The notes: generated by a model not told the origin, from the sequence alone. DNA of 64,000 bases from Eubacteriales bacterium (GCA_045602215.1 JAZSBE010000060.1:536-64535); one strand, 5' to 3'; positions 1 through 64,000 are shown, numbered from the stretch's first letter. Numbers and translations: made by a program.

Positions 1-1
1 C

Positions 2-1285
2 GTCATCGGACGGGACGGCATTCCCTTTGAGGTGCAGATCCGTACCTGGGAAATGCATCACGTAGCGGAGTACGGTATCGCGGCGCATTGGAAATATAAA
101 TCGGGCGCGACCTCCAAGGAGGAGATGGATCAGAAGCTGGCGTGGATCGCAAGCCTGATCGAGACCGAGGAGGGAACCAAGGACTCCGAGGAGTTCATGG
201 ACGCCCTCAAGACCGACATCTTCCAGGACGAGGTCTTCGTCTTCACGCCTAAGGGAGATGTCATTGCACTTCCAAACGGATCCAACATCATCGACTTTGC
301 TTACGCCGTTCACTCGGCGGTGGGTAACAAGATGATCGGAGGAAAGATCAACGGTATGATCGTGCCGATCGACCGCGTTCTTCAGAACGGAGAGATCATC
401 GAGGTCCTCACGTCCTCCTCCTCGCGCGGTCCCAGCCGAGACTGGCTCAATATCGTCAAAACCTCTTCGGCGCGCGCCAAGATCCGCGCGTGGTTCAAGA
501 AGGAAAAGCGCGGCGACAATATTGCAATGGGACGTGCGGCGATTGAGGGAGAGATCCGTCGGCTGTGCGGAAAGAATATGCCCGGAGAGGCGCAGAGAGA
601 GGAAATTCTGCAGCCCATCAGCACGCGCTTTGGATACAACAGCATCGAGGATTTCTATGCCGCGATCGGTTACGGCGGACTGGCAATGTCCAAGATTCTC
701 AAGCGGCTTCAGGGCGAGTGCGCGAAGTTCATCCGAACCGATGAGGAGGAAACCGCTCCCATTCTGGTGGCAGAGCAGGTGCCGATCAAGCCCCTGCAGA
801 AGCATCAGAGATCCAATGGCGGCGGGGTTGTCGTGGATGGCGAGGCAGGATGCCTTGTGAAGTTTGCAAAGTGCTGCAATCCTCTGCCGGGAGACGAGGT
901 GATCGGCTTTGTGACCAAGGGCTTTGGAATCTCTATTCACAAAATGGATTGCCCGAACGTCAAGCAGGGAAGATTCAATCCCGAATACGTTGACCGCTGG
1001 AAGGCGGCACATTGGGATCTTCCTCACGGCAATGATAATCAAAGTATGTACGAGGCACTTCTGCAGATCCACAGCGACGACCGCATCGGTATGCTGGCGG
1101 ATATCACGGTGGCACTGGCGGATATGCGCGTGTCGATTTTGCAGGTGAACGTGGTCAGCCGAGGCGCGGATGAGGCGATCGTAAATCTGAAGGTCGGATG
1201 TAAGAATATCGATCACTATAACGCCATCGTTTCGAGATTGCGCGGACTCAACGGTGTGAATGACATTCTGCGCGGATTTGCATAA
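2..1285 (+). CDS. relA: RelA/SpoT-family (p)ppGpp synthetase/hydrolase, C-terminal part (5' end outside window)
   Basis: The frame is open to the window edge (..GRDGIPFEVQIRTWEMHHVAEYGIAAHWKYK, end of the synthetase domain). A TGS domain (VFVFTPKGDVIALPNGSNIIDFAYAVHS) and an ACT-like C-terminus follow. dtd comes next, as is usual in Firmicutes. Confidence 0.92.
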   Translation, partial: VIGRDGIPFEVQIRTWEMHHVAEYGIAAHWKYKSGATSKEEMDQKLAWIASLIETEEGTKDSEEFMDALKTDIFQDEVFVFTPKGDVIALPNGSNIIDFAYAVHSAVGNKMIGGKINGMIVPIDRVLQNGEIIEVLTSSSSRGPSRDWLNIVKTSSARAKIRAWFKKEKRGDNIAMGRAAIEGEIRRLCGKNMPGEAQREEILQPISTRFGYNSIEDFYAAIGYGGLAMSKILKRLQGECAKFIRTDEEETAPILVAEQVPIKPLQKHQRSNGGGVVVDGEAGCLVKFAKCCNPLPGDEVIGFVTKGFGISIHKMDCPNVKQGRFNPEYVDRWKAAHWDLPHGNDNQSMYEALLQIHSDDRIGMLADITVALADMRVSILQVNVVSRGADEAIVNLKVGCKNIDHYNAIVSRLRGLNGVNDILRGFA

Positions 1286-1321
1286 CCGTTTGATTGTTTT
1301 ACAGAAGGGAGAGAGCCGACG

Positions 1322-1780
1322 ATGAAGGCGGTGCTTCAAAGAGTTACACACGCAGAGGTTGAGGTGGACGGCAAGACCGTCGGAAGCTGCGGACAGGGAT
1401 TTCTGATCCTGCTTGGCGTCGCGCAGGGCGACACCGAACGGGAGGCGGAGCTTCTATGCAGAAAGATCGTGAATCTTCGTGTGTTTGAGGACGATGCGGG
1501 GAAGATGAACCGTTCGATTCTGGACGTGGACGGCGAGGCACTTGTGATTTCACAGTTTACGCTGATGGCAAACTGCCGACACGGAAACCGTCCCGACTTT
1601 ATGGCATCCGCCAAGCCGGACGTTGCAATCCCTTTGTACGAATATTTTAAGAAATTGGCAGCAGAGAGTATTCGACGTGTTGAATGCGGTATTTTTGGGG
1701 CAGACATGAAGGTCAGTCTCCTCAATGACGGCCCTGTTACCATTGTTTTGGATACCGATACTCTGAAGAAAGAAAAATAA
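1322..1780 (+). CDS. dtd: D-aminoacyl-tRNA deacylase
   Basis: 152 aa. N-terminus MKAVLQRV..A.V.VDGK..G....G.L.LLGV and the SQFTL motif are typical of Dtd. It sits directly downstream of relA. Confidence 0.92.
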   Translation: MKAVLQRVTHAEVEVDGKTVGSCGQGFLILLGVAQGDTEREAELLCRKIVNLRVFEDDAGKMNRSILDVDGEALVISQFTLMANCRHGNRPDFMASAKPDVAIPLYEYFKKLAAESIRRVECGIFGADMKVSLLNDGPVTIVLDTDTLKKEK

Positions 1781-1792
1781 AGGAAGTTTGCC

Positions 1793-3289
1793 ATGAGATT
1801 GATATTGGATGGAAACATCAACATATACTATGTTCAGACCCTTTGCATGATCTTTTTCCCCGGAGCCAAATTTGGGGCAACCGAGCAGGAGGATCCGAGT
1901 GCTCCTGAGCTGCGTCTGACGCTGACCGAGCAGGAGAACGGCATGGAAGCGACGGCGACCCTGACCGTGGACGGCAAGAGTGAGACGGCAACGAAGTTTT
2001 GGGAGTTTTCCGAGCATCATACCAATGAAAAAACGGCAAAGCTTGCTTGCGGCGCGGCAGTCATTGCGGCGTGCGGGTCCTTGCTTGGATACCGTCCCTC
2101 CTGGGGAATGCTGACGGGTGTGCGTCCCTCCAAGGTCGCGACGGAGCTGCTCCAGAGAGGCTGCAGCAAGACCAAGGTCAAGAAGATCCTGACGGCAGAA
2201 TACGGCGTGATCCCCAAGAAGGCATCGCTTGCCACCGACGTGGCGCTCGTGGAGCAGAAGATCATCGGAACGCCCGGAAAACGCGATTGCAGCGTTTATA
2301 TTTCGATCCCGTTTTGTCCGACGCGTTGCACCTATTGCTCCTTCGTTTCCTATACGTCGAAAAAGCTTTTGGATACGCTTCCCGATTATCTGGCACATCT
2401 CGTTGCAGATGTGCGCGCGACCTTTGCTAAGATCCGCGAATTGGGATTGAACGTCAAAACGGTCTATATCGGCGGCGGAACACCCACCATTCTCTCGGCG
2501 GATCAGCTCAGGCTTCTGTTGTCTACCGTCGCGGAGTGTACCGACGTGAGCTTGCTTGAGGAGTACACACTGGAATCGGGCAGAGCAGATACCATCACGG
2601 CAGAGAAATTTGCGGTTGCCAAGGAATACGGCGTTACACGAGTGTGCGTCAACGCGCAGTCTCTTTCGGATGAAGTGCTCCGCAACATCGGCAGAAGCCA
2701 CAATACAGAGGATTTTCTGCGCGCGTTTGAGATTGCAAGGGAATCCGGAATTTCGCAGATCAATACCGATCTGATCGTTGGATTGCCCGGGGATACCTTC
2801 AAGATCTTTTCTGCAGGCTTTGACAAGGTTCTTTCTCTCAGACCCGAAAACGTTACGGTACATACCTTCTGCGTGAAGAAGGCGTCGGAGATCCTGCGGC
2901 AGGACGGTCACGTCTATTCTTTGCGTGGAGGAGATGCAGGAAAGTGTGTGGACTATTCCCAGCTCAAGGCGATTCAGGAGGGCTACAAGCCTTACTATAT
3001 GTACCGTCAGAAGAATACGGTCGGGAACTATGAAAACGTGGGCTTTGCTCTGGAAGGCGCAGAATGTAAGTATAACGTATACATGATGGAGGAAGTGCAT
3101 TCCATTTTCGCGGCAGGCGCGGGCGCGGTTTCCAAGATGGTGAACTACAGTCCCGTCGGTGGCGGAAATCCCGTCATTGAGCGGTTGTTTTATCCCAAGT
3201 ATCCGTATGAGTACCTTCAGGACCAAAGCACCGCCGAAAAGCTGGAGAAGATGGAGCAATTCTACCGTCAACACCAATTGCTGAACTGA
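1793..3289 (+). CDS. Radical SAM protein, HemN/HemZ-like coproporphyrinogen dehydrogenase family
   Basis: 498 aa. CxxxCxxC radical-SAM motif (IPFCPTRCTYCSF), GGGTPT motif (YIGGGTPTIL), and HemN-type length and architecture. Confidence 0.8.
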   Translation: MRLILDGNINIYYVQTLCMIFFPGAKFGATEQEDPSAPELRLTLTEQENGMEATATLTVDGKSETATKFWEFSEHHTNEKTAKLACGAAVIAACGSLLGYRPSWGMLTGVRPSKVATELLQRGCSKTKVKKILTAEYGVIPKKASLATDVALVEQKIIGTPGKRDCSVYISIPFCPTRCTYCSFVSYTSKKLLDTLPDYLAHLVADVRATFAKIRELGLNVKTVYIGGGTPTILSADQLRLLLSTVAECTDVSLLEEYTLESGRADTITAEKFAVAKEYGVTRVCVNAQSLSDEVLRNIGRSHNTEDFLRAFEIARESGISQINTDLIVGLPGDTFKIFSAGFDKVLSLRPENVTVHTFCVKKASEILRQDGHVYSLRGGDAGKCVDYSQLKAIQEGYKPYYMYRQKNTVGNYENVGFALEGAECKYNVYMMEEVHSIFAAGAGAVSKMVNYSPVGGGNPVIERLFYPKYPYEYLQDQSTAEKLEKMEQFYRQHQLLN

Positions 3290-3335
3290 CAAAACGTCAG
3301 GTTCTGCCCGATGGATATCGGGAAGGAGGATGCTT

Positions 3336-4250
3336 ATGAAGAAGCATTACGAAGTGAAACCAAATCTGTCACATGACGAAATCACGCGCTTGATTTCCGC
3401 GGGCGAGCGCTATTTTGAGTCGCAGCTTGAGGAGATCTCAAGGTCGCTTTTGGAAAAAGCGGATCTGCATTTTCTCGGACTGACAGGACCAACCTGCTCG
3501 GGAAAAACGACGTCTGCAAATCTGCTCACCGATCTTCTGGAATCGCACGGAAAGCAGATTCACGTGATTTCGATTGACGATTTTTACTATGATAAGCCCC
3601 ATCTCTTGGAGATGACAAGAAAGAAGGGCGAGACCAAGCTGGATTACGATTCGGAGGAGACCATTGACATCTCCCTTCTGGAATCCTGTGTGGAGTCGCT
3701 CAGGGCAGGGAAGCGAACGAGGCTTCCGAAATTCAATTTTACAACGGGACTTCGCGAGGCAGGGGAGGAGATCCTTCCCTCTGCCAAGGACGTCTTTCTC
3801 TTTGAGGGGATCCAGGTTCTCTATCCCCGTGTGGATCGCATTCTGCGTAGCTCGCAGTATCAGAGTATCCACATCGCGCCCCAGTCCTCTATCGAGATCG
3901 GGGGAGAGGTCTTTGAGCCGAATGAAATCCGCTTGATGCGAAGGCTCGTCAGGGACTATCATTTCCGCAACGCCGAGCCGGAGTTTACCTTTACTATCTG
4001 GCAAAGTGTGCGGGACAACGAGGAAAAACTGATCTTTCCGAACGTGCATTTGTGTGACTACAAAATCGACTCAACTATGCCGTACGAGATCGGTATTTTG
4101 AAACCCTATCTGGAGAACATTCTGCCAAGGGTTACAAGCGATCCCGTACACGCTAAGCAGGCAAGCTCCATTTTGGCAGAGCTTGAGAACGTGCAAGCAC
4201 TCCCGTCAGATCTGATCCCTCAAAATTCACTGTACAAGGAATTTATTTAA
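3336..4250 (+). CDS. Uridine kinase/phosphoribulokinase-family nucleoside kinase
   Basis: P-loop GLTGPTCSGKTT followed by ISIDDFYYD, as in Udk-like kinases. The ATG at 3336 lies 8 nt after AAGGAGGA; the ORF track starts 6 nt earlier, at 3330. Confidence 0.7.
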   Translation: MKKHYEVKPNLSHDEITRLISAGERYFESQLEEISRSLLEKADLHFLGLTGPTCSGKTTSANLLTDLLESHGKQIHVISIDDFYYDKPHLLEMTRKKGETKLDYDSEETIDISLLESCVESLRAGKRTRLPKFNFTTGLREAGEEILPSAKDVFLFEGIQVLYPRVDRILRSSQYQSIHIAPQSSIEIGGEVFEPNEIRLMRRLVRDYHFRNAEPEFTFTIWQSVRDNEEKLIFPNVHLCDYKIDSTMPYEIGILKPYLENILPRVTSDPVHAKQASSILAELENVQALPSDLIPQNSLYKEFI

Positions 4251-4252
4251 CG

Positions 4253-5545
4253 ATGAAATTATTACTCAAAAACGCGACGTTGCTCCCCGAGTACGGCTTT
4301 GCAGATCGGCGCGTAAACGTATTGATTAAGGATAAGAAAATCTACGGAATTACAGAAGTTCTGCCGGATGATTTCGTGGCGGACGAGGTGGTAGATTGCG
4401 GCGGTAATCTGCTGATTCCCGCGTTTTACAACGCGCACTGTCACGCGGCAATGACCCTTTTCCGAGGATACGGCGAGGATCTCCCGCTCCAGCGGTGGCT
4501 TGAAGAGAAGATCTTTCCCGCAGAGGAGCATCTGACCTTCCGCAGTGTCTATCACGGAACGATGCTGGCGATCGCGGAGATGCTGAAATCGGGTATCGCG
4601 TCCTTCTCGGATATGTATATGTTTGAGGACGCGGTCGCGGAGGCGGTTCTTGCCAGCGGCATCAAGGCGAATCTCTCCAGATCTTTGGTCTCCTTCGATC
4701 CGAACGTGGATATGAGCCAGGAAAACCGTATGGTCGAGGCGATCCGCCTGGCAGAGTGGTATCACGGCATCGATGACGGCAGGATCCTCGTGGATTTCTC
4801 CCTTCACGCCGAATACACCAACATCCCCAAGGCCTGCGAATACGTCGCGGAGATTGCAAAGAGATTCAAAACGGGTATGCAGATCCACCTTTCCGAAACC
4901 GAGAAGGAGCACATGGACTGCATCGGCAGATGGGGTAAGACTCCTACGGAGTTTTTCCGAGACACGGGTGTTTTGGACGTCCCAACAACGGCGGCGCACG
5001 GCGTTTGGCTTCAGGATAGCGATCTTCCCATTCTCGCAGAAAAGAAGGTTACCATCGCGCACAACCCCGTGAGCAATCTCAAGCTCGGAAGCGGCGTGAT
5101 GCCTCTGAAAAAGCTGATGAATGCAGGGATCAACGTTGCGCTCGGAACGGATGGCGTGGCATCAAACAACCGCTTGGATGTTCTCCGTGAGCTTCAGACG
5201 GCGGCGATCCTGCACAAGGGTGTGAACCGAGATCCTGCCTGCCTCACGGCAAGAGAGGTGTTCCCCTTGGCGACGCGGAACGGCGCGATAGCGCAGAGAA
5301 GAGGGGATTGCGGAGAGATCAAGGTCGGCAATCGCGCGGATCTGGTGCTCCTCGACCGCAACACGCTACATAACGTCCCGTGCTTTGACGATTATGCAAT
5401 GATCGCCTACAGCGCAGAGCGAAGCGACGTACGAATGACCATGGTCGATGGACGCATACTTTACCGAAACGGTGAGTATACTTCCATTGATGAGGAACGG
5501 ATGCGATTTGAATGCCGCGAGACGTTTGCTCATTACTTTGAGTAA
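4253..5545 (+). CDS. mtaD: Amidohydrolase, 5-methylthioadenosine/S-adenosylhomocysteine deaminase type
   Basis: 430 aa. Metal-binding HxH (FYNAHCHAAMTLFRGYGEDLPLQRWL), later HLSET and GTDG motifs typical of MtaD/TrzA-family deaminases. Confidence 0.85.
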   Translation: MKLLLKNATLLPEYGFADRRVNVLIKDKKIYGITEVLPDDFVADEVVDCGGNLLIPAFYNAHCHAAMTLFRGYGEDLPLQRWLEEKIFPAEEHLTFRSVYHGTMLAIAEMLKSGIASFSDMYMFEDAVAEAVLASGIKANLSRSLVSFDPNVDMSQENRMVEAIRLAEWYHGIDDGRILVDFSLHAEYTNIPKACEYVAEIAKRFKTGMQIHLSETEKEHMDCIGRWGKTPTEFFRDTGVLDVPTTAAHGVWLQDSDLPILAEKKVTIAHNPVSNLKLGSGVMPLKKLMNAGINVALGTDGVASNNRLDVLRELQTAAILHKGVNRDPACLTAREVFPLATRNGAIAQRRGDCGEIKVGNRADLVLLDRNTLHNVPCFDDYAMIAYSAERSDVRMTMVDGRILYRNGEYTSIDEERMRFECRETFAHYFE

Positions 5546-5561
5546 ACGGCGGTGAACGGAA

Positions 5562-7196
5562 ATGGTGGAAAGCAAGAATACAGCAAGAAAAAGCTTCTTT
5601 TCGGGCGTGCTGTTGTTATCGCTTTCCACCGTTCTGGTTAAGGTCGTCGGATTCGTTTATAAGATCCCCATGCTCTCCTATCTCGGATCGGTGGGAATGG
5701 GGTATTTTCATTCGGCGTATGAGATTTACGCCATGTTCTGCGTGATTGCAACCGCAGGACTTCCGGTAGCGCTCTCCCTATTGATTTCCGCCGCTCTGGC
5801 GCGAGAGGATCACACGCGTGTGAGGAAAATCTTTCAAACGGGGATCAAGGTCTTTTTTGTTGTTGGACTGGCAGGGAGCGCAATCATGATCGCATTGGCA
5901 CCGGCGTTCTGCTGCATGATTCAAAGCCAAAACGCCTACGACTGTATTTTGGCGATTGCGCCGACCGTTTTCTTCGTCTGCCTTTCCTCTGCGTATCGCG
6001 GATATTTTCAAGGATATCAGAGAATGATGCCGACGGCGGTCTCGCAGCTGATCGAGGCAGTTGGAAAATTGATCTTCGGGCTGTTGTTTGCCCGCATCGC
6101 ATTACAAAGAGGCATGGAACCTCCCAAAATCGCGGCGGCGGCAGGATGGGGATTGACGCTCGGAACCGCGTTTTCTGCGGTTTATCTGATGATCGAAAAG
6201 GCTCGGTTTGATCGACGGGAGAAGAAACGGTTGTGTGCTCTTGAGCAAACCGTGATCGCTTCTCCGTCGCCGATTTTATCTCCGCTTGCAAGACTTGCGA
6301 TCCCCATGACGCTGGGGGCATCGGCGGTGAGTCTGACAAAGCTGATTGATATGACCATGATCCTGCGCCGATTGCAGTCGATCGGTCTGACCGAAATTGC
6401 GGCAAACGAGATTTACGGGAGCTATACCACCCTGGCTCTCTCCATCTACTCCTTGTTGCCTTCCTTGGTGGGGACCATTGCTTTGCCGCTGATCCCGATT
6501 CTGTCCTCTGCGATCGAGGTCGGAGATCGGGAAAGGCAGAGAAGTATGATCCGCACGTCTTACCATCTGACCACGATGCTGGCGATTCCTGCGGCGCTTG
6601 GCGTATCGGCCTTTGCAAGACCGATCCTTTCCCTGCTGTTTGGAAGGGAAGCCGAGGCGGTCGAGCAGGCGGCTCCGCTTTTGTCGATGCTGGGCGTCTC
6701 GATCTTTCTCTCCTGCATGATTGCCGCCAGCAATTCGGTCCTGCACGCATATCGCTCGGTCAACCGTCCGATTCTATCCATGCTTGCAGGGGCGGTCGTA
6801 AAGGTAGTGTCGGCATATTTTCTCATTGGAATCCCATCGGTCGGGATTCTGGGAGCTCCCATCAGTACCTTTGCGTGCAATCTCACTGTTGTTGCGCTCA
6901 ACCTTTTCTTTGCAGCAAGATTGCAGAAGATTGACGATCTGATCGCGGTGTTCGGAAAGCCCCTTGCGGCGTCTATTCCTGCCGTGGGGATTCCGTTTTG
7001 TCTGTATCAGTTGTTCACGATGCAGTTCGGAGAAAGTATGGCCCTGAGCGTAGGCGCGCTTTCTCTCGTAGTTGTTTTGTATGCTTTTTTCGCTTGCCTT
7101 TTGGGGGTAATCACCTCGGAGGATCTGGCGTCTCTTCCCATGGGCAATCAAATTGCCGGATTATTTACGAAAATTCATCTGCTTCGCGCGGATTGA
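5562..7196 (+). CDS. MOP-superfamily flippase (YabM/SpoVB/MurJ-like polysaccharide biosynthesis protein)
   Basis: 544 aa polytopic membrane protein. It sits immediately upstream of mazG-yabO-yabP-yabQ-divIC, the position of yabM in Bacillus. Confidence 0.75.
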   Translation: MVESKNTARKSFFSGVLLLSLSTVLVKVVGFVYKIPMLSYLGSVGMGYFHSAYEIYAMFCVIATAGLPVALSLLISAALAREDHTRVRKIFQTGIKVFFVVGLAGSAIMIALAPAFCCMIQSQNAYDCILAIAPTVFFVCLSSAYRGYFQGYQRMMPTAVSQLIEAVGKLIFGLLFARIALQRGMEPPKIAAAAGWGLTLGTAFSAVYLMIEKARFDRREKKRLCALEQTVIASPSPILSPLARLAIPMTLGASAVSLTKLIDMTMILRRLQSIGLTEIAANEIYGSYTTLALSIYSLLPSLVGTIALPLIPILSSAIEVGDRERQRSMIRTSYHLTTMLAIPAALGVSAFARPILSLLFGREAEAVEQAAPLLSMLGVSIFLSCMIAASNSVLHAYRSVNRPILSMLAGAVVKVVSAYFLIGIPSVGILGAPISTFACNLTVVALNLFFAARLQKIDDLIAVFGKPLAASIPAVGIPFCLYQLFTMQFGESMALSVGALSLVVVLYAFFACLLGVITSEDLASLPMGNQIAGLFTKIHLLRAD

Positions 7197-7211
7197 CTGT
7201 TTGAGGGATAT

Positions 7212-7940
7212 ATGAATCAAAAAGAAACGATTGAAGCGTTGCTTCAAAAAAAGAGCTATCAATTTGACGATCTGAAGGCGATCATGGCGATTTTGAGATC
7301 TGACGGCGGATGTCCGTGGGATCGCGAGCAGACACACGAAAGCATTCGCTCCTGCATGATCGAGGAGACCTACGAGGTGATCGAGGCGATCGATACCGAG
7401 AACACCTCGCTTCTTCGTGAGGAGCTTGGGGACGTTCTCTTTCAGATTATGTTCCATTCCCAGATCGAATCCGAAAAAAATGAATTTTCGGTGGATGATG
7501 TGGTCAATGATATCTGTGTGAAGATGATCCACCGTCACCCGCACGTTTTTATGCAGGGGCAGGTGCTGAGGAGCGCGCAGGACGTCGTGGAGCGCTGGGA
7601 GCGGATCAAGGTCGAGGAGAAGCAAAGGAAGACGACGGCGTCTCGTCTGCGATCCATTCCTCCTATGCTGCCTGCGCTGATGCGAGCGCAAAAGGTTTCG
7701 TCAAAGGCGGGATTGACGCAGCTCGAATCGGACGGTGAAAGAGAGATCTGCAGGCTCGTCGATTCGCTTTTGAACGCTGGGGAAGAGGGAAGGACGGAAG
7801 CCCTTGGAGAGCTTCTGATGAAGCTCTCGATTTGGGCGGATGCGAAGGAAATTGACGCCGAATTTGCACTCGGACAAGCCGTCGAACGTCAAATTCAAGA
7901 AATTGAGAAAAAAGAGTGTCAAATTTGTGAAAAAAATTGA
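7212..7940 (+). CDS. mazG: Nucleoside triphosphate pyrophosphohydrolase MazG
   Basis: GGCPWDREQTHESIRSCMIEETYEVIEAID and REELGDVLFQ motifs. MazG domain only; there is no N-terminal methylase domain. Confidence 0.9.
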   Translation: MNQKETIEALLQKKSYQFDDLKAIMAILRSDGGCPWDREQTHESIRSCMIEETYEVIEAIDTENTSLLREELGDVLFQIMFHSQIESEKNEFSVDDVVNDICVKMIHRHPHVFMQGQVLRSAQDVVERWERIKVEEKQRKTTASRLRSIPPMLPALMRAQKVSSKAGLTQLESDGEREICRLVDSLLNAGEEGRTEALGELLMKLSIWADAKEIDAEFALGQAVERQIQEIEKKECQICEKN

Positions 7941-7969
7941 TTTTTTTATCAAAATATATGGAAAACCTC

Positions 7970-7998
7970 TTGCAAAACGCCTGATTATATGGTAAAAT
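7970..7998 (+). promoter_or_regulatory. Candidate sigma-A promoter of hup
   Basis: TTGCAA (7970-7975), 17-nt spacer, TAAAAT (7993-7998), about 37 nt upstream of the hup ATG. Confidence 0.4.
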
Positions 7999-8034
7999 AA
8001 ACACATAAAAATAAAAAATAAGGAGAATTTTCCC

Positions 8035-8310
8035 ATGAAAAAAGCAGAACTCATTGAGAAGATCGCAAAAGAGACCGGTATGACCAAGAAGGACGTTACC
8101 GCAGTTTGTGATGCACTGGTTGCATCCATCGCTGACGTAATGGCAGCAGGAGATTCCATTCAGCTTTCCGGCTTTGGAACCTTCTCTTCCAAGGTTCGTG
8201 CAGCTCGCACCGGCAGAAATCCCCAGACCGGCGCTGCGATCGAGATTCCCGAGAGCCGTCTGGCAGCTTTCAGCGCAAGCAAGACCCTCAAGGAGAAGCT
8301 CAACGGCTGA
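8035..8310 (+). CDS. hup: DNA-binding protein HU
   Basis: 91 aa. MKKAELIEKIAKETGMTKKDV...GFGTF..K.RAARTGRNPQTG..I.I is canonical HU. Strong RBS AAGGAGA. Confidence 0.95.
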   Translation: MKKAELIEKIAKETGMTKKDVTAVCDALVASIADVMAAGDSIQLSGFGTFSSKVRAARTGRNPQTGAAIEIPESRLAAFSASKTLKEKLNG

Positions 8311-8316
8311 TTTTGA

Positions 8317-8559
8317 ATGAGGCTTGATAAATTTCTTAAGGTTTCCAGAATCATCAAACGTCGCACCGTTGCCAACGAGGCTTGTGATGCCGCCCACGTG
8401 ACGGTAAACGGCAGACAGGCAAAGGCGTCCTATGACGTCAAGGAGGGCGATGTGATCGAGGTGACCTTTGGGCAGAGAACGCTCAAAATCCGAGTCCTGG
8501 ACGTAAAAGAACATACGCTCAAGGCTGATGCGTCGAATCTTTACGAGGTTCTATCCTGA
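8317..8559 (+). CDS. yabO: S4-domain RNA-binding protein (YabO/Hsp15-like)
   Basis: 80 aa. MRLDKFLKVSRIIKRRT.A......G.V.VNG is an S4 motif. Conserved position before yabP. Confidence 0.85.
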   Translation: MRLDKFLKVSRIIKRRTVANEACDAAHVTVNGRQAKASYDVKEGDVIEVTFGQRTLKIRVLDVKEHTLKADASNLYEVLS

Positions 8560-8620
8560 GAGGAATAAATTCTTGCGCTGTGACATATGGTAGACCAACC
8601 TGATTTTTGGGAGGGATACT

Positions 8621-8905
8621 ATGAACACCGAGAAACACAGTTCCACACAAACGCTGTCGCTCACAGACAGAAAGTCTTTGGATTTGAACGGAGTGAATGA
8701 CGTGATTCGCTTTGACGAGGAGGGAGTAGTGCTTTCTACGGTTTGCGGAACGCTGACTGTGGAAGGCACTTCTCTCCATGTTAGAGTCCTGAATTTGGAG
8801 GAAGGGAAGGTCGAAATCGACGGAAAGGTCGATGCTTTGCTATATTTCGATGCGACCGAGGACGGCGGATCTAAGCGCGGTCTGTTTTCCAAGCTCTTTC
8901 ATTAA
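8621..8905 (+). CDS. yabP: Sporulation protein YabP
   Basis: 94 aa. The L.L.DRK.L.L.GV..V..FDE..VVL.T..G.L.V.G..LH pattern is typical of YabP. Synteny with yabQ and divIC. Confidence 0.85.
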   Translation: MNTEKHSSTQTLSLTDRKSLDLNGVNDVIRFDEEGVVLSTVCGTLTVEGTSLHVRVLNLEEGKVEIDGKVDALLYFDATEDGGSKRGLFSKLFH

Positions 8906-8911
8906 AAAAAG

Positions 8912-9559
8912 ATGACGGTATCGCAGACGCAGCTTGCCCTTCTGTATCTCTGTTCGATTTTCATGGGGGCGTCCTTGGGATTGCTCTACGACGGCTTTCG
9001 GATCGCGAGAATTTTTCTGGGAGAGCATTTTTCAAAGGTTGCAAACCGATTTGAGGCGGTCGATCTCCCCCTGATCGGCGCGCCCAAAAAACCAAAAAGC
9101 AGAAATAAGCTGAGAGCGATTTTCCTTTTCGTCAGCGATTTTTTGTTCTGCATCATCGCATCTGTGGCTTTGATCCTGCTTTTTTATCAGATGAATCACG
9201 GAAAGATTCGCTTTATGACCTTTGTTTTTGCGGGGGCAGGGTTTTATCTGTATCGCTTTACCATTGGAAAACTGGTCATGGCATGCTCGGAGACCGTTGC
9301 GTTCGTTCTGCAGACGGCTGTGAGGTACGGTTGCTTTTTCGTCTGTTTTCCATTCAAATGGTTTGCGCGAAAGGTGTATCACCTCATAAAAGCGATCGTC
9401 AGAAAGCAAACGGAGAAACGGATGAAGCGGATTCGGGTTCGCTATACCGCGTATCAGCTGGCGCATCCCGAGTCGATCATAGGCGCGGCTTTGCCAAAGG
9501 AAGAAAAAAAGAAAGGAGTACGGTACCGTGGAAGAAAAAAAGAGGCAATTCAGCCTTAG
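8912..9559 (+). CDS. yabQ: Spore cortex biosynthesis protein YabQ-like membrane protein
   Basis: 215 aa with several TM segments and a basic C-terminal tail, immediately after yabP. Confidence 0.7.
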   Translation: MTVSQTQLALLYLCSIFMGASLGLLYDGFRIARIFLGEHFSKVANRFEAVDLPLIGAPKKPKSRNKLRAIFLFVSDFLFCIIASVALILLFYQMNHGKIRFMTFVFAGAGFYLYRFTIGKLVMACSETVAFVLQTAVRYGCFFVCFPFKWFARKVYHLIKAIVRKQTEKRMKRIRVRYTAYQLAHPESIIGAALPKEEKKKGVRYRGRKKEAIQP

Positions 9560-9821
9560 TCTGTTGGTCAGAATTTTTCTGGCTGTCATTGTGGTCGTCT
9601 CCCTTGCCGTATTCGTGAGCAGCGTGATGCGCTATAATGAGCTTCGCGCAGAGCAAGAGGAGCTGGAAGCGACCAAGGCAGAGCTGATCGAGGAAAAAGA
9701 GGAGCTCGTGGAGCTTTCCGATTCAAAGGGAACAGAGAAATTTGTCGTAAAGATGGCAAGAAGGTTCTGGAACTTGTTTTTCCCCGATGAGGAAGTATAC
9801 TACAACGATAGAAATTCGTAA
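9528..9821 (+). CDS. divIC: Septum formation initiator (DivIC/FtsB family)
   Basis: 97 aa. One N-terminal TM helix, then a coiled coil (ELRAEQEELEATKAELIEEKEELVEL). GTG start 10 nt after AAAGGAG. Overlaps the yabQ 3' end. Confidence 0.75.
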   Translation: MEEKKRQFSLSLLVRIFLAVIVVVSLAVFVSSVMRYNELRAEQEELEATKAELIEEKEELVELSDSKGTEKFVVKMARRFWNLFFPDEEVYYNDRNS

Positions 9822-9836
9822 AGAAAGATTGTGACC

Positions 9837-10316
9837 ATGGCAGAGAAGAAAAAAGAAGCACAAAAGATCGTAGCGCAGAACAAAAAGGCGTGGCACGATT
9901 ATTTTGTAGAGGAAAAGTATGAGGCGGGCGTGGCGCTTTGCGGCACCGAGATCAAGAGCATCCGTCGGGGAGCAGTGAACCTCAAGGATTCCTACTGTTC
10001 CTTTGACAAGGGCGAGATGTTTGCGACCGGCGTGCATATCAGTCCTTATGAGCAGGGAAACCGCTTCAATCACGAGCCTCTCAGAGACAAAAAGCTCTTG
10101 ATGCACAAGAGAGAGATCATGAAGCTTCAGGGACTCGTGCAGCAAAAGGGATATACGCTGATCCCCTTGTCGCTTTATTTTTCGGGAAGCTTTGTGAAAA
10201 TGGAGATTGGACTTTGCAGAGGTAAAAAGCTGTACGATAAGCGAGACGCCGATGCAGAGAGAGCGGCAAACCGAACTATGGATCGGCATATGAAGGACAG
10301 CCGATACGAGGAATAA
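9837..10316 (+). CDS. smpB: SsrA-binding protein SmpB
   Basis: KIVAQNKKAWHDYFVEEKYEAGVALCGTEIKSIR.G..NLKDSY is canonical SmpB. An in-frame GTG at 9831 is an alternative start. Confidence 0.93.
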   Translation: MAEKKKEAQKIVAQNKKAWHDYFVEEKYEAGVALCGTEIKSIRRGAVNLKDSYCSFDKGEMFATGVHISPYEQGNRFNHEPLRDKKLLMHKREIMKLQGLVQQKGYTLIPLSLYFSGSFVKMEIGLCRGKKLYDKRDADAERAANRTMDRHMKDSRYEE

Positions 10317-10356
10317 GGGACGGTCGAAATTTCCATATATTTGCGGTTGTTTTTTC

Positions 10357-10385
10357 TTGACAAAGAAGAGAAAATCGGATATAAT
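10357..10385 (+). promoter_or_regulatory. Candidate sigma-A promoter of ssrA
   Basis: TTGACA (10357-10362), 17-nt spacer, TATAAT (10380-10385), about 70 nt upstream of the mature tmRNA 5' end. Confidence 0.6.
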
Positions 10386-10456
10386 AGAAAAGCAAATCTG
10401 CGCGAGGAGACGCGTGGATTGCCATGCGACGGATTCCAAGCGATTCCGCCCCGAAT

Positions 10457-10848
10457 GGGGGTGCAATGGTTTCGACGGGGATTCTGAGGCAAGATAAGCG
10501 TGGCGAGCCGGGTAATCTCGAAAACTGCCTAAACTTAAAAAATAAACGACAACAATTACGTTGCTATGGCTGCCTAAGTTTTGCGCTTCGGCGTAAAACT
10601 TGGCGGTGCCGTGACCTGCGGGTCACCCGTTCCTCCGCGGAGGACTGCGACTGCGGACTGAACGTCATCTGAGCAGTGAACTTGCATCGGGGTTTCGCCC
10701 TTGAACCGATCAAGCACAAAAGGGCTACCGAGCGGTGGAGTGTGTCTGTTCACGCCTCCAATCGGGAAATCAAAATAACAGACTGTCCACGAAGAAAGTT
10801 TTGTCAAGGGGTTTTCGGACATGGGTTCGATTCCCATCATCTCCACCA
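10457..10848 (+). ncRNA. ssrA: tmRNA (transfer-messenger RNA)
   Basis: - 5' GGGGGTGCAATGGTTTCGACGGGG resembles the E. coli GGGGCUGAUUCUGGAUUCGACGGG.
- 5' GGGGGTG pairs with 3' CATCTCC before ACCA, including the G3:U pair.
- T-arm ATGGG-TTCGATT-CCCAT.
- The tag frame ends ..AAC GAC AAC AAT TAC GTT GCT ATG GCT GCC TAA (..NDNNYVAMAA*, stop at 10575-10577).
- It sits directly after smpB. Confidence 0.9.
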
Positions 10849-10895
10849 AAAGAGAATGGCTGGCACATCGTGCCAGCCATTCTCTTTTGGTGGAG
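10841..10895 (+). terminator. ssrA terminator, a 26-bp perfect inverted repeat that includes the tmRNA 3' end
   Basis: CTCCACCAAAAGAGAATGGCTGGCAC (10841-10866), loop ATC, GTGCCAGCCATTCTCTTTTGGTGGAG (10870-10895). A TTTT run lies inside the right arm. Confidence 0.7.
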
Positions 10896-10897
10896 CT

Positions 10898-11014
10898 AAT
10901 TCGCTACGCGAATTGAACCCCGCAAATTCGCAGAATTTGCCGAGGAACGCGCGTGATGAAGGGGGCTTAAGGTTTGATAAAATTAAGGCGCGCGTTTGGG
11001 TTCAGATTCCCATC
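10898..11014 (+). repeat. Structured repeat unit U1 (H0 + H1 + S2 + pseudo ssrA T-arm)
   Basis: - H0: aattcgc-tac-gcgaatt, 10898-10914.
- H1: gcaaattc-gca-gaatttgc, 10922-10940.
- S2: acgcgcg 10947-53 paired with cgcgcgt 10989-95, 35-nt loop.
- 5 nt, then tgggttcagattcccatc at 10997-11014. The genuine ssrA T-arm is tgggttcgattcccatc at 10822-10838. Confidence 0.65.
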
Positions 11015-11135
11015 CTGCGCAGATCGAACCCCGCGAATTTCAAAGCAACGCTTTGAAATTACGCCAGTGCGTGCGCTTAAATAGAAGCGAAAAAATTTGC
11101 AAAACAGGAGCGCACGCGTGGTTTCAGATTCCCCA
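11015..11135 (+). repeat. Structured repeat unit U2 (H1 + S2 + degenerate pseudo T-arm)
   Basis: - H1: aatttcaaagc-aac-gctttgaaatt, 11036-11060.
- S2: gcgtgcgc 11069-76 paired with gcgcacgc 11110-17, 33-nt loop.
- 5 nt, then ttcagattcccca at 11123-11135.
- It shares the gaaccccgcRaatt block with U1. Confidence 0.6.
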
Positions 11136-11136
11136 T

Positions 11137-11868
11137 TTATTGCTTTTTCATCTGTCTGAGGAACAGGAGCACCGCGATCGCAAGGGCGACGACGGCATAT
11201 CCGAGTACCCAGAAGAGGTGCGGGAATATTTCTCCGAAATTTCCTGAGAGCACTGCGCGCTCCAGCTCTACCGCGTGTACGAAGGGAAGGGCGTAGGCGA
11301 TCTTCTTGAACGTGCCGCCCACCAGCTCCAGATCAAACCACGTGCCCGACAGCCACGCCGAGAGGTTTGTCAGCAGCGCGCCGCAGATTCCTCCGACCTG
11401 CTTGTCATTTAAGATGCTTCCAAAGAGCAATCCAAGCGCGATGAAGAGAACCGAGATGGGAATGATAAAGAGAACTGCCAGCAGAACGTTGACCGTGATC
11501 TCAAGCCCGAGAATGAATGCCACCAGATAGCAAATGATACTCTGCGCCACCGCAAAGGGAACGATCGGCAGAGTGTAGCCAAGGATAAAATCGATCGGGC
11601 GGAGAGGCGTGGTGTAGAGTCTTTGAAGCAGCGAGCTGCCTCTGTCCTTTGAGATCAGGAATGCGGAAAAGAGAGTCATAAAGGAGAGCCCGAAGACCGT
11701 GATGCCGGGAGTCAGGTGCGCGATCTCAAAGAGGGGAACCGGCACGTTTGCCTGAATGGCGCTCAAAAGGAAAATCAAAACGAGAGGGAATCCAAGACCA
11801 AAGCATACCGTTAAGGGATCGCGAAGGATTTCCTTGGTGTTTCTGTTTGCAAACGTAAGCATTTTCAT
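11137..11868 (-). CDS. ABC-2 type transporter permease
   Basis: 243 aa with about 6 TM segments. Its start overlaps the stop of the upstream ABC ATPase gene. Confidence 0.85.
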   Translation of the reverse strand: MKMLTFANRNTKEILRDPLTVCFGLGFPLVLIFLLSAIQANVPVPLFEIAHLTPGITVFGLSFMTLFSAFLISKDRGSSLLQRLYTTPLRPIDFILGYTLPIVPFAVAQSIICYLVAFILGLEITVNVLLAVLFIIPISVLFIALGLLFGSILNDKQVGGICGALLTNLSAWLSGTWFDLELVGGTFKKIAYALPFVHAVELERAVLSGNFGEIFPHLFWVLGYAVVALAIAVLLFLRQMKKQ

Positions 11869-12593
11869 TGTGCTCCCCCCTTTACGATGCGGACGAACGC
11901 CTGTTCAAAGCTGTCCGTTTCTGCCAATCGCTTGATCTCTTCTGCAGTGTCGCATACGAGAAGCCTTCCGTCCTTCATGATGGCGATGCGGTCGGAGAGC
12001 GCCTCGGCCTCCTCCATATAATGCGTTGTTAAAATGATGGTAACCTTACCCTTCAGGGCGCGGATCATATCCCAAAGATCGCTCCGCGCGATGACGTCAA
12101 GTCCAAGCGTTGGCTCGTCAAGAAAGAGAATTTTCGGCTCGCTGATCAGCGCCATGGCGATGCTGAGCCTGCGTTGCCAGCCGCCCGACAGCTTTCCTGC
12201 CTTTCTGTCAAGCACGCTCTCCAAACCGAGCAGGGCCGTAAGCTCCTCGATTTTTTTGTTCCGTTTGTCCTTTGTAAAGCCGTGAACGCCGCACATCAGC
12301 TCAAGATTTTCTCGAGCAGAAAGCCCGGGAGCTACCGCAGTCTCCTGCGGAGATACGGCGATAAGAGCCTTGACGTCAGTGGTATCCTTGCAGATGCTTT
12401 TGCCAAGCAGAAGGGCGTCTCCGTTCGTTGGCGCGGTCAGGCAAGAAAGCATTTTGATGGTTGTGGTCTTTCCTGCGCCGTTGACCCCGAGAAGGGAAAA
12501 GAGCTCTCCCTCCTTGATTGACAGAGACAAATTGTCAACGGCGATCACGTCCTTGTAGTGCTTGGTCAGGGATTTGATTTCGATTGCGTTCAT
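11865..12593 (-). CDS. ABC transporter ATP-binding protein
   Basis: Walker A GVNGAGKTT, signature LSGGWQRRL, Walker B ILFLDEPT. Confidence 0.9.
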   Translation of the reverse strand: MNAIEIKSLTKHYKDVIAVDNLSLSIKEGELFSLLGVNGAGKTTTIKMLSCLTAPTNGDALLLGKSICKDTTDVKALIAVSPQETAVAPGLSARENLELMCGVHGFTKDKRNKKIEELTALLGLESVLDRKAGKLSGGWQRRLSIAMALISEPKILFLDEPTLGLDVIARSDLWDMIRALKGKVTIILTTHYMEEAEALSDRIAIMKDGRLLVCDTAEEIKRLAETDSFEQAFVRIVKGGAQ

Positions 12594-13162
12594 TGTTTTT
12601 CCTCCTTGGATAGATGCCTTGCGCGGATTCCTTGATAAACGTCGGTCAGCATATTGCTGATCAGATCCGAGTCAAGGGCTAAAAAGGACGTGGCAAGCAT
12701 GGTTCCGATGCCGTGCACACAGGTCCACGTTTCCAGATGCATAAGCATTGCCGTCTCTCTTGTGACTCCGTTTGCCTGCATGATCAGTTTGATTGATTCC
12801 TCAAAATCAGAGGACAACAGGGAAGTGTCCTCCTCGCTTCTGTCACGCATGAACAAAAGCTTGAACAGCTCCTTTTCATCCTTGGCAAAACGCACGTACG
12901 CCATTCCGAATGCCTTGTATTGCGGATATTTTCCGCTTTCCACCTCGCTTTTGATGAAGCTGAGGTAGTGATCGTAAGCAGCCAGAATGACCGTCTGTTG
13001 CAATTCCTCCATACCCTCAAAATTGGAAAAGATGGGTTGCGTGGAGCAATTCAGTTCTGCTGCGATCGTTCTGGCGTTGATGGCTTCCGTGCCGCTTTTT
13101 CGCACTAAATTTAATGTGGTATTAATAATGTCCTCTTTTGTGATTTTTACCTTTGGCGGCAT
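12590..13162 (-). CDS. TetR/AcrR-family transcriptional regulator
   Basis: 190 aa with an N-terminal TetR HTH (II.TTLNLVRKSG.EAINARTIAAELNCSTQPIFSNF). First gene of the TetR-ABC-permease operon. Confidence 0.9.
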   Translation of the reverse strand: MPPKVKITKEDIINTTLNLVRKSGTEAINARTIAAELNCSTQPIFSNFEGMEELQQTVILAAYDHYLSFIKSEVESGKYPQYKAFGMAYVRFAKDEKELFKLLFMRDRSEEDTSLLSSDFEESIKLIMQANGVTRETAMLMHLETWTCVHGIGTMLATSFLALDSDLISNMLTDVYQGIRARHLSKEEKQ

Positions 13163-13236
13163 ATTTAACCTCCATAATATATCAAGCGTTATATAACCAA
13201 TGATATCTTAACACAGAAAAATGAGTTTGTCAATAG

Positions 13237-13273
13237 AAAAATGCAGAAACATAAAAAATGTTTCTGCATTTTC
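13237..13273. terminator. Bidirectional hairpin terminator (3' of ruvB)
   Basis: atgcagaaacat (13241-52), loop aaaaa, atgtttctgcat (13258-69), flanked by an A-run and a T-run. It begins 4 nt after the ruvB stop. Confidence 0.6.
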
Positions 13274-13276
13274 TTT

Positions 13277-14341
13277 TTATTCTTCCCCAAACATCTTTAT
13301 CTGCTCGGAGGGGGTAGGCTTTGCCGCGTGGAAGGGGATTCCCAGATGCTCGTAGGCAAGACGGGTGACGCAACGGCCTCTGGGGGTGCGGCTGAGATAA
13401 CCAATCTGCATCAGATAGGGCTCGTAAACGTCCTCCAGCGTGATGGCTTCCTCGCCAACGGTCGCGGCAAGTGTTTCAAGACCGACGGGACCACCGTCGT
13501 AGAATTTGATGATGGTCTCCAGCATCCGTCTATCGGTGTTGTCCAGCCCTAACTGGTCGATCTCCAGCTTGGTCAGGGCAAAGTTTGCAATGTCGGAGTC
13601 GATTTTTCCGTCTCCCATAACCTGTGCGAAGTCACGCACGCGCTTGAGCAGACGGTTTGCAATACGGGGCGTACCGCGCGAACGGCTCGCGATCTCCATC
13701 GCACCGTCGTCCGAGATCTCCATACCAAGGATCCCTGCGCTGCGGCGCACGATCTCTGCCAGTTCCTCGGGCGTGTAAAGCTCCAGCTTCATCAGCACGC
13801 CAAAGCGATCGCGCAGAGGGGTGGTCATTTGTCCTGCACGCGTGGTCGCGCCGATCAAGGTGAATTTGGGCAGATCAATTCGAATACTGCGGGCAGACGG
13901 GCCTTTTCCGATGATGATATCCAGCGCGTAATCCTCCATTGCGGGGTAGAGGATCTCCTCCACCGAGCGGGAAAGACGGTGGATCTCGTCAATGAAGAGC
14001 ACGTCTCCCTCATTGAGGTTGGTCAGGATCGCCGCAAGATCTCCCTGCTTTTCAATGGCAGGGCCGGAGGTGATACGGATGTTCACGCCCATTTCATTGG
14101 CGATGATGTTGGAAAGGGTGGTCTTCCCAAGACCGGGAGGGCCGTAAAGCAGAACGTGATCCAAAGGATCGTTTCTACCCTTGGCGGCGTCTATATAAAC
14201 CTTCAGAATGTCCTTGACCTTCTCCTGTCCGATGTAATCCTCCAGACGTTTGGGCCGAAGCGTGACCTCGCTGTCGGCATCCTCTGCCGTGTAGGAGGTG
14301 TTCAGGATTCGGTTCTCAAAATCAAATTCATTGCTATCCAT
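13277..14341 (-). CDS. ruvB: Holliday junction branch migration helicase RuvB
   Basis: [16 protein letters not shown]...[13 protein letters not shown]...LFIDEIHRL is canonical RuvB. Confidence 0.97.
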
Positions 14342-14367
14342 GGGGCATCAAACGCTCCTTTCTTTTA

Positions 14368-14994
14368 TCAGAATTTCATGAGCTTTTTCAGAGATACGCG
14401 AATGATCTCCTCAAGCTCGAGGGATGCAGTGTCCACGTCCTTCAGGACACTCATTGCCTCGGCGCGGGAATATCCCAAAACGACCAGTGCGTCGACCGCT
14501 TCGCTGAGCTTTCCGCGACCTTGCGGAGCGGCAACCGATGCGGTGGAATCGTCGATCTGGGGCAGTGCGCCTCCCGTTTCCTTCATCATCTTGTCCTTGA
14601 GCTCGAGAATGACACGAGCAGCCGTCTTCGGACCGATTCCGTTCGCTTTTGCAATGGTTTTGCGGTCATCGGTGCATACGGCAAGGGCAAATTTCTCGGG
14701 GGTGAGCAGGGAAAGGATGGAGATTGCCGCCTTGGGGCCGACGCCCGAAACCGAGATCAGCATCTTAAAGGAGGAAAGCTCCGCCTGCGTTGCAAATCCA
14801 AACAGCTCGATATCGTCCTCACGAACGGCAAGATAGGTGAAGAGCTTGACTGTGGGAGGATTGTCGTAGGAGCGCGGGGGCATTGCGTCATAGGTGGTTC
14901 CGCTGACGGTAAGCTTGTAGCCAATCCCTCCGACGTCAAGGACGGCGAGGTTGGATTCAAGATGCATCAATTTTCCGCTGATATAGTAAAACAT
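14368..14994 (-). CDS. ruvA: Holliday junction DNA-binding protein RuvA
   Basis: MFYYISGKL......LAVLDVGGIGYKL.VS and the HhH region LISVSGVGPK.A..IL. Confidence 0.93.
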   Translation of the reverse strand: MFYYISGKLMHLESNLAVLDVGGIGYKLTVSGTTYDAMPPRSYDNPPTVKLFTYLAVREDDIELFGFATQAELSSFKMLISVSGVGPKAAISILSLLTPEKFALAVCTDDRKTIAKANGIGPKTAARVILELKDKMMKETGGALPQIDDSTASVAAPQGRGKLSEAVDALVVLGYSRAEAMSVLKDVDTASLELEEIIRVSLKKLMKF

Positions 14995-15000
14995 ACGAGA

Positions 15001-17964
15001 TTATGCCTTCTTTCTTCGAAGTGATTTTTTCTTCTTTTGATCTCCCTCCGGTACGGAAACGACCGCGCGAAGGAAGGGCTTTTTCTTCATGATGGGCTCC
15101 AGTGTCACCAGTGCAAGATAAGTTGTCAAGAAGACGCCCGATATGATGCCGCCAACAAGGAGAACGTTGGGGCTGTACACGAGACTGACGTCGTGTGTTT
15201 CGCCCGCTTCTCCTTCAATGTAGAATGCGACCACAGATCCAAGCGCCTTGACAGGCTCAACCTCTTTGCCGTCTACCGTGATGCGCCAACCCTGATCGTA
15301 GGCGAGGGTGGTCATGACCAGCTCCTTCTCGCGTGATGCGGTGAAGGTTCCCGTGAAGGAATCCTCGGTGTAATCGGTCACGATCAGCTGATCCTCAGAA
15401 AGTCGAGCCATGACGTCCTCAAATACGTCTCTGTCAATGTAGTACAGGCTGGGCTCATCATAGAAATAGTAGAGCCCGTTTCCTTTTGTTTTAGTGCGGA
15501 GAGACAGTTTTGTGCCCTCCTGCTGTACGCCGAGAGAGATGATTCGGAGGGTCTCGTGTCCGCCAAAGCTTCCGTAGCTCTTGCCTTCCCGCGCACTCAT
15601 ATCATAAAGTGCCAAAGAGACCTCTCTGGGGTAGTTGGTGGGCATATAATAGTAGAGCTCGGCATTGGTGGGCATATCGAAGGAGTAGGTGAGGGTGCGG
15701 GTGATTCCGTCTCCGTCCTCAAAGGTATAGCAAATGTGCCCCTCGGCATAATAAGGATCATTCAGTCCTTCCGACGTAACGGAAACGTCCTGCACGGGAA
15801 CAAAGACCTGCACGGTCTCGGTTTCTCCCAACATCGCGGTCACGATCGCGTTCAGACGCTCGAAGGGAGAATGATAATCATCTGCGTATTCTGCGCGGCG
15901 AACCGTTTCGTCGATGCCGAGCAGTTGATTGAGCCATGCTTTTCCTTTTGAAATGGCATCGCCGATCTCATCTGCGTTCGGTTCGGTGTTTTCAGGCTTG
16001 GTAACGGTCGAATCTTCCTCTGTCTTCGGGAGGTATCCGAGGTTAAAGTTCAGCAAATCGTCGCTCACACCGTAGGCGATCGAAAGGGCATACGGATTGA
16101 GATATGCTTGATATTTGTCGGTGGATGCGTAGGGATCGTAATATTGATCCAACTCGTTAAAATACTGATCGGCAATGACGTATTTGATACCCAAAAGGGA
16201 GTCGCTCACGGGTGTTCCGCCAAGGTATTTTGACCAGTGTGACTCGGATGCGTATCCCATTTTTTGAAGGAACTTTACGGTTTCCTGATTGAGCGTGGAG
16301 GTCGAGCCGGACAGTCCGCGCATCTTGAGTGCCATATTGTCGTTGATCTTTCGGAACATGGTCTTTTCCATGCGGTAAAAGGAATCGTCGCTCTCCTGAA
16401 CCAGATCAACAATGGGGCGCACGTCTTTAAGATAGTTGTTGTAGGTGCTGTATTTGGTGTAGACCACGTCATTGTGGAGGGAATTCATATTGCAAAGACC
16501 GTTGACAAGCATTTCCGCGCAGACAACGACCGTCAGAAGAATACAAACTGCCGTTTTGCTCTTATATGCCTGGATCAAACCGAGGACACAGAGATACAAG
16601 AGGATCGTTAGGATCGAGAACCAGATGCAGGTCAGCTTGTTCGGCTGAACAAAGGCACCGTCATTGTAGCTCTGCAAATACAGACAGACCAAGCCGAGAA
16701 TTGCGCCAGCTCCAATCACAACGCGCAGACGGTAGGATTCAAATGCGATGAGCGCACGGCAGGCAAGCGTGCAAAGATAGAAGCAGAGCATGAAGCTGTA
16801 GCGGTAGTTGAGCCAGTTGGGCTGTTGGAATCCGTGCCAAAGAAGGTCAAGCACCGTGACAGAAAAGCTTGCAAGGAAAATTGCGATGAAGATTGCCGAG
16901 CAGATCTTCTGGCGAATGGAGAATTTTCTGGATATAAAATATGCAGGCAGTAAAAGCAGAGTCAGAACACCGCAATACACGAAGGGGTGTCCCTCGGGAC
17001 GAACGGTGTCGAATGAGCTGGGGAGGAATTTGTAGAGAAGATCCCGAATGCCGAGCGTAAAGCCCCAGTCCCAGCTTGGATCGGAAAAGGTGCTCTTTCC
17101 GAAATTCAGAGAGTAGTAGGCGCACAGGAGAATGACGGCGGAAATTCCGACGGCAAGTACGGAGTAGAACGCCATACGGAGGAGAGACTTCAAAAAGTGA
17201 AACCGCTCGCCGAATGGGTTGTTCTCCTGATCCTTTCCGTGACCGATATAGTACAGGAAAAAGTAGAAGAAGCAGTAGATACATACCATGTATCCGATAT
17301 AGAAGTTGCTGAAGAGTGTGATGGCAAGGAAAAGGGTATAGAGCTTGAATTTTCCGTGCTTGATCAGAGATTCAATTCCAAGCGTAATCAGGGGCAGCCA
17401 CATCATGGCGTCGATCCACATGGTGTTGTGCTGTTGGACGATTCCGTAGCTGCAGAGCGCGTAGCAAATCGAGAAAATGACGATTGCGTAGGGGCGGCGG
17501 TCGGTAGACGTTTTGTGCATATAATAGCCAAAGGTCAATCCGCAGAGCGCCGTTTTGATCAGAAAGAGAACCAAAAGTCCCTCAAGCATCCGCGCGGTCG
17601 GGAACAGGCATACAATGAAAGAAAGGGGACTGGAGAGATAGTAGGCGTACATGCCCATAAATTCTCCGCCCATGGCGCGGGCAAAGGAGTAGAGCAGGCT
17701 GGCGTCTCCTCTTGCAAAATTGCGAAGCGCCTCAAAAAACCATACGTACTGTCCGTTGAGGTCCAAGACCAGCACACTTCCGTCGCCAAACGGATGGATT
17801 CCGCGCAGAAAATACATCAGATAGCAGAGCAGTGCGGGAATCAACGCGCAAAGCGCAAGGTAGCCGTATTCTTCGAAAAAGCCTTTCTTTTGAGACCTTG
17901 AATATCCAAAATTTCCGAGTAACCCTTTTGGAGGGTTGAAAAGAGAATTGGAGCTTGACATCAA
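15001..17964 (-). CDS. YfhO-family polytopic membrane protein (glycosyltransferase-C-like)
   Basis: 987 aa. The N-terminal half has many TM helices and the YfhO-like start (HPFGDGSVLVLDLNGQYVWFFEAL..SLLYSF...GGEFMGMYAYYLSSP). A large extracytoplasmic domain and a terminal TM helix follow. Confidence 0.8.
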   Translation of the reverse strand: MMSSSNSLFNPPKGLLGNFGYSRSQKKGFFEEYGYLALCALIPALLCYLMYFLRGIHPFGDGSVLVLDLNGQYVWFFEALRNFARGDASLLYSFARAMGGEFMGMYAYYLSSPLSFIVCLFPTARMLEGLLVLFLIKTALCGLTFGYYMHKTSTDRRPYAIVIFSICYALCSYGIVQQHNTMWIDAMMWLPLITLGIESLIKHGKFKLYTLFLAITLFSNFYIGYMVCIYCFFYFFLYYIGHGKDQENNPFGERFHFLKSLLRMAFYSVLAVGISAVILLCAYYSLNFGKSTFSDPSWDWGFTLGIRDLLYKFLPSSFDTVRPEGHPFVYCGVLTLLLLPAYFISRKFSIRQKICSAIFIAIFLASFSVTVLDLLWHGFQQPNWLNYRYSFMLCFYLCTLACRALIAFESYRLRVVIGAGAILGLVCLYLQSYNDGAFVQPNKLTCIWFSILTILLYLCVLGLIQAYKSKTAVCILLTVVVCAEMLVNGLCNMNSLHNDVVYTKYSTYNNYLKDVRPIVDLVQESDDSFYRMEKTMFRKINDNMALKMRGLSGSTSTLNQETVKFLQKMGYASESHWSKYLGGTPVSDSLLGIKYVIADQYFNELDQYYDPYASTDKYQAYLNPYALSIAYGVSDDLLNFNLGYLPKTEEDSTVTKPENTEPNADEIGDAISKGKAWLNQLLGIDETVRRAEYADDYHSPFERLNAIVTAMLGETETVQVFVPVQDVSVTSEGLNDPYYAEGHICYTFEDGDGITRTLTYSFDMPTNAELYYYMPTNYPREVSLALYDMSAREGKSYGSFGGHETLRIISLGVQQEGTKLSLRTKTKGNGLYYFYDEPSLYYIDRDVFEDVMARLSEDQLIVTDYTEDSFTGTFTASREKELVMTTLAYDQGWRITVDGKEVEPVKALGSVVAFYIEGEAGETHDVSLVYSPNVLLVGGIISGVFLTTYLALVTLEPIMKKKPFLRAVVSVPEGDQKKKKSLRRKKA

Positions 17965-17974
17965 ATAAATCCTT

Positions 17975-18178
17975 TCAGTTCTGTGTGGTGGGGGAGAGCA
18001 TCTGCTTGATCGCTTTCTCCAGCTTGATTCGTTCCATGGTCATGTCTCTGCCGCAGGATTCGCAAATGATACGAACCTCCGATCCCACACGGACGATCCG
18101 AAAAACGTCTCCACCGCAGGGGTGCTTTTTCTTGAGCTTGATCCGATCGTTTGGTTGAAGCTTTATAATGGACGGCAT
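17975..18178 (-). CDS. DUF951-family small protein (YyzM-like)
   Basis: 67 aa. LKKKHPCGGDVFRIVRVGSEVRIICESCGRDMTM matches my memory of the DUF951 pattern (HPCG..W.I.R.GADI...C..C). Confidence 0.7.
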   Translation of the reverse strand: MPSIIKLQPNDRIKLKKKHPCGGDVFRIVRVGSEVRIICESCGRDMTMERIKLEKAIKQMLSPTTQN

Positions 18179-18313
18179 ATGTGTTTTCCCCTCCTTTTGG
18201 CGGTGTGAGCTACGTTTTTGTAATAATTATTTATATTATAACATAAAAAAGTCAGACTGTAAACTAAAAATGCTTTTTTTACTGCTTTTTTTCGAAAAAA
18301 AACGAAGAATGAT

Positions 18314-18342
18314 TTGACTTTCACAAGGAAAGGTGATATAAT
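18314..18342 (+). promoter_or_regulatory. Candidate sigma-A promoter of ruvC
   Basis: TTGACT (18314-19), 17-nt spacer, TATAAT (18337-42). Confidence 0.55.
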
Positions 18343-18376
18343 ATAGGATGGATTGCTATAGGAATGGATGGGATTT

Positions 18377-18883
18377 ATGCGAATACTTGGAATTGACCCA
18401 GGTCTTGCCATCGTAGGATGGGGGATCGTGGATTACGAAAAATCAAAATTTCATACCGTTGCCTACGGCGCGCTTCGCACGCAGGCAGGGCTTTGCACCG
18501 AGGAGCGGCTTGAGCTGATCTACAAAGGGATGTGCGAGCTGCTGGAAAAATATCGCCCCGATGCGATCTCGATTGAGGAATTATTCTTCAACACCAACAT
18601 CACCACCGGTATCCGCGTGGCGGAGGCAAGGGGGGTACTGTTGCTTGCGGCAAGGCAATTTGGCGCGGAGATTCAGGAATACACCCCCTTGCAGGTCAAG
18701 CAGGCGGTGGTTGGATATGGTCGCGCCGAGAAGAAGCAGGTCATGTCGATGGTGACGATGCTGCTCGGGCTGAAGGAAACACCCAAGCCCGACGATACGG
18801 CAGACGCGCTCGCGCTTGCGATTTGTCACGCGCACAGCGGCGGCTCTCGCTTGGCGAATTATTACAACAAGAGCACCATTTAG
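18377..18883 (+). CDS. ruvC: Crossover junction endodeoxyribonuclease RuvC
   Basis: MRILGIDPGLAIVGWGIVD is the canonical RuvC N-terminus. The ORF track starts 9 nt earlier, at 18368. Confidence 0.93.
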   Translation: MRILGIDPGLAIVGWGIVDYEKSKFHTVAYGALRTQAGLCTEERLELIYKGMCELLEKYRPDAISIEELFFNTNITTGIRVAEARGVLLLAARQFGAEIQEYTPLQVKQAVVGYGRAEKKQVMSMVTMLLGLKETPKPDDTADALALAICHAHSGGSRLANYYNKSTI

Positions 18884-18900
18884 AAAACGAGGAGAAGGAT

Positions 18901-19764
18901 ATGTGGGGAGCAGATAACTGGAAGGACTACGAGTTATTAGATACATCGGACGGAGAGAGATTGGAGAGATGGGGAGATTTGATCCTTATTCGACCCGATC
19001 CGCAGATCATTTGGAAGAACGTGGCGCGTCATCCTGCGTGGAAGCGCGCGGACGGCGTTTACCGCCGCTCAAAATCCGGCGGCGGAGGATGGGTCAAGAA
19101 CGACCTTCCGCAGGCGTGGAACATCTCCTACGGAGATCTGAAATTCGTTTTGCGTCCGATGGGATTCAAGCATACCGGACTTTTCCCTGAGCAGGCGGCA
19201 AACTGGGATTGGTTTGGCGGACTGATCCGTGAGGCAAACCGCCCCATCAAGGTGCTCAATCTCTTTGCCTATACGGGTGGCGCGACGGTCGCGGCGGCAA
19301 AGGCGGGAGCCTCCGTCGTTCACGTGGATGCCGCCAAGGGAATCGTTGCGCAGGCGAAGGAAAACGCCGCGTTGTCGGGGCTTTCGGATGCGCCCATCCG
19401 CTATATCGTGGATGACTGTAAAAAGTTTGTGGAAAGAGAGATCCGTCGCGGAAACCGATACGACGGCATTATCATGGATCCGCCTTCCTACGGCAGAGGT
19501 CCCGGGGGAGAGGTCTGGAAGCTGGAGGAAAGCATCGACGAGCTGATCACCTTGGCGTCTCAGCTTTTGTCGGATGAGCCCCTGTTCTTCCTCGTGAACT
19601 CTTACACGACGGGGCTGTCTCCCCTTACCATGAGCTACATCATGGATCTCAAGATCCGTCAACGATTTGGCGGACGGATCGAATCGGGCGAGCTTGGACT
19701 GCGCGTGACGCAAACGGGCGCATACCTGCCTTGCGGCGCAAGCTCACGCTGGTTTGCAAAATGA
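18901..19764 (+). CDS. Class I SAM-dependent (rRNA-type) methyltransferase
   Basis: Motif I LNLFAYTGGATVAAAKAG and DPPSYGRG are typical of RlmI/YwbD-like methyltransferases. The ATG at 18901 follows GGAGAAGGA; the longer track ORF overlaps ruvC. Confidence 0.8.
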   Translation: MWGADNWKDYELLDTSDGERLERWGDLILIRPDPQIIWKNVARHPAWKRADGVYRRSKSGGGGWVKNDLPQAWNISYGDLKFVLRPMGFKHTGLFPEQAANWDWFGGLIREANRPIKVLNLFAYTGGATVAAAKAGASVVHVDAAKGIVAQAKENAALSGLSDAPIRYIVDDCKKFVEREIRRGNRYDGIIMDPPSYGRGPGGEVWKLEESIDELITLASQLLSDEPLFFLVNSYTTGLSPLTMSYIMDLKIRQRFGGRIESGELGLRVTQTGAYLPCGASSRWFAK

Positions 19765-19788
19765 TGATCTGAGAAAGGAACTCCTATT

Positions 19789-20652
19789 TTGACTGAGTCT
19801 GAATTGTTTATTCATGCGGAGCATTTGTGCTTCTTTTACGAGGACGATACAAGGCATCCTGCCGTGAGAGATATTTCTTTGGATATTCGGCGCGGAGAAT
19901 ACGTTGCGATCCTTGGACACAACGGATCGGGAAAATCCACCTTTGCAAAGCTTCTCAATCAAATTCTTGAGCCGACGTCGGGCAAGCTCGTGGTCGGAGG
20001 GGTCGATCTGACCTCGAGTGAACTGACCGAGGAGGAGCTTCTGGCGCACAGACGCCGCGTGGGAATGGTTTTCCAGAACCCCGATAATCAGTTGGTTGCG
20101 ACCTTGGTTGAGGAGGACGTTGCGTTCGGGCCCGAAAATCTCGGCGTGCCGCTCCCCGAGCTGCGGGAGAGGGTAGACCGCGCGTTGGAAACGGTGGGGA
20201 TGACCGAATTTGCCTCTCGCGAGCCCCATCACCTGTCGGGCGGACAGAAGCAGCGCGTGGCGATCGCAGGCGTCATTGCCATGATGCCCGAATGTATCAT
20301 CTTTGACGAATCGACTGCAATGCTCGATCCGCTTGGACGGCGAGAGGTTCTGGACACCATTTCCACCCTGAACCGTGAGCATGGGATCACCATTCTCAAC
20401 ATCACCCACTATATGAACGAGGCGGCGCTCGCTGACCGCGTAGTCGTGGTCAACGACGGCGAGATCATCATGGACGGAACACCCGACGAGGTGTTTGCAA
20501 GACGGGATGAGCTCAGACTCGTGGGACTTGAGGTCCCGCAGTGCTCGGAAGCGATTCACCGCTTGCGCGCTGCAGGGATTGTGCTGGATGGAAAGGGGCT
20601 TTCCACGGTCGAGACTTGCGCCGATCAGATCCTGAGGGCGTTTGGAAAGTGA
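19789..20652 (+). CDS. ecfA1: Energy-coupling factor transporter ATPase EcfA1
   Basis: Walker A GHNGSGKST, FQNPDNQ, LSGGQKQRVAIAG, IIFDEST. TTG start. First gene of the ecfA1-ecfA2-ecfT-truA cluster. Confidence 0.9.
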   Translation: MTESELFIHAEHLCFFYEDDTRHPAVRDISLDIRRGEYVAILGHNGSGKSTFAKLLNQILEPTSGKLVVGGVDLTSSELTEEELLAHRRRVGMVFQNPDNQLVATLVEEDVAFGPENLGVPLPELRERVDRALETVGMTEFASREPHHLSGGQKQRVAIAGVIAMMPECIIFDESTAMLDPLGRREVLDTISTLNREHGITILNITHYMNEAALADRVVVVNDGEIIMDGTPDEVFARRDELRLVGLEVPQCSEAIHRLRAAGIVLDGKGLSTVETCADQILRAFGK

Positions 20653-20682
20653 TCCGCAAAAACGAAAGGAACCGTTTGGTGA

Positions 20683-21648
20683 ATGGATAAAATTGTTTTA
20701 GAAAAGGTTTCATATATTTACGGCGAGGGAACTCCCTTTGAGAGCCGCGCGTTGGATGACGTGAGCCTTTCCATCAAGGAAGGGAAGATTACGGGTATCA
20801 TCGGGCACACGGGCTCGGGAAAGTCCACCATGATGCAGCTTCTCAACGGTCTGACCAAGCCAACGGAGGGAAAGGTTTTCCTCGACGGACAGGACATCAA
20901 TATTGAGTGGAAGGACGCGATTGCGCAATGGTCGGAGCTGCCGGCATATTCCGATTTGAAGCCGAGGCAGAGGAAAAAGGCGATCCGTGAGGAGATCAAG
21001 CGCCGCCGACGCGAGCTTTGCTTCCGCGTGGGACTGGTGATGCAGTATCCCGAGTATCAGTTGTTTGAGGAAACCGTTTATAAGGATATTGCGTTTGGCC
21101 CGACGAATATGGGACTTTCCTCAGAGGAGATCGACAAGCGCGTGCGTGAGGCGGCTCGTTTCACGGGGATCGCCGACGCGTGGTTGGATAAATCTCCGTT
21201 CGATCTTTCGGGTGGACAGAAACGCCGCGTGTCGATCGCAGGCGTGATGGCAATGAGACCTGATGTGCTGGTTCTTGATGAGCCCGCGGCAGGGCTTGAC
21301 CCCAAGGGAAGACGGCAGATCTTTGATACGGTGGTGGAATATCAGAAGCAGACGGGTACGACCGTTCTGATCGTCAGCCACAGTATGGAGGATATGGCGC
21401 AGTATTGCGATGAGATCGTGGTGCTCTCAAACGGAAAAATCATTCTGCAGGGAGATCGCGAGGCGGTTTTCTCGCAGTCGGAGCTTCTTGAGCAGGTGGG
21501 ACTGGATATCCCGCAGATCACGCGCTTGACGGCAATTTTGCGCGAGGGCGGGATCGAGCTTCCCAAAAACATTTATACGGTTGATCGCGCAGTCGAGCTT
21601 CTGTGCGAGCAATATGCCATTTTGAAGGACAAAGGAAGTCATATATGA
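20683..21648 (+). CDS. ecfA2: Energy-coupling factor transporter ATPase EcfA2 (with internal basic insertion)
   Basis: GHTGSGKST, QYPEYQLFEETV, LSGGQKRRVSIAG, LVLDEPAAGLD. About 40 extra residues lie between the Walker A region and the Q-loop. Confidence 0.9.
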   Translation: MDKIVLEKVSYIYGEGTPFESRALDDVSLSIKEGKITGIIGHTGSGKSTMMQLLNGLTKPTEGKVFLDGQDINIEWKDAIAQWSELPAYSDLKPRQRKKAIREEIKRRRRELCFRVGLVMQYPEYQLFEETVYKDIAFGPTNMGLSSEEIDKRVREAARFTGIADAWLDKSPFDLSGGQKRRVSIAGVMAMRPDVLVLDEPAAGLDPKGRRQIFDTVVEYQKQTGTTVLIVSHSMEDMAQYCDEIVVLSNGKIILQGDREAVFSQSELLEQVGLDIPQITRLTAILREGGIELPKNIYTVDRAVELLCEQYAILKDKGSHI

Positions 21649-22469
21649 AAAATATTGCATTTGGGCAATACTATCCCGTGGATTCTGTGATTCACCGCAT
21701 GGATCCGAGAGCAAAGGTCGTGATGGCGATGCTTTATATCGTTTGCACCTTCATCTGCAAAAACACCTTTGCTTTTGCGCTTCTGTCGGTAGTGACCGTG
21801 ATCTCGGTGCTCTTCAGCCGCATTCCCTTGAAGACGGTTTTGCAGAGCATCAAGCCATTGCTCTTTATTTTGATTCTGACCTCGTTTATCAACGTTTTTA
21901 TGACGTCGGGAGAGCATCTTTTGACCCCCGAGCATTGGCGTGTCAAAATATATGAAGAGGGGCTCTGGAACGCCTTGTTTATGGTGCTGCGAATCGTCGC
22001 GCTTCTGATCTCTACAGGCGTGTTCCTCTCCTTTACGACGACACCGATCGCGCTGACCGATGCCATGGAGCAGCTTTTGTCTCCGCTGAAAAAAATCCGC
22101 GTTCCCGTTCACGATATCGCCATGATGACCACCATTGCCATGCGCTTTATTCCGACCTTGATGGAGGAGACCGAAAAGATCATGAATGCGCAAAAATCCA
22201 GAGGCGCGAATTTTCAGAGCGGCGGACTTGTACAGAGAGCAAAGGCGTTGTTGCCTGTTTTCATTCCACTCCTCAGCTCTGCCTTCAAGCGCGCAGACGA
22301 ATTGGCAAACGCCATGGATTGCCGTTGCTATAACGGCGGAGAGGGAAGAACCAAGCTCAAGGTTCTGCATCTTCAAAGCTCCGATATCGTTGGCGTGATC
22401 CTGATCGTGATTTTGGGTGTCGGAATTGTGGCCTTGAACCGAGTTGGAATCGGTTATACGATGAGATGA
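21645..22469 (+). CDS. ecfT: Energy-coupling factor transporter transmembrane protein EcfT
   Basis: Starts MKNIAFGQYYPVDSVIHRMDPR.K in an ATGA overlap with the ecfA2 stop. Polytopic protein of CbiQ/EcfT type. Confidence 0.9.
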   Translation: MKNIAFGQYYPVDSVIHRMDPRAKVVMAMLYIVCTFICKNTFAFALLSVVTVISVLFSRIPLKTVLQSIKPLLFILILTSFINVFMTSGEHLLTPEHWRVKIYEEGLWNALFMVLRIVALLISTGVFLSFTTTPIALTDAMEQLLSPLKKIRVPVHDIAMMTTIAMRFIPTLMEETEKIMNAQKSRGANFQSGGLVQRAKALLPVFIPLLSSAFKRADELANAMDCRCYNGGEGRTKLKVLHLQSSDIVGVILIVILGVGIVALNRVGIGYTMR

Positions 22470-22470
22470 T

Positions 22471-23268
22471 ATGAAGATATTGATTAAAATTGCCTATGAC
22501 GGCTCCGCTTATTGCGGATATCAGGTGCAGCCCAACGGTGTGACCGTTCAGCAAAGGCTGAATGAGGCGGCAGAGGCTGTCTTCGGCTATCCCTGCGATA
22601 TCGTTGGGTGCAGCCGTACGGACAGCGGCGTTCATGCGATGGAGTTTTGTGCGACCGTGGCGAAAAAGGGGCAGGAGAATCTGCAGACCTCCATCCCGAT
22701 TGAAAGGATCCCCTTGGCAATGTCCGCCCATCTTCCCGCGGATATCAGCGTTTACGATGCTACGTGGGTGTCGGACGCCTTTCACGCGCGGTATGACGTG
22801 ATGCAAAAGGAATATCTCTATCGCATTTATAACCGCCCCGTTCGCTCTCCCTTTGAGGAGGGGAGATCCTGTCATTTGCCGAAGCGATTTTCAAACGAGG
22901 ATCTTCGGAGAATGCAGGAGGCGGCAAAATGCTTTGTTGGAGAGCATGATTTCACCTCCTACATGGCGCAGGGGTCAAAGATCACCGACTGTGTCAGGAC
23001 GATCACCGAGTCTGAGGTGACGCGTGAGGGGGACGTGATCCTTTACCGCGTTCGCGCAAATGGCTTTTTGTATCATATGGTGCGGATCCTGACGGGAACC
23101 TTGGTCGCGGTTGGCGAGGGAAAGCTTTTCCCTGCTGACATTCCGTCCGTGACCGAAGCAAGAAACAGAGCACTGGCGGGCATTACGATGCCGCCGGAGG
23201 GCTTGTATCTTCACCGTGTGATCTACCCCGAGGACTGCTTGCGCTCGGATTGGGAGGGAAGACCTTGA
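22471..23268 (+). CDS. truA: tRNA pseudouridine(38-40) synthase TruA
   Basis: IAYDGS.Y.GYQ.QPNG.TVQ..L and GCSRTDSGVHA (catalytic Asp). Canonical position after ecfT. Confidence 0.93.
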   Translation: MKILIKIAYDGSAYCGYQVQPNGVTVQQRLNEAAEAVFGYPCDIVGCSRTDSGVHAMEFCATVAKKGQENLQTSIPIERIPLAMSAHLPADISVYDATWVSDAFHARYDVMQKEYLYRIYNRPVRSPFEEGRSCHLPKRFSNEDLRRMQEAAKCFVGEHDFTSYMAQGSKITDCVRTITESEVTREGDVILYRVRANGFLYHMVRILTGTLVAVGEGKLFPADIPSVTEARNRALAGITMPPEGLYLHRVIYPEDCLRSDWEGRP

Positions 23269-24482
23269 AGACGTTTGAAAAGAAAAGGCGGTCATCACAG
23301 AAAACGCCGATTGATCTCTCTGCTCCACAAAATGAGTACTACGAGGCGGTCTCGGAACGGTGCGGGGCAGTTCAGGTCTTCTTGTATCTGATCCTTTTGG
23401 CGTTCGTTGCCGTGTCCTTCCTGATGAATACCGATCTGATCACCTATCAGAATCTCTATTATTTCGTAAAGGATCTTAATGCGGCGACCGAGACGGTGGA
23501 CGTATTGCACACCGATTCGATCAGTTATCCCACCGATACCTCCCAAAGCTTTGCGCTTTACCGCCAAGGGCTTGCGGTGGCGGGGAACACATCCGTTACC
23601 ATTTTCACGGCATCGGGGAGACAGACGGTGAGCCAGAACGTGCAGTATCAGAATCCTGTTGCGGTTGGCACGGGAAAGTATCTGTTGGTCTACGAGCTGG
23701 ACGGAACGTCATATTCCTTGTATAATTCCTATACGCAGATTCATACGGGAAAGACAGAGTCTCCCATTCGCTGTGCGACGATGTCTGATTGCGGAATGTA
23801 CGCCATCGTGACCGAATCGGAGGAATACGCCTCGGTGGTCAGGCTTTACAGCAGAAGCTTTGAGCCCATCAACCAATATCGCTACAACGGATACGTGACC
23901 GACGTTGCGATCAACGCAAAGGGAACCTATCTTTCGGTTCTGATGACCCGCATGGAAAACGGCGCGCTCGTGACGGGCTTGAACGTCTACGAGCCTAAAA
24001 AGGATACCATACACGCGCAGTATGAGATCGGAAACGGACTTGGCGTTCGCTGCGGATTCACCGATTCGGATGTTGTCACGGTTTTGAGCGGAGACGGCGT
24101 TTATTCGGTGTCGGTTGGTGGAAAACTGATTTCGGAATACCGCTTTGAAGGAAAAAATATTAAGGGGTTTGATCTGTCGGATGACGGGTGCGCCGTGGTC
24201 TTGAAAGGAAACGGAAGCATCACCGATCAACAGGTCGTCATCTTCGATAAGAAGGGAAAAATCAAGCATCAGAGCGAGGTTGAGCAAACGGTGCAATCGG
24301 TCGTTGTAAACAACGGAAACGCTTATCTGATGTGTTCCGACGGACTTCTGCGGATTCAGGGCGCAGACGGACATCGGACGTTTGTCAACTGTGTAACGGA
24401 AGGACGCGTCCTTCTTGTAACAAATGAGGGGCGAGCGATGCTTTGCTCGCCGCAAAAGGCTACTTATGAAAACTTTACTTAA
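23265..24482 (+). CDS. Conserved hypothetical membrane-anchored protein (single N-terminal TM, beta-rich extracytoplasmic domain)
   Basis: There is no ATG near the 5' end. The TTG at 23265 lies 8 nt after GGGAGGG and overlaps the truA TGA (cTTGAag). One TM helix (VQVFLYLILLAFVAVSFLM). The remainder is repetitive and beta-strand-like. I recognise no family signature. Confidence 0.55.
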   Translation: MKTFEKKRRSSQKTPIDLSAPQNEYYEAVSERCGAVQVFLYLILLAFVAVSFLMNTDLITYQNLYYFVKDLNAATETVDVLHTDSISYPTDTSQSFALYRQGLAVAGNTSVTIFTASGRQTVSQNVQYQNPVAVGTGKYLLVYELDGTSYSLYNSYTQIHTGKTESPIRCATMSDCGMYAIVTESEEYASVVRLYSRSFEPINQYRYNGYVTDVAINAKGTYLSVLMTRMENGALVTGLNVYEPKKDTIHAQYEIGNGLGVRCGFTDSDVVTVLSGDGVYSVSVGGKLISEYRFEGKNIKGFDLSDDGCAVVLKGNGSITDQQVVIFDKKGKIKHQSEVEQTVQSVVVNNGNAYLMCSDGLLRIQGADGHRTFVNCVTEGRVLLVTNEGRAMLCSPQKATYENFT

Positions 24483-24503
24483 GACTTGAGAGGAGTTGTA
24501 ATT

Positions 24504-25208
24504 ATGCAATTGTTTGACTGGCTGTTTTTGGGATTTGGAATTTTGCTCATCGCGATCTGTGCAAAAAGAGGTTTTTTGCTTACCCTTTTGAAATTCTTCA
24601 AAATGATTCTGTCTGTTCTGGCGGCAAGCCTGCTGGGGAGCAAGGTCGGTGCGTTTTTTGGAGAAAAAATCTTCAATCCGATCATTCGCAAGTCGGTTTA
24701 TGAAACGGTCAACCGTGTTTATGAGAGCACCACAGAGGAGCTTGGCTCAAAGGTGAGCGCAGAAGTTCTTCCCAAGTATCTGCAGACCGACGCAATGCGC
24801 GAGAAATTGGATTCCCTTGAGGGAAGCGGCGAGGAGCTGGTGAACTCAGTGACCGATACCGTTTCCGGCGCAATCTCCTCGGTCGTGTGCGGCATTGTCG
24901 GCTTTGTTCTCACGTTCGTGTTGGCGTTCTTGCTTCTTTCCGTCGTCTATATCGTCATCAAGAACATGAGAAGCTCGTATCAGACCTTTGGCGTTGCAGA
25001 CTCGGTTTGCGGCGGTATTTTGGGCTTTGTTTTTGCGTTTGCTGTGTTGTTGTTCGCAGGCTCGCTCCTCAAGTTCTTCCTTGGCAATCAGCCTCTCTAC
25101 ACAGATTCCACCATCGTAAAATTCTTTGGTGAATCCGACCTGCTTGACTCCCTCAAATTCCTTGATCCCGGAGAAATGCTCAAGAATTTGGCGGAATCAA
25201 AGGTCTGA
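24504..25208 (+). CDS. cvpA: CvpA-family membrane protein
   Basis: MQLFDWLFLGFGILLIAICAKRGFLLTLLKF is a CvpA-like N-terminus, with 4 TM segments. The ATG at 24504 lies 8 nt after GAGAGGAG. Confidence 0.7.
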   Translation: MQLFDWLFLGFGILLIAICAKRGFLLTLLKFFKMILSVLAASLLGSKVGAFFGEKIFNPIIRKSVYETVNRVYESTTEELGSKVSAEVLPKYLQTDAMREKLDSLEGSGEELVNSVTDTVSGAISSVVCGIVGFVLTFVLAFLLLSVVYIVIKNMRSSYQTFGVADSVCGGILGFVFAFAVLLFAGSLLKFFLGNQPLYTDSTIVKFFGESDLLDSLKFLDPGEMLKNLAESKV

Positions 25209-25270
25209 ATGACTTGATTTGATCGCTTATTTATCAGAAAGGATCCGAACGTTCGGAAATTTCATTTTTT

Positions 25271-27592
25271 ATGACCATGTGTTCAAAGTGCCACAAGCGT
25301 GTGGCAGTCGTTTTTATGACAAAGATGGAGAACGGCGAAAAAACCACCAAGGGCTTTTGCATCAAGTGTGCAAAGGAGTTTGGCGTACCCGTTGACAATA
25401 TCATGGGAAACATGATCGAGCAGCTCGGGATCTCTCCCGAGCAGCTTGAGAGCGCGGAAAATGATCTGATGGCGATGCTTGGGGGAGATGCTAATCTTCC
25501 TTCCGAGTGCGACGACAACGAGGAGGGCGGCGCGCCTGCGATCGATCTTCCGAAGATTTTCCGCGATTCCGGGCTTGTGCAGATGAACGGCGGAAACGTC
25601 GATTCGAGCATCCCTCAGAACGAGAAGACAAAGGATAAGAAAAAGGCAAAGGAAGAAAAGAAGCTGAAGTTTCTGACTACCTATTGCCGCAATTTGACAC
25701 GCTTTGCGCGAGAGGGAAAGCTGGATAACATCATCGGCAGAGACAAGGAATTGGCTCGTGTGATCCAGATCCTTTGCCGCCGTCAGAAGAACAATCCCTG
25801 CCTGATCGGCGAGCCGGGCGTTGGTAAAACCGCTATTGCTGAGGCTCTGGCGATCCGAATTGCGGCGGGAAACGTGCCCTACAAGCTGAAGAACAAGGAG
25901 ATCTACCTTGTGGATATGACGGCTCTGGTTGCAGGAACGCAGTTCCGCGGTCAGTTTGAGTCGCGTATTTTGGGACTTCTCTCTGAGGTTCATGCGGTTG
26001 GAAACGCGATCCTCGTGATTGACGAGGTTCACAACATCGTCGGAACGGGCGAGGCAGAGGGAAGCGTCAATGCTGCAAACATCCTTAAGCCCGCGCTCTC
26101 TCGCGGAGAGGTGCAGGTCATCGGCGCAACCACCCTGACCGAATACCGCAAATATATCGAGAAGGATACGGCGCTTGAGCGCCGCTTCCAGCCTGTGACG
26201 GTTGAGGAGCCGAGCATTGAAGATGCCGTTGAGATGCTGCAGGGCATCAAGCACTATTACGAGGAATACCACGGTGTCGTCATTCCCGATGAGATTTTAA
26301 GACGTACGGTCATTCTCTCGGAGAGATATATTACCGACCGTTTTCTGCCCGACAAGGCGATAGACCTTTTGGATGAGGCGGCGTCCTTCCTCTCGCTTTC
26401 CTCGGCAGAGCTGAACGAGACCTACTCCATTCGTGACCGTCTGCTCGTTCTCAAGGATCAAAGGGAAACGTTGGAAGCAGAGGTGGCAGGCAGTGAGACT
26501 ACGGAGGATCAACGGTACGAGGAGCTTTCCAAGATCCGTTCGGAGGAGCTCCGACTTTCCGCAAAGCTTGACGAGCTGGAGCCGAGAACCCGCGAGATCC
26601 TTTTGACCGAAAATGAGATCGCAAACGTGATCGAGCTTTGGACGGGTGTTCCTGCTACCAGCATTACCGAAAACGAATTTGAAAAGATTGATCAGCTTGA
26701 GGAAAGACTTCGCAGTCGCATTGTCGGTCAGGATCAGGCTGTGAGTGCGGTCGCGCGCGCCATCAAGAGAAACCGCGCGGGAATCTCCTACAAGAGAAAG
26801 CCGGTATCCTTTATTTTTGCAGGTCCTACGGGCGTTGGGAAAACAGAGCTTGTCAAGACGCTCGCAAACGATCTTTTCCATTCTCCCGAGACGCTGATCC
26901 GATTGGATATGTCCGAGTTTATGGAGAAGCATTCGGTTTCCAGAATCATCGGAGCCCCTCCCGGATACGTCGGATACGACGAGGCGGGACAGCTGACCGA
27001 AAAGATCCGTCGCAGACCCTATTCGATCGTGTTGTTTGATGAGATCGAAAAGGCGCACCCCGACGTTCTGAACGTGCTTTTGCAGATCCTCGATGACGGA
27101 AGAATCACTGATGCAAGAGGCAAGACGGTGAATTTTGAGAACACCGTAATCATTATGACCACCAATGCAGGATCGGACAGATCCTCTGCGATGGCGGGAT
27201 TCGCATCCGACGGTCAGAATGCGCGTGAGGCGCAGACCGAAAAGGCGCTCTCGAGCTTTTTGCGTCCCGAATTCCTCAACCGAGTTGACGAGATCATCAC
27301 CTTCCGCGCTTTAACCGAGGAGGATTTTGCCCGCATTGCCGAGATCATGCTTGGCGAATTGCAGATCGCTCTGGGCGAGAAGGGCATCCGCTTGGAGTAT
27401 TCCAAGGAGGCGGCTGCTCTGATTGCCAAAAACTCCTATTCGCAGAAGTTTGGCGCGCGGAATATGCGCCGCTATATTCAGCGTGAGGTGGAGGATCGCT
27501 TGGCGGAGCTGATTATTTCGGATTATCAAAAGAAGTTCACGGTGGCATCGGTAAAGGCAGACGGCGATCGCCTGCAGATTACCTGCCTGTAA
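25271..27592 (+). CDS. clpE: Class I Clp/Hsp100 AAA+ ATPase, ClpE-like (N-terminal C4 zinc ribbon, no Clp_N repeats)
   Basis: Two AAA modules ([15 protein letters not shown] and [17 protein letters not shown]), a coiled-coil middle domain, and N-terminal CSKCHK...x21...CIKCAK. Confidence 0.85.
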
Positions 27593-27598
27593 CAAAAA

Positions 27599-30217
27599 AT
27601 GAAACAAGAAAAAAGAAATTGGCATCGGCTGACGGGGGAGGAAGCCCTCCGTCAGCTTGGAAGCAGCGCGGCGGGGCTCTCCGGCAAGGAGGCAAGCCTT
27701 CGCCTGAAAAGAAGAGGGAGCAATCCATTGTTTGATTTGCCTCAGGGCAAGGCAACCTTGCTCCGAAAACTGCTGACCGATCCCGCACTTCTGACCTTTG
27801 TGCTTGTGCTGGTGTTGACGGCGTGCTTTTCGGAGCTTTTTTCTGCTGTTTCCACGTGTTTGCTTTTTGCAATATGGGGAATCTACATCGTTTGCCATCT
27901 TTTACGCGTTGACCGAGGGCGAGATCTGCTCGGGCTTTGCACGATCCCGACCGTGACGGTGTTGCGGGGAGGAAAAAGACTGACGGTATCTGCCGCGAAC
28001 GTGGTAGTGGGCGACGTGATCCTGCTTCGCACGGGCGACGTCGTGCCCGCAGACTGCAGATTGCTCTCTGCCGCAGATATGAAGGTTCGATTCACCGTTC
28101 CGACCGGAATGGGGGACGGCAGGGAAACCTTGATTCAGGACAAAAAATCGGATACGGTCTACCCATACAACTGCGAGACCGTTACGCCAAACTATGAGAA
28201 TCTCGTTTATGCAGGATCGGAAATCCTGCGCGGATACGGAAGGGCGGTCGCGTTTGCCGTAGGCAAGGAGACGCTTTTGGGTCAAACGGGAGATGTCATG
28301 CGGATGGACAGACTTGAAAAGGATGCGAAGCTCGTTTCAAATTTGCATCCGTATTTCAAGTTTATGGGCATTTTTGTCCTGATGCTGCTCTTTCCGCTTG
28401 GACTGATCGCGCTTTTGGCTTCACCGGAGTCCCAGAGCGGAATGCGCGTGTTCTTGCCGATCTGCGCGTGGGTGGCTTCTGCCTCTGCAATTTTGCCCTA
28501 TTGTTATCTTCAAATTATTACCTACCACGGCGTGAGATCCTTATTTGCGCAAAACAGTGGCGGAAACGGATCGGTTTTGAAATCAACAAAGGCGATCGAT
28601 CAAATTCCGATGCTGACTGACCTCGTTCTGGTCGGTCGGGCGCCGCTTTCTGACGGACAGATCCATTTTGAAGCAGGCTTTTCGGGCGAAGGACTTCTGG
28701 AGGGAGATGCGCTTGCACCGCTCTGTGAAGCATTTTGCCTGTTGGATGATGCCAAACGCAGCTTACCTGATCTCTTTGACGCGCCTCTGCGACGGGAAGA
28801 GCCATATCTTCGGGAGCTGGTCACGGCGTGCGAATTTGACAGAGAAGCCCTGAAGCTCCGCACGAAGAAATGCGAGCTTTTCCGAGGCAAGCAGGAGCAG
28901 ATCCTTGACGTTGAGAGCACGAGCGGATCTTTCAGACTGCGCTTTTACCATACCGCGGCATCTCTATTTGGATGTGGAGACTATTTGAAGCAGAGCGGTG
29001 AGCGAGCGACCTTGGACAGCCGTGTGCGATCGGAATATCAAAGCTTTGTATCAGAGGCGTTTCGCCTTGGCAGACGAGTCGTAACCGTTGTAAAGGAAGT
29101 GCGGGGGCAGGTATTCCTTGTGGGATGCCTTGTCGGAAAGGAGGGCTTCCTGCCAAACGTCGGCAGAACGGTTTCGGAGCTTGAGCGCAAGGGCGTTCGT
29201 GTTAGCTTATTTTTGAAGGACAACTCGGCCACCGATCGCGCCTATGCCGATGCGTGGATGCCCGATGCAAAAAAGACCTTTGCGTCGGATGGGAGCCACC
29301 TTTCCGATTTGGATCATTCGTCAGAGGTCTTCTTCGGATATTCCGGACGGGAGATTGCAGAATATATTCGCAGATTGAAGAAAAAAGGCAGAGTGGTTGG
29401 CGTCATGACCGCCGAGGCCGATTGCCGTCCCTTGCTCTCCTGCGCCTCGGTTTCGGTGGCGTGCGAGCGTTATTCGGGCTCTCCCGAGGAATCGGAATGT
29501 ATTCCTGTGTTGAGACGCGAGGCGGACGCTCTCGTTGCCAGAGCCTCGGAGCGAGGCGGGGGACTTGGATCGGTTGCATACGCGATTGACGTTCTTCGCG
29601 CAACCGCCGTCAAAGTGAAGGCGTTCTTTGCGTGCTTTTTTGCGCTCAGAATCCTGCAAACCGCATGTTTGGTGCTTTCTTTGGTGAGCGGAATAGGGGC
29701 GATTCCGCCGTTTGCCCTCGTTGGCGTGACTTTTCTTGCCGACTGCGTTTTGCTGGCGCAGGTCTTGCGAGCGTCAAATTGCTCCGAGAAAACAGGTTTT
29801 GCCGCCTTCGTCGATCTTCAAAATCCCATAGCCTTTTTCCGATCTAAACGCCTGTGGCTAAGTACAGTCATTTTCGCCGCAGGACTGATCCCGATCGTCG
29901 CAATCCTCTATCATATCGGGGTATTGTCGCTCGGAAACGGCTACGCATTGATCCTTTTGGGAATGCTCACCTCGGAAATCTTATTCATTTTGAAGGGCGT
30001 TCGCGGAGGAAGACTCGGAAAAACGGGTGTGATCCGCTTGTCTCTCTTTATATTTCCGATGCTTTTGATTCTTTTGCTGTCAGCCTTGATTCCGACGGTT
30101 GGCACTTTGGCGGAGCTCGGCGGATGGAGCTTGGCAGGAGTTGCGATTCTGCCGGCGATCCCTCTGCTCGGAATCGTGTCGCTCCTCTTTGCAAAAAAAG
30201 AAGATTGCGGAAACTAA
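27599..30217 (+). CDS. P-type (P2-like) cation ATPase homologue lacking all catalytic signatures
   Basis: - Cation_ATPase_N-like start (WHRLTGEEALRQLGSSAAGLSGKEASLRLKRRGSNPL).
- A-domain scaffold (VTVLRGGKRLTVSAANVVVGDVILLRTGDVVPADCRLL; NLVYAGSEILRGYGRAVAFAVGKETLLGQ).
- About 10 TM segments.
- DKTGT, TGES, PEGL, DPPR and GDGxND are all replaced.
- The ORF is intact at 872 aa. Confidence 0.75.
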   Translation: MKQEKRNWHRLTGEEALRQLGSSAAGLSGKEASLRLKRRGSNPLFDLPQGKATLLRKLLTDPALLTFVLVLVLTACFSELFSAVSTCLLFAIWGIYIVCHLLRVDRGRDLLGLCTIPTVTVLRGGKRLTVSAANVVVGDVILLRTGDVVPADCRLLSAADMKVRFTVPTGMGDGRETLIQDKKSDTVYPYNCETVTPNYENLVYAGSEILRGYGRAVAFAVGKETLLGQTGDVMRMDRLEKDAKLVSNLHPYFKFMGIFVLMLLFPLGLIALLASPESQSGMRVFLPICAWVASASAILPYCYLQIITYHGVRSLFAQNSGGNGSVLKSTKAIDQIPMLTDLVLVGRAPLSDGQIHFEAGFSGEGLLEGDALAPLCEAFCLLDDAKRSLPDLFDAPLRREEPYLRELVTACEFDREALKLRTKKCELFRGKQEQILDVESTSGSFRLRFYHTAASLFGCGDYLKQSGERATLDSRVRSEYQSFVSEAFRLGRRVVTVVKEVRGQVFLVGCLVGKEGFLPNVGRTVSELERKGVRVSLFLKDNSATDRAYADAWMPDAKKTFASDGSHLSDLDHSSEVFFGYSGREIAEYIRRLKKKGRVVGVMTAEADCRPLLSCASVSVACERYSGSPEESECIPVLRREADALVARASERGGGLGSVAYAIDVLRATAVKVKAFFACFFALRILQTACLVLSLVSGIGAIPPFALVGVTFLADCVLLAQVLRASNCSEKTGFAAFVDLQNPIAFFRSKRLWLSTVIFAAGLIPIVAILYHIGVLSLGNGYALILLGMLTSEILFILKGVRGGRLGKTGVIRLSLFIFPMLLILLLSALIPTVGTLAELGGWSLAGVAILPAIPLLGIVSLLFAKKEDCGN

Positions 30218-30266
30218 ATCTCTCCCATCGCATATCATTTAATAAGAATGATAGGGAGGTTCGGTC

Positions 30267-30563
30267 ATGAAACGATACAGTACCTCGGAGCTTCGATGCT
30301 TGGAAATTGTGAATACCTGCGACGGGGCAAAGCTCGGACGCGCGTCGGATTTTGAATTTGAGGCGGACGGCGATTGCACGAAGATCACCGCGCTCATTAT
30401 TCGCGGGAGAGGCGGGATCTTCGGCTTTGGATGCGAGGAGGATCTTCGGATCCCATGGTGCAACGTGCGGTGCATCGGAGAGGATATTATTTTGGTTGAA
30501 TTGTCCACGCAGGACTGTGATTGCTGCTGCCGACCGAGAAAACGGTTCGGCAGAAGATTCTAA
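30267..30563 (+). CDS. ylmC: YlmC/YmxH-family sporulation protein (PRC-barrel)
   Basis: 98 aa. LRCLEIVNTCDGAKLGRASDFEFE......ALIIRGRGGIFGFG.EEDL.IPW..V.CIGEDIILVE is typical of YlmC/YmxH. Confidence 0.85.
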   Translation: MKRYSTSELRCLEIVNTCDGAKLGRASDFEFEADGDCTKITALIIRGRGGIFGFGCEEDLRIPWCNVRCIGEDIILVELSTQDCDCCCRPRKRFGRRF

Positions 30564-30566
30564 AAA

Positions 30567-30603
30567 AGAGCGGGTGTGTTTCCAAGTGAAACACACCCGC
30601 TCT
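30567..30603. terminator. Bidirectional terminator between ylmC and glnS
   Basis: agagcgggtgtgtttc (30567-82), 5-nt loop, gaaacacacccgctct (30588-603), with an A-run and a T-rich flank. Confidence 0.7.
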
Positions 30604-30610
30604 GTCTATT

Positions 30611-32260
30611 TCATTTCTTGGGGAAGCTGTCCTTGAGTCCGACGATGCGGTTAAAGGTGTTGGGATACTTGGTATCCTTGCAGAAATAACCGGTGCGAAC
30701 GAACTGGAACTGCTCGCCCTCCTTGGCGTCAGCCAACAAAGGCTCCACAAAGCAGTGCTCCAGCTTGACCAGGGAATCGGGATTGAGATAATCGTTGTAG
30801 GTCTTGTCCTCGGGAATATCGTTGACGTTCTCGATGGCAAAGAGCTTGTCGTAGAGCATCAAGGTCGTCTCGACCGCATACTTTGCGGAGAGCCAGTGAA
30901 CCGTGCCCTTGACCTTGCGTCCGTCCACGGGATTGCCGTTTCCGGTTTCGAGGTCTGCGGTGCAACGGATTTCGCGGATGCTGCCGTCCTCGTTCTTGAC
31001 GATCTCGTTGCAACGAACGATATACGCTCCCATCAGACGAACCTCTCCGTCGGGCTTGAGACGGAAGAACTTGGGAGGCGGAACCTCTGCAAAATCGTCC
31101 TGATCGATATAGATCTCTCTCGTAAATGCAACCTTACGCGTGCCTGCCTCGGGATTCTGAGGATTGTTGGAGACCTCAAAGAACTCCTCGCGGTCCTCGG
31201 GGTAGTTGGTAATGACCAACTTGATGGGCTTTTGCACGCAGATGCGGCGGAGAGCGGTCTGGTTGAGCTCCTCACGAATGCAGTGCTCCAAAAGACCGAT
31301 ATCAACGAGGCTATCTGCCTTTGATACGCCTGCGCGGGACACGAAATCAAAGATGGATGCAGGGGTATATCCGCGTCTGCGGAGCGCGCAGAGGGTGGGA
31401 AGTCTGGGATCGTCCCAGCCGTCTACCATGTTGTTCTCCACGAGATAACGCAGATAACGCTTGGACATGACAGTGTTCGTCACGTTCAGTCTTGCAAACT
31501 CTCTCTGCTTGGGCTTGGGATCAAATCCGATGTTGTCAATCACCCACTCGTAGAGGGGGCGGTGATTCTCAAACTCCAGTGAGCAAAGGGAATGCGTGAT
31601 TCCTTCCAAAGCGTCCTGAATAGGGTGCGCGTAGTCATAAAGGGGATAGATGCACCACTTGTTGCCCTGGCGGTGGTGATCGGTGTGAACGATGCGGTAG
31701 ATCGCAGGGTCACGCATATTCATATTGGGGCTTGCCATGTCGATCTTGGCGCGAAGGGTGTGCGTTCCGTCTGCAAACTCGCCGTTCTTCATGCGCTCAA
31801 AGAGGTCGAGGTTTTCTTCCACAGAGCGGTCGCGGTAGGGGGAGTTCTTTCCGGGCTCGGTGAGCGTACCGCGGTATTCTCTCATCTCCTCAGCGGTCAG
31901 ATCGCATACGAACGCTTTGCCGTCCTTGATGAGTTGAATCGCAAACTCATAGCACTTATCAAAGTAATCGGAGCCGTAGAAGATACCACCCGAGGGCGTT
32001 GCGCCAAGCCAGCAAAGATCGCGGTAGATCGCTTCAACGTACTCGTTGTCCTCCTTGGCGGGGTTGGTGTCGTCGTAACGGAGATTGAACAGACCGTTGT
32101 ATTTCTGCGCCACCTGATAGTTGATCATGATCGCCTTTGCAGAGCCGATGTGGAGATATCCGTTGGGCTCGGGAGGAAAGCGCGTGTGGATCTTGGTCTC
32201 GGGCGCGCGCGCCAGATCCTCGTCAATAATATCGTGTATAAAATTCTTTTCGATTTCCAT
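30611..32260 (-). CDS. glnS: Glutamine--tRNA ligase
   Basis: IHTRFPPEPNGYLHIGSAKAI..N......YNG.FNLRYDDTNP..E and VMSKR (KMSKS) are canonical GlnRS. 549 aa. Confidence 0.95.
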   Translation of the reverse strand: MEIEKNFIHDIIDEDLARAPETKIHTRFPPEPNGYLHIGSAKAIMINYQVAQKYNGLFNLRYDDTNPAKEDNEYVEAIYRDLCWLGATPSGGIFYGSDYFDKCYEFAIQLIKDGKAFVCDLTAEEMREYRGTLTEPGKNSPYRDRSVEENLDLFERMKNGEFADGTHTLRAKIDMASPNMNMRDPAIYRIVHTDHHRQGNKWCIYPLYDYAHPIQDALEGITHSLCSLEFENHRPLYEWVIDNIGFDPKPKQREFARLNVTNTVMSKRYLRYLVENNMVDGWDDPRLPTLCALRRRGYTPASIFDFVSRAGVSKADSLVDIGLLEHCIREELNQTALRRICVQKPIKLVITNYPEDREEFFEVSNNPQNPEAGTRKVAFTREIYIDQDDFAEVPPPKFFRLKPDGEVRLMGAYIVRCNEIVKNEDGSIREIRCTADLETGNGNPVDGRKVKGTVHWLSAKYAVETTLMLYDKLFAIENVNDIPEDKTYNDYLNPDSLVKLEHCFVEPLLADAKEGEQFQFVRTGYFCKDTKYPNTFNRIVGLKDSFPKK

Positions 32261-32278
32261 AACTAAAGTCCTTTCTGA

Positions 32279-33964
32279 TCAAAGAGCTGCGATCGCGCGC
32301 AGGATGCGCTCGCGAACACGGTCCTCGCCGATGATCTGCATCACCGTGTAAAGATCGGGGGCGTTGAGCTTACCCGTGACTGCCACGCGCAAAAACATAC
32401 TCACGTCCGCCACGTTTCCGCGGAATGCCTCGGGGGTTGCCTTGTATGCCTTCATGTCGGAGGCGTATCCAAGGCTCTCGGCAATTGCCTTCACCTTGTC
32501 AAACCACGCGTTCATATCGTCAGCGGGAGAGTAGGTTGCAAGGAAGCCTTCAAGCGCCGCCTTAATATCAGCGCGGTCGAATTTTTCGTCGTAGGTATCC
32601 ACCGTTGCAAAGAGATCGTCATAGAAGAATGCCATATAGGGGCGCACGTCGGTCCAGGTCGCAAAATCCTTGCGGGGCTTCTTGCCGCCTCTGCCGATCG
32701 CGAGAATGGATTTGGTGTAATCGGGATCAGCCGTGAAATATTTGAAAAACTCGGGATCGTTGACGCTTGCCCAGTCAGCCACCTGCTCGTAGACCTCGTC
32801 GGCACTCATGCGGCAGAGCACGTTTTTGCTCACGTCGTTGAGCTTGTTGAAGTCGAACAGGCATCCCGAGGTGCTCATCTTCTTGATGTTGAAGGGGAAC
32901 TCAGTGTAGGGCTTGTCTGCGTTCTGCATATGCCACTCCTCGTAGTTGGAGTTGAGAAGCGTCATCACGTACTCGCAAACAGCGGCAGGGGAATAGCCCA
33001 TGCGGCTGTAATCGTCCATATTCGCGCCCATATCGCGCTTGGAAAGCTTTTTCTTGTTTCCGTTCTCGTCCAGTCTCATGATCTGCGCGATATGCATATA
33101 CTTTGGAAGCTTGAATCCGAGATAGCGGAAAAGCATCAGATGCTTTGCAAGGCTGGGGAGCCACTCCTCGCCGCGAATGACGTGCGTGGTGCCCATCAGA
33201 TGATCGTCGACGGCGTGTGCGAAGTGGTAGGTGGGGATTCCGTCACTCTTGAGAAGAACAAAGTCCTCGTCGTTTTCGGGAATCTCCAGCTTGCCCTTGA
33301 TGAGATCGGTGAAGGGAACCTTCTTGTTTGGATCTCCGTCTGCCAGCAAGCGAAGAACGAAGGGATTTCCTACATTCAGGTTCTCCTGAATCTCCTCCAT
33401 GGTAATGGATCTCTGCTTTTGCTGCTCCAGGCGGCGCGCCTCCTGTTCGCCCTCCCAGTCCTTTGCCTTGATCTCTGCCTTCTTGTCGACGGCGTTCAGA
33501 GCCTCCAGCTCCTCCTTGGTGGTGAATACGGGATAAGCCTTTCCTTCCTTGACAAGCTGCTTTGCATAGACGTGGTAGATCGGGCCTCTCTGACTTTGCT
33601 TGTAGGGGCCGTAGCTTCCTTGGTCGCAGACCATACCGTCAGGGCCGAGGATCGCGCCCTCGTCAAAGTGGATTCCGTAGTGCGCGAGGGTCTTGATCAG
33701 TCCCTCTGCCGCTCCCTCCACCTCACGCTTGGCATCGGTGTCCTCGATGCGGAGATAGAACACGCCGCCGCTCTGGTGTGCCAGACGTTCGCCGATCGTG
33801 GTGGGAAAAAGTCCGCCGAAATGTACAAAGCCCGTGGGGCTGGGGGCAAATCGGGTCACCTTTGCGCCCTCGGCAAGCTGTCGCGGAGGATATTTGTTCT
33901 CCATATCGGCAGGTGTTTCGGTTACGTTCGGGAACAGAAGATCTGCAAGCAATTCAAAGTCCAT
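32279..33964 (-). CDS. gltX: Glutamate--tRNA ligase (long ~560-aa form)
   Basis: VTRFAPSPTGFVHFGG...YLRIEDTD.KRE, SDG.PTYHFAHAVDDHLM, KLSKR. Confidence 0.93.
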   Translation of the reverse strand: MDFELLADLLFPNVTETPADMENKYPPRQLAEGAKVTRFAPSPTGFVHFGGLFPTTIGERLAHQSGGVFYLRIEDTDAKREVEGAAEGLIKTLAHYGIHFDEGAILGPDGMVCDQGSYGPYKQSQRGPIYHVYAKQLVKEGKAYPVFTTKEELEALNAVDKKAEIKAKDWEGEQEARRLEQQKQRSITMEEIQENLNVGNPFVLRLLADGDPNKKVPFTDLIKGKLEIPENDEDFVLLKSDGIPTYHFAHAVDDHLMGTTHVIRGEEWLPSLAKHLMLFRYLGFKLPKYMHIAQIMRLDENGNKKKLSKRDMGANMDDYSRMGYSPAAVCEYVMTLLNSNYEEWHMQNADKPYTEFPFNIKKMSTSGCLFDFNKLNDVSKNVLCRMSADEVYEQVADWASVNDPEFFKYFTADPDYTKSILAIGRGGKKPRKDFATWTDVRPYMAFFYDDLFATVDTYDEKFDRADIKAALEGFLATYSPADDMNAWFDKVKAIAESLGYASDMKAYKATPEAFRGNVADVSMFLRVAVTGKLNAPDLYTVMQIIGEDRVRERILRAIAAL

Positions 33965-33994
33965 AGTGTTGATTCCTTTTCTATATTCGAGTAA

Positions 33995-34609
33995 TTAAAA
34001 GGCAAGAGCTTGGTCGAGCGCGGGACCGAGTGTCGCCAAGGTGCCGTGCCCGGGATAAATGGGGAGAGATTGGGGAAGTGCTCTCATATTACGAAGCGTT
34101 TGAAGCAGGATTGCTTCATCTCCGCTATAGAGATCGGTTCTTCCTCTGCCCACGTCAAAGAGGGTGTCTCCCGTCAGAAGAAGGTCGTTGTTGCACAAGT
34201 AGCAAACGCTTCCCGCCGTGTGTCCTGGAGTGTGAATGACGCGAATCGTTTCCTCTCCGAGCGTCAGGATTTCGCCCGATTTGAGCGATCGTTCGGGCGC
34301 GCGGTAGCTTTGATCCATGCGGAAGAAATAGTAAAAGGCATTCTTTCGCGAATCGGCAGGAAGCTCTGCGTCCGCCTCGTGAATCAACACGGGGGCACCG
34401 GTCAGATCTCGGAGCGAATCGATCGAAACGATGTGATCGAAGTGCCCGTGCGTGAGCAGGATATAATCGAGCGTTGCGCCGTTCTGCTCAAGGACATTCA
34501 GAATCTGGTCTGCCCGTGGACTTGGATCCACTACCGCGGCGTGACTACCGCTTTGAAGGATATAACAGTTGGAGCCCCAAGAGCCGGGATAAAGCGTTAC
34601 GATCCGCAT
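33995..34609 (-). CDS. MBL-fold metallo-hydrolase (hydroxyacylglutathione hydrolase-like)
   Basis: LLTHGHFDH and TPGHTAGS motifs. The ATG at 34609 follows AAAGGAGAGAGG; the ORF track starts 21 nt upstream, at 34630. Confidence 0.85.
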   Translation of the reverse strand: MRIVTLYPGSWGSNCYILQSGSHAAVVDPSPRADQILNVLEQNGATLDYILLTHGHFDHIVSIDSLRDLTGAPVLIHEADAELPADSRKNAFYYFFRMDQSYRAPERSLKSGEILTLGEETIRVIHTPGHTAGSVCYLCNNDLLLTGDTLFDVGRGRTDLYSGDEAILLQTLRNMRALPQSLPIYPGHGTLATLGPALDQALAF

Positions 34610-34707
34610 ACCTCTCTCCTTTGTTTTCATAATACATTATTATATCACAGATCCTTTGGATTGTCTATCCTTTTTTTGATATTTTCATCATTTTTTTTGC
34701 AAAATCA

Positions 34708-34735
34708 AAAACCGCCGATCAGTGTCGGCGGTTTT
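34708..34735 (-). terminator. Rho-independent terminator of the xerC-like gene
   Basis: aaaaccgccga / tcggcggtttt stem. On the minus strand a U-rich tract (tttttgattttg) follows. Confidence 0.6.
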
Positions 34736-34774
34736 GTGGGAAGGAATCGGAAATCTCTCTTTTAAGGGTTACCT

Positions 34775-35779
34775 TTATTTCGTCTTCTTACGTGAGGAGA
34801 GGGGATTGTGAGACATGGCGTCCTCGATGCTCCGATTCGATACGTGTGTGTAAATTTGCGTGGTGTTGAGCTGCTCGTGACCGAGAATCTCCTTGAGCAC
34901 CCGAACGTCAACATTTCCGCTTTGATACATCAAGGTCGCCGCGGTGTGACGAAGCTTGTGAACCGAGTAGTGCTTGGCTTCAAGACCTGCAAGCTTGAGG
35001 TATTTGTAGATCATCCATTGGACGGTTTTTACGCTCATGCGTTGCTCCAGGCGGCTGAGAAAGACGCCCTTGTCCTTGATAGAGGCATACTGCGCGCTTT
35101 TTCGAATGGTGAGGTAGGCGCCAAGCGCATCTTGACAGGCTTGGTTCAAATATACGATACGCTCCTTGCTTCCTTTACCCGTGACGCGAATGGAGCGGAG
35201 CTGAGGGTCGATGTCTCCCAGGTTGATCCCGACCAGCTCGGAAACACGCATCCCGCAGTTGAGGAAAAGGGTGACGATGGCATAGTCTCTTACGCGGAAA
35301 GGGGATTCGCGGTCGTTTTCAATCGCGTCGAGAAGCGCCTCGGATTCCTCAAGCGTGAGATATTTGGGGAGTGATTTTTTTGGTTTGGGGGAATCCATAT
35401 CCGCCGTGGGATTGTACTCCAGATAGTGGCGCTTGGAGACCAGATACTTGTAAAGAGAGCGGAGAGAGGACAGTTTGCGCGAGCGCGCCGCCCATTGATT
35501 GCCTCTTTGCTGGTTTGCATAAAACAGGAAATCGTAAATTTCCTCGGCACGAATTTTCCCGAGACGCTCCAGCCCGATCGAGCTGACGTCGATTTGATTA
35601 AATTCCTCCGACGCGGGATCAATGCCGTATTCCTTGGAGAGAAGATAGCGGAAAAAGGTGCGAAGATCCAACAGGTATTCCTGAACGGTTTTCTGCGAGC
35701 ACCCCTGCAGGGAAAGCTTGTAGGAGGCATATTCCTGAATCAGCGGAGAAAATTCATTTGGAGAAATCAGTTGTGCCAT
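34775..35779 (-). CDS. xerC: Tyrosine site-specific recombinase, XerC/XerD family
   Basis: 334 aa. N-terminal SAM-like core-binding domain. Catalytic HKLRHTAAT (HxxR) and LGHEQLNTTQIYTHV (H...Y). Confidence 0.85.
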   Translation of the reverse strand: MAQLISPNEFSPLIQEYASYKLSLQGCSQKTVQEYLLDLRTFFRYLLSKEYGIDPASEEFNQIDVSSIGLERLGKIRAEEIYDFLFYANQQRGNQWAARSRKLSSLRSLYKYLVSKRHYLEYNPTADMDSPKPKKSLPKYLTLEESEALLDAIENDRESPFRVRDYAIVTLFLNCGMRVSELVGINLGDIDPQLRSIRVTGKGSKERIVYLNQACQDALGAYLTIRKSAQYASIKDKGVFLSRLEQRMSVKTVQWMIYKYLKLAGLEAKHYSVHKLRHTAATLMYQSGNVDVRVLKEILGHEQLNTTQIYTHVSNRSIEDAMSHNPLSSRKKTK

Positions 35780-35876
35780 TCCGTCGGCCTCCCTTCGTCT
35801 TTTTTGTGATCTACTATCATTTTACATCTTTTTTGAAGGGATTGGTTGATAAATTGTAAATTTTTGCGTCGATCGG

Positions 35877-35905
35877 TTGATTTTTATCTTTTTTTTCGGT
35901 ATAAT
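35877..35905 (+). promoter_or_regulatory. Candidate sigma-A promoter
   Basis: TTGATT (35877-82), 17-nt spacer, TATAAT (35900-05), 70 nt upstream of the 35975 CDS. Confidence 0.45.
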
Positions 35906-35974
35906 GATGGAGTCAAAGCCACCAAATTCTGAATGGATCAAGATTCTCCCGTCGGGAGAAAAGAGAGGTAATTT

Positions 35975-36565
35975 ATGAAGGATTTTTTGAAATCAAGATC
36001 ATACGATATGGTCAAGATGTTTCTCAATCAGTTTGCAATTGCCATTTTTGGCGTCGGTCTTGCCTTCGCAGCAGGAAAGGCAGGGAATCCCGTTCTCAGA
36101 AACGTCAGCAGTGCTTTTTCGATTCTGTTCTATCTCTTCCTTCTCTACGTTATGACGTGGGAGATCGGCTTTTCTGACAAGACGGGAGTGGATCTCGGAA
36201 AAAAGAAGCGCGATCCGCTGATGGGGCTTTGGATCTCTCTTTGCGCCAACGTTCCGAATTTTCTGTTTGCAATTCTGATCTCGCTTGCCGCTTGGTTCAA
36301 CGTTCCGCTTTTCAGTAAATTGGGTGCGGTTGCAAGTGGGGCCGCCGTTCTGCTCGAAGGTATGTACACAGGGCTTCTTGCCAACCATGTGTGGGGAAAT
36401 CCCCTCAATTCTTACTGGTGGATCTATTTTCTGATCCCAATTCCTGCTCTGATCACCTGCACGGTCGCTTACTTGCTTGGTCTGAAGGATAAGAAGTTCA
36501 CGCGCCTCTTTGACGTGCCGTATCCCGAATCTGACAGAGAGCCCAAAGGAAAAAAGAAAAATTGA
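35975..36565 (+). CDS. Hypothetical integral membrane protein
   Basis: 196 aa with about 5 TM segments and a basic C-terminal tail. RBS AGAGAGG. I recognise no family signature. Confidence 0.6.
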   Translation: MKDFLKSRSYDMVKMFLNQFAIAIFGVGLAFAAGKAGNPVLRNVSSAFSILFYLFLLYVMTWEIGFSDKTGVDLGKKKRDPLMGLWISLCANVPNFLFAILISLAAWFNVPLFSKLGAVASGAAVLLEGMYTGLLANHVWGNPLNSYWWIYFLIPIPALITCTVAYLLGLKDKKFTRLFDVPYPESDREPKGKKKN

Positions 36566-36576
36566 CCGATATCAAC

Positions 36577-36619
36577 CAACCGTTTCTCCGTCTTGCGGCG
36601 AGAGGGCGGTTGTTTTTTT
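36577..36619 (+). terminator. Rho-independent terminator
   Basis: caaccgtttctccg / cgagagggcggttg stem (with G:U pairs), followed by TTTTTTT. Confidence 0.6.
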
Positions 36620-36713
36620 GACAGAAATTTGCATTTGTCGGTAAAATCGGCAAAGAAACAAGTAAATTCTTCTATAAAAAATGCATTCGGTCTGTGAAAA
36701 AAGGGAAATCGTG

Positions 36714-36742
36714 TTGACTTTTTTGATTAGAAGTGATATAAT
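36714..36742 (+). promoter_or_regulatory. Candidate sigma-A promoter of the sugar transferase gene
   Basis: TTGACT (36714-19), 17-nt spacer, TATAAT (36737-42). Confidence 0.55.
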
Positions 36743-36818
36743 GAGAGATAATATATGATGTCTTGTACATTGCGCTTCATCTTGGGAATATCAAGCAGAG
36801 GACAGAGCAGGAGATCAT

Positions 36819-37553
36819 ATGGAAACATCGGCAAGAACGAGCGGTGTGGGCTTTGAAAAGTCTGCTGAGGGAATCGATGGGATCGTGGATCCGTTGATGG
36901 AATATCCCGATTCCTTCTACGAGAGCTTTATCGTGGAATTTAAGCCCAATCAGGAAACGTGCTTTCTTTACGTTTTTTTCAAGAGACTGTTTGACGTTGT
37001 GGCGTCTGCGAGTTTGCTTGCCTTGCTGTTTCCGCTTATGCTGGCTTTGGCGATTGCCGTCAGATTGGATTCAAAAGGGCCTGCGATCTTCGTACAGAAT
37101 CGCGTGGGGAAGGACGGGAAGGCTTTTCGCTTTTACAAATTCCGTTCCATGCGAACCGATGCGCCAAGGGATTGTGCCACGTCAAGGCTGGAGAATCCCG
37201 AACAGTATCACACCAGGATCGGACGCGTTCTTCGCCGCCTTTCCTTGGATGAGTTGCCTCAGTTGTTTTGCGTTCTGGTCGGTACGATGTCCTTCGTGGG
37301 CTACCGTCCGCTGGTCTTGACCGAGGAAAAATGCAACGATATGAGAGCGCGGCTGGGTGTCTTTGCGGCACGCCCCGGCATTTCCGGCTACGCGCAGATT
37401 CGAGGCAGGGACGACGTGTATTACAAGAACAAGGCAATTATGGACGCCTATTACGTCAAGCACGCAAGTCTTGGATTCGATCTGAAAATTTTGCTTCGGA
37501 CCGTTTGGGTGGTTCTCAGACGCGACGGTAACCGCGACAACAAAAAAATATAA
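36819..37553 (+). CDS. Undecaprenyl-phosphate sugar phosphotransferase (bacterial sugar transferase, WbaP/EpsL-like)
   Basis: KRLFDVVASASLLALLFPLMLALAIAVRLDSKGPAIFVQNRVGKDGKAFRFYKFRSM and LDELPQL....GTMS.VG.RP. Confidence 0.88.
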   Translation: METSARTSGVGFEKSAEGIDGIVDPLMEYPDSFYESFIVEFKPNQETCFLYVFFKRLFDVVASASLLALLFPLMLALAIAVRLDSKGPAIFVQNRVGKDGKAFRFYKFRSMRTDAPRDCATSRLENPEQYHTRIGRVLRRLSLDELPQLFCVLVGTMSFVGYRPLVLTEEKCNDMRARLGVFAARPGISGYAQIRGRDDVYYKNKAIMDAYYVKHASLGFDLKILLRTVWVVLRRDGNRDNKKI

Positions 37554-37581
37554 AATAATTTTTCTACAGAGGAGAACTACA

Positions 37582-38418
37582 ATGAAGGTAATGGACAGCG
37601 CATTCGCAAAAGGCTTTGTGAAATTTGCAGATGACGGATGGCAGCTTCGCTATCACGAGAGAAACGGCGGAAATCTTTCCTACCGCATTCCTGCCGAGGA
37701 GATCGACTCGGTTCGCGAGGAGCTTGATTTCACACGGGATTTTGCTCCCATCGGAACAGAGGTTCCCGCTCTCGCAAACGAATTTTTCATGGTAACGGGA
37801 TCCGGAAAGTATTTTTCCAACGTACTGGCAAACCCTGAGGACAACTGCTGCATTATTGAGATCGACGGTGAGGGTAAGAATTACCGCATCGTTTGGGGAC
37901 TTGTAGGCGGCGGCAGACCCACCAGCGAGCTTCCCACCCACCTGATGAACCACGAGGTGAAGAAGATTGCGTCGGGCGGAAAGAGCCGCGTGATTTATCA
38001 CTGCCATCCCGTCAACGTAATCGCGCTGAGCAGCGTGCTTCCCCTGACGGATAAGGCGTTCACCCGCGCGCTTTGGAGAAATATGACCGAGTGTCCGATT
38101 GTATTCGGCGAGGGCGTTGGCGTTGTTCCGTGGATGGTCTGCGGCGGCAGAGAAATTGCGGTTGCAACGGCAGAGAAGATCAAGAAGTATAACGTCGTCA
38201 TCTGGGCTCAGCACGGTATTTTCTGCTCGGGCAGCGATTTTGACGAGACCTTCGGATTGGCACATACCGTTGAAAAGAGCGCGGAAATTTACGTAAAGAT
38301 CGCATCTATGACCGGTGGTGCAACCTTACATCAAACCATCACCGACGACAATATGAGAGAGCTGCAGAGCCTTGCAACCTCCTTTGGCGTCACGATTTCG
38401 CCTGAATTTTTGGATTGA
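37582..38418 (+). CDS. rhaD: Class II aldolase, rhamnulose-1-phosphate aldolase-like
   Basis: 278 aa. ...DDGWQLRYHERNGGNLSYRI parallels E. coli RhaD (..W.KGWDERNGGNLTLRL). H-x-H metal ligands (YHCHP). Confidence 0.75.
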   Translation: MKVMDSAFAKGFVKFADDGWQLRYHERNGGNLSYRIPAEEIDSVREELDFTRDFAPIGTEVPALANEFFMVTGSGKYFSNVLANPEDNCCIIEIDGEGKNYRIVWGLVGGGRPTSELPTHLMNHEVKKIASGGKSRVIYHCHPVNVIALSSVLPLTDKAFTRALWRNMTECPIVFGEGVGVVPWMVCGGREIAVATAEKIKKYNVVIWAQHGIFCSGSDFDETFGLAHTVEKSAEIYVKIASMTGGATLHQTITDDNMRELQSLATSFGVTISPEFLD

Positions 38419-38462
38419 TTCCAAGGAGAATAAAATATCCTTTGGGAAAGGAGCTTTTTCAA

Positions 38463-39341
38463 ATGAAGTATTTTGTTTTGTACAACCCGATCTCCGGAAA
38501 CGGATTCGGACAGAGCCGCGTGAATGATTTGAAGACGATCTTGACAGATGGCGAGTTGTCCTTCTGTGACGTCAGAGAAGTCGGGGATATGGAGGCTTTC
38601 TTGAAGGGGATTTCCGACGCGGACGCATTGATTTTGGCAGGTGGTGACGGAACGCTCAACCGTTTTGTCAATGATACCGACGGTATGACTCTCCCCGAGC
38701 GGTTTTACTATTTTCCGACGGGAACAGGAAACGATTTTCTCCGTGACGTGACGCCCGATGAGCGCGGTTTGGTTCTTATGACGCCCTACGTCAAGGATCT
38801 TCCGACCGTGACTGTTCAAGGAAAATCCTATCGTTTTATCAACGGAATCGGATATGGAATCGACGGCTATTGCTGTGAGGTTGGCGACGAGCTGCGAAAG
38901 ACCAGCACGAAGCCGATCAACTATACATCAATTGCAATCAAGGGGCTGTTGTTCTACTACAAGCCGACGCACGCGACCGTGACCGTGGACGGAAAAACGT
39001 ACGAGTTTGAAAAGGTATGGCTCGCGCCCACGATGAAGGGCAGATTTTACGGCGGCGGTATGATGGTCACGCCCGATCAGGATCGTTTGAATCCGACGAG
39101 AGAGCTTTCGGTTTGCGTGTTGCACGAATCCGGCAAGCTGAAGACACTCTGTGTGTTCCCGTCTATTTTTAAGGGGGAGCACGTCAAACACAAGGAGATC
39201 TTCACCATGCTTCGCGGACACGAAATCACCGTAAAATTCGACCGCCCCGTGGCACTTCAGATTGACGGTGAAACCGTGCTTGGTGTAACCGAGTATTCCG
39301 TTTGCTCCGGCGTGCCCGCAAAGGAACCCGTGACAGTCTAA
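38463..39341 (+). CDS. Diacylglycerol/lipid kinase family protein (YegS/BmrU-like)
   Basis: MKYFVLYNPISGNG, ILAGGDGTLNRFVN and GTGNDF motifs. The ATG lies 9 nt after GAAAGGAG. Confidence 0.85.
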   Translation: MKYFVLYNPISGNGFGQSRVNDLKTILTDGELSFCDVREVGDMEAFLKGISDADALILAGGDGTLNRFVNDTDGMTLPERFYYFPTGTGNDFLRDVTPDERGLVLMTPYVKDLPTVTVQGKSYRFINGIGYGIDGYCCEVGDELRKTSTKPINYTSIAIKGLLFYYKPTHATVTVDGKTYEFEKVWLAPTMKGRFYGGGMMVTPDQDRLNPTRELSVCVLHESGKLKTLCVFPSIFKGEHVKHKEIFTMLRGHEITVKFDRPVALQIDGETVLGVTEYSVCSGVPAKEPVTV

Positions 39342-39364
39342 ATAAAAACAAAGAGGTAGTGCAG

Positions 39365-40174
39365 ATGATTCTGAACGTCATTTTCGTTCTTTTATCTCTG
39401 ATCGCATCGGGCGCAGTCTGCTTTTGCGGTCAAGGCTTTCATCCGGCATGGCTCTTGCTGGTGATTCCCGCGTTTTACGTGGGAATCGCTCTGCTTTATT
39501 TTGCGATTTTGCTTTTGGTGTCCTTGATGATGCCCAGAAGAGCGCCGAAAAAGATCAGCAAGGTGTGCCGTTTCATTATTTGGTTTTCTCTCAGATGGCT
39601 GATGCTTGTGATGGGAATCCGCATTCGACTGACGGGGAAGGAAAAGCTCCCCGACTGTCCTTGCGTGCTCGTGAGCAATCACCGCTCGGACTTTGATCCC
39701 ATGACCGTTCTGGCGGCTCTGAATAAGCGAAAGCTTGCCTACATTTCCAAGGAGGGAAATTTCAAAATTCCGATCGTCGGTCCCTTTATCCGACAGGCGG
39801 GATTCGTTGGGATTGACCGTGGAAACGGCATCCGTGCGGTTCGCACCCTGCAAGCGGCGGCAGACCGCATGAAGAGTGAGGGCGTAGATATCGGAATTTA
39901 TCCCGAGGGAACGCGCAGCAAAACCGGAAAGCTTTTGCGCTTCAAGACGGGTGCCTGCTATCTGGCACAGCTTGCCAATGCTCCCATCGTTATCATGACT
40001 ACGCAGGGAACCGAGAAGATCTCAAAGAGATTTTTGTTTTCTCCCATTGTGGTTGAGCTGAACATCATTGAGGTGATCGACCGCGAGCGTGTCAATTCTA
40101 CCTCCCAGAATGAATTGACCGATTATATTCGACAGGTCGTCGCATCCAATCTGCCTCCCGAAGAAGAGGCTTGA
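39365..40174 (+). CDS. plsC: 1-acyl-sn-glycerol-3-phosphate acyltransferase
   Basis: N-terminal TM helices, HxxxxD motif (VSNHRSDFDP), and the YPEGTRS motif. Confidence 0.85.
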   Translation: MILNVIFVLLSLIASGAVCFCGQGFHPAWLLLVIPAFYVGIALLYFAILLLVSLMMPRRAPKKISKVCRFIIWFSLRWLMLVMGIRIRLTGKEKLPDCPCVLVSNHRSDFDPMTVLAALNKRKLAYISKEGNFKIPIVGPFIRQAGFVGIDRGNGIRAVRTLQAAADRMKSEGVDIGIYPEGTRSKTGKLLRFKTGACYLAQLANAPIVIMTTQGTEKISKRFLFSPIVVELNIIEVIDRERVNSTSQNELTDYIRQVVASNLPPEEEA

Positions 40175-40204
40175 GAACGTTTTCCCTTGGAGGAGCTTGC
40201 TTGT

Positions 40205-41038
40205 ATGGTACACTATCCAAAATGTAATCTTCATACCCATACATCCTTCTGCGATGGAAAAGATGCGCCTCTGGCCATCGTGCGCGAAGCGATCCGAGGT
40301 GGGCTGCAGATCCTTGGCTTTTCGGGGCATTCCCATACGGCGTTTGACCCGGGCTATTGCATGACGCCCGAATCGACGAGAGCCTACCGCGACGAGATCG
40401 AGCGGCTCAAAAAGATTTATGGGGAACAGATCCGTATTCTGTGCGGAATCGAGCAGGACCTTTACACTGAGGAGCAGGCAAGCGGGTTCGATTATGTCAT
40501 CGGCTCGGTTCACTACGTTTTGCGGGACGGGAGGTATCATCCGGTCGATCTTTCGCCGGAAGCTACTTTGCAAACCGTGAAGGAATGCTTTGGCGGTGAC
40601 TTTTACCGATATGCGGCGGCGTATTATGAGACTGTAGCGCAGCTTCCCAAGCAAACAGGCTGTGATATCATCGGACACTTTGATCTGATCGAAAAGTTTA
40701 ACGAAGAGGATCGGATGTTTGCGACAGACGAGTACCGCTACCGTCGCCCTATGATGGATGCGCTGGATGAATTGCTCAAGCATGACGTGATGTTTGAAAT
40801 CAACACGGGAGCAATGGCGAGAGGCTATCGGAGTGTTCCGTATCCCTCCCCCTACGTGCTCAGACGGATCGCGGAAAAGCGGGGAAGGGTCGTGTTGAAC
40901 TCGGACGCCCACACGAAGGAAGCGCTGACGTATGGCTTTGAGGATGCCGTTCGGTATGCGAGATCCTGCGGGATCGGCGGGTTTGCCGTGCCGACCGAGC
41001 GCGGTTGGGAGATCTTGCCGCTCAATTCCAAGAGATGA
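40205..41038 (+). CDS. PHP-domain phosphatase, HisJ (histidinol-phosphatase) family
   Basis: CNLHTHTSFCDGKD and GFSGHSH are PHP metal-binding motifs. The ATG at 40205 lies 10 nt after GGAGGA. Confidence 0.8.
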   Translation: MVHYPKCNLHTHTSFCDGKDAPLAIVREAIRGGLQILGFSGHSHTAFDPGYCMTPESTRAYRDEIERLKKIYGEQIRILCGIEQDLYTEEQASGFDYVIGSVHYVLRDGRYHPVDLSPEATLQTVKECFGGDFYRYAAAYYETVAQLPKQTGCDIIGHFDLIEKFNEEDRMFATDEYRYRRPMMDALDELLKHDVMFEINTGAMARGYRSVPYPSPYVLRRIAEKRGRVVLNSDAHTKEALTYGFEDAVRYARSCGIGGFAVPTERGWEILPLNSKR

Positions 41039-41093
41039 CCCGAAAAAATTGCAAAAAAACGCGTGAAACACAATCGTTTTTTTGCAAAAGAAC

Positions 41094-41122
41094 TTGACAA
41101 CAATTTGAAAATATGCTATACT
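41094..41122 (+). promoter_or_regulatory. Candidate sigma-A promoter of the L-box/dap operon
   Basis: TTGACA (41094-99), 17-nt spacer, TATACT (41117-22), 16 nt before the riboswitch P1. Confidence 0.6.
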
Positions 41123-41137
41123 GGCATATATAAATAT

Positions 41138-41297
41138 GATAGAGGCGCATTTTGAAATGAGTACCGAGCGTGTCAAAGCCTTCGCAGGGCGTTGCGGTTG
41201 GGAAAGGTTCGGATGCCGAAGACGGTCGAGGCGAAAGATCGGTCTGGCAGAACGTGAGAACATCCGTTATGCTGTCGCAGAAATGCGGAGAGCTATC
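41138..41297 (+). promoter_or_regulatory. Lysine riboswitch (L-box) aptamer
   Basis: GATAGAGGCGC...GAGTA...GCCGAAG...TGG...GCTGTC...GGAGAGCTATC are the conserved L-box blocks. P1 is GATAG/CTATC. It lies upstream of the lysine biosynthesis genes. Confidence 0.85.
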
Positions 41298-41344
41298 CTT
41301 CTTCACAGAGATTTGCTCCGATCGGGCAAGGAGATCAGTGAACT

Positions 41345-41383
41345 GGCAGAGCCGCATTCGAACTATGGGCTCTGCCTGTTTTT
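41345..41383 (+). terminator. Riboswitch expression-platform terminator
   Basis: ggcagagcc (41345-53) paired with ggctctgcc (41368-76), followed by tgttttt, 39 nt before the dapA ATG. Confidence 0.7.
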
Positions 41384-41421
41384 GCGGACAGAGCAATCTC
41401 AAACAGAAAGGAAACACAAAC

Positions 41422-42330
41422 ATGAACGAAAAGAAAACCGTCTTCAGAGGTGCCGCAAGCGCACTGGTAACTCCCCTTAACGAGAACGGAGTAGACTATC
41501 CCGCATTGGAGAAACTGATCGAATGGCAGATTGAGAAGGGAATCAACGCCCTCGTCACCTGCGGTACGACCGGCGAGGCTTCTACCCTGACCGATGAAGA
41601 GCACCGCGAGGTCATTCGCTTTACGGTAGAGAAGACGAGAGGCAGAGTTCCGGTCATTGCAGGAACGGGATCGAACGATACCGATTATGCGATCGAGCTG
41701 ACCAAGTACGCTTGCGAGGTTGGCGCGGACGCCGTTCTGGTTGTAACGCCTTACTACAACAAGGCAACGCAGAAGGGACTGATTCAGTCCTTTACGGCAA
41801 TTGCCGACGTCAGCACGAAGCCCGTGATCCTCTACAACGTTCCTTCCAGAACAGGTTGTAACATTCTTCCCGCAACGGCATCCGTTCTTGCTGATCATCC
41901 TATGATCGTGGGCATCAAAGAGGCAAGCGGTAACATTTCTCAGATTGCCGAGCTTGCAGCGGCTGTGAGAGGTCGTATGGGTATCTATTCGGGTAATGAC
42001 GATCAGATCGTTCCCGTGCTTTCCTTGGGCGGTATCGGCGTGATTTCGGTGCTCTCCGACATTATGCCTGCCGAGACAGTTGAGATGTGTGATAAGTTCT
42101 TCCGCGGAGATATTGCGGGAAGCACCAAGCTTCAGCTCGATCTCTTGCCCGTGATCTCTGCTTTGTTCAGCGAGGTCAACCCCATTCCCGTCAAGGCAGC
42201 GTCTGCTGCAATGGGACTTTGTGAGAACTACGTTCGCCTGCCTCTGACCGTGATGGAGCCCGAGCATGAGGCGAAGATGATTGCAGTTATGAAGAAATGG
42301 AATTTGATCCCCGAGGGAGGAAACGCTTAA
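41422..42330 (+). CDS. dapA: 4-hydroxy-tetrahydrodipicolinate synthase
   Basis: FRGAASALVTPLNENG.VDY..L..LIEWQI..G...LV.CGTTGE. The N-terminal extension in the track ORF (from 41170) covers the riboswitch and is spurious. Confidence 0.95.
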   Translation: MNEKKTVFRGAASALVTPLNENGVDYPALEKLIEWQIEKGINALVTCGTTGEASTLTDEEHREVIRFTVEKTRGRVPVIAGTGSNDTDYAIELTKYACEVGADAVLVVTPYYNKATQKGLIQSFTAIADVSTKPVILYNVPSRTGCNILPATASVLADHPMIVGIKEASGNISQIAELAAAVRGRMGIYSGNDDQIVPVLSLGGIGVISVLSDIMPAETVEMCDKFFRGDIAGSTKLQLDLLPVISALFSEVNPIPVKAASAAMGLCENYVRLPLTVMEPEHEAKMIAVMKKWNLIPEGGNA

Positions 42331-43082
42331 TGGAGATTCTCATTTGCGGAATCGGAGGCAGAATGGGAAGAGAGGTCGCCTCTCTGACTATGGCGGGATG
42401 CAGAGGCTCTCGCCCCGTGGCAGGATTTGATATTCTGCCGGTGGATACGAGAGATTTTCCAAGCTATACCGACTGGAATGCGGTGTGTGAGACGCCCGAT
42501 TGCATCATTGATTTTTCCCATCACTCGGGAACCGAGGCGATGCTCTCCTTCGCTGTTGCAAAGAAGATCCCCGTCGTGCTTTCCACGACCGGTCACACCG
42601 AGGAGGAGCTGGCTTGTATTCAGGCTGCCGCAAAGCAGATTCCGATCTTCTTCTCGGCAAATATGTCTGTCGGCGTAGCGCTTTTGGCAGAGCTTGCCAA
42701 GAAGACGGCAAAGGCGATGCCCGATGCGGAAATCGAGATCATTGAAAAGCATCACAACCGCAAGCTGGACGCTCCCAGCGGAACGGCACTGCTTCTTGCA
42801 GAGGCGATCCGTACTGTGCGAAAGGGCGCAAAGCTGATTTTCGGAAGATACGGACAGGGCAAGCGCGATCCCGATGAGATCGGAATCCACGCCATCCGAA
42901 TGGGAAATATCGTCGGAGATCACGAGATCATCGTGGGAACCGATACCCAGACCATCACCCTGCGCCACGAGGCGCATAGCCGTGCACTCTTTGCAGAGGG
43001 CGCGGTTTGCGCGGCAGAATTTCTGATCCAGCAGCCTGCAGGACTTTACAATATGCAGGATTTCCTGAATTTTGCCGACTGA
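42330..43082 (+). CDS. dapB: 4-hydroxy-tetrahydrodipicolinate reductase
   Basis: MEILICGIGGRMGREV (NAD-binding start) and EIIEKHHNRKLDAPSGTA. TAATG overlap with the dapA stop. Confidence 0.9.
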   Translation: MEILICGIGGRMGREVASLTMAGCRGSRPVAGFDILPVDTRDFPSYTDWNAVCETPDCIIDFSHHSGTEAMLSFAVAKKIPVVLSTTGHTEEELACIQAAAKQIPIFFSANMSVGVALLAELAKKTAKAMPDAEIEIIEKHHNRKLDAPSGTALLLAEAIRTVRKGAKLIFGRYGQGKRDPDEIGIHAIRMGNIVGDHEIIVGTDTQTITLRHEAHSRALFAEGAVCAAEFLIQQPAGLYNMQDFLNFAD

Positions 43083-43094
43083 GGAGTACGAAAG

Positions 43095-43952
43095 ATGAAA
43101 ATTCCTTTTACCAAGATGCATGGCATCGGAAATGACTATATTTACGTAAATTGCATGGAAAAAGAGCTGGACGACCCCAACCGCGTGTCCTTCGTGATGT
43201 CTCCGAGACACTTTTCGGTGGGCGCAGACGGACTTGTGATGATCTGCTCCTCCGAGATCGCCGACGCAAAGATGAGAATGTTCAATGCGGACGGCAGTGA
43301 GGGAAAAATGTGCGGAAACGCCATTCGTTGCGTTGGAAAGTATCTGTATGACAACGGCATCGTTTCCAAGGAGAAGCTGAGCATCGAAACGCTTTCGGGT
43401 ATCAAGTATCTCAGCCTCAACGTCGAGAATGGAAAGGTCAAGTCGGTCGAGGTCGATATGGGCAAGGCGATCCTGACCCCTGCCGATATCCCCGTTGTTT
43501 TTGACGGAGAGCGCATGATTGATCAGCCTGTTGAGGTCAACGGCGGCGTATACCGTCTGACGGCTGTTTCTATGGGAAATCCCCATGCCGTTACCTTTGT
43601 GGACGACGTGGATTCTCTGGATCTTGAGAAGATCGGCCCCAATTTTGAAAACCTTGCAATTTTTCCCGACCGTGTGAACACAGAGTTTGTTCGCGTGATT
43701 GATTCCAAGACGCTTCAGATGCGCGTTTGGGAGCGCGGAAGCGGCGAGACCTACGCCTGCGGCACGGGTGCTTGCGCGACTGTCGTAGCGGCGGTTCTGA
43801 ACGGAATTTGCCCCATGGATACCCCCATCACCGTTCGCTTGCGCGGCGGAGATCTTAAAATTGTATGTGAGAGCGATATGCGCGTGCTGATGACAGGACC
43901 CGCACAAAAGTCTTATGAAGGAGTGTTTGACTATGAAGATTCGGATCAATGA
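43095..43952 (+). CDS. dapF: Diaminopimelate epimerase
   Basis: FTKMHGIGNDYIYV, the MCGNAIRC catalytic Cys, and ACGTGA for the second Cys. Confidence 0.93.
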   Translation: MKIPFTKMHGIGNDYIYVNCMEKELDDPNRVSFVMSPRHFSVGADGLVMICSSEIADAKMRMFNADGSEGKMCGNAIRCVGKYLYDNGIVSKEKLSIETLSGIKYLSLNVENGKVKSVEVDMGKAILTPADIPVVFDGERMIDQPVEVNGGVYRLTAVSMGNPHAVTFVDDVDSLDLEKIGPNFENLAIFPDRVNTEFVRVIDSKTLQMRVWERGSGETYACGTGACATVVAAVLNGICPMDTPITVRLRGGDLKIVCESDMRVLMTGPAQKSYEGVFDYEDSDQ

Positions 43953-45114
43953 GCATTTTGGAGAGATTAAGGAAAGCTATCTGTTTTCCGACATTGCAAA
44001 GCGCGTCAAGGCGTACAGCGCGGCTCATCCCGAGCAAAAGATCATTCGTTTGGGAATCGGCGACGTGACCCTTCCTCTGACCGAGTCGGTAATCGAGGCG
44101 ATGCACCGCGCGGTCGACGAGATGGCGGAGTCCAAGACCTTCCGTGGATACGCTCCCGAATACGGCTACGATTTTCTGCGCGGCGCGATCGCAGATTACT
44201 ATGCGCGCATGGGTGTTGCGCTTGACGCAGAGGAGATCTTCGTCAGCGACGGCGCCAAGAGCGATATCGGCAATATGGTGGATATTCTTGGCGACAACGA
44301 TATTCTGATCCCCGATCCCGTTTATCCCGTTTACGTAGACAGTAACCTGATGAGCGGACGCAAGGCGACCCTGCTTGAGGCAAACGCAGAGAATGGATTT
44401 TTGCCCATGCCTGCAGGAATTGAGGAGAAGGCTTGGCTGATCTATCTTTGCTCCCCCAACAATCCTACGGGAGCGGTCTACAACCGTGAGCAGTTGACCG
44501 AGTGGGTGGGTTTTGCAAACCGCACCGGATCGCTGATCCTGTTTGACTCCGCTTACGAGTCCTATATCAAGGGCGATTATCCGCACTCTGTTTACGAGAT
44601 CGAGGGCGCGCGCTCCTGCGTGATCGAGATCTGCAGTCTTTCCAAGACCGCGGGCTTTACCGGTACCCGTTGCGGTTGGACGGTGCTTCCCGCAGAGCTT
44701 GAGGCGAACGGTGTCAAGCTTGCAAAGCTTTGGGCAAGACGTCAGGCGACCAAGTTTAACGGCGTTCCTTACGTCGTTCAGAGAGCGGCAGAGGCGGCGG
44801 TTTCCGAAAAGGGACACGCCGAGGCAATGGAATGTGTCGGATATTATATGGAAAATGCAAGAATTCTGGCTGAGTTCCTCAGAGAAAAGGGAATTTGGTT
44901 CACGGGCGGAGAGAACTCTCCCTACCTGTGGCTGCGTTGCCCGAACGGAATGGGCTCTTGGGAGTTCTTTGATTACTTGCTGGAAAACGCGCAGATCGTT
45001 GGTACTCCCGGCGAGGGATTCGGAAAGTGCGGAGAGGGATATTTCCGCCTGACCTCCTTCGGTACGCGTGAGTCTACGATCGAGGCGGTAGAACGCCTGC
45101 GCTGCTTGCTTTGA
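43933..45114 (+). CDS. dapL: LL-diaminopimelate aminotransferase
   Basis: INEHFGEIKESYLFSDIAKRV....HPEQKIIRLGIGDVTLPL, GY.PEYGYDFLR.AI and SLSKTAGFTG (PLP Lys). The ATG at 43933 follows AAGGAG. Confidence 0.88.
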   Translation: MKIRINEHFGEIKESYLFSDIAKRVKAYSAAHPEQKIIRLGIGDVTLPLTESVIEAMHRAVDEMAESKTFRGYAPEYGYDFLRGAIADYYARMGVALDAEEIFVSDGAKSDIGNMVDILGDNDILIPDPVYPVYVDSNLMSGRKATLLEANAENGFLPMPAGIEEKAWLIYLCSPNNPTGAVYNREQLTEWVGFANRTGSLILFDSAYESYIKGDYPHSVYEIEGARSCVIEICSLSKTAGFTGTRCGWTVLPAELEANGVKLAKLWARRQATKFNGVPYVVQRAAEAAVSEKGHAEAMECVGYYMENARILAEFLREKGIWFTGGENSPYLWLRCPNGMGSWEFFDYLLENAQIVGTPGEGFGKCGEGYFRLTSFGTRESTIEAVERLRCLL

Positions 45115-45122
45115 GGTGAATT

Positions 45123-46421
45123 ATGATTTGTGAAAATCTTTCGGTAAACGAGAAGGGGAATCTTTGCATCGGCGGGATGGATACCGTTGAGCTTGCAAAG
45201 AAGTATGGCACACCTCTTTACGTGATGGACGAAGATCGCATCCGCGAGCGTTGCCGCACGTATATGACCGCCATGAAGGAGGCGTTTGGTGAATCTGCGC
45301 TTCCGCTTTACGCCGGAAAGGCTGCTGCTTTCCGTCACATCTACCGTGTGATGAGAGAGGAGAACATGGGAATCGACGTGGTTTCGTCGGGCGAGATCTA
45401 CTCGGCGGCTTCGGTGGATTTCCCGATGGAAAGAGCGTATTTCCACGGAAATAACAAGACGGATGCTGACATTGCTTACGCGATGGAGCATGGCGTGGGC
45501 ACATTCGTTGTAGACAACAACGAGGAGCTTTACGCGGTGGATCGCATTGCAGGCGAGAGAGGGATCAATCAGAAGATCCTCATCCGTATCACCCCCGGAA
45601 TCGACCCTCATACCTATGAGGCGGTCTCTACCGGGAAGGTGGATTCCAAATTCGGTAACGCCATTGAAACAGGCGCGGCAGAGCAGATCGTATCCAATGC
45701 GCTCACCCTCAAGAACATTACGCTGATGGGCTTCCACTGCCACGTTGGATCTCAGGTTTTTGATTCCGACATCTATCTCCGCGCGTGTGCGATTATGCTG
45801 GATTTCTCGGCGCAGATGAAGGCAAAATTCGGATATGAGATCCGCGAGCTGGGTCTTGGCGGCGGATACGGTGTTCGCTACCTTGAGGAGCATCCCATCA
45901 TCGATATTCCTGCGAATATCCGTCAGGTCGGTGCGGCGTTCAAGGCACAGTGCGAGAGCCTTGGTCTGACACCTCCCGCGGTTCGTATGGAGCCGGGCAG
46001 AAGCATCGTTGCCGATGCAGGTCTGACGCTTTATACCGTTGGAACCGTGAAGCGGATCCCCGGCTACAAGAACTACGTTTCGGTGGACGGCGGCATGACC
46101 GACAATCCTCGCTTTGCGCTCTACCAGTCTCCCTACACGGCGTATATTGCAAACCGCATGAATGAGCCTGCGGGTATGCGCGCGTCGGTGGTTGGAAGAT
46201 GCTGCGAGAGCGGAGACATTCTTCAGGAGAACGTTGCGGTTCCCGAGACAACCGAGCGTGGCGATATTGCCGCAGTTCTGACCACGGGAGCATATAACTA
46301 TGCGATGTCGATGACCTATAACCGCATTCCGCGCCCTGCAATGGTTATGGTCGCAGGCGGCGAGGACAAGCTCATCATTCGCCGCGAATCCTACGAGGAT
46401 CTTTGCAGAAACGAGCTGTAA
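45123..46421 (+). CDS. lysA: Diaminopimelate decarboxylase
   Basis: L.IGG.D...LA.KYGTPLYV.DE..IR, YAGKA, GFHCHVGSQ, EPGRSIVA, GAYNY. Confidence 0.93.
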   Translation: MICENLSVNEKGNLCIGGMDTVELAKKYGTPLYVMDEDRIRERCRTYMTAMKEAFGESALPLYAGKAAAFRHIYRVMREENMGIDVVSSGEIYSAASVDFPMERAYFHGNNKTDADIAYAMEHGVGTFVVDNNEELYAVDRIAGERGINQKILIRITPGIDPHTYEAVSTGKVDSKFGNAIETGAAEQIVSNALTLKNITLMGFHCHVGSQVFDSDIYLRACAIMLDFSAQMKAKFGYEIRELGLGGGYGVRYLEEHPIIDIPANIRQVGAAFKAQCESLGLTPPAVRMEPGRSIVADAGLTLYTVGTVKRIPGYKNYVSVDGGMTDNPRFALYQSPYTAYIANRMNEPAGMRASVVGRCCESGDILQENVAVPETTERGDIAAVLTTGAYNYAMSMTYNRIPRPAMVMVAGGEDKLIIRRESYEDLCRNEL

Positions 46422-46435
46422 AACAGATCAAGAAA

Positions 46436-46468
46436 AGAGGACAGAAAAACATCTCTGTCCTCTTTTTG
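46436..46468 (+). terminator. Rho-independent terminator of the dap-lysA operon
   Basis: agaggacaga (46436-45) paired with tctgtcctct (46454-63), followed by TTTTT. Confidence 0.7.
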
Positions 46469-46608
46469 ATCACCACGGACACCACTGTTTTTTCTAAAGA
46501 GATTTATTTGACAAAATATGAAGAATTTTTGCGTGCATTAACAAAATGTTCACCAAATATTCACTTGGGTGTGTTAAAATGAGAAAAAACACAAAGGAGA
46601 ACCGATAT

Positions 46609-47481
46609 ATGAGAGAAGAACATAAGGGCAAAATGAAGATCCTGATCGCTTTTGGGGTTTTGTTTTTGGTTGTCGCGATCCTCTTGGCACTTATTTTCCT
46701 GGATAGCAAAAAGTCGTACACCGTAGAATTTGACTTGAATGGCGGTACGCTTTTGGGCGGATCCTTGGTGCAGCGTGTTTTGCAGGGGCAGGATGCCGTT
46801 CCGCCGTCTGTTGTAAAGGATGGCGCATATCTGCGCGGCTGGAGCGCATCCTATCGCAAAATTACAAAAGATATCGTAATCGAGGCTATTTGGGAGTACG
46901 AAACGACCGCAGGTATTATTTATTCGGATAGCGAAAGTCAAAATTTTGTTGAAATTGAAAGGGCATACGAACTTTTGACCGGAGACGTCTATCTGGGCGC
47001 GTATTACAATGACAAGAAGGTGCTTGGCATTCTTGACGGCGCATTCAAGGACTGCAGAGGCGTCACGAGAGTCTATTTGCTTGACGGTCTGGTCAAGATT
47101 GGAGATCATGCGTTTGATAACTGCGTCTCCTTGACGGAAATCGAAGTTCCTGAAACGGTTATACGCATCGGGGGATATGCATTCGTCAATTGTTCGGATC
47201 TTGAAAAATTGACCTTGAACGAGGGGCTTTGGGAGATCGGTGAGTGTGCTTTTGCCGGATGCACGGGTCTGACCGAGGTGATTCTGCCCGAAAGCGTGAT
47301 CACCATTGAGGCAAACGCCTTTATGGGATGCACGGATCTTGTGATCAAGACCACGATTCCGCAGGAGGAATGGCCCGAGAGCTGGGCGGAAGGGTGGTAC
47401 GGTGACGCCACCGTTGAAGTTATCGAGGTCGAAGATGAAGCCGCAGCTGAAGAAGAGGATGAAGGGAAGGGTGATCGCTGA
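46609..47481 (+). CDS. Membrane-anchored BspA-type leucine-rich-repeat protein with Listeria-Bacteroides-type repeat
   Basis: N-terminal TM helix. YTVEFDLNGGTL...GW (Flg_new/InlB-B-like repeat). LRR_5-style repeats follow (I.DHAFDNCVSLTEIEVPETV..IG.YAF.NCS.L). Acidic C-terminal tail. The ATG at 46609 follows AAGGAGA. Confidence 0.75.
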   Translation: MREEHKGKMKILIAFGVLFLVVAILLALIFLDSKKSYTVEFDLNGGTLLGGSLVQRVLQGQDAVPPSVVKDGAYLRGWSASYRKITKDIVIEAIWEYETTAGIIYSDSESQNFVEIERAYELLTGDVYLGAYYNDKKVLGILDGAFKDCRGVTRVYLLDGLVKIGDHAFDNCVSLTEIEVPETVIRIGGYAFVNCSDLEKLTLNEGLWEIGECAFAGCTGLTEVILPESVITIEANAFMGCTDLVIKTTIPQEEWPESWAEGWYGDATVEVIEVEDEAAAEEEDEGKGDR

Positions 47482-47483
47482 TT

Positions 47484-48269
47484 ATGCATATGATGCAAAT
47501 GCTCGGCGGTCTGTCGTTGGTCTTCTTTGTCGCTTTGTTTTTGATGTGCTTCTTCCGAGAGAAGCTGAAACATCCGCTTGTCAATCCGCTGTTTTTGATT
47601 GTGTGTGCGGTGTTTTTCTTCTGCTGGAACTATGCCGCCTACGAGCGCGGATGGCTTGAGGATGGCTTCATGACCCTTGAGAACATCAGCCCTTATATTT
47701 GCACGGTGATTCTTTTTACGCCGTTTCTGAGTGAAAAGCTCAGGGGCTTTGCTTACTCTGCCATTGCTTTTTTTGGCTTTGGAATGTTCCTTGCTCTTTA
47801 TATCAGCCCGGGTGAACAATATTTCATAAGCCATGTCTACACCGCCACCTTTATGCACATCAGTGAGGCGGCTTGCCACCTGATCATGGCTTTGTACGGG
47901 TTCTATCTGATTTTGGTCGGCAGGGTCAAGCTGACATGGATCAGCTTTGGAAAAGCTGTGGTTTTTGCGTACGCCTCCATAGGTTTTGGCGTGTTTCTCA
48001 ACTGGTGCTTCCACCTTGCCAACTTCGGCATGAATATGTACGGTGATTATTCCATCTACTTCCTCAGAATTTTCGGAAGCTTTGAGGGTACCTTTGTGGC
48101 TTACCTGCTTGGCGTTTTGGGAACACTCGTTATGGGATTTCTCATTGGGATCTTCCTTGATTGGTTTTCCAGACCCAAAGAGACGGCGAACAACGTCATT
48201 GAGGACGGTACCATCGAGGATGCCGCAACGGAGAACGGTATAACGGAAACTGACACAACGGAAAATTAA
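47484..48269 (+). CDS. Hypothetical integral membrane protein
   Basis: 261 aa with about 7 TM segments and an acidic T/E-rich C-terminus. It starts 3 nt after the LRR gene. I recognise no family signature. Confidence 0.6.
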   Translation: MHMMQMLGGLSLVFFVALFLMCFFREKLKHPLVNPLFLIVCAVFFFCWNYAAYERGWLEDGFMTLENISPYICTVILFTPFLSEKLRGFAYSAIAFFGFGMFLALYISPGEQYFISHVYTATFMHISEAACHLIMALYGFYLILVGRVKLTWISFGKAVVFAYASIGFGVFLNWCFHLANFGMNMYGDYSIYFLRIFGSFEGTFVAYLLGVLGTLVMGFLIGIFLDWFSRPKETANNVIEDGTIEDAATENGITETDTTEN

Positions 48270-48369
48270 ACGAAAAGATCTTATAACCGGCGCAATGCTC
48301 CCAACGGAGGATCGCGTCGGTTTCGTTTATCTTTTCGGAGTGGGATTTTTTATTTTGGCAAAAAATCTC

Positions 48370-48398
48370 TTTACAAAGTTTATTTGATATGATATAAT
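48370..48398 (+). promoter_or_regulatory. Candidate sigma-A promoter of the rsuA-like gene
   Basis: TTTACA (48370-75), 17-nt spacer, TATAAT (48393-98). Confidence 0.5.
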
Positions 48399-48434
48399 AA
48401 AGAGGTAGAAAGATGAGAGAGGGGAGGCGTTTGA

Positions 48435-49145
48435 ATGCGATTGGATCGGTTGCTTTCCGAATGTAAAATTGCAACCCGAACCGAGGCGGTAAAGGCGTGT
48501 CGGGCAGGACTTGTTACGGTCAACGGAACGGTCGCTCGCAAGTCGGATCAACAGGTTGATCCCGAGCGGGATCGCATCGTGTTCTCGGGTGAATCCGTGG
48601 AATATCGGAAGTTTTTCTATATTCTATTGAACAAGCCCGACGGCTATATCAGCGCGACCGAGGACGGTAAAGATCCCGTTGTGACCGAGCTTTTACCCGA
48701 AAAGTACCGCAAAATGGGCTTGTTTCCCTGCGGACGGCTGGACAAGCACACGCTCGGGTTGATGCTTCTGACAAACGACGGCGCGCTCTCTCACAGATTG
48801 CTTGCTCCCAAGAGCCACGTGACCAAGAGCTACGGCTTTTCGGTCCGCTTTTCGCTCTCGGCGGAGGACGTCAGCCGACTGGAGGCGGGGGTGGATATCG
48901 GGGATTACGTGACCAAGCCCTGTCGGGTGGAGCTTCGCTCCGAAACGGAGGGCGTGATCTTTATCACCGAAGGAAAGTATCATCAGATCAAACGCATGAT
49001 GGAGGCGGTCAACAACCGCATCACCTATCTGGAACGGTTGACCTTCGGACCGCTCTCGCTGGACCCCGCGCTTGACCGAGGGGACTGGAGACTCTTGACC
49101 GATGAAGAGGAAAAGGCGCTTTTGGATGCCACAAAAAGGAAATAA
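48435..49145 (+). CDS. rsuA: Pseudouridine synthase, RsuA/RluB family
   Basis: S4 domain (MRLDRLLSE....RTEA......G.V.VNG) and the catalytic GRLDKHTLGLMLLTNDG. Confidence 0.88.
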   Translation: MRLDRLLSECKIATRTEAVKACRAGLVTVNGTVARKSDQQVDPERDRIVFSGESVEYRKFFYILLNKPDGYISATEDGKDPVVTELLPEKYRKMGLFPCGRLDKHTLGLMLLTNDGALSHRLLAPKSHVTKSYGFSVRFSLSAEDVSRLEAGVDIGDYVTKPCRVELRSETEGVIFITEGKYHQIKRMMEAVNNRITYLERLTFGPLSLDPALDRGDWRLLTDEEEKALLDATKRK

Positions 49146-49166
49146 GTTAGAAAGGTTTTTCATTGT

Positions 49167-51323
49167 ATGAACATGATTGAGACGATTGCGGCGGAGTTTG
49201 GACTGAAGGTCGATCAGGTCGAGAAGACGGTCGCATTGATTGACGAGGGCAACACCATTCCTTTTATTGCGCGTTACCGTAAAGAGGTGACGGGAAGTCT
49301 GGACGATAGCGTGTTGCGTGATCTTAACGACCGCTTGAATTTTTTGAGAAATTTGCAAAAGCGCAAGGAAGAGGTGTCGGCGCTCATTACCGCGCAGGAC
49401 AAGATGACACCCGAGATCCAAGCGGCAATTGATGCAGCCAAGACCATCACCGAGGTGGACGATATTTATCGCCCCTTCCGTCCTCACAGAAAGACGCGCG
49501 CGTCGGTTGCAAGAGAGAAGGGACTGGAGCCTCTTGCAGAGCTTTTGCTGGCTCAAGAGCCTTCGTACACCCCCTCGATTGACGAGCAGGCGGCTGCTTT
49601 CATTGATGAAGAAAAGGGTGTTGGCAGCATAGAAGAGGCCCTTCAGGGCGCAAGAGATATCATCGCAGAGGATATCTCGGACAATGCAGAGTACCGCAAG
49701 GAGATCCGCGCGCTGACCTTCGCAAACGGAACGCTCAACGCGCGCAATGCCAAGGACGAGGATTCGGTTTACGCGCAGTATTACGAGTATTCCGAGCTTC
49801 TTAAAAAGGTTCTGCCGCATCGCGTTTTGGCGCTCAACCGTGGCGAAAAGGAAGAGTTTTTGAAGGTCTCGATTTCGGTCGAGGAAAACATCGTTCTGCA
49901 GGGACTTCGCGCAAGGATCCTTCTCGGAAACGGCAGTCCTGCTACTGAGCACGTGGCAATGGCGCTGACCGACAGCTATCAGAGATTGATCGCTCCCTCC
50001 ATTGAGAGAGAGATCAGAAGCGACATTTTTGACAACGCCTGTGAGGGCGCAATCAAGGTCTTTGCCGACAACCTCAGCCACCTTTTGATGCAATCGCCCT
50101 TGAAAGGGAAGACAGTTTTGGGATTCGACCCCGGTTATGCGCACGGCTGCAAGCTTGCGGTGGTTGACAAGATCGGAAAGGTTATCGACACGGGCGTGAT
50201 CTATCCCGTCAAGCCTCGTGAGGAGATCGAAAAGAGCAAGCGGATCGTCAAGCAGATGATCACGAAGCACGGCGTTGACGTGATTGCGATCGGAAACGGT
50301 ACGGCGTCCAAGGAAAGCGAGATCTTTATTGCAAATCTCATCAAGGAGATTGACAGAGACGTAAAATACATCGTTGTAAGCGAGGCGGGTGCATCCATTT
50401 ATTCTGCCTCCAAGCTGGCGGCGGAGGAATTTCCCGAGTTTGACGTCATGCAGAGAAGCGCGGTTTCGATTGCAAGACGTCTGCAGGATCCTCTGGCAGA
50501 GTTGATCAAGATCGATCCGAAGGGAATCGGTGTCGGACAGTATCAGCACGATATGAAGCAGGCAAGACTTGACGAGGCACTCGGCGGTGTGGTTGAGGAT
50601 TGCGTAAACTCGGTTGGAGTTGACATCAATACGGCATCCTTCTCGCTCCTCGCGCATATTGCGGGAATCAATTCCACGTCGGCGAAGAACATCGTTCGCT
50701 ACCGTGAGGAAAACGGAGAATTTTCCTCGCGCGCACAGCTTTTGAAGGTACCGAGAATCGGCGCGAAGGCATACGAGCAGGCGGCTGGATTTTTGCGCGT
50801 GCCGGGAGGCAAGAACATTCTTGACAACACAGGCGTACATCCCGAATCCTATGAGGCTGCTGAAAAGCTTCTCGAGCTCTTTGGTTATACCAGAGAGGAC
50901 GTGAAGGCAGGCAATCTCAAGGAACTTGGCAAGAAGGTGGAACAGATGGGCGCGCGCTCGGTTTGCGAGAAGCTCGGCATCGGCTTGCCGACCTTGGAAG
51001 ACATCGTGTCGGAACTGCAGAAGCCCGGACGCGACATTCGTGATACGCTTCCGCCTCCCGTTCTCAGAGATGACATTCTCAGCCTTGAGGATTTGAAGCC
51101 TGATATGGAGCTGACGGGAACCGTCAGAAACGTCATTGACTTCGGCGCGTTCGTTGACATCGGCGTGCATCAGGACGGATTGGTTCACATTTCCCAGCTC
51201 TCGGATCGCTTTGTAAAGCATCCGTCCGAGGTTGTGAAGGTAGGGGACATCGTCACCGTCTGGGTCATCAGCGTTGACGTTCAAAAGAAGAGAATTGCAC
51301 TCAGAATGAAGAAAAAAGCTTAA
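49167..51323 (+). CDS. tex: Tex-like transcription accessory protein (S1 RNA-binding)
   Basis: 718 aa. The N-terminus ...V.LIDEGNTIPFIARYRKE.TG.LD is diagnostic for Tex. YqgF/HhH middle region and a C-terminal S1 domain (G.V.NV.DFGAFVDIG.HQDGLVHIS). Confidence 0.92.
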   Translation: MNMIETIAAEFGLKVDQVEKTVALIDEGNTIPFIARYRKEVTGSLDDSVLRDLNDRLNFLRNLQKRKEEVSALITAQDKMTPEIQAAIDAAKTITEVDDIYRPFRPHRKTRASVAREKGLEPLAELLLAQEPSYTPSIDEQAAAFIDEEKGVGSIEEALQGARDIIAEDISDNAEYRKEIRALTFANGTLNARNAKDEDSVYAQYYEYSELLKKVLPHRVLALNRGEKEEFLKVSISVEENIVLQGLRARILLGNGSPATEHVAMALTDSYQRLIAPSIEREIRSDIFDNACEGAIKVFADNLSHLLMQSPLKGKTVLGFDPGYAHGCKLAVVDKIGKVIDTGVIYPVKPREEIEKSKRIVKQMITKHGVDVIAIGNGTASKESEIFIANLIKEIDRDVKYIVVSEAGASIYSASKLAAEEFPEFDVMQRSAVSIARRLQDPLAELIKIDPKGIGVGQYQHDMKQARLDEALGGVVEDCVNSVGVDINTASFSLLAHIAGINSTSAKNIVRYREENGEFSSRAQLLKVPRIGAKAYEQAAGFLRVPGGKNILDNTGVHPESYEAAEKLLELFGYTREDVKAGNLKELGKKVEQMGARSVCEKLGIGLPTLEDIVSELQKPGRDIRDTLPPPVLRDDILSLEDLKPDMELTGTVRNVIDFGAFVDIGVHQDGLVHISQLSDRFVKHPSEVVKVGDIVTVWVISVDVQKKRIALRMKKKA

Positions 51324-51530
51324 ATTCGGTTGATATCTTAATATATTAAAATCGCAAAAGAGGAATTGGCCGAAAAGAACATGTCTGTTTGTGCAAGATG
51401 TATAAATATAAGAATGCAATTTTGGGCAATTACCCTCTTCCATTTTTACGAAAAATTTGGTACAATTATATACGATGAAAATAATGTCTACAAGCTATAT
51501 TGCAAGGAGACACAGGAGGAAAATACAAGT

Positions 51531-52646
51531 ATGGCAAGTTTATCTCTGAAGCATATTTACAAGAAGTATCCCGGCGGCGTTACTGCAGTATCCGACTTCA
51601 ACCTGGAGATCAAGGACAAGGAGTTCCTGGTTCTCGTAGGACCTTCCGGTTGCGGTAAGTCCACCACTCTGCGTATGATCGCAGGTCTGGAGGAGATCTC
51701 CGAGGGTGAGCTCCGCATCGGCGACCGTTTGGTAAACGACGTTGCTCCTAAGGATCGTAAGATCGCGATGGTGTTCCAGAACTACGCTCTGTATCCTCAT
51801 ATGTCCGTGTTTGAGAACATGGCATTCGGTCTGAAGCTGAGCAAGGTTCCGAAGGACGTCATCAAGAAGAAGGTTGAGGACGCAGCTCGCGTGCTCGACA
51901 TCACCCACCTGCTTGACCGTAAGCCGAAGGCTCTCTCCGGTGGTCAGAAGCAGCGTGTTGCTCTCGGACGTGCAATCGTTCGTAACCCTGAGGTATTCTT
52001 GCTTGACGAGCCGCTTTCCAACTTGGACGCAAAGCTTCGTGCTGCGATGAGAACCGAGTTGACCAAGCTTCACAACCGCGTTGAGACCACCTTCGTATAC
52101 GTAACGCACGACCAGGTAGAGGCTATGACCATGGCTACCAGAATCGTCGTTATGAAGGACGGTCTGATTCAGCAGGCTGACGCTCCTCAGAAGCTCTACG
52201 ACGAGCCCGTAAATATGTTCGTTGCAGGCTTTATCGGAACGCCTCAGATGAACTTCATGGAAGGTAAGCTTGAGGAGAAGGACGGCGCGCTGTACTTCGT
52301 TTACGAGGGCAACTACCTCAAGATGCCCGAGGACAAGGCAAAGGCTCCCGAGCTTCAGGAGTACATTGGCAAGGAGGTATTCGGCGGTCTCCGTCCCGAG
52401 TGTATCTTTGACGATGAGCAGAACCTTGAGAAGCATGCTGACGCAGCGTTCGATACCGACGTTGACGTAACCGAGTTGATGGGCGCTGAGATTTATCTGT
52501 ACCTCAACGTTGGAGAAGAGGGCAAGCTGATCGCTCGCGTTTCCTCCAGATCCAAGACTCGCGCAGGCGACAAGATCAAGGTTGCTTTCGATATGACCAG
52601 ACTTCATATCTTTGATAAGGATACCGAGCGTTGCGTTCTGCACTAA
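51531..52646 (+). CDS. msmX: Carbohydrate ABC transporter ATP-binding protein (MsmX/MalK/UgpC type), orphan
   Basis: L.L.HIYKKYPGG..AV.DFNL.I.D.EF.V.VGPSGCGKSTTLRMIAGLE, LSGGQ.QRVA.GRA and a C-terminal regulatory/TOBE domain. The ATG at 51531 follows AGGAGGA. Confidence 0.9.
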   Translation: MASLSLKHIYKKYPGGVTAVSDFNLEIKDKEFLVLVGPSGCGKSTTLRMIAGLEEISEGELRIGDRLVNDVAPKDRKIAMVFQNYALYPHMSVFENMAFGLKLSKVPKDVIKKKVEDAARVLDITHLLDRKPKALSGGQKQRVALGRAIVRNPEVFLLDEPLSNLDAKLRAAMRTELTKLHNRVETTFVYVTHDQVEAMTMATRIVVMKDGLIQQADAPQKLYDEPVNMFVAGFIGTPQMNFMEGKLEEKDGALYFVYEGNYLKMPEDKAKAPELQEYIGKEVFGGLRPECIFDDEQNLEKHADAAFDTDVDVTELMGAEIYLYLNVGEEGKLIARVSSRSKTRAGDKIKVAFDMTRLHIFDKDTERCVLH

Positions 52647-52660
52647 TCGGTATGATAAAA

Positions 52661-52692
52661 AGGCATCGCGGATACTCCGCGATGCCTTTTTG
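52661..52692 (+). terminator. Rho-independent terminator
   Basis: aggcatcgcgga (52661-72), loop tac, tccgcgatgcct (52676-87), followed by TTTT. Confidence 0.75.
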
Positions 52693-52878
52693 GTGTTTTG
52701 GAGTGCAAATCACAATATTTTTGACCGAAATGGGAAATATTTTTAACAAAAATCACGAAAATTTTCAAAAAACTATAGATTTTTTCTACATAATGTAGTA
52801 TAATGTATTTGTTGTGTGTTGCAATTCAGAATGCAACGGTGAAAATGACGAAAAACAAGTTAGGAGGCTGCTTGAATT

Positions 52879-53373
52879 ATGAAGAAGAAACTGACGATGG
52901 TCGAGTTTCACGGGACCAAAGAGCAAGAAGAGGCTTTGCTGAAGGTCATTGAAAAGCATATCGGAGAAAAGGGCTCCATGATGCCGATCCTTCAGGAGGC
53001 GCAGGAGATCTACGGTTATCTTCCGATTGAGGTTCAGAAGATCATCGCTGACAAGACCGGTGTTTCCCTCGAGGAGATCTTTGGAATCGTGTCTTTCTAT
53101 GCTCAGTTCAAACTGAATCCCGACGGTCAGTACGCGATTGCCGTTTGTCTGGGAACCGCTTGCTACGTAAAGGGATCGGGAGACATTATCGAAAAGATTT
53201 CCGAGCGACTCAACGTTCCGATCGGAAGCACGTCGGCTGACGGCAAGTATTCCATTGAGGCAACCCGTTGCATCGGTGCGTGCGGACTGGCTCCTGTTCT
53301 GACCGTGAACGGCGAGGTTTACGGAAGACTGACCGTTGATGACGTTGACGGTATTCTTGCAAAATACATCTGA
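52879..53373 (+). CDS. hydC: [FeFe]-hydrogenase small subunit HydC (NuoE-like, thioredoxin-like [2Fe-2S])
   Basis: 164 aa. MPILQEAQEIYGYLP, VCLGTACYVKG and CIGACGLAPV are NuoE-type motifs. Confidence 0.88.
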   Translation: MKKKLTMVEFHGTKEQEEALLKVIEKHIGEKGSMMPILQEAQEIYGYLPIEVQKIIADKTGVSLEEIFGIVSFYAQFKLNPDGQYAIAVCLGTACYVKGSGDIIEKISERLNVPIGSTSADGKYSIEATRCIGACGLAPVLTVNGEVYGRLTVDDVDGILAKYI

Positions 53374-53421
53374 TCTTTCGGGATCTGTGATTTATAATAA
53401 AGAGAGAGAGGAACCGAATTT

Positions 53422-55347
53422 ATGATATCTTTGGTTGAACTTGAAAAGATCAGAGAAACAATGAAGGAATCTTTGATTCTTCGAAACGATAATAAGGACG
53501 TCAAGGCGGGTGGAGACAGCAAGGTTCGCGCACATGTTTTGTGCTGCGGCGGAACCGGCTGTACGTCTTCCGGAAGCCCCAAGATTCAGGCTGCGTTTGA
53601 GTCTGAAATCGCAAAGCAGGGCCTTTCCGAGGAGATCAAGGTGATCCAGACCGGATGCTTTGGACTTTGCGCGCTTGGTCCTGTCGTCATCGTGTATCCC
53701 GGCGGAACCTTCTACAGCAACGTAACCGTTGAGGACGTTGCAGAGATCGTTTCCGAGCATCTGGTGAACGGACGGGCTGTCGAGAGATTGGTCTACAACG
53801 ACGTTGCAGATGCTGACGTGGTAGAGGATGCACACTATTCCTTGAATGATACGATTTTCTATAAATCTCAGTACCGTCTGGCACTCCGTAACTGCGGTGT
53901 GATCGACCCTGAGAACATTGACGAGTACATCGGTAGAGACGGATATAAGGCACTTGGCAAGGTGCTGACCGAGATGACGCCCGATCAGGTTATCGAGACC
54001 ATTCTGGCATCCGGACTTCGCGGACGCGGCGGCGCAGGATTCCCCACGGGTATGAAGTGGAAGTTTGCCTCCGGCAACCGCGGCAACGTTCAGAAGTACG
54101 TTTGCTGTAACGCGGACGAGGGTGACCCCGGCGCGTTCATGGACCGTTCCGTGCTGGAGGGGGACCCCCACGCATTGATCGAGGCAATGGCGATCGCAGG
54201 CTATGCGATCGGAGCAGATCAGGGTTACGTTTACGTTCGTGCAGAGTATCCCATCGCCGTAAACCGTCTGAAGATCGCGATTGAGCAGGCAAAAGAGAAG
54301 GGACTTCTCGGTGAGAATATTTTCGGAACCGGATTCAACTTTGATTTGGACATCCGTTTGGGCGCAGGCGCCTTCGTGTGCGGTGAGGAGACCGCTCTGA
54401 TGACCTCTATCGAGGGTAACAGAGGTGAGCCTCGTCCCCGTCCTCCGTTCCCGGCTGTCAAGGGTCTGTTTGGCAAGCCTACCGTTTTGAATAACGTGGA
54501 AACCTATGCAAACATTCCGCAGATCATTCTCAACGGCGTGGAGTGGTTCACAAGCATCGGAACCGAGAAATCCAAGGGTACGAAGGTCTTTGCGCTTGGC
54601 GGAAAGATCAAGAACACCGGTCTTGTTGAGGTTCCTATGGGTACCACGCTCCGTCATATCATCGAGGAGATCGGCGGCGGTATCCCGAACGGAAAGCAGT
54701 TTAAGGCAGCGCAGACCGGCGGACCCTCCGGCGGATGCATTCCTTCTCACTTGATCGATACCCCCATCGACTACGATAACCTTTTGGAGATCGGTTCGAT
54801 GATGGGATCGGGCGGACTCATCGTCATGGATGAGGACAACTGTATGGTTGACATCGCTCGCTTCTTCCTGGAGTTCACGGTTGACGAGTCCTGCGGAAAG
54901 TGCACGCCTTGCCGAATCGGAACCAGAAGATTGCTTGAGATTCTGGATAAGATCATTGAGGGTAAGGGCGAGATGGAGGATCTTGATCGCCTCGAGGAGC
55001 TCTCCAACTACATCAAGTCCGCATCCCTTTGCGGACTGGGTCAGACCGCTCCGAACCCCGTGCTTTCCACGCTTCGCTACTTCAGAGATGAATATATCGC
55101 GCACATCGTGGACAAGAAGTGTCCGGCAGGCGTATGCAAGAAGCTGATTCGCTTCAGCATCGACGCCGACAAGTGTATCGGTTGCGGTATGTGCGCAAGA
55201 AATTGTCCTGCAGACGCCATTCGCAAGACTACTTACGTGGCTCCCGGTCACAAGCTGCCGTCTCTTGAGATTGATCCCGCAAAGTGCGTGAAGTGCGGAG
55301 CTTGTCTGGATTCTTGTAAGAAGATCAAGGCGATTTCCAAGGGCTAA
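53422..55347 (+). CDS. hydB: [FeFe]-hydrogenase flavoprotein subunit HydB (NuoF-like)
   Basis: N-terminal [2Fe-2S] domain, GLRGRGGAGFPTGMKWKF (FMN/NADH site), ESCGKCTPCR (N3-type cluster), and a C-terminal 2x[4Fe-4S] region (CIGCGMCARNCP, CVKCGACLDSC). Confidence 0.9.
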   Translation: MISLVELEKIRETMKESLILRNDNKDVKAGGDSKVRAHVLCCGGTGCTSSGSPKIQAAFESEIAKQGLSEEIKVIQTGCFGLCALGPVVIVYPGGTFYSNVTVEDVAEIVSEHLVNGRAVERLVYNDVADADVVEDAHYSLNDTIFYKSQYRLALRNCGVIDPENIDEYIGRDGYKALGKVLTEMTPDQVIETILASGLRGRGGAGFPTGMKWKFASGNRGNVQKYVCCNADEGDPGAFMDRSVLEGDPHALIEAMAIAGYAIGADQGYVYVRAEYPIAVNRLKIAIEQAKEKGLLGENIFGTGFNFDLDIRLGAGAFVCGEETALMTSIEGNRGEPRPRPPFPAVKGLFGKPTVLNNVETYANIPQIILNGVEWFTSIGTEKSKGTKVFALGGKIKNTGLVEVPMGTTLRHIIEEIGGGIPNGKQFKAAQTGGPSGGCIPSHLIDTPIDYDNLLEIGSMMGSGGLIVMDEDNCMVDIARFFLEFTVDESCGKCTPCRIGTRRLLEILDKIIEGKGEMEDLDRLEELSNYIKSASLCGLGQTAPNPVLSTLRYFRDEYIAHIVDKKCPAGVCKKLIRFSIDADKCIGCGMCARNCPADAIRKTTYVAPGHKLPSLEIDPAKCVKCGACLDSCKKIKAISKG

Positions 55348-55365
55348 GAAAGGGGAATTGTGAAA

Positions 55366-57120
55366 ATGGATATGATTCAGGTTACAATTAACGGCGTGGT
55401 GTATTCCGTTCCTGCAGGCTCTACCGTTCTGGAAGCGGCAAGAGTAGCAAACATTGATATTCCTACGCTGTGTTATTTGAAGGATATTAACGAGATCGGC
55501 GCGTGCCGTCTGTGTCTTGTAGAGGTTTCCGAAAAGCGCGGTGCTACTATGGGCCCGTTCCGTATGGTTACGGCTTGCGTGTATCCCTGTACCGACGGTA
55601 TGGAGATCAAGACCAACACCCCCAAGATCACGGCTTCGCGCAAGATGAACTTGGAGCTGTTGCTCTCCAATCACGATCAGAAGTGCCTCTCCTGCGTGCG
55701 CTCCACCAACTGTGAGCTGCAGACTCTGTGCCGTGAGTACGGCGTAGATCAGTCTCGCTTCAAGGGTGTTGTGAATCAGTACGAGATCGACGATAAGACG
55801 CCTATCATCCGCGACAACAACAAGTGCGTGCTTTGCCGCAGATGTGTTGCAACGTGCGCAAAGATCCAGGAGATCGGTGTCATTGGCGCGAACAACCGTG
55901 GATTTGATACTTACGTAGGCTCTGCGTTTGAGCAGGCGCTTGAAAGCACCTCCTGCATCAACTGCGGTCAGTGTATCGTGGCTTGCCCCGTAGGTGCGCT
56001 CTATGAAAGAGATGACACCGATAAGGTGTTTGAAGCATTGGCAGATCCTAAGAAGCACGTGATGATTTGCACCGCTCCTTCGGTTCGCGCACAGCTTGGC
56101 GAGTGCTTCGGCTACGAGCCCGGTACCGACGTGGAGGGCAAGATGGTTGCCGCTCTGAAGGCGCTTGGCTTTGACGGTGTATACGATATGAACCTCACCG
56201 CTGACCTGACCATCGTTGAGGAGGCAAACGAGCTGATCGGAAGAATCCAGAACAACGGAACGCTTCCCATGATCACCTCTTGCTCGCCCGGATGGATCAA
56301 GTATTGCGAGCATTACTTCCCGGATTTTGTGGACAATCTTTCCACCTGCAAGTCTCCTCAGCAGATGTTCGGTGCGGTCGTGAAGACCTATTACGCGCAG
56401 AAGATGGGCTGGGATCCCGCAGATATCGTGATGGTTTCCGCAATTCCTTGTACCGCAAAGAAGTTTGAGGTTGGACGTCCCGATCAGTCTGCTGCAGGCG
56501 TTCCCGACGTGGATTATGCAATCACCACCCGTGAGGTTGGCAGAATGATTCAAAAGGCGGGCATCAACTTCCGCGCGCTTGCAGACGCGGCGTTTGACGA
56601 TCCCTTTGCGATCGGTTCGAGCGCAGGCGCGATCTTCGGCGCAACCGGAGGCGTTATGGAGGCGGCTCTCCGCTATGCGGCTGAGGTTATTCTCGGCAAG
56701 AAGCTGGAGAAGATCGACTTTGCAGAGGTTCGCGGTGTTGAGGGAATCAAGACTGCTTCCTACAAGCTTGGTGATCTGACCGTTAACGTTGCGGTTGCCT
56801 CCAGTACAGGTATGGCAAAGAAGCTCCTTGAGAAGGTGAAGAAGGGCGAGCTTGACGTTCAGTTCATTGAGATCATGGGGTGTCCCGGCGGATGCGTCAA
56901 CGGTGGCGGTCAGCCGATCCAGCCTGCAAAGGTTCGCATGAATATGGATCTTCGTGCGGTTCGCGCGGCGGTTCTTTACAACGACGATGCGACCTCCGAG
57001 TTGCGTAAGTCGCAGGATAACCTCGCGGTTCAGAAGCTCTATGACGAGTTCTTTGAGAAGCCCAACAGTCATAAGGCTCACGAGATTCTCCATACCTCCT
57101 ACATCAAGAGAGGACTTTAA
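55366..57120 (+). CDS. hydA: [FeFe]-hydrogenase catalytic subunit HydA (M3, CpI-like architecture)
   Basis: - N-terminal [2Fe-2S], His-ligated cluster (HDQKCLSCVRSTNCELQ) and 2x[4Fe-4S].
- H-cluster motifs: L1 TSCSPGW (non-canonical), L2 IPCTAKKFE, L3 EIMGCPGGCVNGGGQP.
- An in-frame GTG at 55360 is an alternative start. Confidence 0.92.
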   Translation: MDMIQVTINGVVYSVPAGSTVLEAARVANIDIPTLCYLKDINEIGACRLCLVEVSEKRGATMGPFRMVTACVYPCTDGMEIKTNTPKITASRKMNLELLLSNHDQKCLSCVRSTNCELQTLCREYGVDQSRFKGVVNQYEIDDKTPIIRDNNKCVLCRRCVATCAKIQEIGVIGANNRGFDTYVGSAFEQALESTSCINCGQCIVACPVGALYERDDTDKVFEALADPKKHVMICTAPSVRAQLGECFGYEPGTDVEGKMVAALKALGFDGVYDMNLTADLTIVEEANELIGRIQNNGTLPMITSCSPGWIKYCEHYFPDFVDNLSTCKSPQQMFGAVVKTYYAQKMGWDPADIVMVSAIPCTAKKFEVGRPDQSAAGVPDVDYAITTREVGRMIQKAGINFRALADAAFDDPFAIGSSAGAIFGATGGVMEAALRYAAEVILGKKLEKIDFAEVRGVEGIKTASYKLGDLTVNVAVASSTGMAKKLLEKVKKGELDVQFIEIMGCPGGCVNGGGQPIQPAKVRMNMDLRAVRAAVLYNDDATSELRKSQDNLAVQKLYDEFFEKPNSHKAHEILHTSYIKRGL

Positions 57121-57129
57121 TACCAAAAT

Positions 57130-57165
57130 GGGTGCCGCAACTTCTTGCGGCACCCGCTTTGGTTT
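57130..57165 (+). terminator. Rho-independent terminator of the hyd operon
   Basis: gggtgccgcaa (57130-40) paired with ttgcggcaccc (57145-55), followed by gctttggtttg. Confidence 0.65.
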
Positions 57166-57204
57166 GTGCAAATTGCCAAAAATAAAAAAAGTAGCAGAAA
57201 AGCA

Positions 57205-57233
57205 TTGAAAGATTTTGCATTTTGTGATATGAT
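57205..57233 (+). promoter_or_regulatory. Candidate sigma-A promoter
   Basis: TTGAAA (57205-10), 17-nt spacer, TATGAT (57228-33). Confidence 0.45.
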
Positions 57234-57301
57234 ATATTAGAAGAAATATATCACGTATGCAGATATCTGGAATGTGAGAGTAAAGGTATTGGAGGACATA
57301 G

Positions 57302-57946
57302 ATGATGTCAGAAATTTCTGTTCAATTTAAGAACCAGCTCAACGGCTACAATAAGAGCGAGGTTGACCTGCTTTTGAAGAAGATCGAGGGCGAGCTTCAG
57401 CAGAGAGCTGCTACCATTGACGCAATGCAGCAGCAGATTGCAGGACTTGAGGGCAAGCTCGAGGAGGCTCTTACCCCTCAGACCGTCGAGGCTGCGGAGA
57501 AAATTGAACTTTATGACAAGCTGATGAAGAAGATGGACGGCGACTTCAGAAATCTTCTTGCACCCGCGCAGGCAAAGGCAAAATCCATTGAGGAGAAGGC
57601 ACTGTCTGATTACGAGGTTCGCATGAGCCAGGCAAGAGAGGCTGCTGACGGCATTTACGAGATGGCGGTTGACCGCATTGCCGACGTTGTGGACGCAAAC
57701 ATGGACCGTCTGTACGGACTTTTGGACGATTATATCTACTCCAAGTCTCTCGCAGGTCGTTTTGAGGCGTTCTGCGAGTCCTGCAATATTGCATCCATGA
57801 AGGTTGCATCCGGCATCGTTGCAGCTGCAAAGATTCCCGGAAGAGCGGCGCGCGTTGTCAGCAAGAAGGTTCAGAACGCGATCGAGCAGCTTGAGGAAGC
57901 GGAAAATACATACGGTTGTTGCGAAGATGGAGAGTGCGATCTCTGA
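57302..57946 (+). CDS. DivIVA-domain coiled-coil protein
   Basis: The N-terminus F...L.GYNKSEVD.LL..IE.EL is the DivIVA-domain signature. The remainder is coiled coil. Cys-rich C-terminal end (CCEDGECDL). Confidence 0.7.
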   Translation: MMSEISVQFKNQLNGYNKSEVDLLLKKIEGELQQRAATIDAMQQQIAGLEGKLEEALTPQTVEAAEKIELYDKLMKKMDGDFRNLLAPAQAKAKSIEEKALSDYEVRMSQAREAADGIYEMAVDRIADVVDANMDRLYGLLDDYIYSKSLAGRFEAFCESCNIASMKVASGIVAAAKIPGRAARVVSKKVQNAIEQLEEAENTYGCCEDGECDL

Positions 57947-57987
57947 TTTTCGTTTGTGAATAACACCTTGGAAAGTGATGGTACGCT

Positions 57988-58872
57988 ATGAATATCGGTG
58001 AAAAAATTCGTTCTTTGCGAGTTGCAAAGCTCATGACGCAGTCAGAGCTTGCCGGTAATCAGATCACCCGAAATATGCTTAGTTGCATTGAAAACGGGAG
58101 CGCGCAACCATCACTTTCTACCATTTTATACATCGCAAAGGCGTTGAACGTGCCGGTCGGTTTTCTCCTGGCAGAGGAAGGCGATGAGCTTGTTTATCAG
58201 AAAATGAGCGGACTTCCGAACATCAAAAGGGCATATCGCGCAGGAGATTGGACGGGATGTCGTAGCCTTTGCCTTTCGTCCTGCCCGGATCCTGACGATG
58301 AGATTCGGCTGATTCTTGCCAACTGTGATCTTGAAATTGCAAAATCCCTTTTTTGGGAAGGGAAGATCCGTCAAGCCTGCCGCTTTTTTGATGAGGCAAT
58401 GCTCTATGCGGCGGATACCATCTATCCTGCAGAGCATATTCATGCCGAGGCAGAGGTCTACTTCCGCTATATGGAGCGGATCTCGCCTATGCTGTATTCC
58501 GACGTGCTGGACGATGGGGCGAAAAGGTCTGTTGTTTGTGTCAACGCCTTTTTTCAGTATATGATTGCATTGGAGGCGCTGGAAAACGGAGATGAGATTC
58601 CCGCAAAGCATTTTTCCGAGGTTTATTCGGAGGAATCCTTCTTTTGCTCGCATCTACACGTAAAATGCTTGATGAATCAAAGCAAATTCGGAGAGGCAAA
58701 AGATGCTCTCATGACCCTTTTAGAGGAAGAGATCTTGCTCAACGAGATCAGTCTTTTGGCGATCTTGAGCGATCTAGAGATCTGTTGCAGAGAGATCGAG
58801 GATTTCAAGGGCGCATACCGTTATTCCAACGAGCGTGTACAGCTTTTGGAAAAGCTGTTGAGAGAAAATTAA
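57988..58872 (+). CDS. XRE-family HTH regulator with a ~230-aa helical-repeat (TPR-like) C-terminal domain
   Basis: HTH IGEKIRSLRVAKLMTQSELAG..ITRNMLSCIENG...PSL.T..YIAKALNVPVGFLL. The remainder is predicted all-helical repeats. Confidence 0.8.
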   Translation: MNIGEKIRSLRVAKLMTQSELAGNQITRNMLSCIENGSAQPSLSTILYIAKALNVPVGFLLAEEGDELVYQKMSGLPNIKRAYRAGDWTGCRSLCLSSCPDPDDEIRLILANCDLEIAKSLFWEGKIRQACRFFDEAMLYAADTIYPAEHIHAEAEVYFRYMERISPMLYSDVLDDGAKRSVVCVNAFFQYMIALEALENGDEIPAKHFSEVYSEESFFCSHLHVKCLMNQSKFGEAKDALMTLLEEEILLNEISLLAILSDLEICCREIEDFKGAYRYSNERVQLLEKLLREN

Positions 58873-58902
58873 AAAAGAAGATGCGTTTGCATCTTCTTTT
58901 TT
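58871..58902. terminator. Bidirectional terminator
   Basis: aaaaaagaagatgc / gcatcttctttttt hairpin between convergent genes. Confidence 0.6.
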
Positions 58903-58904
58903 CG

Positions 58905-59099
58905 TTATATTTGCTTTTGTACGCTCTTATATTCGTCATAAAAACGATAGTATGGGCAAGTTCTCGTGCTGCCGGATAAAAAGCGAACCATTTCGTCTTC
59001 GTCCAGATTCACACTGCACTCGTAGTCCTCGTACTCTTCGTTATAATCATAGAATACGCAGGTCTCACACGTTCCTGCTTGCTTTTTTTCGATTGTCAT
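58905..59099 (-). CDS. Small acidic 4-Cys protein, conserved hypothetical
   Basis: 64 aa. CETC...x13...C...x19...C, rich in D, E and Y. Strong RBS AAGGAGG 5 nt upstream of the ATG. Confidence 0.6.
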   Translation of the reverse strand: MTIEKKQAGTCETCVFYDYNEEYEDYECSVNLDEDEMVRFLSGSTRTCPYYRFYDEYKSVQKQI

Positions 59100-59203
59100 C
59101 GCGCACCTCCTTGAGGGGATATCTCATTATACACGATTCTGACCCAAAAGTAAAGAAGATGTCGAAATTTTTGACAACTTTTTTGTTTTTTCTGAAAAAA
59201 CTC

Positions 59204-59232
59204 TTGCAATTTCAAAAAATGTATGCTATAAT
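59204..59232 (+). promoter_or_regulatory. Candidate sigma-A promoter of tRNA-Val
   Basis: TTGCAA (59204-09), 17-nt spacer, TATAAT (59227-32), 13 nt before the tRNA 5' end. Confidence 0.55.
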
Positions 59233-59245
59233 ATCCCCGTTGCAT

Positions 59246-59302
<57 letters not shown>

Positions 59303-59322
<20 letters not shown>

Positions 59323-59404
59323 AAAAAAGAATCCCAACACGCTGTGTTGGGATTCTTTTTTTGCTGAAAATCATCGAAACGATGGTCTCCGCAAATCTCG
59401 CAAA
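59303..59404 (+). repeat. Direct repeat copy 1 (tRNA-Val T-loop-to-CCA + terminator + 42 nt)
   Basis: 102 nt. It recurs at 59479-59581. It includes the tRNA terminator hairpin gaatcccaacac-gct-gtgttgggattc. Confidence 0.9.
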
Positions 59405-59478
59405 GCGAGATTATGCCAAGGCGCGCGATGAGATGAAACGTAGGTTAAGCACAGAATCAAAACGCGCGCATAAGTTCA
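59405..59478 (+). repeat. 74-nt junction segment, homologous to ssrA-downstream units U1/U2
   Basis: It completes hairpin H1 (aatctcgc-aaa-gcgagatt, 59394-59412). S2 is gcgcgcg 59421-27 paired with cgcgcgc 59463-69, with a 35-nt loop. Then 5 nt, then ttca. Confidence 0.65.
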
Positions 59479-59581
59479 GAGTCTCCCTGTTTCCACCAAA
59501 AAAAGAATCCCAACACAGCGTGTTGGGATTCTTTTTTTTGCTGAAAATCATCGAAACGATGGTCTCCGCAAATCTCGCAAA
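59479..59581 (+). repeat. Direct repeat copy 2 (pseudo 3' end of tRNA-Val + terminator copy + 42 nt)
   Basis: 103 nt, identical to copy 1 except that the hairpin loop is agc instead of gct and there is one extra T in the T-run. Confidence 0.9.
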
Positions 59582-59595
59582 ACCGTAGTAATGTG

Positions 59596-59624
59596 TTGAT
59601 TTTTTCCTTTGTGTGTGATATAAT
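59596..59624 (+). promoter_or_regulatory. Candidate sigma-A promoter of the nitroreductase gene
   Basis: TTGATT (59596-601), 17-nt spacer, TATAAT (59619-24). Confidence 0.5.
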
Positions 59625-59665
59625 AACCATATAAATGACAAAAAGCCGCAAAAAGGAGAGTAAAA

Positions 59666-60187
59666 ATGGATTTTGAAAAACTGATTGCAGAGCGATATTC
59701 TGTGCGTAGCTTCAAACCCGAGCATTTGCCGCAGGATGTGATAGATAAGATACTGAATGCAGCTCACAAAGCACCTACGGGATGTAATAAGCAGCCGCAA
59801 AGGATTCTCGTTTTGAACACGGATGAATCAGTTGAAAAACTCAAAGCCTGCACCAGAAGCCATTTTTGTGCGCCGACGGCTATGCTGGTTTGTCATAACA
59901 GGGAGGAAAGCTGGGTAAGACGATACGACGGCGCGCTTTCTTCTCCTGTGGACGCGGTCATCGTCACAACGTATTTGATGCTTGCTGCCGAAAACGAGGG
60001 TGTCGGTTCTTGCTGGGTGATGAGCTTTGATCCCGTTGCCATGCGCGAGGCGTATCATATCCCTGATCATATGGAACCGGTCGCCTTGCTTGTGATGGGA
60101 TATCCTTCGGATGATGCCAAGCCCCTTGATATGCATTTTCAGTCGCGCCCAATTGAGGAGACTGTCTTTTATGAGGACTTCCAATAA
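59666..60187 (+). CDS. Nitroreductase-family protein
   Basis: 173 aa. RYSVRSFKPE.L......IL.AAH.APTG.N.QP is typical of the nitroreductase fold. Confidence 0.88.
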   Translation: MDFEKLIAERYSVRSFKPEHLPQDVIDKILNAAHKAPTGCNKQPQRILVLNTDESVEKLKACTRSHFCAPTAMLVCHNREESWVRRYDGALSSPVDAVIVTTYLMLAAENEGVGSCWVMSFDPVAMREAYHIPDHMEPVALLVMGYPSDDAKPLDMHFQSRPIEETVFYEDFQ

Positions 60188-60197
60188 ATTCAATTCG

Positions 60198-60237
60198 AAA
60201 AAAGGCTCGGTCTGCTGTGTCAGACCGAGCCTTTTTT
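60198..60237. terminator. Bidirectional terminator
   Basis: aaaaaaggctcggtctg / cagaccgagcctttttt hairpin between convergent genes. Confidence 0.7.
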
Positions 60238-60245
60238 CGATATCT

Positions 60246-61340
60246 TTAAGCATTTTTCGTAATGGTTCCGTTGGTACAAACAACCGAGTAGTTGCCCGTC
60301 TGGTTGTCCCAAAGATTGATCTTGTGTACGGCAACCCATTCCGCGGTCGTACCGCCAAACTGAATGGTGGTCAGCGCGGTGCATCGGTCAAAGGCTCTCT
60401 CGGAGAGGAGCTTTACCGTAGAGGGCAGGGTGATGGTGGTGAGCTTGCTGCAATCTGCGAAAACAGCCTGCAAAACGTAGCGAGTATCCGCGCGGAGCGT
60501 ATATTCGGTTACGGTCTTGTCGGGAATGTCGCACAGAATCAGATAAGGATTTTCATCGTTTCCAAGATAGTGCGCGCCGTCCACCTCGGTTTTTGTAAGC
60601 GCGGAGCATCCAAAGAATACGTCCTCTCCGATCTCGGTGAGTTGATCAAAGAGCTGAACTTTTTTCAGCTTGCTGCAGTAGCGGAAGGCTCTTTCGCCGA
60701 GAGAGGTGAGCTCACGCGGAAGGGTAATCTCCTCAAGCGCGTAGCAGCATGCAAATGCGGCGTGTCCGATCACGCGGACTGCCGAGCCGAACTGAATCGT
60801 TGTCAGTTTATCACAACTGTAGAACGCGCTCTCCGAGACGGTATGCACACCGTTGCCGATCGTCACGCTTGCGAGAGTATCACAGTCACTGAACGCGCGC
60901 TCCCCCAGGGAAATGACGGAGTTCGGAATGATGACCTCGGTGATCCTGTCGCAATCGTCAAAGGCAAGATTTCCGATAACGGTTATGCCCTCGGGAATCG
61001 AAAGGGAAGTGATTTCCTTGCACCCCTTAAACGCACTGTCTGCAATCACGCGAACGGGCAGATCCTTGAAGGTTGTGGGGATGGTCAGCTCTTTCTGTTG
61101 ATTTTTCGTAAACCCAACGACCGCATAGTATTTGTCTCCGCTCTTTTCGGTGTAAAGGCGGAGGTTCAAGGTGCGATCAAACGTCTCGATCTCACCGACC
61201 TTGATGTCAGAGCCGGTGGAAGTGCCGTCAGCTCCAACGACGGGGGTGGATTGATCGTCTGTTTCGTTTTTGCAGGAAACCATCGTCATGGAGAGAATGG
61301 TTGTCAGGATGAGTAATATGGTAAGAATCTTGCGTTTCAT
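60246..61340 (-). CDS. BspA-type leucine-rich-repeat lipoprotein
   Basis: Lipoprotein signal (MKRKILTILLILTTILSMTMVSC), then about 9 LRR_5-type repeats (IP..V..IG..AF..C..L..I.). Confidence 0.8.
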   Translation of the reverse strand: MKRKILTILLILTTILSMTMVSCKNETDDQSTPVVGADGTSTGSDIKVGEIETFDRTLNLRLYTEKSGDKYYAVVGFTKNQQKELTIPTTFKDLPVRVIADSAFKGCKEITSLSIPEGITVIGNLAFDDCDRITEVIIPNSVISLGERAFSDCDTLASVTIGNGVHTVSESAFYSCDKLTTIQFGSAVRVIGHAAFACCYALEEITLPRELTSLGERAFRYCSKLKKVQLFDQLTEIGEDVFFGCSALTKTEVDGAHYLGNDENPYLILCDIPDKTVTEYTLRADTRYVLQAVFADCSKLTTITLPSTVKLLSERAFDRCTALTTIQFGGTTAEWVAVHKINLWDNQTGNYSVVCTNGTITKNA

Positions 61341-61380
61341 AGTTCCTCCGAGTGATAAAGATAGGGAAAGGCTTGTCCTG

Positions 61381-62157
61381 TCACGGACGAAGCGATTCCG
61401 GGGATACGTTGTACGCGCGCTCGAATTGCTTGACGAAGTAAGCGTGATCGCGGAATCCGCATGCCGCCTCGATTTCCGAGATCGGCAGATCGGTTTCCGT
61501 CAGCAACGCTTTTGCGCGCTCCAGCTTTTTGTGATTGACGTATTGAATGGGCGTGCAACCGTATTGCTTCTGGAAAAGCGCTCGGAAATAGGTTTCGCTG
61601 ATGCCCGAAAGTGCGGCAATTTGCCCGATGTTGAGCTTTTTGTCCGAAAAATGGCGTTCCAAGTAGGCCACGGACGGACGAATTTTCTCCTCTTGCAGAG
61701 CCTGTCGGTTTCCGTCTGCCGTGTTTCTGCTCAATTCATGGAGAATACCGTAAAAATCGGTCAGCATCGAGCATTCCGACGAAATGGAGCGAGGCTTTGC
61801 ACATTCCAATGCAAAATGCAGAAAACGGTTCTTCAGACGCGAGGGAGCAGAGCTTGTCACGAGAGAAAGGTTGAGCGTGGAATTTTCCGTTTCGCATTGC
61901 TCAAATTCCATAATGATGACAGACCCACCTGTTTCGGTCTCCGACGAAAGAGAACACCCGCGCGGAAGAAACAATACGCTCCCATGGGTTGCGCGAAGAA
62001 GGATTTCCTCGGTTGCGTATGTGACCTCTGCATTCTCGTGATAAATGATGACGTCGTTTTCCGCGTAAAATCGTTTCTTGCCGCCAGACCACTGTTTTGC
62101 GCCGCATTGATTCGTGAAGCGCATCACGCGAGGGCATTTTGAAAAAGGGAATGACAT
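61381..62157 (-). CDS. AraC-family transcriptional regulator (cupin + HTH)
   Basis: C-terminal AraC HTH (IGQIAALSGISETYFRALFQKQYGCTPIQY....KL..AK.LL..T.L.ISEIA..CGF.D..YF.K.F). Confidence 0.88.
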   Translation of the reverse strand: MSFPFSKCPRVMRFTNQCGAKQWSGGKKRFYAENDVIIYHENAEVTYATEEILLRATHGSVLFLPRGCSLSSETETGGSVIIMEFEQCETENSTLNLSLVTSSAPSRLKNRFLHFALECAKPRSISSECSMLTDFYGILHELSRNTADGNRQALQEEKIRPSVAYLERHFSDKKLNIGQIAALSGISETYFRALFQKQYGCTPIQYVNHKKLERAKALLTETDLPISEIEAACGFRDHAYFVKQFERAYNVSPESLRP

Positions 62158-62159
62158 CG

Positions 62160-62714
62160 TTATCTCTCCGTCTCAACGGTCAGCGTGTGATACGTGCCGC
62201 CGTCGAGATCTTTCCAGGAGAAGGTCTGATCCTCCAGGATCATGTAGCTATGGCAGGATTGCTCCTTTGGAATGGAAAGAGAGCCGGGGTTGAGATAATA
62301 AAAATCATCATGACGCTTCCACGCGGGAATGTGCGTGTGGCCGCACAGAAGAAGGTCTCCTTTTTTGAAGGGAGGGGGATTCTCTTCGGAGTGGTGATGC
62401 CCGTGGGTTGCAAAGATGCGAAGCCCGTTCACGCACAGCCATGCGTAATCGGCAAGAACAGGGAACCCAAGAACCATTTGATCGACCTCTGCCTCACAGT
62501 TTCCTCTCACGCAAAGCAGATCGCAGGAAAGGGCGTTCAGCATCTCGATGACTTTCTTGGGCGCATAATCGCGCGGAAGATCGTTTCGAGGCCCGTGGTA
62601 AAGAAGATCGCCAAGAAGGAGCACCTGATCGGGGGCTTCCTTTTTGATGGCGTCGATCAATTTCTCGCAGTAATACGCAGAGCCGTGGAGGTCTGATGCG
62701 ATAAAAAGCTTCAT
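62160..62714 (-). CDS. YfcE/MJ0936-family metallophosphoesterase
   Basis: MKLFIASDLHGS, LLGDLLYHGPRN, VRGNCE, THGH and GHTH motifs. The ATG at 62714 follows GAAAGGA; the ORF track starts 15 nt upstream. Confidence 0.85.
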   Translation of the reverse strand: MKLFIASDLHGSAYYCEKLIDAIKKEAPDQVLLLGDLLYHGPRNDLPRDYAPKKVIEMLNALSCDLLCVRGNCEAEVDQMVLGFPVLADYAWLCVNGLRIFATHGHHHSEENPPPFKKGDLLLCGHTHIPAWKRHDDFYYLNPGSLSIPKEQSCHSYMILEDQTFSWKDLDGGTYHTLTVETER

Positions 62715-62814
62715 AAAGAATCCTTTCAAAATAAACTTTCTTCTATTATATCTTCAAAAGTGATTTTTGTCAAGAAAAAACGCGTTTGAGAGCGTTTTTT
62801 TTCTTTGATATCTA

Positions 62815-62843
62815 TTGACAAAACGGCGGTATATGTGTATAAT
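62815..62843 (+). promoter_or_regulatory. Candidate sigma-A promoter
   Basis: TTGACA (62815-20), 17-nt spacer, TATAAT (62838-43), 32 nt before the ATG at 62875. Confidence 0.55.
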
Positions 62844-62874
62844 TGTATACAGATGTACAAAGGAGGTCTGAACA

Positions 62875-64000
62875 ATGCTTGAAATTTCCAATAAGACCAA
62901 TTTACTGGAGCAAAAAAACTACAAATATTCGCTGCAGGACGTGGCAGAGCCCAATCTGTACCGCGACGTGTATCCTTATACCGAGGTTCCGCGCATCGCC
63001 TTTAACCACCGCCGTGTGCCGCTCGGAATGCCCGAGGATATCTGGATCACCGATACGTCCTTCCGCGACGGACAGCAGTCTGTGGAGCCGTACACGGTTC
63101 AGCAGATCGTAGATCTTTATAAATTGATGTCCCGCTTGGGAGGTCCTTACGGAATCATTCGTCAAACCGAATTTTTCGTTTACAGCAAGAAGGATCGCGA
63201 TGCGATTGCAAAATGTCAGGAGCTTGGACTCAAGTTTCCGGAGATTACCACCTGGATCCGCGCCAGCAAGGAGGACTTCAAGCTGGTTCGCGACCTTGGA
63301 ATCCGTGAGACGGGAATTCTGGTCTCTTGCAGCGACTATCACATCTTTAAGAAAATGAAGATGAGCAGAAGTGAGTGTATGAACCATTATCTGGCGACCG
63401 TTGCCGAGGCGTTTGAGGCGGGAGTTATGCCGAGATGTCACCTTGAGGATATCACGAGAGCGGATTTCTACGGCTTCGTGGTACCTTTCGTAAACGAGCT
63501 GATGAAGATGTCGCAGGATGCAAAGATCCCCGTTCGGATTCGCGCCTGCGATACCATGGGATACGGCGTGCCGTACCCGGAGGTTGCACTTCCCAGAAGC
63601 GTACCCGGTATTATCTACGGCTTGCAGCACTATTCTGACGTTCCCAGCGAGATGCTGGAATGGCACGGACACAACGACTTCTACAAGGCGGTTACCAACG
63701 CGACCACCGCATGGCTCTACGGCGCCAGTGCCGTGAACTGCTCCTTGCTTGGTATCGGAGAGCGCACGGGTAACATTCCGCTTGAGGCGATGATTATGGA
63801 GTACGCATCGCTGCGCGGATCCCTCGACGGCATGGATACGACCGTCATCACAGAGATCGGAGATTACTTCCGTCGCGAGATCGGCTACACAGTGCCGCCC
63901 ATGACGCCTCTGGTGGGCAGAAACTTCAACGTGACCCGCGCGGGTATTCACGCGGACGGTCTGCTCAAGGACGAGGAGATATACAATATCTTCGATACAA
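62875..64000 (+). CDS. HMGL-like (homocitrate / 2-isopropylmalate / Re-citrate synthase family) enzyme, 3' end outside window
   Basis: This ORF is missing from the ORF track because it has no stop inside the window. AGGAGG lies 8 nt before the ATG. My own translation reads MLEISNKTNLLEQKNYKYSL...IWITDTSFRDGQQS...HLEDITRAD...WHGHNDF...GIGERTGN. These are pyruvate-carboxyltransferase (DRE-TIM) motifs. Confidence 0.75.
   Translation, partial: MLEISNKTNLLEQKNYKYSLQDVAEPNLYRDVYPYTEVPRIAFNHRRVPLGMPEDIWITDTSFRDGQQSVEPYTVQQIVDLYKLMSRLGGPYGIIRQTEFFVYSKKDRDAIAKCQELGLKFPEITTWIRASKEDFKLVRDLGIRETGILVSCSDYHIFKKMKMSRSECMNHYLATVAEAFEAGVMPRCHLEDITRADFYGFVVPFVNELMKMSQDAKIPVRIRACDTMGYGVPYPEVALPRSVPGIIYGLQHYSDVPSEMLEWHGHNDFYKAVTNATTAWLYGASAVNCSLLGIGERTGNIPLEAMIMEYASLRGSLDGMDTTVITEIGDYFRREIGYTVPPMTPLVGRNFNVTRAGIHADGLLKDEEIYNIFDT

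Follow-up and report, generated by a model that had tools for sequence, protein, structure and literature searches.

The segment at 59405..59478 (+), downstream of tRNA-Val, and two units downstream of the tmRNA gene (ssrA) are members of one family of gene-less repeats of about 170 bases, which is previously undescribed and was found in a narrow group of uncultured gut Clostridia. The most informative feature of the family is, in our view, a closing helix that copies the T-arm of the gene behind which the unit lies. It is, in our estimate, an even call whether the units are non-autonomous, gene-less cassettes, typically of 164-183 bp, that insert into the T-loop of operon-terminal tRNA or tmRNA genes. 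A T-loop-targeting integrative element that regenerates its tRNA is already known; what is new is the gene-less form with a target-mimicking fold, which is absent from Rfam and from the literature searched.

Repeated units behind tRNA-Val and ssrA

The window, by which we mean the whole stretch of 64,000 nucleotides that was analyzed, is ordinary core chromosome. It carries genes for RelA, SmpB, RuvABC, TruA, ClpB, GlnRS/GluRS, Tex and hydrogenase subunits, and also a Dap operon behind a lysine riboswitch.

The tRNA-Val(cac) gene at 59246..59322 (+) is intact according to ARAGORN and the Rfam tRNA model (63.9 bits). Its 3' end from G57 to CCA (GAGTCTCCCTGTTTCCACCA, 59303..59322, +), called the identity block below, belongs to the functional tRNA, and the insertion point would lie in the T-loop at C56|G57, between 59302 and 59303. 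An intrinsic terminator hairpin with A- and T-tracts is located at 59314..59370 (+; inverted repeat I2, arms of 27 nt with 93% complementarity), and would be cassette-borne under the model proposed below. About 102 nt at the 3' side of tRNA-Val is duplicated, at 59303-59404 and 59479-59581, with a period of 176/177 nt. The duplicated block contains G57-CCA of the tRNA, the terminator hairpin, the spacer and the first half of a hairpin. It was seen as two direct repeats, D1 (59303-59362/59479-59538, 95% identity, spacing 176 nt) and D2 (59356-59404/59533-59581, 100% identity, spacing 177 nt). The segment 59405-59478, lying between the copies of D1/D2, is the sole non-duplicated part of the Val locus, and consists of the 3' arm of a hairpin (H1), a linker, a stem-loop (S2) and a short element termed X'.

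The core of the Val unit spans 59384..59478 (+), as supported by two covariance models described below (53.4 bits with R2 and 76.9 bits with R1), by its fold and by its loop length. It starts with a degenerate X element (GGTCTC, 59384-59389), followed by H1 (59391-59416), the linker (59417-59420), the S2 stem (59421-59427/59463-59469, loop of 35 nt), X' (AAGTTC, 59472-59477) and an extra A at 59478, all on the + strand. Next to the core lies a displaced full 3' end of tRNA-Val, G57-CCA (59479..59498, +), as a direct repeat; this exact 20-mer occurs twice in the window against 0.01 occurrences expected. The second copy of the terminator (59490..59546, +; inverted repeat I3, 95% identity within D1) has a flipped loop, AGC versus GCT. 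It is followed by a truncated second unit containing the spacer, X, CCGCAAAT, and the 5' arm and loop of H1 (59547..59581, +; 100% identity within D2). This unit stops within the H1 loop, at the break of synteny between the window and L009. The promoter of a nitroreductase gene was found by promoter scan at 59596-59624, 3' of the truncated unit.

At the ssrA locus, the tmRNA gene is intact (10457..10848, +; ARAGORN; Rfam tmRNA, 161.8 bits), with the G57-equivalent of its T-loop at 10829, and its terminator hairpin (10836..10900, +; inverted repeat I1, arms of 31 nt, 94%) takes the tmRNA 3' end into its 5' arm. The core of unit 1, of the subfamily with short H1, lies at 10910..11004 (+; R2, 67.3 bits) and is composed of preX (GAATT, 10910-10914), X (GAACCC, 10915-10920), H1 (10922-10940), S2 (10947-10953/10989-10995, loop of 35 nt), X' (GGGTTC, 10998-11003) and the extra A (11004), again all on the + strand. 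Its minimum free energy (MFE) fold is a Y-shaped junction with 6/6 pairs of the closing helix P1 and 5/5 pairs of its extension formed. A displaced fragment of the tmRNA T-loop, GATTCCCATC, follows at 11005..11014 (+; repeat D3 of the ssrA locus); the same sequence stands at 10829, so that the spacing is 176, and a further pseudo T-loop starts from 11127. Unit 2, of the long-H1 subfamily, has its core at 11021..11126 (+; R2, 58.5 bits), with preX (AGATC, 11021-11025), X (11026-11031), H1 carrying a bulged A (11033-11064), S2 (11069-11076/11110-11117), X' (GGTTTC, 11120-11125) and the extra A (11126) on the same strand; the z-score of its fold is -5.4. The second displaced fragment (GATTCCCCA, 11127..11135, +; repeat D2 of the ssrA locus) is decayed, and a convergent ABC-2 gene ends with its stop codon at 11137, just past this fragment.

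The pseudo T-loops read TTCAGA in all three window units, while the genes themselves read TTCGA. This change had been pointed out in a reading made from the sequence only, and the motif search in the window confirmed it: CGCRCGY-N5-TTCAGA has three exact occurrences in 64 kb, solely at the pseudo T-loop sites.

Recovery of the family in the window and in related genomes

Two covariance models were prepared. R1 was made from 22 units, and R2 from 16 units located at other tRNAs in other genomes, with window, Val and ssrA sequences left out. When applied to the window, R2 recovered 10904-11020 (67.3 bits), 11021-11142 (58.5 bits) and 59373-59494 (53.4 bits) with E-values from 6e-16 to 3e-12, and its next-best match in the window reached 10.4 bits. 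A filter-free search of the window with R1 returned the three units and no other copy. The claim of the sequence-only reading that the Val segment and the ssrA units are of one family was thus borne out by a model built without them.

To find relatives, a degenerate pattern derived from the three window units was searched for in bacterial and archaeal genomes, with each species represented by one genome. Sixteen loci were returned, twelve of which are true members from Eubacteriales, Oscillospiraceae and Clostridia MAGs, all confirmed by R1; the other four (Terriglobia, Myxococcota, Pyrinomonadaceae and Noviluteimonas) look like chance matches, in about the number expected. Nine of the twelve members directly follow a tRNA or tmRNA gene of the same orientation, and the remaining three (L003, L007 and L015) begin at a contig end. 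A scan of metagenomes gave four further member contigs (Lys, Ser-type, ssrA-type, and one without a cognate tRNA in view) and also returned a duplicate of L013. Across 16 loci, R1 detected 29 units.

The total is about 30 units in about 10 MAGs and contigs of Eubacteriales/Oscillospiraceae, and the relatives are MAGs or metagenome contigs throughout. Members of the family occur in relatives at no fewer than eight tRNA or tmRNA genes: Ala, Glu, Lys, Val, Gly, Ser, His (in two MAGs) and ssrA. Five loci are occupied in the MAG JAZQVI01, whose flanking genes, compared over 7.3 kb, share about 90% identity with the window. The motifs CCGCRAAT and TTCAGA are kept across genomes of about 90% identity in the flanking genes. 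Wherever the tRNA is in view, the unit is located 3' of the last tRNA or tmRNA of the operon, past the terminator and on the same strand, as seen with Gly-Arg-His in L013 and L018 and with Met-Glu in L006. The arrays consist of one to four units. Independent decay of two islands, which had been dismissed from the two window loci, does not explain the units here either.

A three-way junction on the tRNA-sense strand

The core on the tRNA-sense strand forms a Y-shaped three-way junction made of the closing helix, H1 and S2. Covariation was computed for P1 (X:X'), H1 and S2 on a plain MAFFT alignment of 22 units. In total, 88% of the cells were paired, compared with 13-50% when the partners were slid by 1-3 columns, and nine pairs are altered at both positions. 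Neither the observed paired fraction nor the covariation score was reached in 500 column shuffles. All three helices covary. For example, the S2 stem GCGCGCG/CGCGCGC is replaced by GCGTGCG/CGCACGC in nine units and by a wholly different stem, TTTGCGC/GCGCAAA, in unit 1 of L014. H1 has a constant base and a distal extension of 0-8 bp of differing sequences (TCTCGC, TTCAAAGC, TGC, GGC and others), and it stays paired over lengths of 7 to 14 bp; a base, usually A, is bulged out in the long form. MFE folding of single units gave the same Y in five of six cases, with z-scores from -2.4 to -5.4. The window Val unit has no P1 closing helix because its X is degenerate, and may be a dead copy.

In the paired cells, G.T was found 33-44 times and A.C 5-6 times. 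The excess of G.T over A.C assigned the fold to the + (tRNA-sense) strand. Kept pairing in a hairpin of varying length, together with the strand bias, disfavors ordinary double-stranded protein sites. Hence the suggestion of a conserved att-arm, made in the sequence-only reading, lost ground in its classical double-stranded form: the compensatory changes of the hairpins and the excess of G.T point to a single-strand fold. Judged from the sequences, the folding molecule may be DNA or RNA, both of which fit alike.

The closing helix copies the T-arm of the target gene

The closing helix, formed by preX and X with X' and GANTC, replicates the T-arm duplex of the target gene at positions 51-61, and the core repeats these positions in inverted form at its left edge. 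The extra A, which is specific to the family, is bulged exactly at the C56|G57 junction, where tRNA identity starts. X and X' covary with the T-stem pair 52:62 of the tRNA, being CTC/GAG at Val, Glu, Lys and Ser and CCC/GGG at ssrA, His, Ala and Gly, and both states are present in both subfamilies. In the short-H1 subfamily and the ssrA units, preX pairs with GANTC past the extra A. It also follows N59 of the T-loop: GAATT or GAATC occurs with GATTC, GATTT or CATTC with GAATC, and GAGTC with GACTC. Ser-type units have, at the place of preX, a 3x3 GA-rich internal loop followed by three pairs. X' can alternatively pair with the 3' half of the T-stem to form a pseudo T-arm. The earlier description of the units did not include the closing helix, in which the 5' edge of the core is paired with the pseudo T-arm.

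Anatomy and size of the units

At an occupied locus, the 5' part of the tRNA runs through GRGTTC and is followed by the identity block from G57 to CCA, an intrinsic terminator hairpin 3' of that block, and a locus-specific spacer of 20-25 nt. The core comes next: preX (5 nt), X (GAACYC), a single C, H1 (GCRAAT...ATTYGC), a linker of 4-6 nt, S2 with a GC stem of 7-10 bp, 2-3 nt, X' (GRGTTC) and the extra A, with a total length of 95-105 nt. Each unit thus terminates in GRGTTC-A, and the cognate tRNA is repeated behind it from G57 on; the identity to the tRNA begins at G57, after TTC-A, in every unit. This displaced part is the 3' half of the T-loop of the cognate tRNA (GANTCYC...), and at times the whole tRNA 3' end plus another terminator. 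The full 20-nt 3' end and then a terminator follow the unit in L009, L010 and the window Val locus, and the distal terminator differs from the proximal one in L009, L010 and L004. The 35-nt loop of S2 was found as previously described in all three window units, but ranges from 32 to 36 nt in the family. Two other blocks that had been taken as shared were not retained: the hairpin called H0 is the locus-specific spacer and not a family feature, and the "ttaag" in the S2 loop is not conserved across the family.

The period of 176 nt, which the sequence-only reading had emphasized, is present at both window loci but is not constant, as the first periods at 13 loci range from 164 to 183 nt, with 176 in four of them. 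The identical 176 nt at both window loci is a coincidence, 176 being the mode of a narrow size distribution. Later periods range from 113 to 216 nt, varying because displaced fragments and terminators are deleted, except in L011, where the period is 1860 nt owing to an insert of 1.86 kb between two units; this insert contains only an XRE-HTH gene. The shortest cassettes are 113-114 bp, in L015. Successive pseudo T-loops, being 113-216 bp apart, leave no room for an ORF. The two subfamilies, one with short H1 and the other with long H1 and a bulge, each occur at several tRNA species.

Turnover of the arrays

Comparison of ssrA loci showed one unit in L032, two units in L014, both with long H1, and two units in the window, proximal with short H1 and distal with long H1. 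The distal unit is orthologous among the three (window identity 84% to L014 and 83% to L032), with S2 loop words in common, while the proximal units of L014 and the window belong to different subfamilies. The two subfamilies are thus mixed within one array, and copy number differs between related genomes. Successive insertions at ssrA with the newest unit proximal are moderately supported. The spacer of L032 resembles the spacer of unit 1 in L014, and L032 may have arisen by deletion from an array like that of L014.

The Val array has 1.6 copies in the window and two in L009, where two full units are accompanied by three different terminators. From its 100% identity, the partial second copy in the window would be a recent duplication or re-insertion. 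The cleanest single insertion is L010, in which the exact 20-nt repeats of the tRNA-Gly 3' end each carry a different terminator. The spacer tracks the locus and not the core subfamily. In sibling units with identical flanks (units 1 and 2 of L006, and of L008), the S2 loops differ at most positions. No clean empty site or circular form was seen in the MAG and contig assemblies examined.

Proposed mechanism and rival explanations

A miniature non-autonomous element targeting the T-loop and mobilized in trans fits best among the three options offered in the sequence-only reading, in view of the eight or more occupied genes, the cognate 3' fragment and the differences in copy number; its mobility is inferred from the distribution only. 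The cassette would consist of a tRNA copy from G57 to CCA, its own terminator, a short spacer and the core of 95-105 nt ending in GRGTTC-A. It would insert between C56 and G57, so that its own 3' end rebuilds the tRNA and the old tRNA 3' end is pushed downstream together with its terminator. Repeated insertion would produce arrays with the newest unit probably beside the gene, and the displaced fragments would then decay. The core fold would serve as the recombination site, and a recombinase provided in trans would recognize it in single-stranded form, with H1 as a putative protein-binding hairpin. The catalyst could be a tyrosine recombinase or an HUH enzyme; in the latter case, an HUH/Y1 enzyme might use X as a guide for both X' and the target. 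GC skew is positive across the window, which makes the folding strand the lagging-strand template. This placement is compatible with the single-strand model, but as weak evidence, since tRNA genes are usually co-oriented with replication anyway. The cassette reading leaves without account how a unit gains a new tRNA 3' end on changing its target, and the very different S2 loops of sibling units with identical flanks (L006 and L008) speak against simple cut-and-paste. A more specific reading, which we hold to be possible though rather doubtful, is an integron-like system without an integron. T-loops would serve as acceptors for single-strand capture by a chromosomal recombinase acting in trans, the S2 loop would be a variable payload or specifier and not neutral filler, the closing helix would imitate the target duplex, and the bulged A would mark the exchange point.

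In a rival explanation, which takes up the co-transcribed RNA of the sequence-only reading, the core would be a structured non-coding RNA, transcribed by read-through of the tRNA or tmRNA terminator or as a trailer of the primary transcript, with a role in tRNA/tmRNA biology (e.g. processing, decoy or sponge) and with its spread to further loci being secondary. The three covarying helices, the strong bias to G.U over A.C on the tRNA-sense strand, the Y fold with its z-scores of -2.4 to -5.4, the constant co-orientation with the tRNA, and the alternative pairing of X' into a pseudo T-arm are all consistent with such an RNA. However, a strong intrinsic terminator precedes every unit, the promoter scan detected no promoter-like site inside the window units, and no consistent gene lies downstream (the convergent ABC-2 gene at ssrA and the nitroreductase with its own promoter at Val). 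No Rfam match was obtained either, and an RNA would leave unexplained both the displaced tRNA 3' end with a new terminator after each copy and the closing helix that replicates both strands of the target gene. We therefore regard this explanation as unlikely. Decayed attR-side arms of integrase-bearing islands or prophages, deleted later, seem to us very unlikely. Williams reportedly described the T-loop sublocation of elements integrating into tRNA and tmRNA genes (2002/2003) and tandem ssrA fragments from such traffic (2003). A regenerated tRNA with a displaced 3' fragment, as seen here, is the classical signature by which tyrosine-integrase islands are marked (Islander, PMC4383910). Against this origin, the interval separating tRNA and unit contains no integrase or island gene in any of the approximately 30 cases, and the conserved left boundary (X and preX) and the size of 164-183 nt are not expected of random deletions. 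In addition, collections of phages, plasmids and viral contigs gave no match, no full-length relative was found, and double-stranded arm sites would not be expected to show covarying hairpins or a strand bias.

The last explanation to be weighed needs no dedicated machinery: an old local duplication would have been spread by homologous recombination, gene conversion and palindrome-driven template switching, with the hairpins as by-products. The window Val array taken by itself is a plain tandem duplication of 1.57 copies that are 95-100% identical. The spacer and terminator tracking the locus, the different loops between identical flanks in L006 and L008, the flipped terminator loop and the truncation of arrays at hairpin loops would also suit this process. 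Nevertheless, the at least eight unrelated tRNA genes share about 11 nt of T-arm, which is too little homology for spread by recombination, and neither the coordinated changes of X, X' and the tRNA T-stem, and of preX with N59, nor the conservation of the CCGCRAAT and TTCAGA motifs across genomes would be expected from it. We consider this explanation quite improbable.

Comparison with known systems

The cassettes under the preferred reading share with tRNA/tmRNA islands the insertion in the T-loop, the carried tRNA 3' end that regenerates the gene, the displaced 3' fragment at the far end and the tandem accumulation at ssrA and tRNA genes. The regenerated gene is accompanied by direct repeats (20 nt and exact at Val, L009 and L010; 10 nt at ssrA), and the identity from G57 places the crossover in the T-loop, one of the island sites along with the anticodon loop and the 3' end. 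Unlike islands, the units have no integrase inside the element beside the tRNA and no cargo, and measure 164-183 bp instead of kilobases. Their arm is also different, being conserved as a fold of one strand that reproduces the duplex of the target, with an extra A at the junction.

Recombination of integron attC with attI joins a folded single strand that has extrahelical bases to a double-stranded acceptor (PMC8946536). The units resemble integron cassettes in forming arrays of small units with an inferred insertion site at one fixed end, and may resemble attC in being a structure-defined, strand-specific site with an extrahelical base, a variable terminal part and a recombinase outside the cassette. 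Of the attC-like traits, the fold, the strand bias and the bulged junction A were seen here, in a molecule that by its sequence may be either DNA or RNA. In contrast, no IntI, attI or Pc platform was found in the window and related loci, and the units have a three-way junction instead of a single hairpin, a tRNA gene as target and no ORF cargo. The attC motifs R'' (RYYYAAC) and R' (GTTRRRY) are absent: the left end is GAACYC, and the right end, GTTCAGA, differs from R' by C at the first R position and A at the Y position.

The single-stranded DNA of CTX-phage and IMEX elements folds into a dif mimic for XerCD. Here too, a folded single strand would be a duplex copy of the chromosomal target, and tandem arrays are formed. 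A host Xer-type recombinase acts on those elements in trans; Xer involvement in the present family is pure conjecture. The units differ in that the target is the T-arm and not dif, and they are 100 times smaller and gene-less.

PATEs, which are non-autonomous derivatives of IS200/IS605, and REP-RAYT systems (REP survey, PMC3733652) are likewise gene-less one-strand hairpin elements on the lagging-strand template, in which a short guide 5' of the hairpin foot pairs with the site of cleavage or the target, comparable to the pairing of X with X'. The units differ from them by having no second matching end hairpin and no linked Y1 transposase, by the 20-nt direct repeat of the target, and by the guide helix, which has 6-11 canonical pairs instead of 3-4. 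Nor do they have the similar hairpins at both ends of IS200/IS605 elements, as they begin on the left with the tRNA 3' end and a variable terminator, and H1 alone is conserved. CIMEs are kilobase-sized deletion derivatives of known ICEs with recognizable parents. Like CIMEs and att-only satellites, the units would be reduced to recombination sites, mobilized in trans and accreted in tandem at the att site; unlike CIMEs, they have no known parent element, and the unit is a conserved folded module.

Search for an enzyme and readings that were rejected

The sole recombinase in the window is an Xer-family tyrosine recombinase at 34775..35779 (-; Pfam Phage_integrase, 1e-40). It scored below the cut-off of the NCBIfam XerC/XerD models, and gave 88.5 bits on the integron-integrase model, the cut-off of which is 265 bits. 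The sequence-only reading had mentioned this xerC-like gene as a mobilizer. It was right about the gene being the only recombinase in the window, but a specific link was not found, and tblastn detected no homolog of the protein in 16 related loci, so that it is a candidate only for the trans-acting enzyme. Across the 16 loci, no integrase, transposase or any other common gene was found beside the units. An IS200 tnpA element in L004 was rejected as mobilizer, its end hairpins being unrelated to the units, and XRE-HTH genes neighboring some units were rejected as partners, the similarity among them being confined to the generic HTH domain.

Searches of Rfam at the gathering score over the window and 16 loci returned only tRNA, tmRNA and riboswitches, and E-value scans returned only sub-threshold hairpin- or miRNA-type matches; no Rfam family overlaps any unit, in agreement with the earlier reading, which had recognized no described element. 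Full-text literature searches found no published description of these units, and look-ups of contigs by exact protein sequence of the flanking genes returned nothing. Several other readings were rejected. The ssrA unit region (window 10890-11142) had no blastn match that would indicate phage or plasmid origin, and the pattern matches in viral contigs were chance matches in coding DNA, rejected by the covariance model. A ribozyme was rejected by eye, as the junction strands do not fit the hammerhead core. The S2 loop does not appear to be a guide against the cognate tRNA, duplex energies being no better than with non-cognate or shuffled sequences, or a spacer against phages or other loci, since matches were to homologous units only. 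Versions bearing cargo, with an orphan right end far from the left end, were not found. Retron, CRISPR, TnpB omega-RNA and bridge-RNA were rejected because none of the loci has an associated protein gene, and a guide of the TnpB type would, in addition, be directed against the regenerated tRNA. A MITE was rejected as well, since the 11-12 bp inverted repeat (preX+X / X'+GANTC) is target-derived and covaries with each tRNA, with no target site duplication (TSD) outside the inverted repeat and no autonomous relative found.

Consequences for genome analysis

If the units are mobile, they would be about the smallest site-specific integrative elements known to us, and a recombination site, a terminator and a new 3' end for the tRNA would suffice for a tRNA-targeting element. 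In that case, the closing helix covarying with each T-arm would be a readable and reprogrammable targeting rule, of interest for recombinase mechanism and tool design. If they act instead as RNA, they would represent a new class of tRNA-linked structured RNA in gut Clostridia. For genome analysis, the units break assemblies at tRNA loci and look like island boundaries to tools in which islands are mapped from displaced tRNA fragments. They also mark rearrangement breakpoints.

Unit hairpins and possible rearrangement breakpoints

The Val terminator is present twice in the window (59338-59346 and 59514-59522), and its copies differed only in the 3-nt loop, which was reverse-complemented: CAC-GCT-GTG in the former and CAC-AGC-GTG in the latter. 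Such a difference is the signature of a hairpin-loop flip, by either intrastrand template switching or recombination across the palindrome.

Comparison of the window with the MAG contig JAZQVI010000040 showed that the genes 5ʹ of tRNA-Val, a block of 7.3 kb (window 51583-58881; positions 707-8000 of the MAG locus, L009), are inverted relative to the tRNA-Val segment. Synteny between the two stopped at window positions 59579-59581, inside the loop of hairpin H1 in the second, truncated Val unit. The last unit of the array at a related locus, L018, was also cut at a hairpin, in this case at the 5ʹ arm of S2. Because window synteny ends in an H1 loop and the L018 array ends at an S2 arm, the unit hairpins may be breakpoints of rearrangement or deletion.

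A 1.86 kb segment lay between two tRNA-Ser units of the locus L011 (about 400-2130, minus strand), within the loop of a terminator hairpin. Its gene content was a single gene, coding a 378-aa XRE-HTH protein, and included no recombinase. In the metagenome contig L027 (100-200), both of these tRNA-Ser units were present without the segment.

Variation among units and array forms

Sibling units of the same array carried S2 loops that were unlike at most positions in two related loci, L006 (1232-1265 and 1393-1427) and L008 (5978-6012 and 6134-6168); the flanks of these siblings, about 90 nt, had 0-1 differences. Related loop types recurred across genomes: that of the second L006 unit resembled the loop in L003, and that of the first resembled the loops in the second L008 unit and in L023.

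The contig L015 (1-520), which begins within an array, showed the family's arrays in their minimal form: at least four tandem units were repeated with a period of just 113-114 nt and without an intervening terminator. The terminal tRNA-Leu(gag) of L018 (5990-6074, opposite strand) had no downstream unit; therefore, not all of the terminal tRNAs in these genomes carry a unit.

Neighboring genes

An IS200-type tnpA (2334-2810) was located 1.7 kb away from the tRNA-Ala unit of the locus L004. Its product was approximately 64% identical to Salmonella IS200 TnpA. Since the hairpins at the ends of this IS200-type element (CCACCAGCAGTGCTGGTGG type) bear no relation to H1, its nearness to the unit is probably a coincidence.

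Genes of Holliday-junction enzymes were observed 2-7 kb from the ssrA array: ruvB and ruvA on the minus strand (13277-14994) and ruvC on the plus strand (18368-18883), on either side of a large gene for a YfhO-family membrane protein (15001-17964). These ruv genes are ordinary housekeeping genes. Elsewhere in the window, a lysine riboswitch (41132-41303, 74.6 bits) precedes a dapA-dapB-dapF-aminotransferase-lysA operon (41170-46421).
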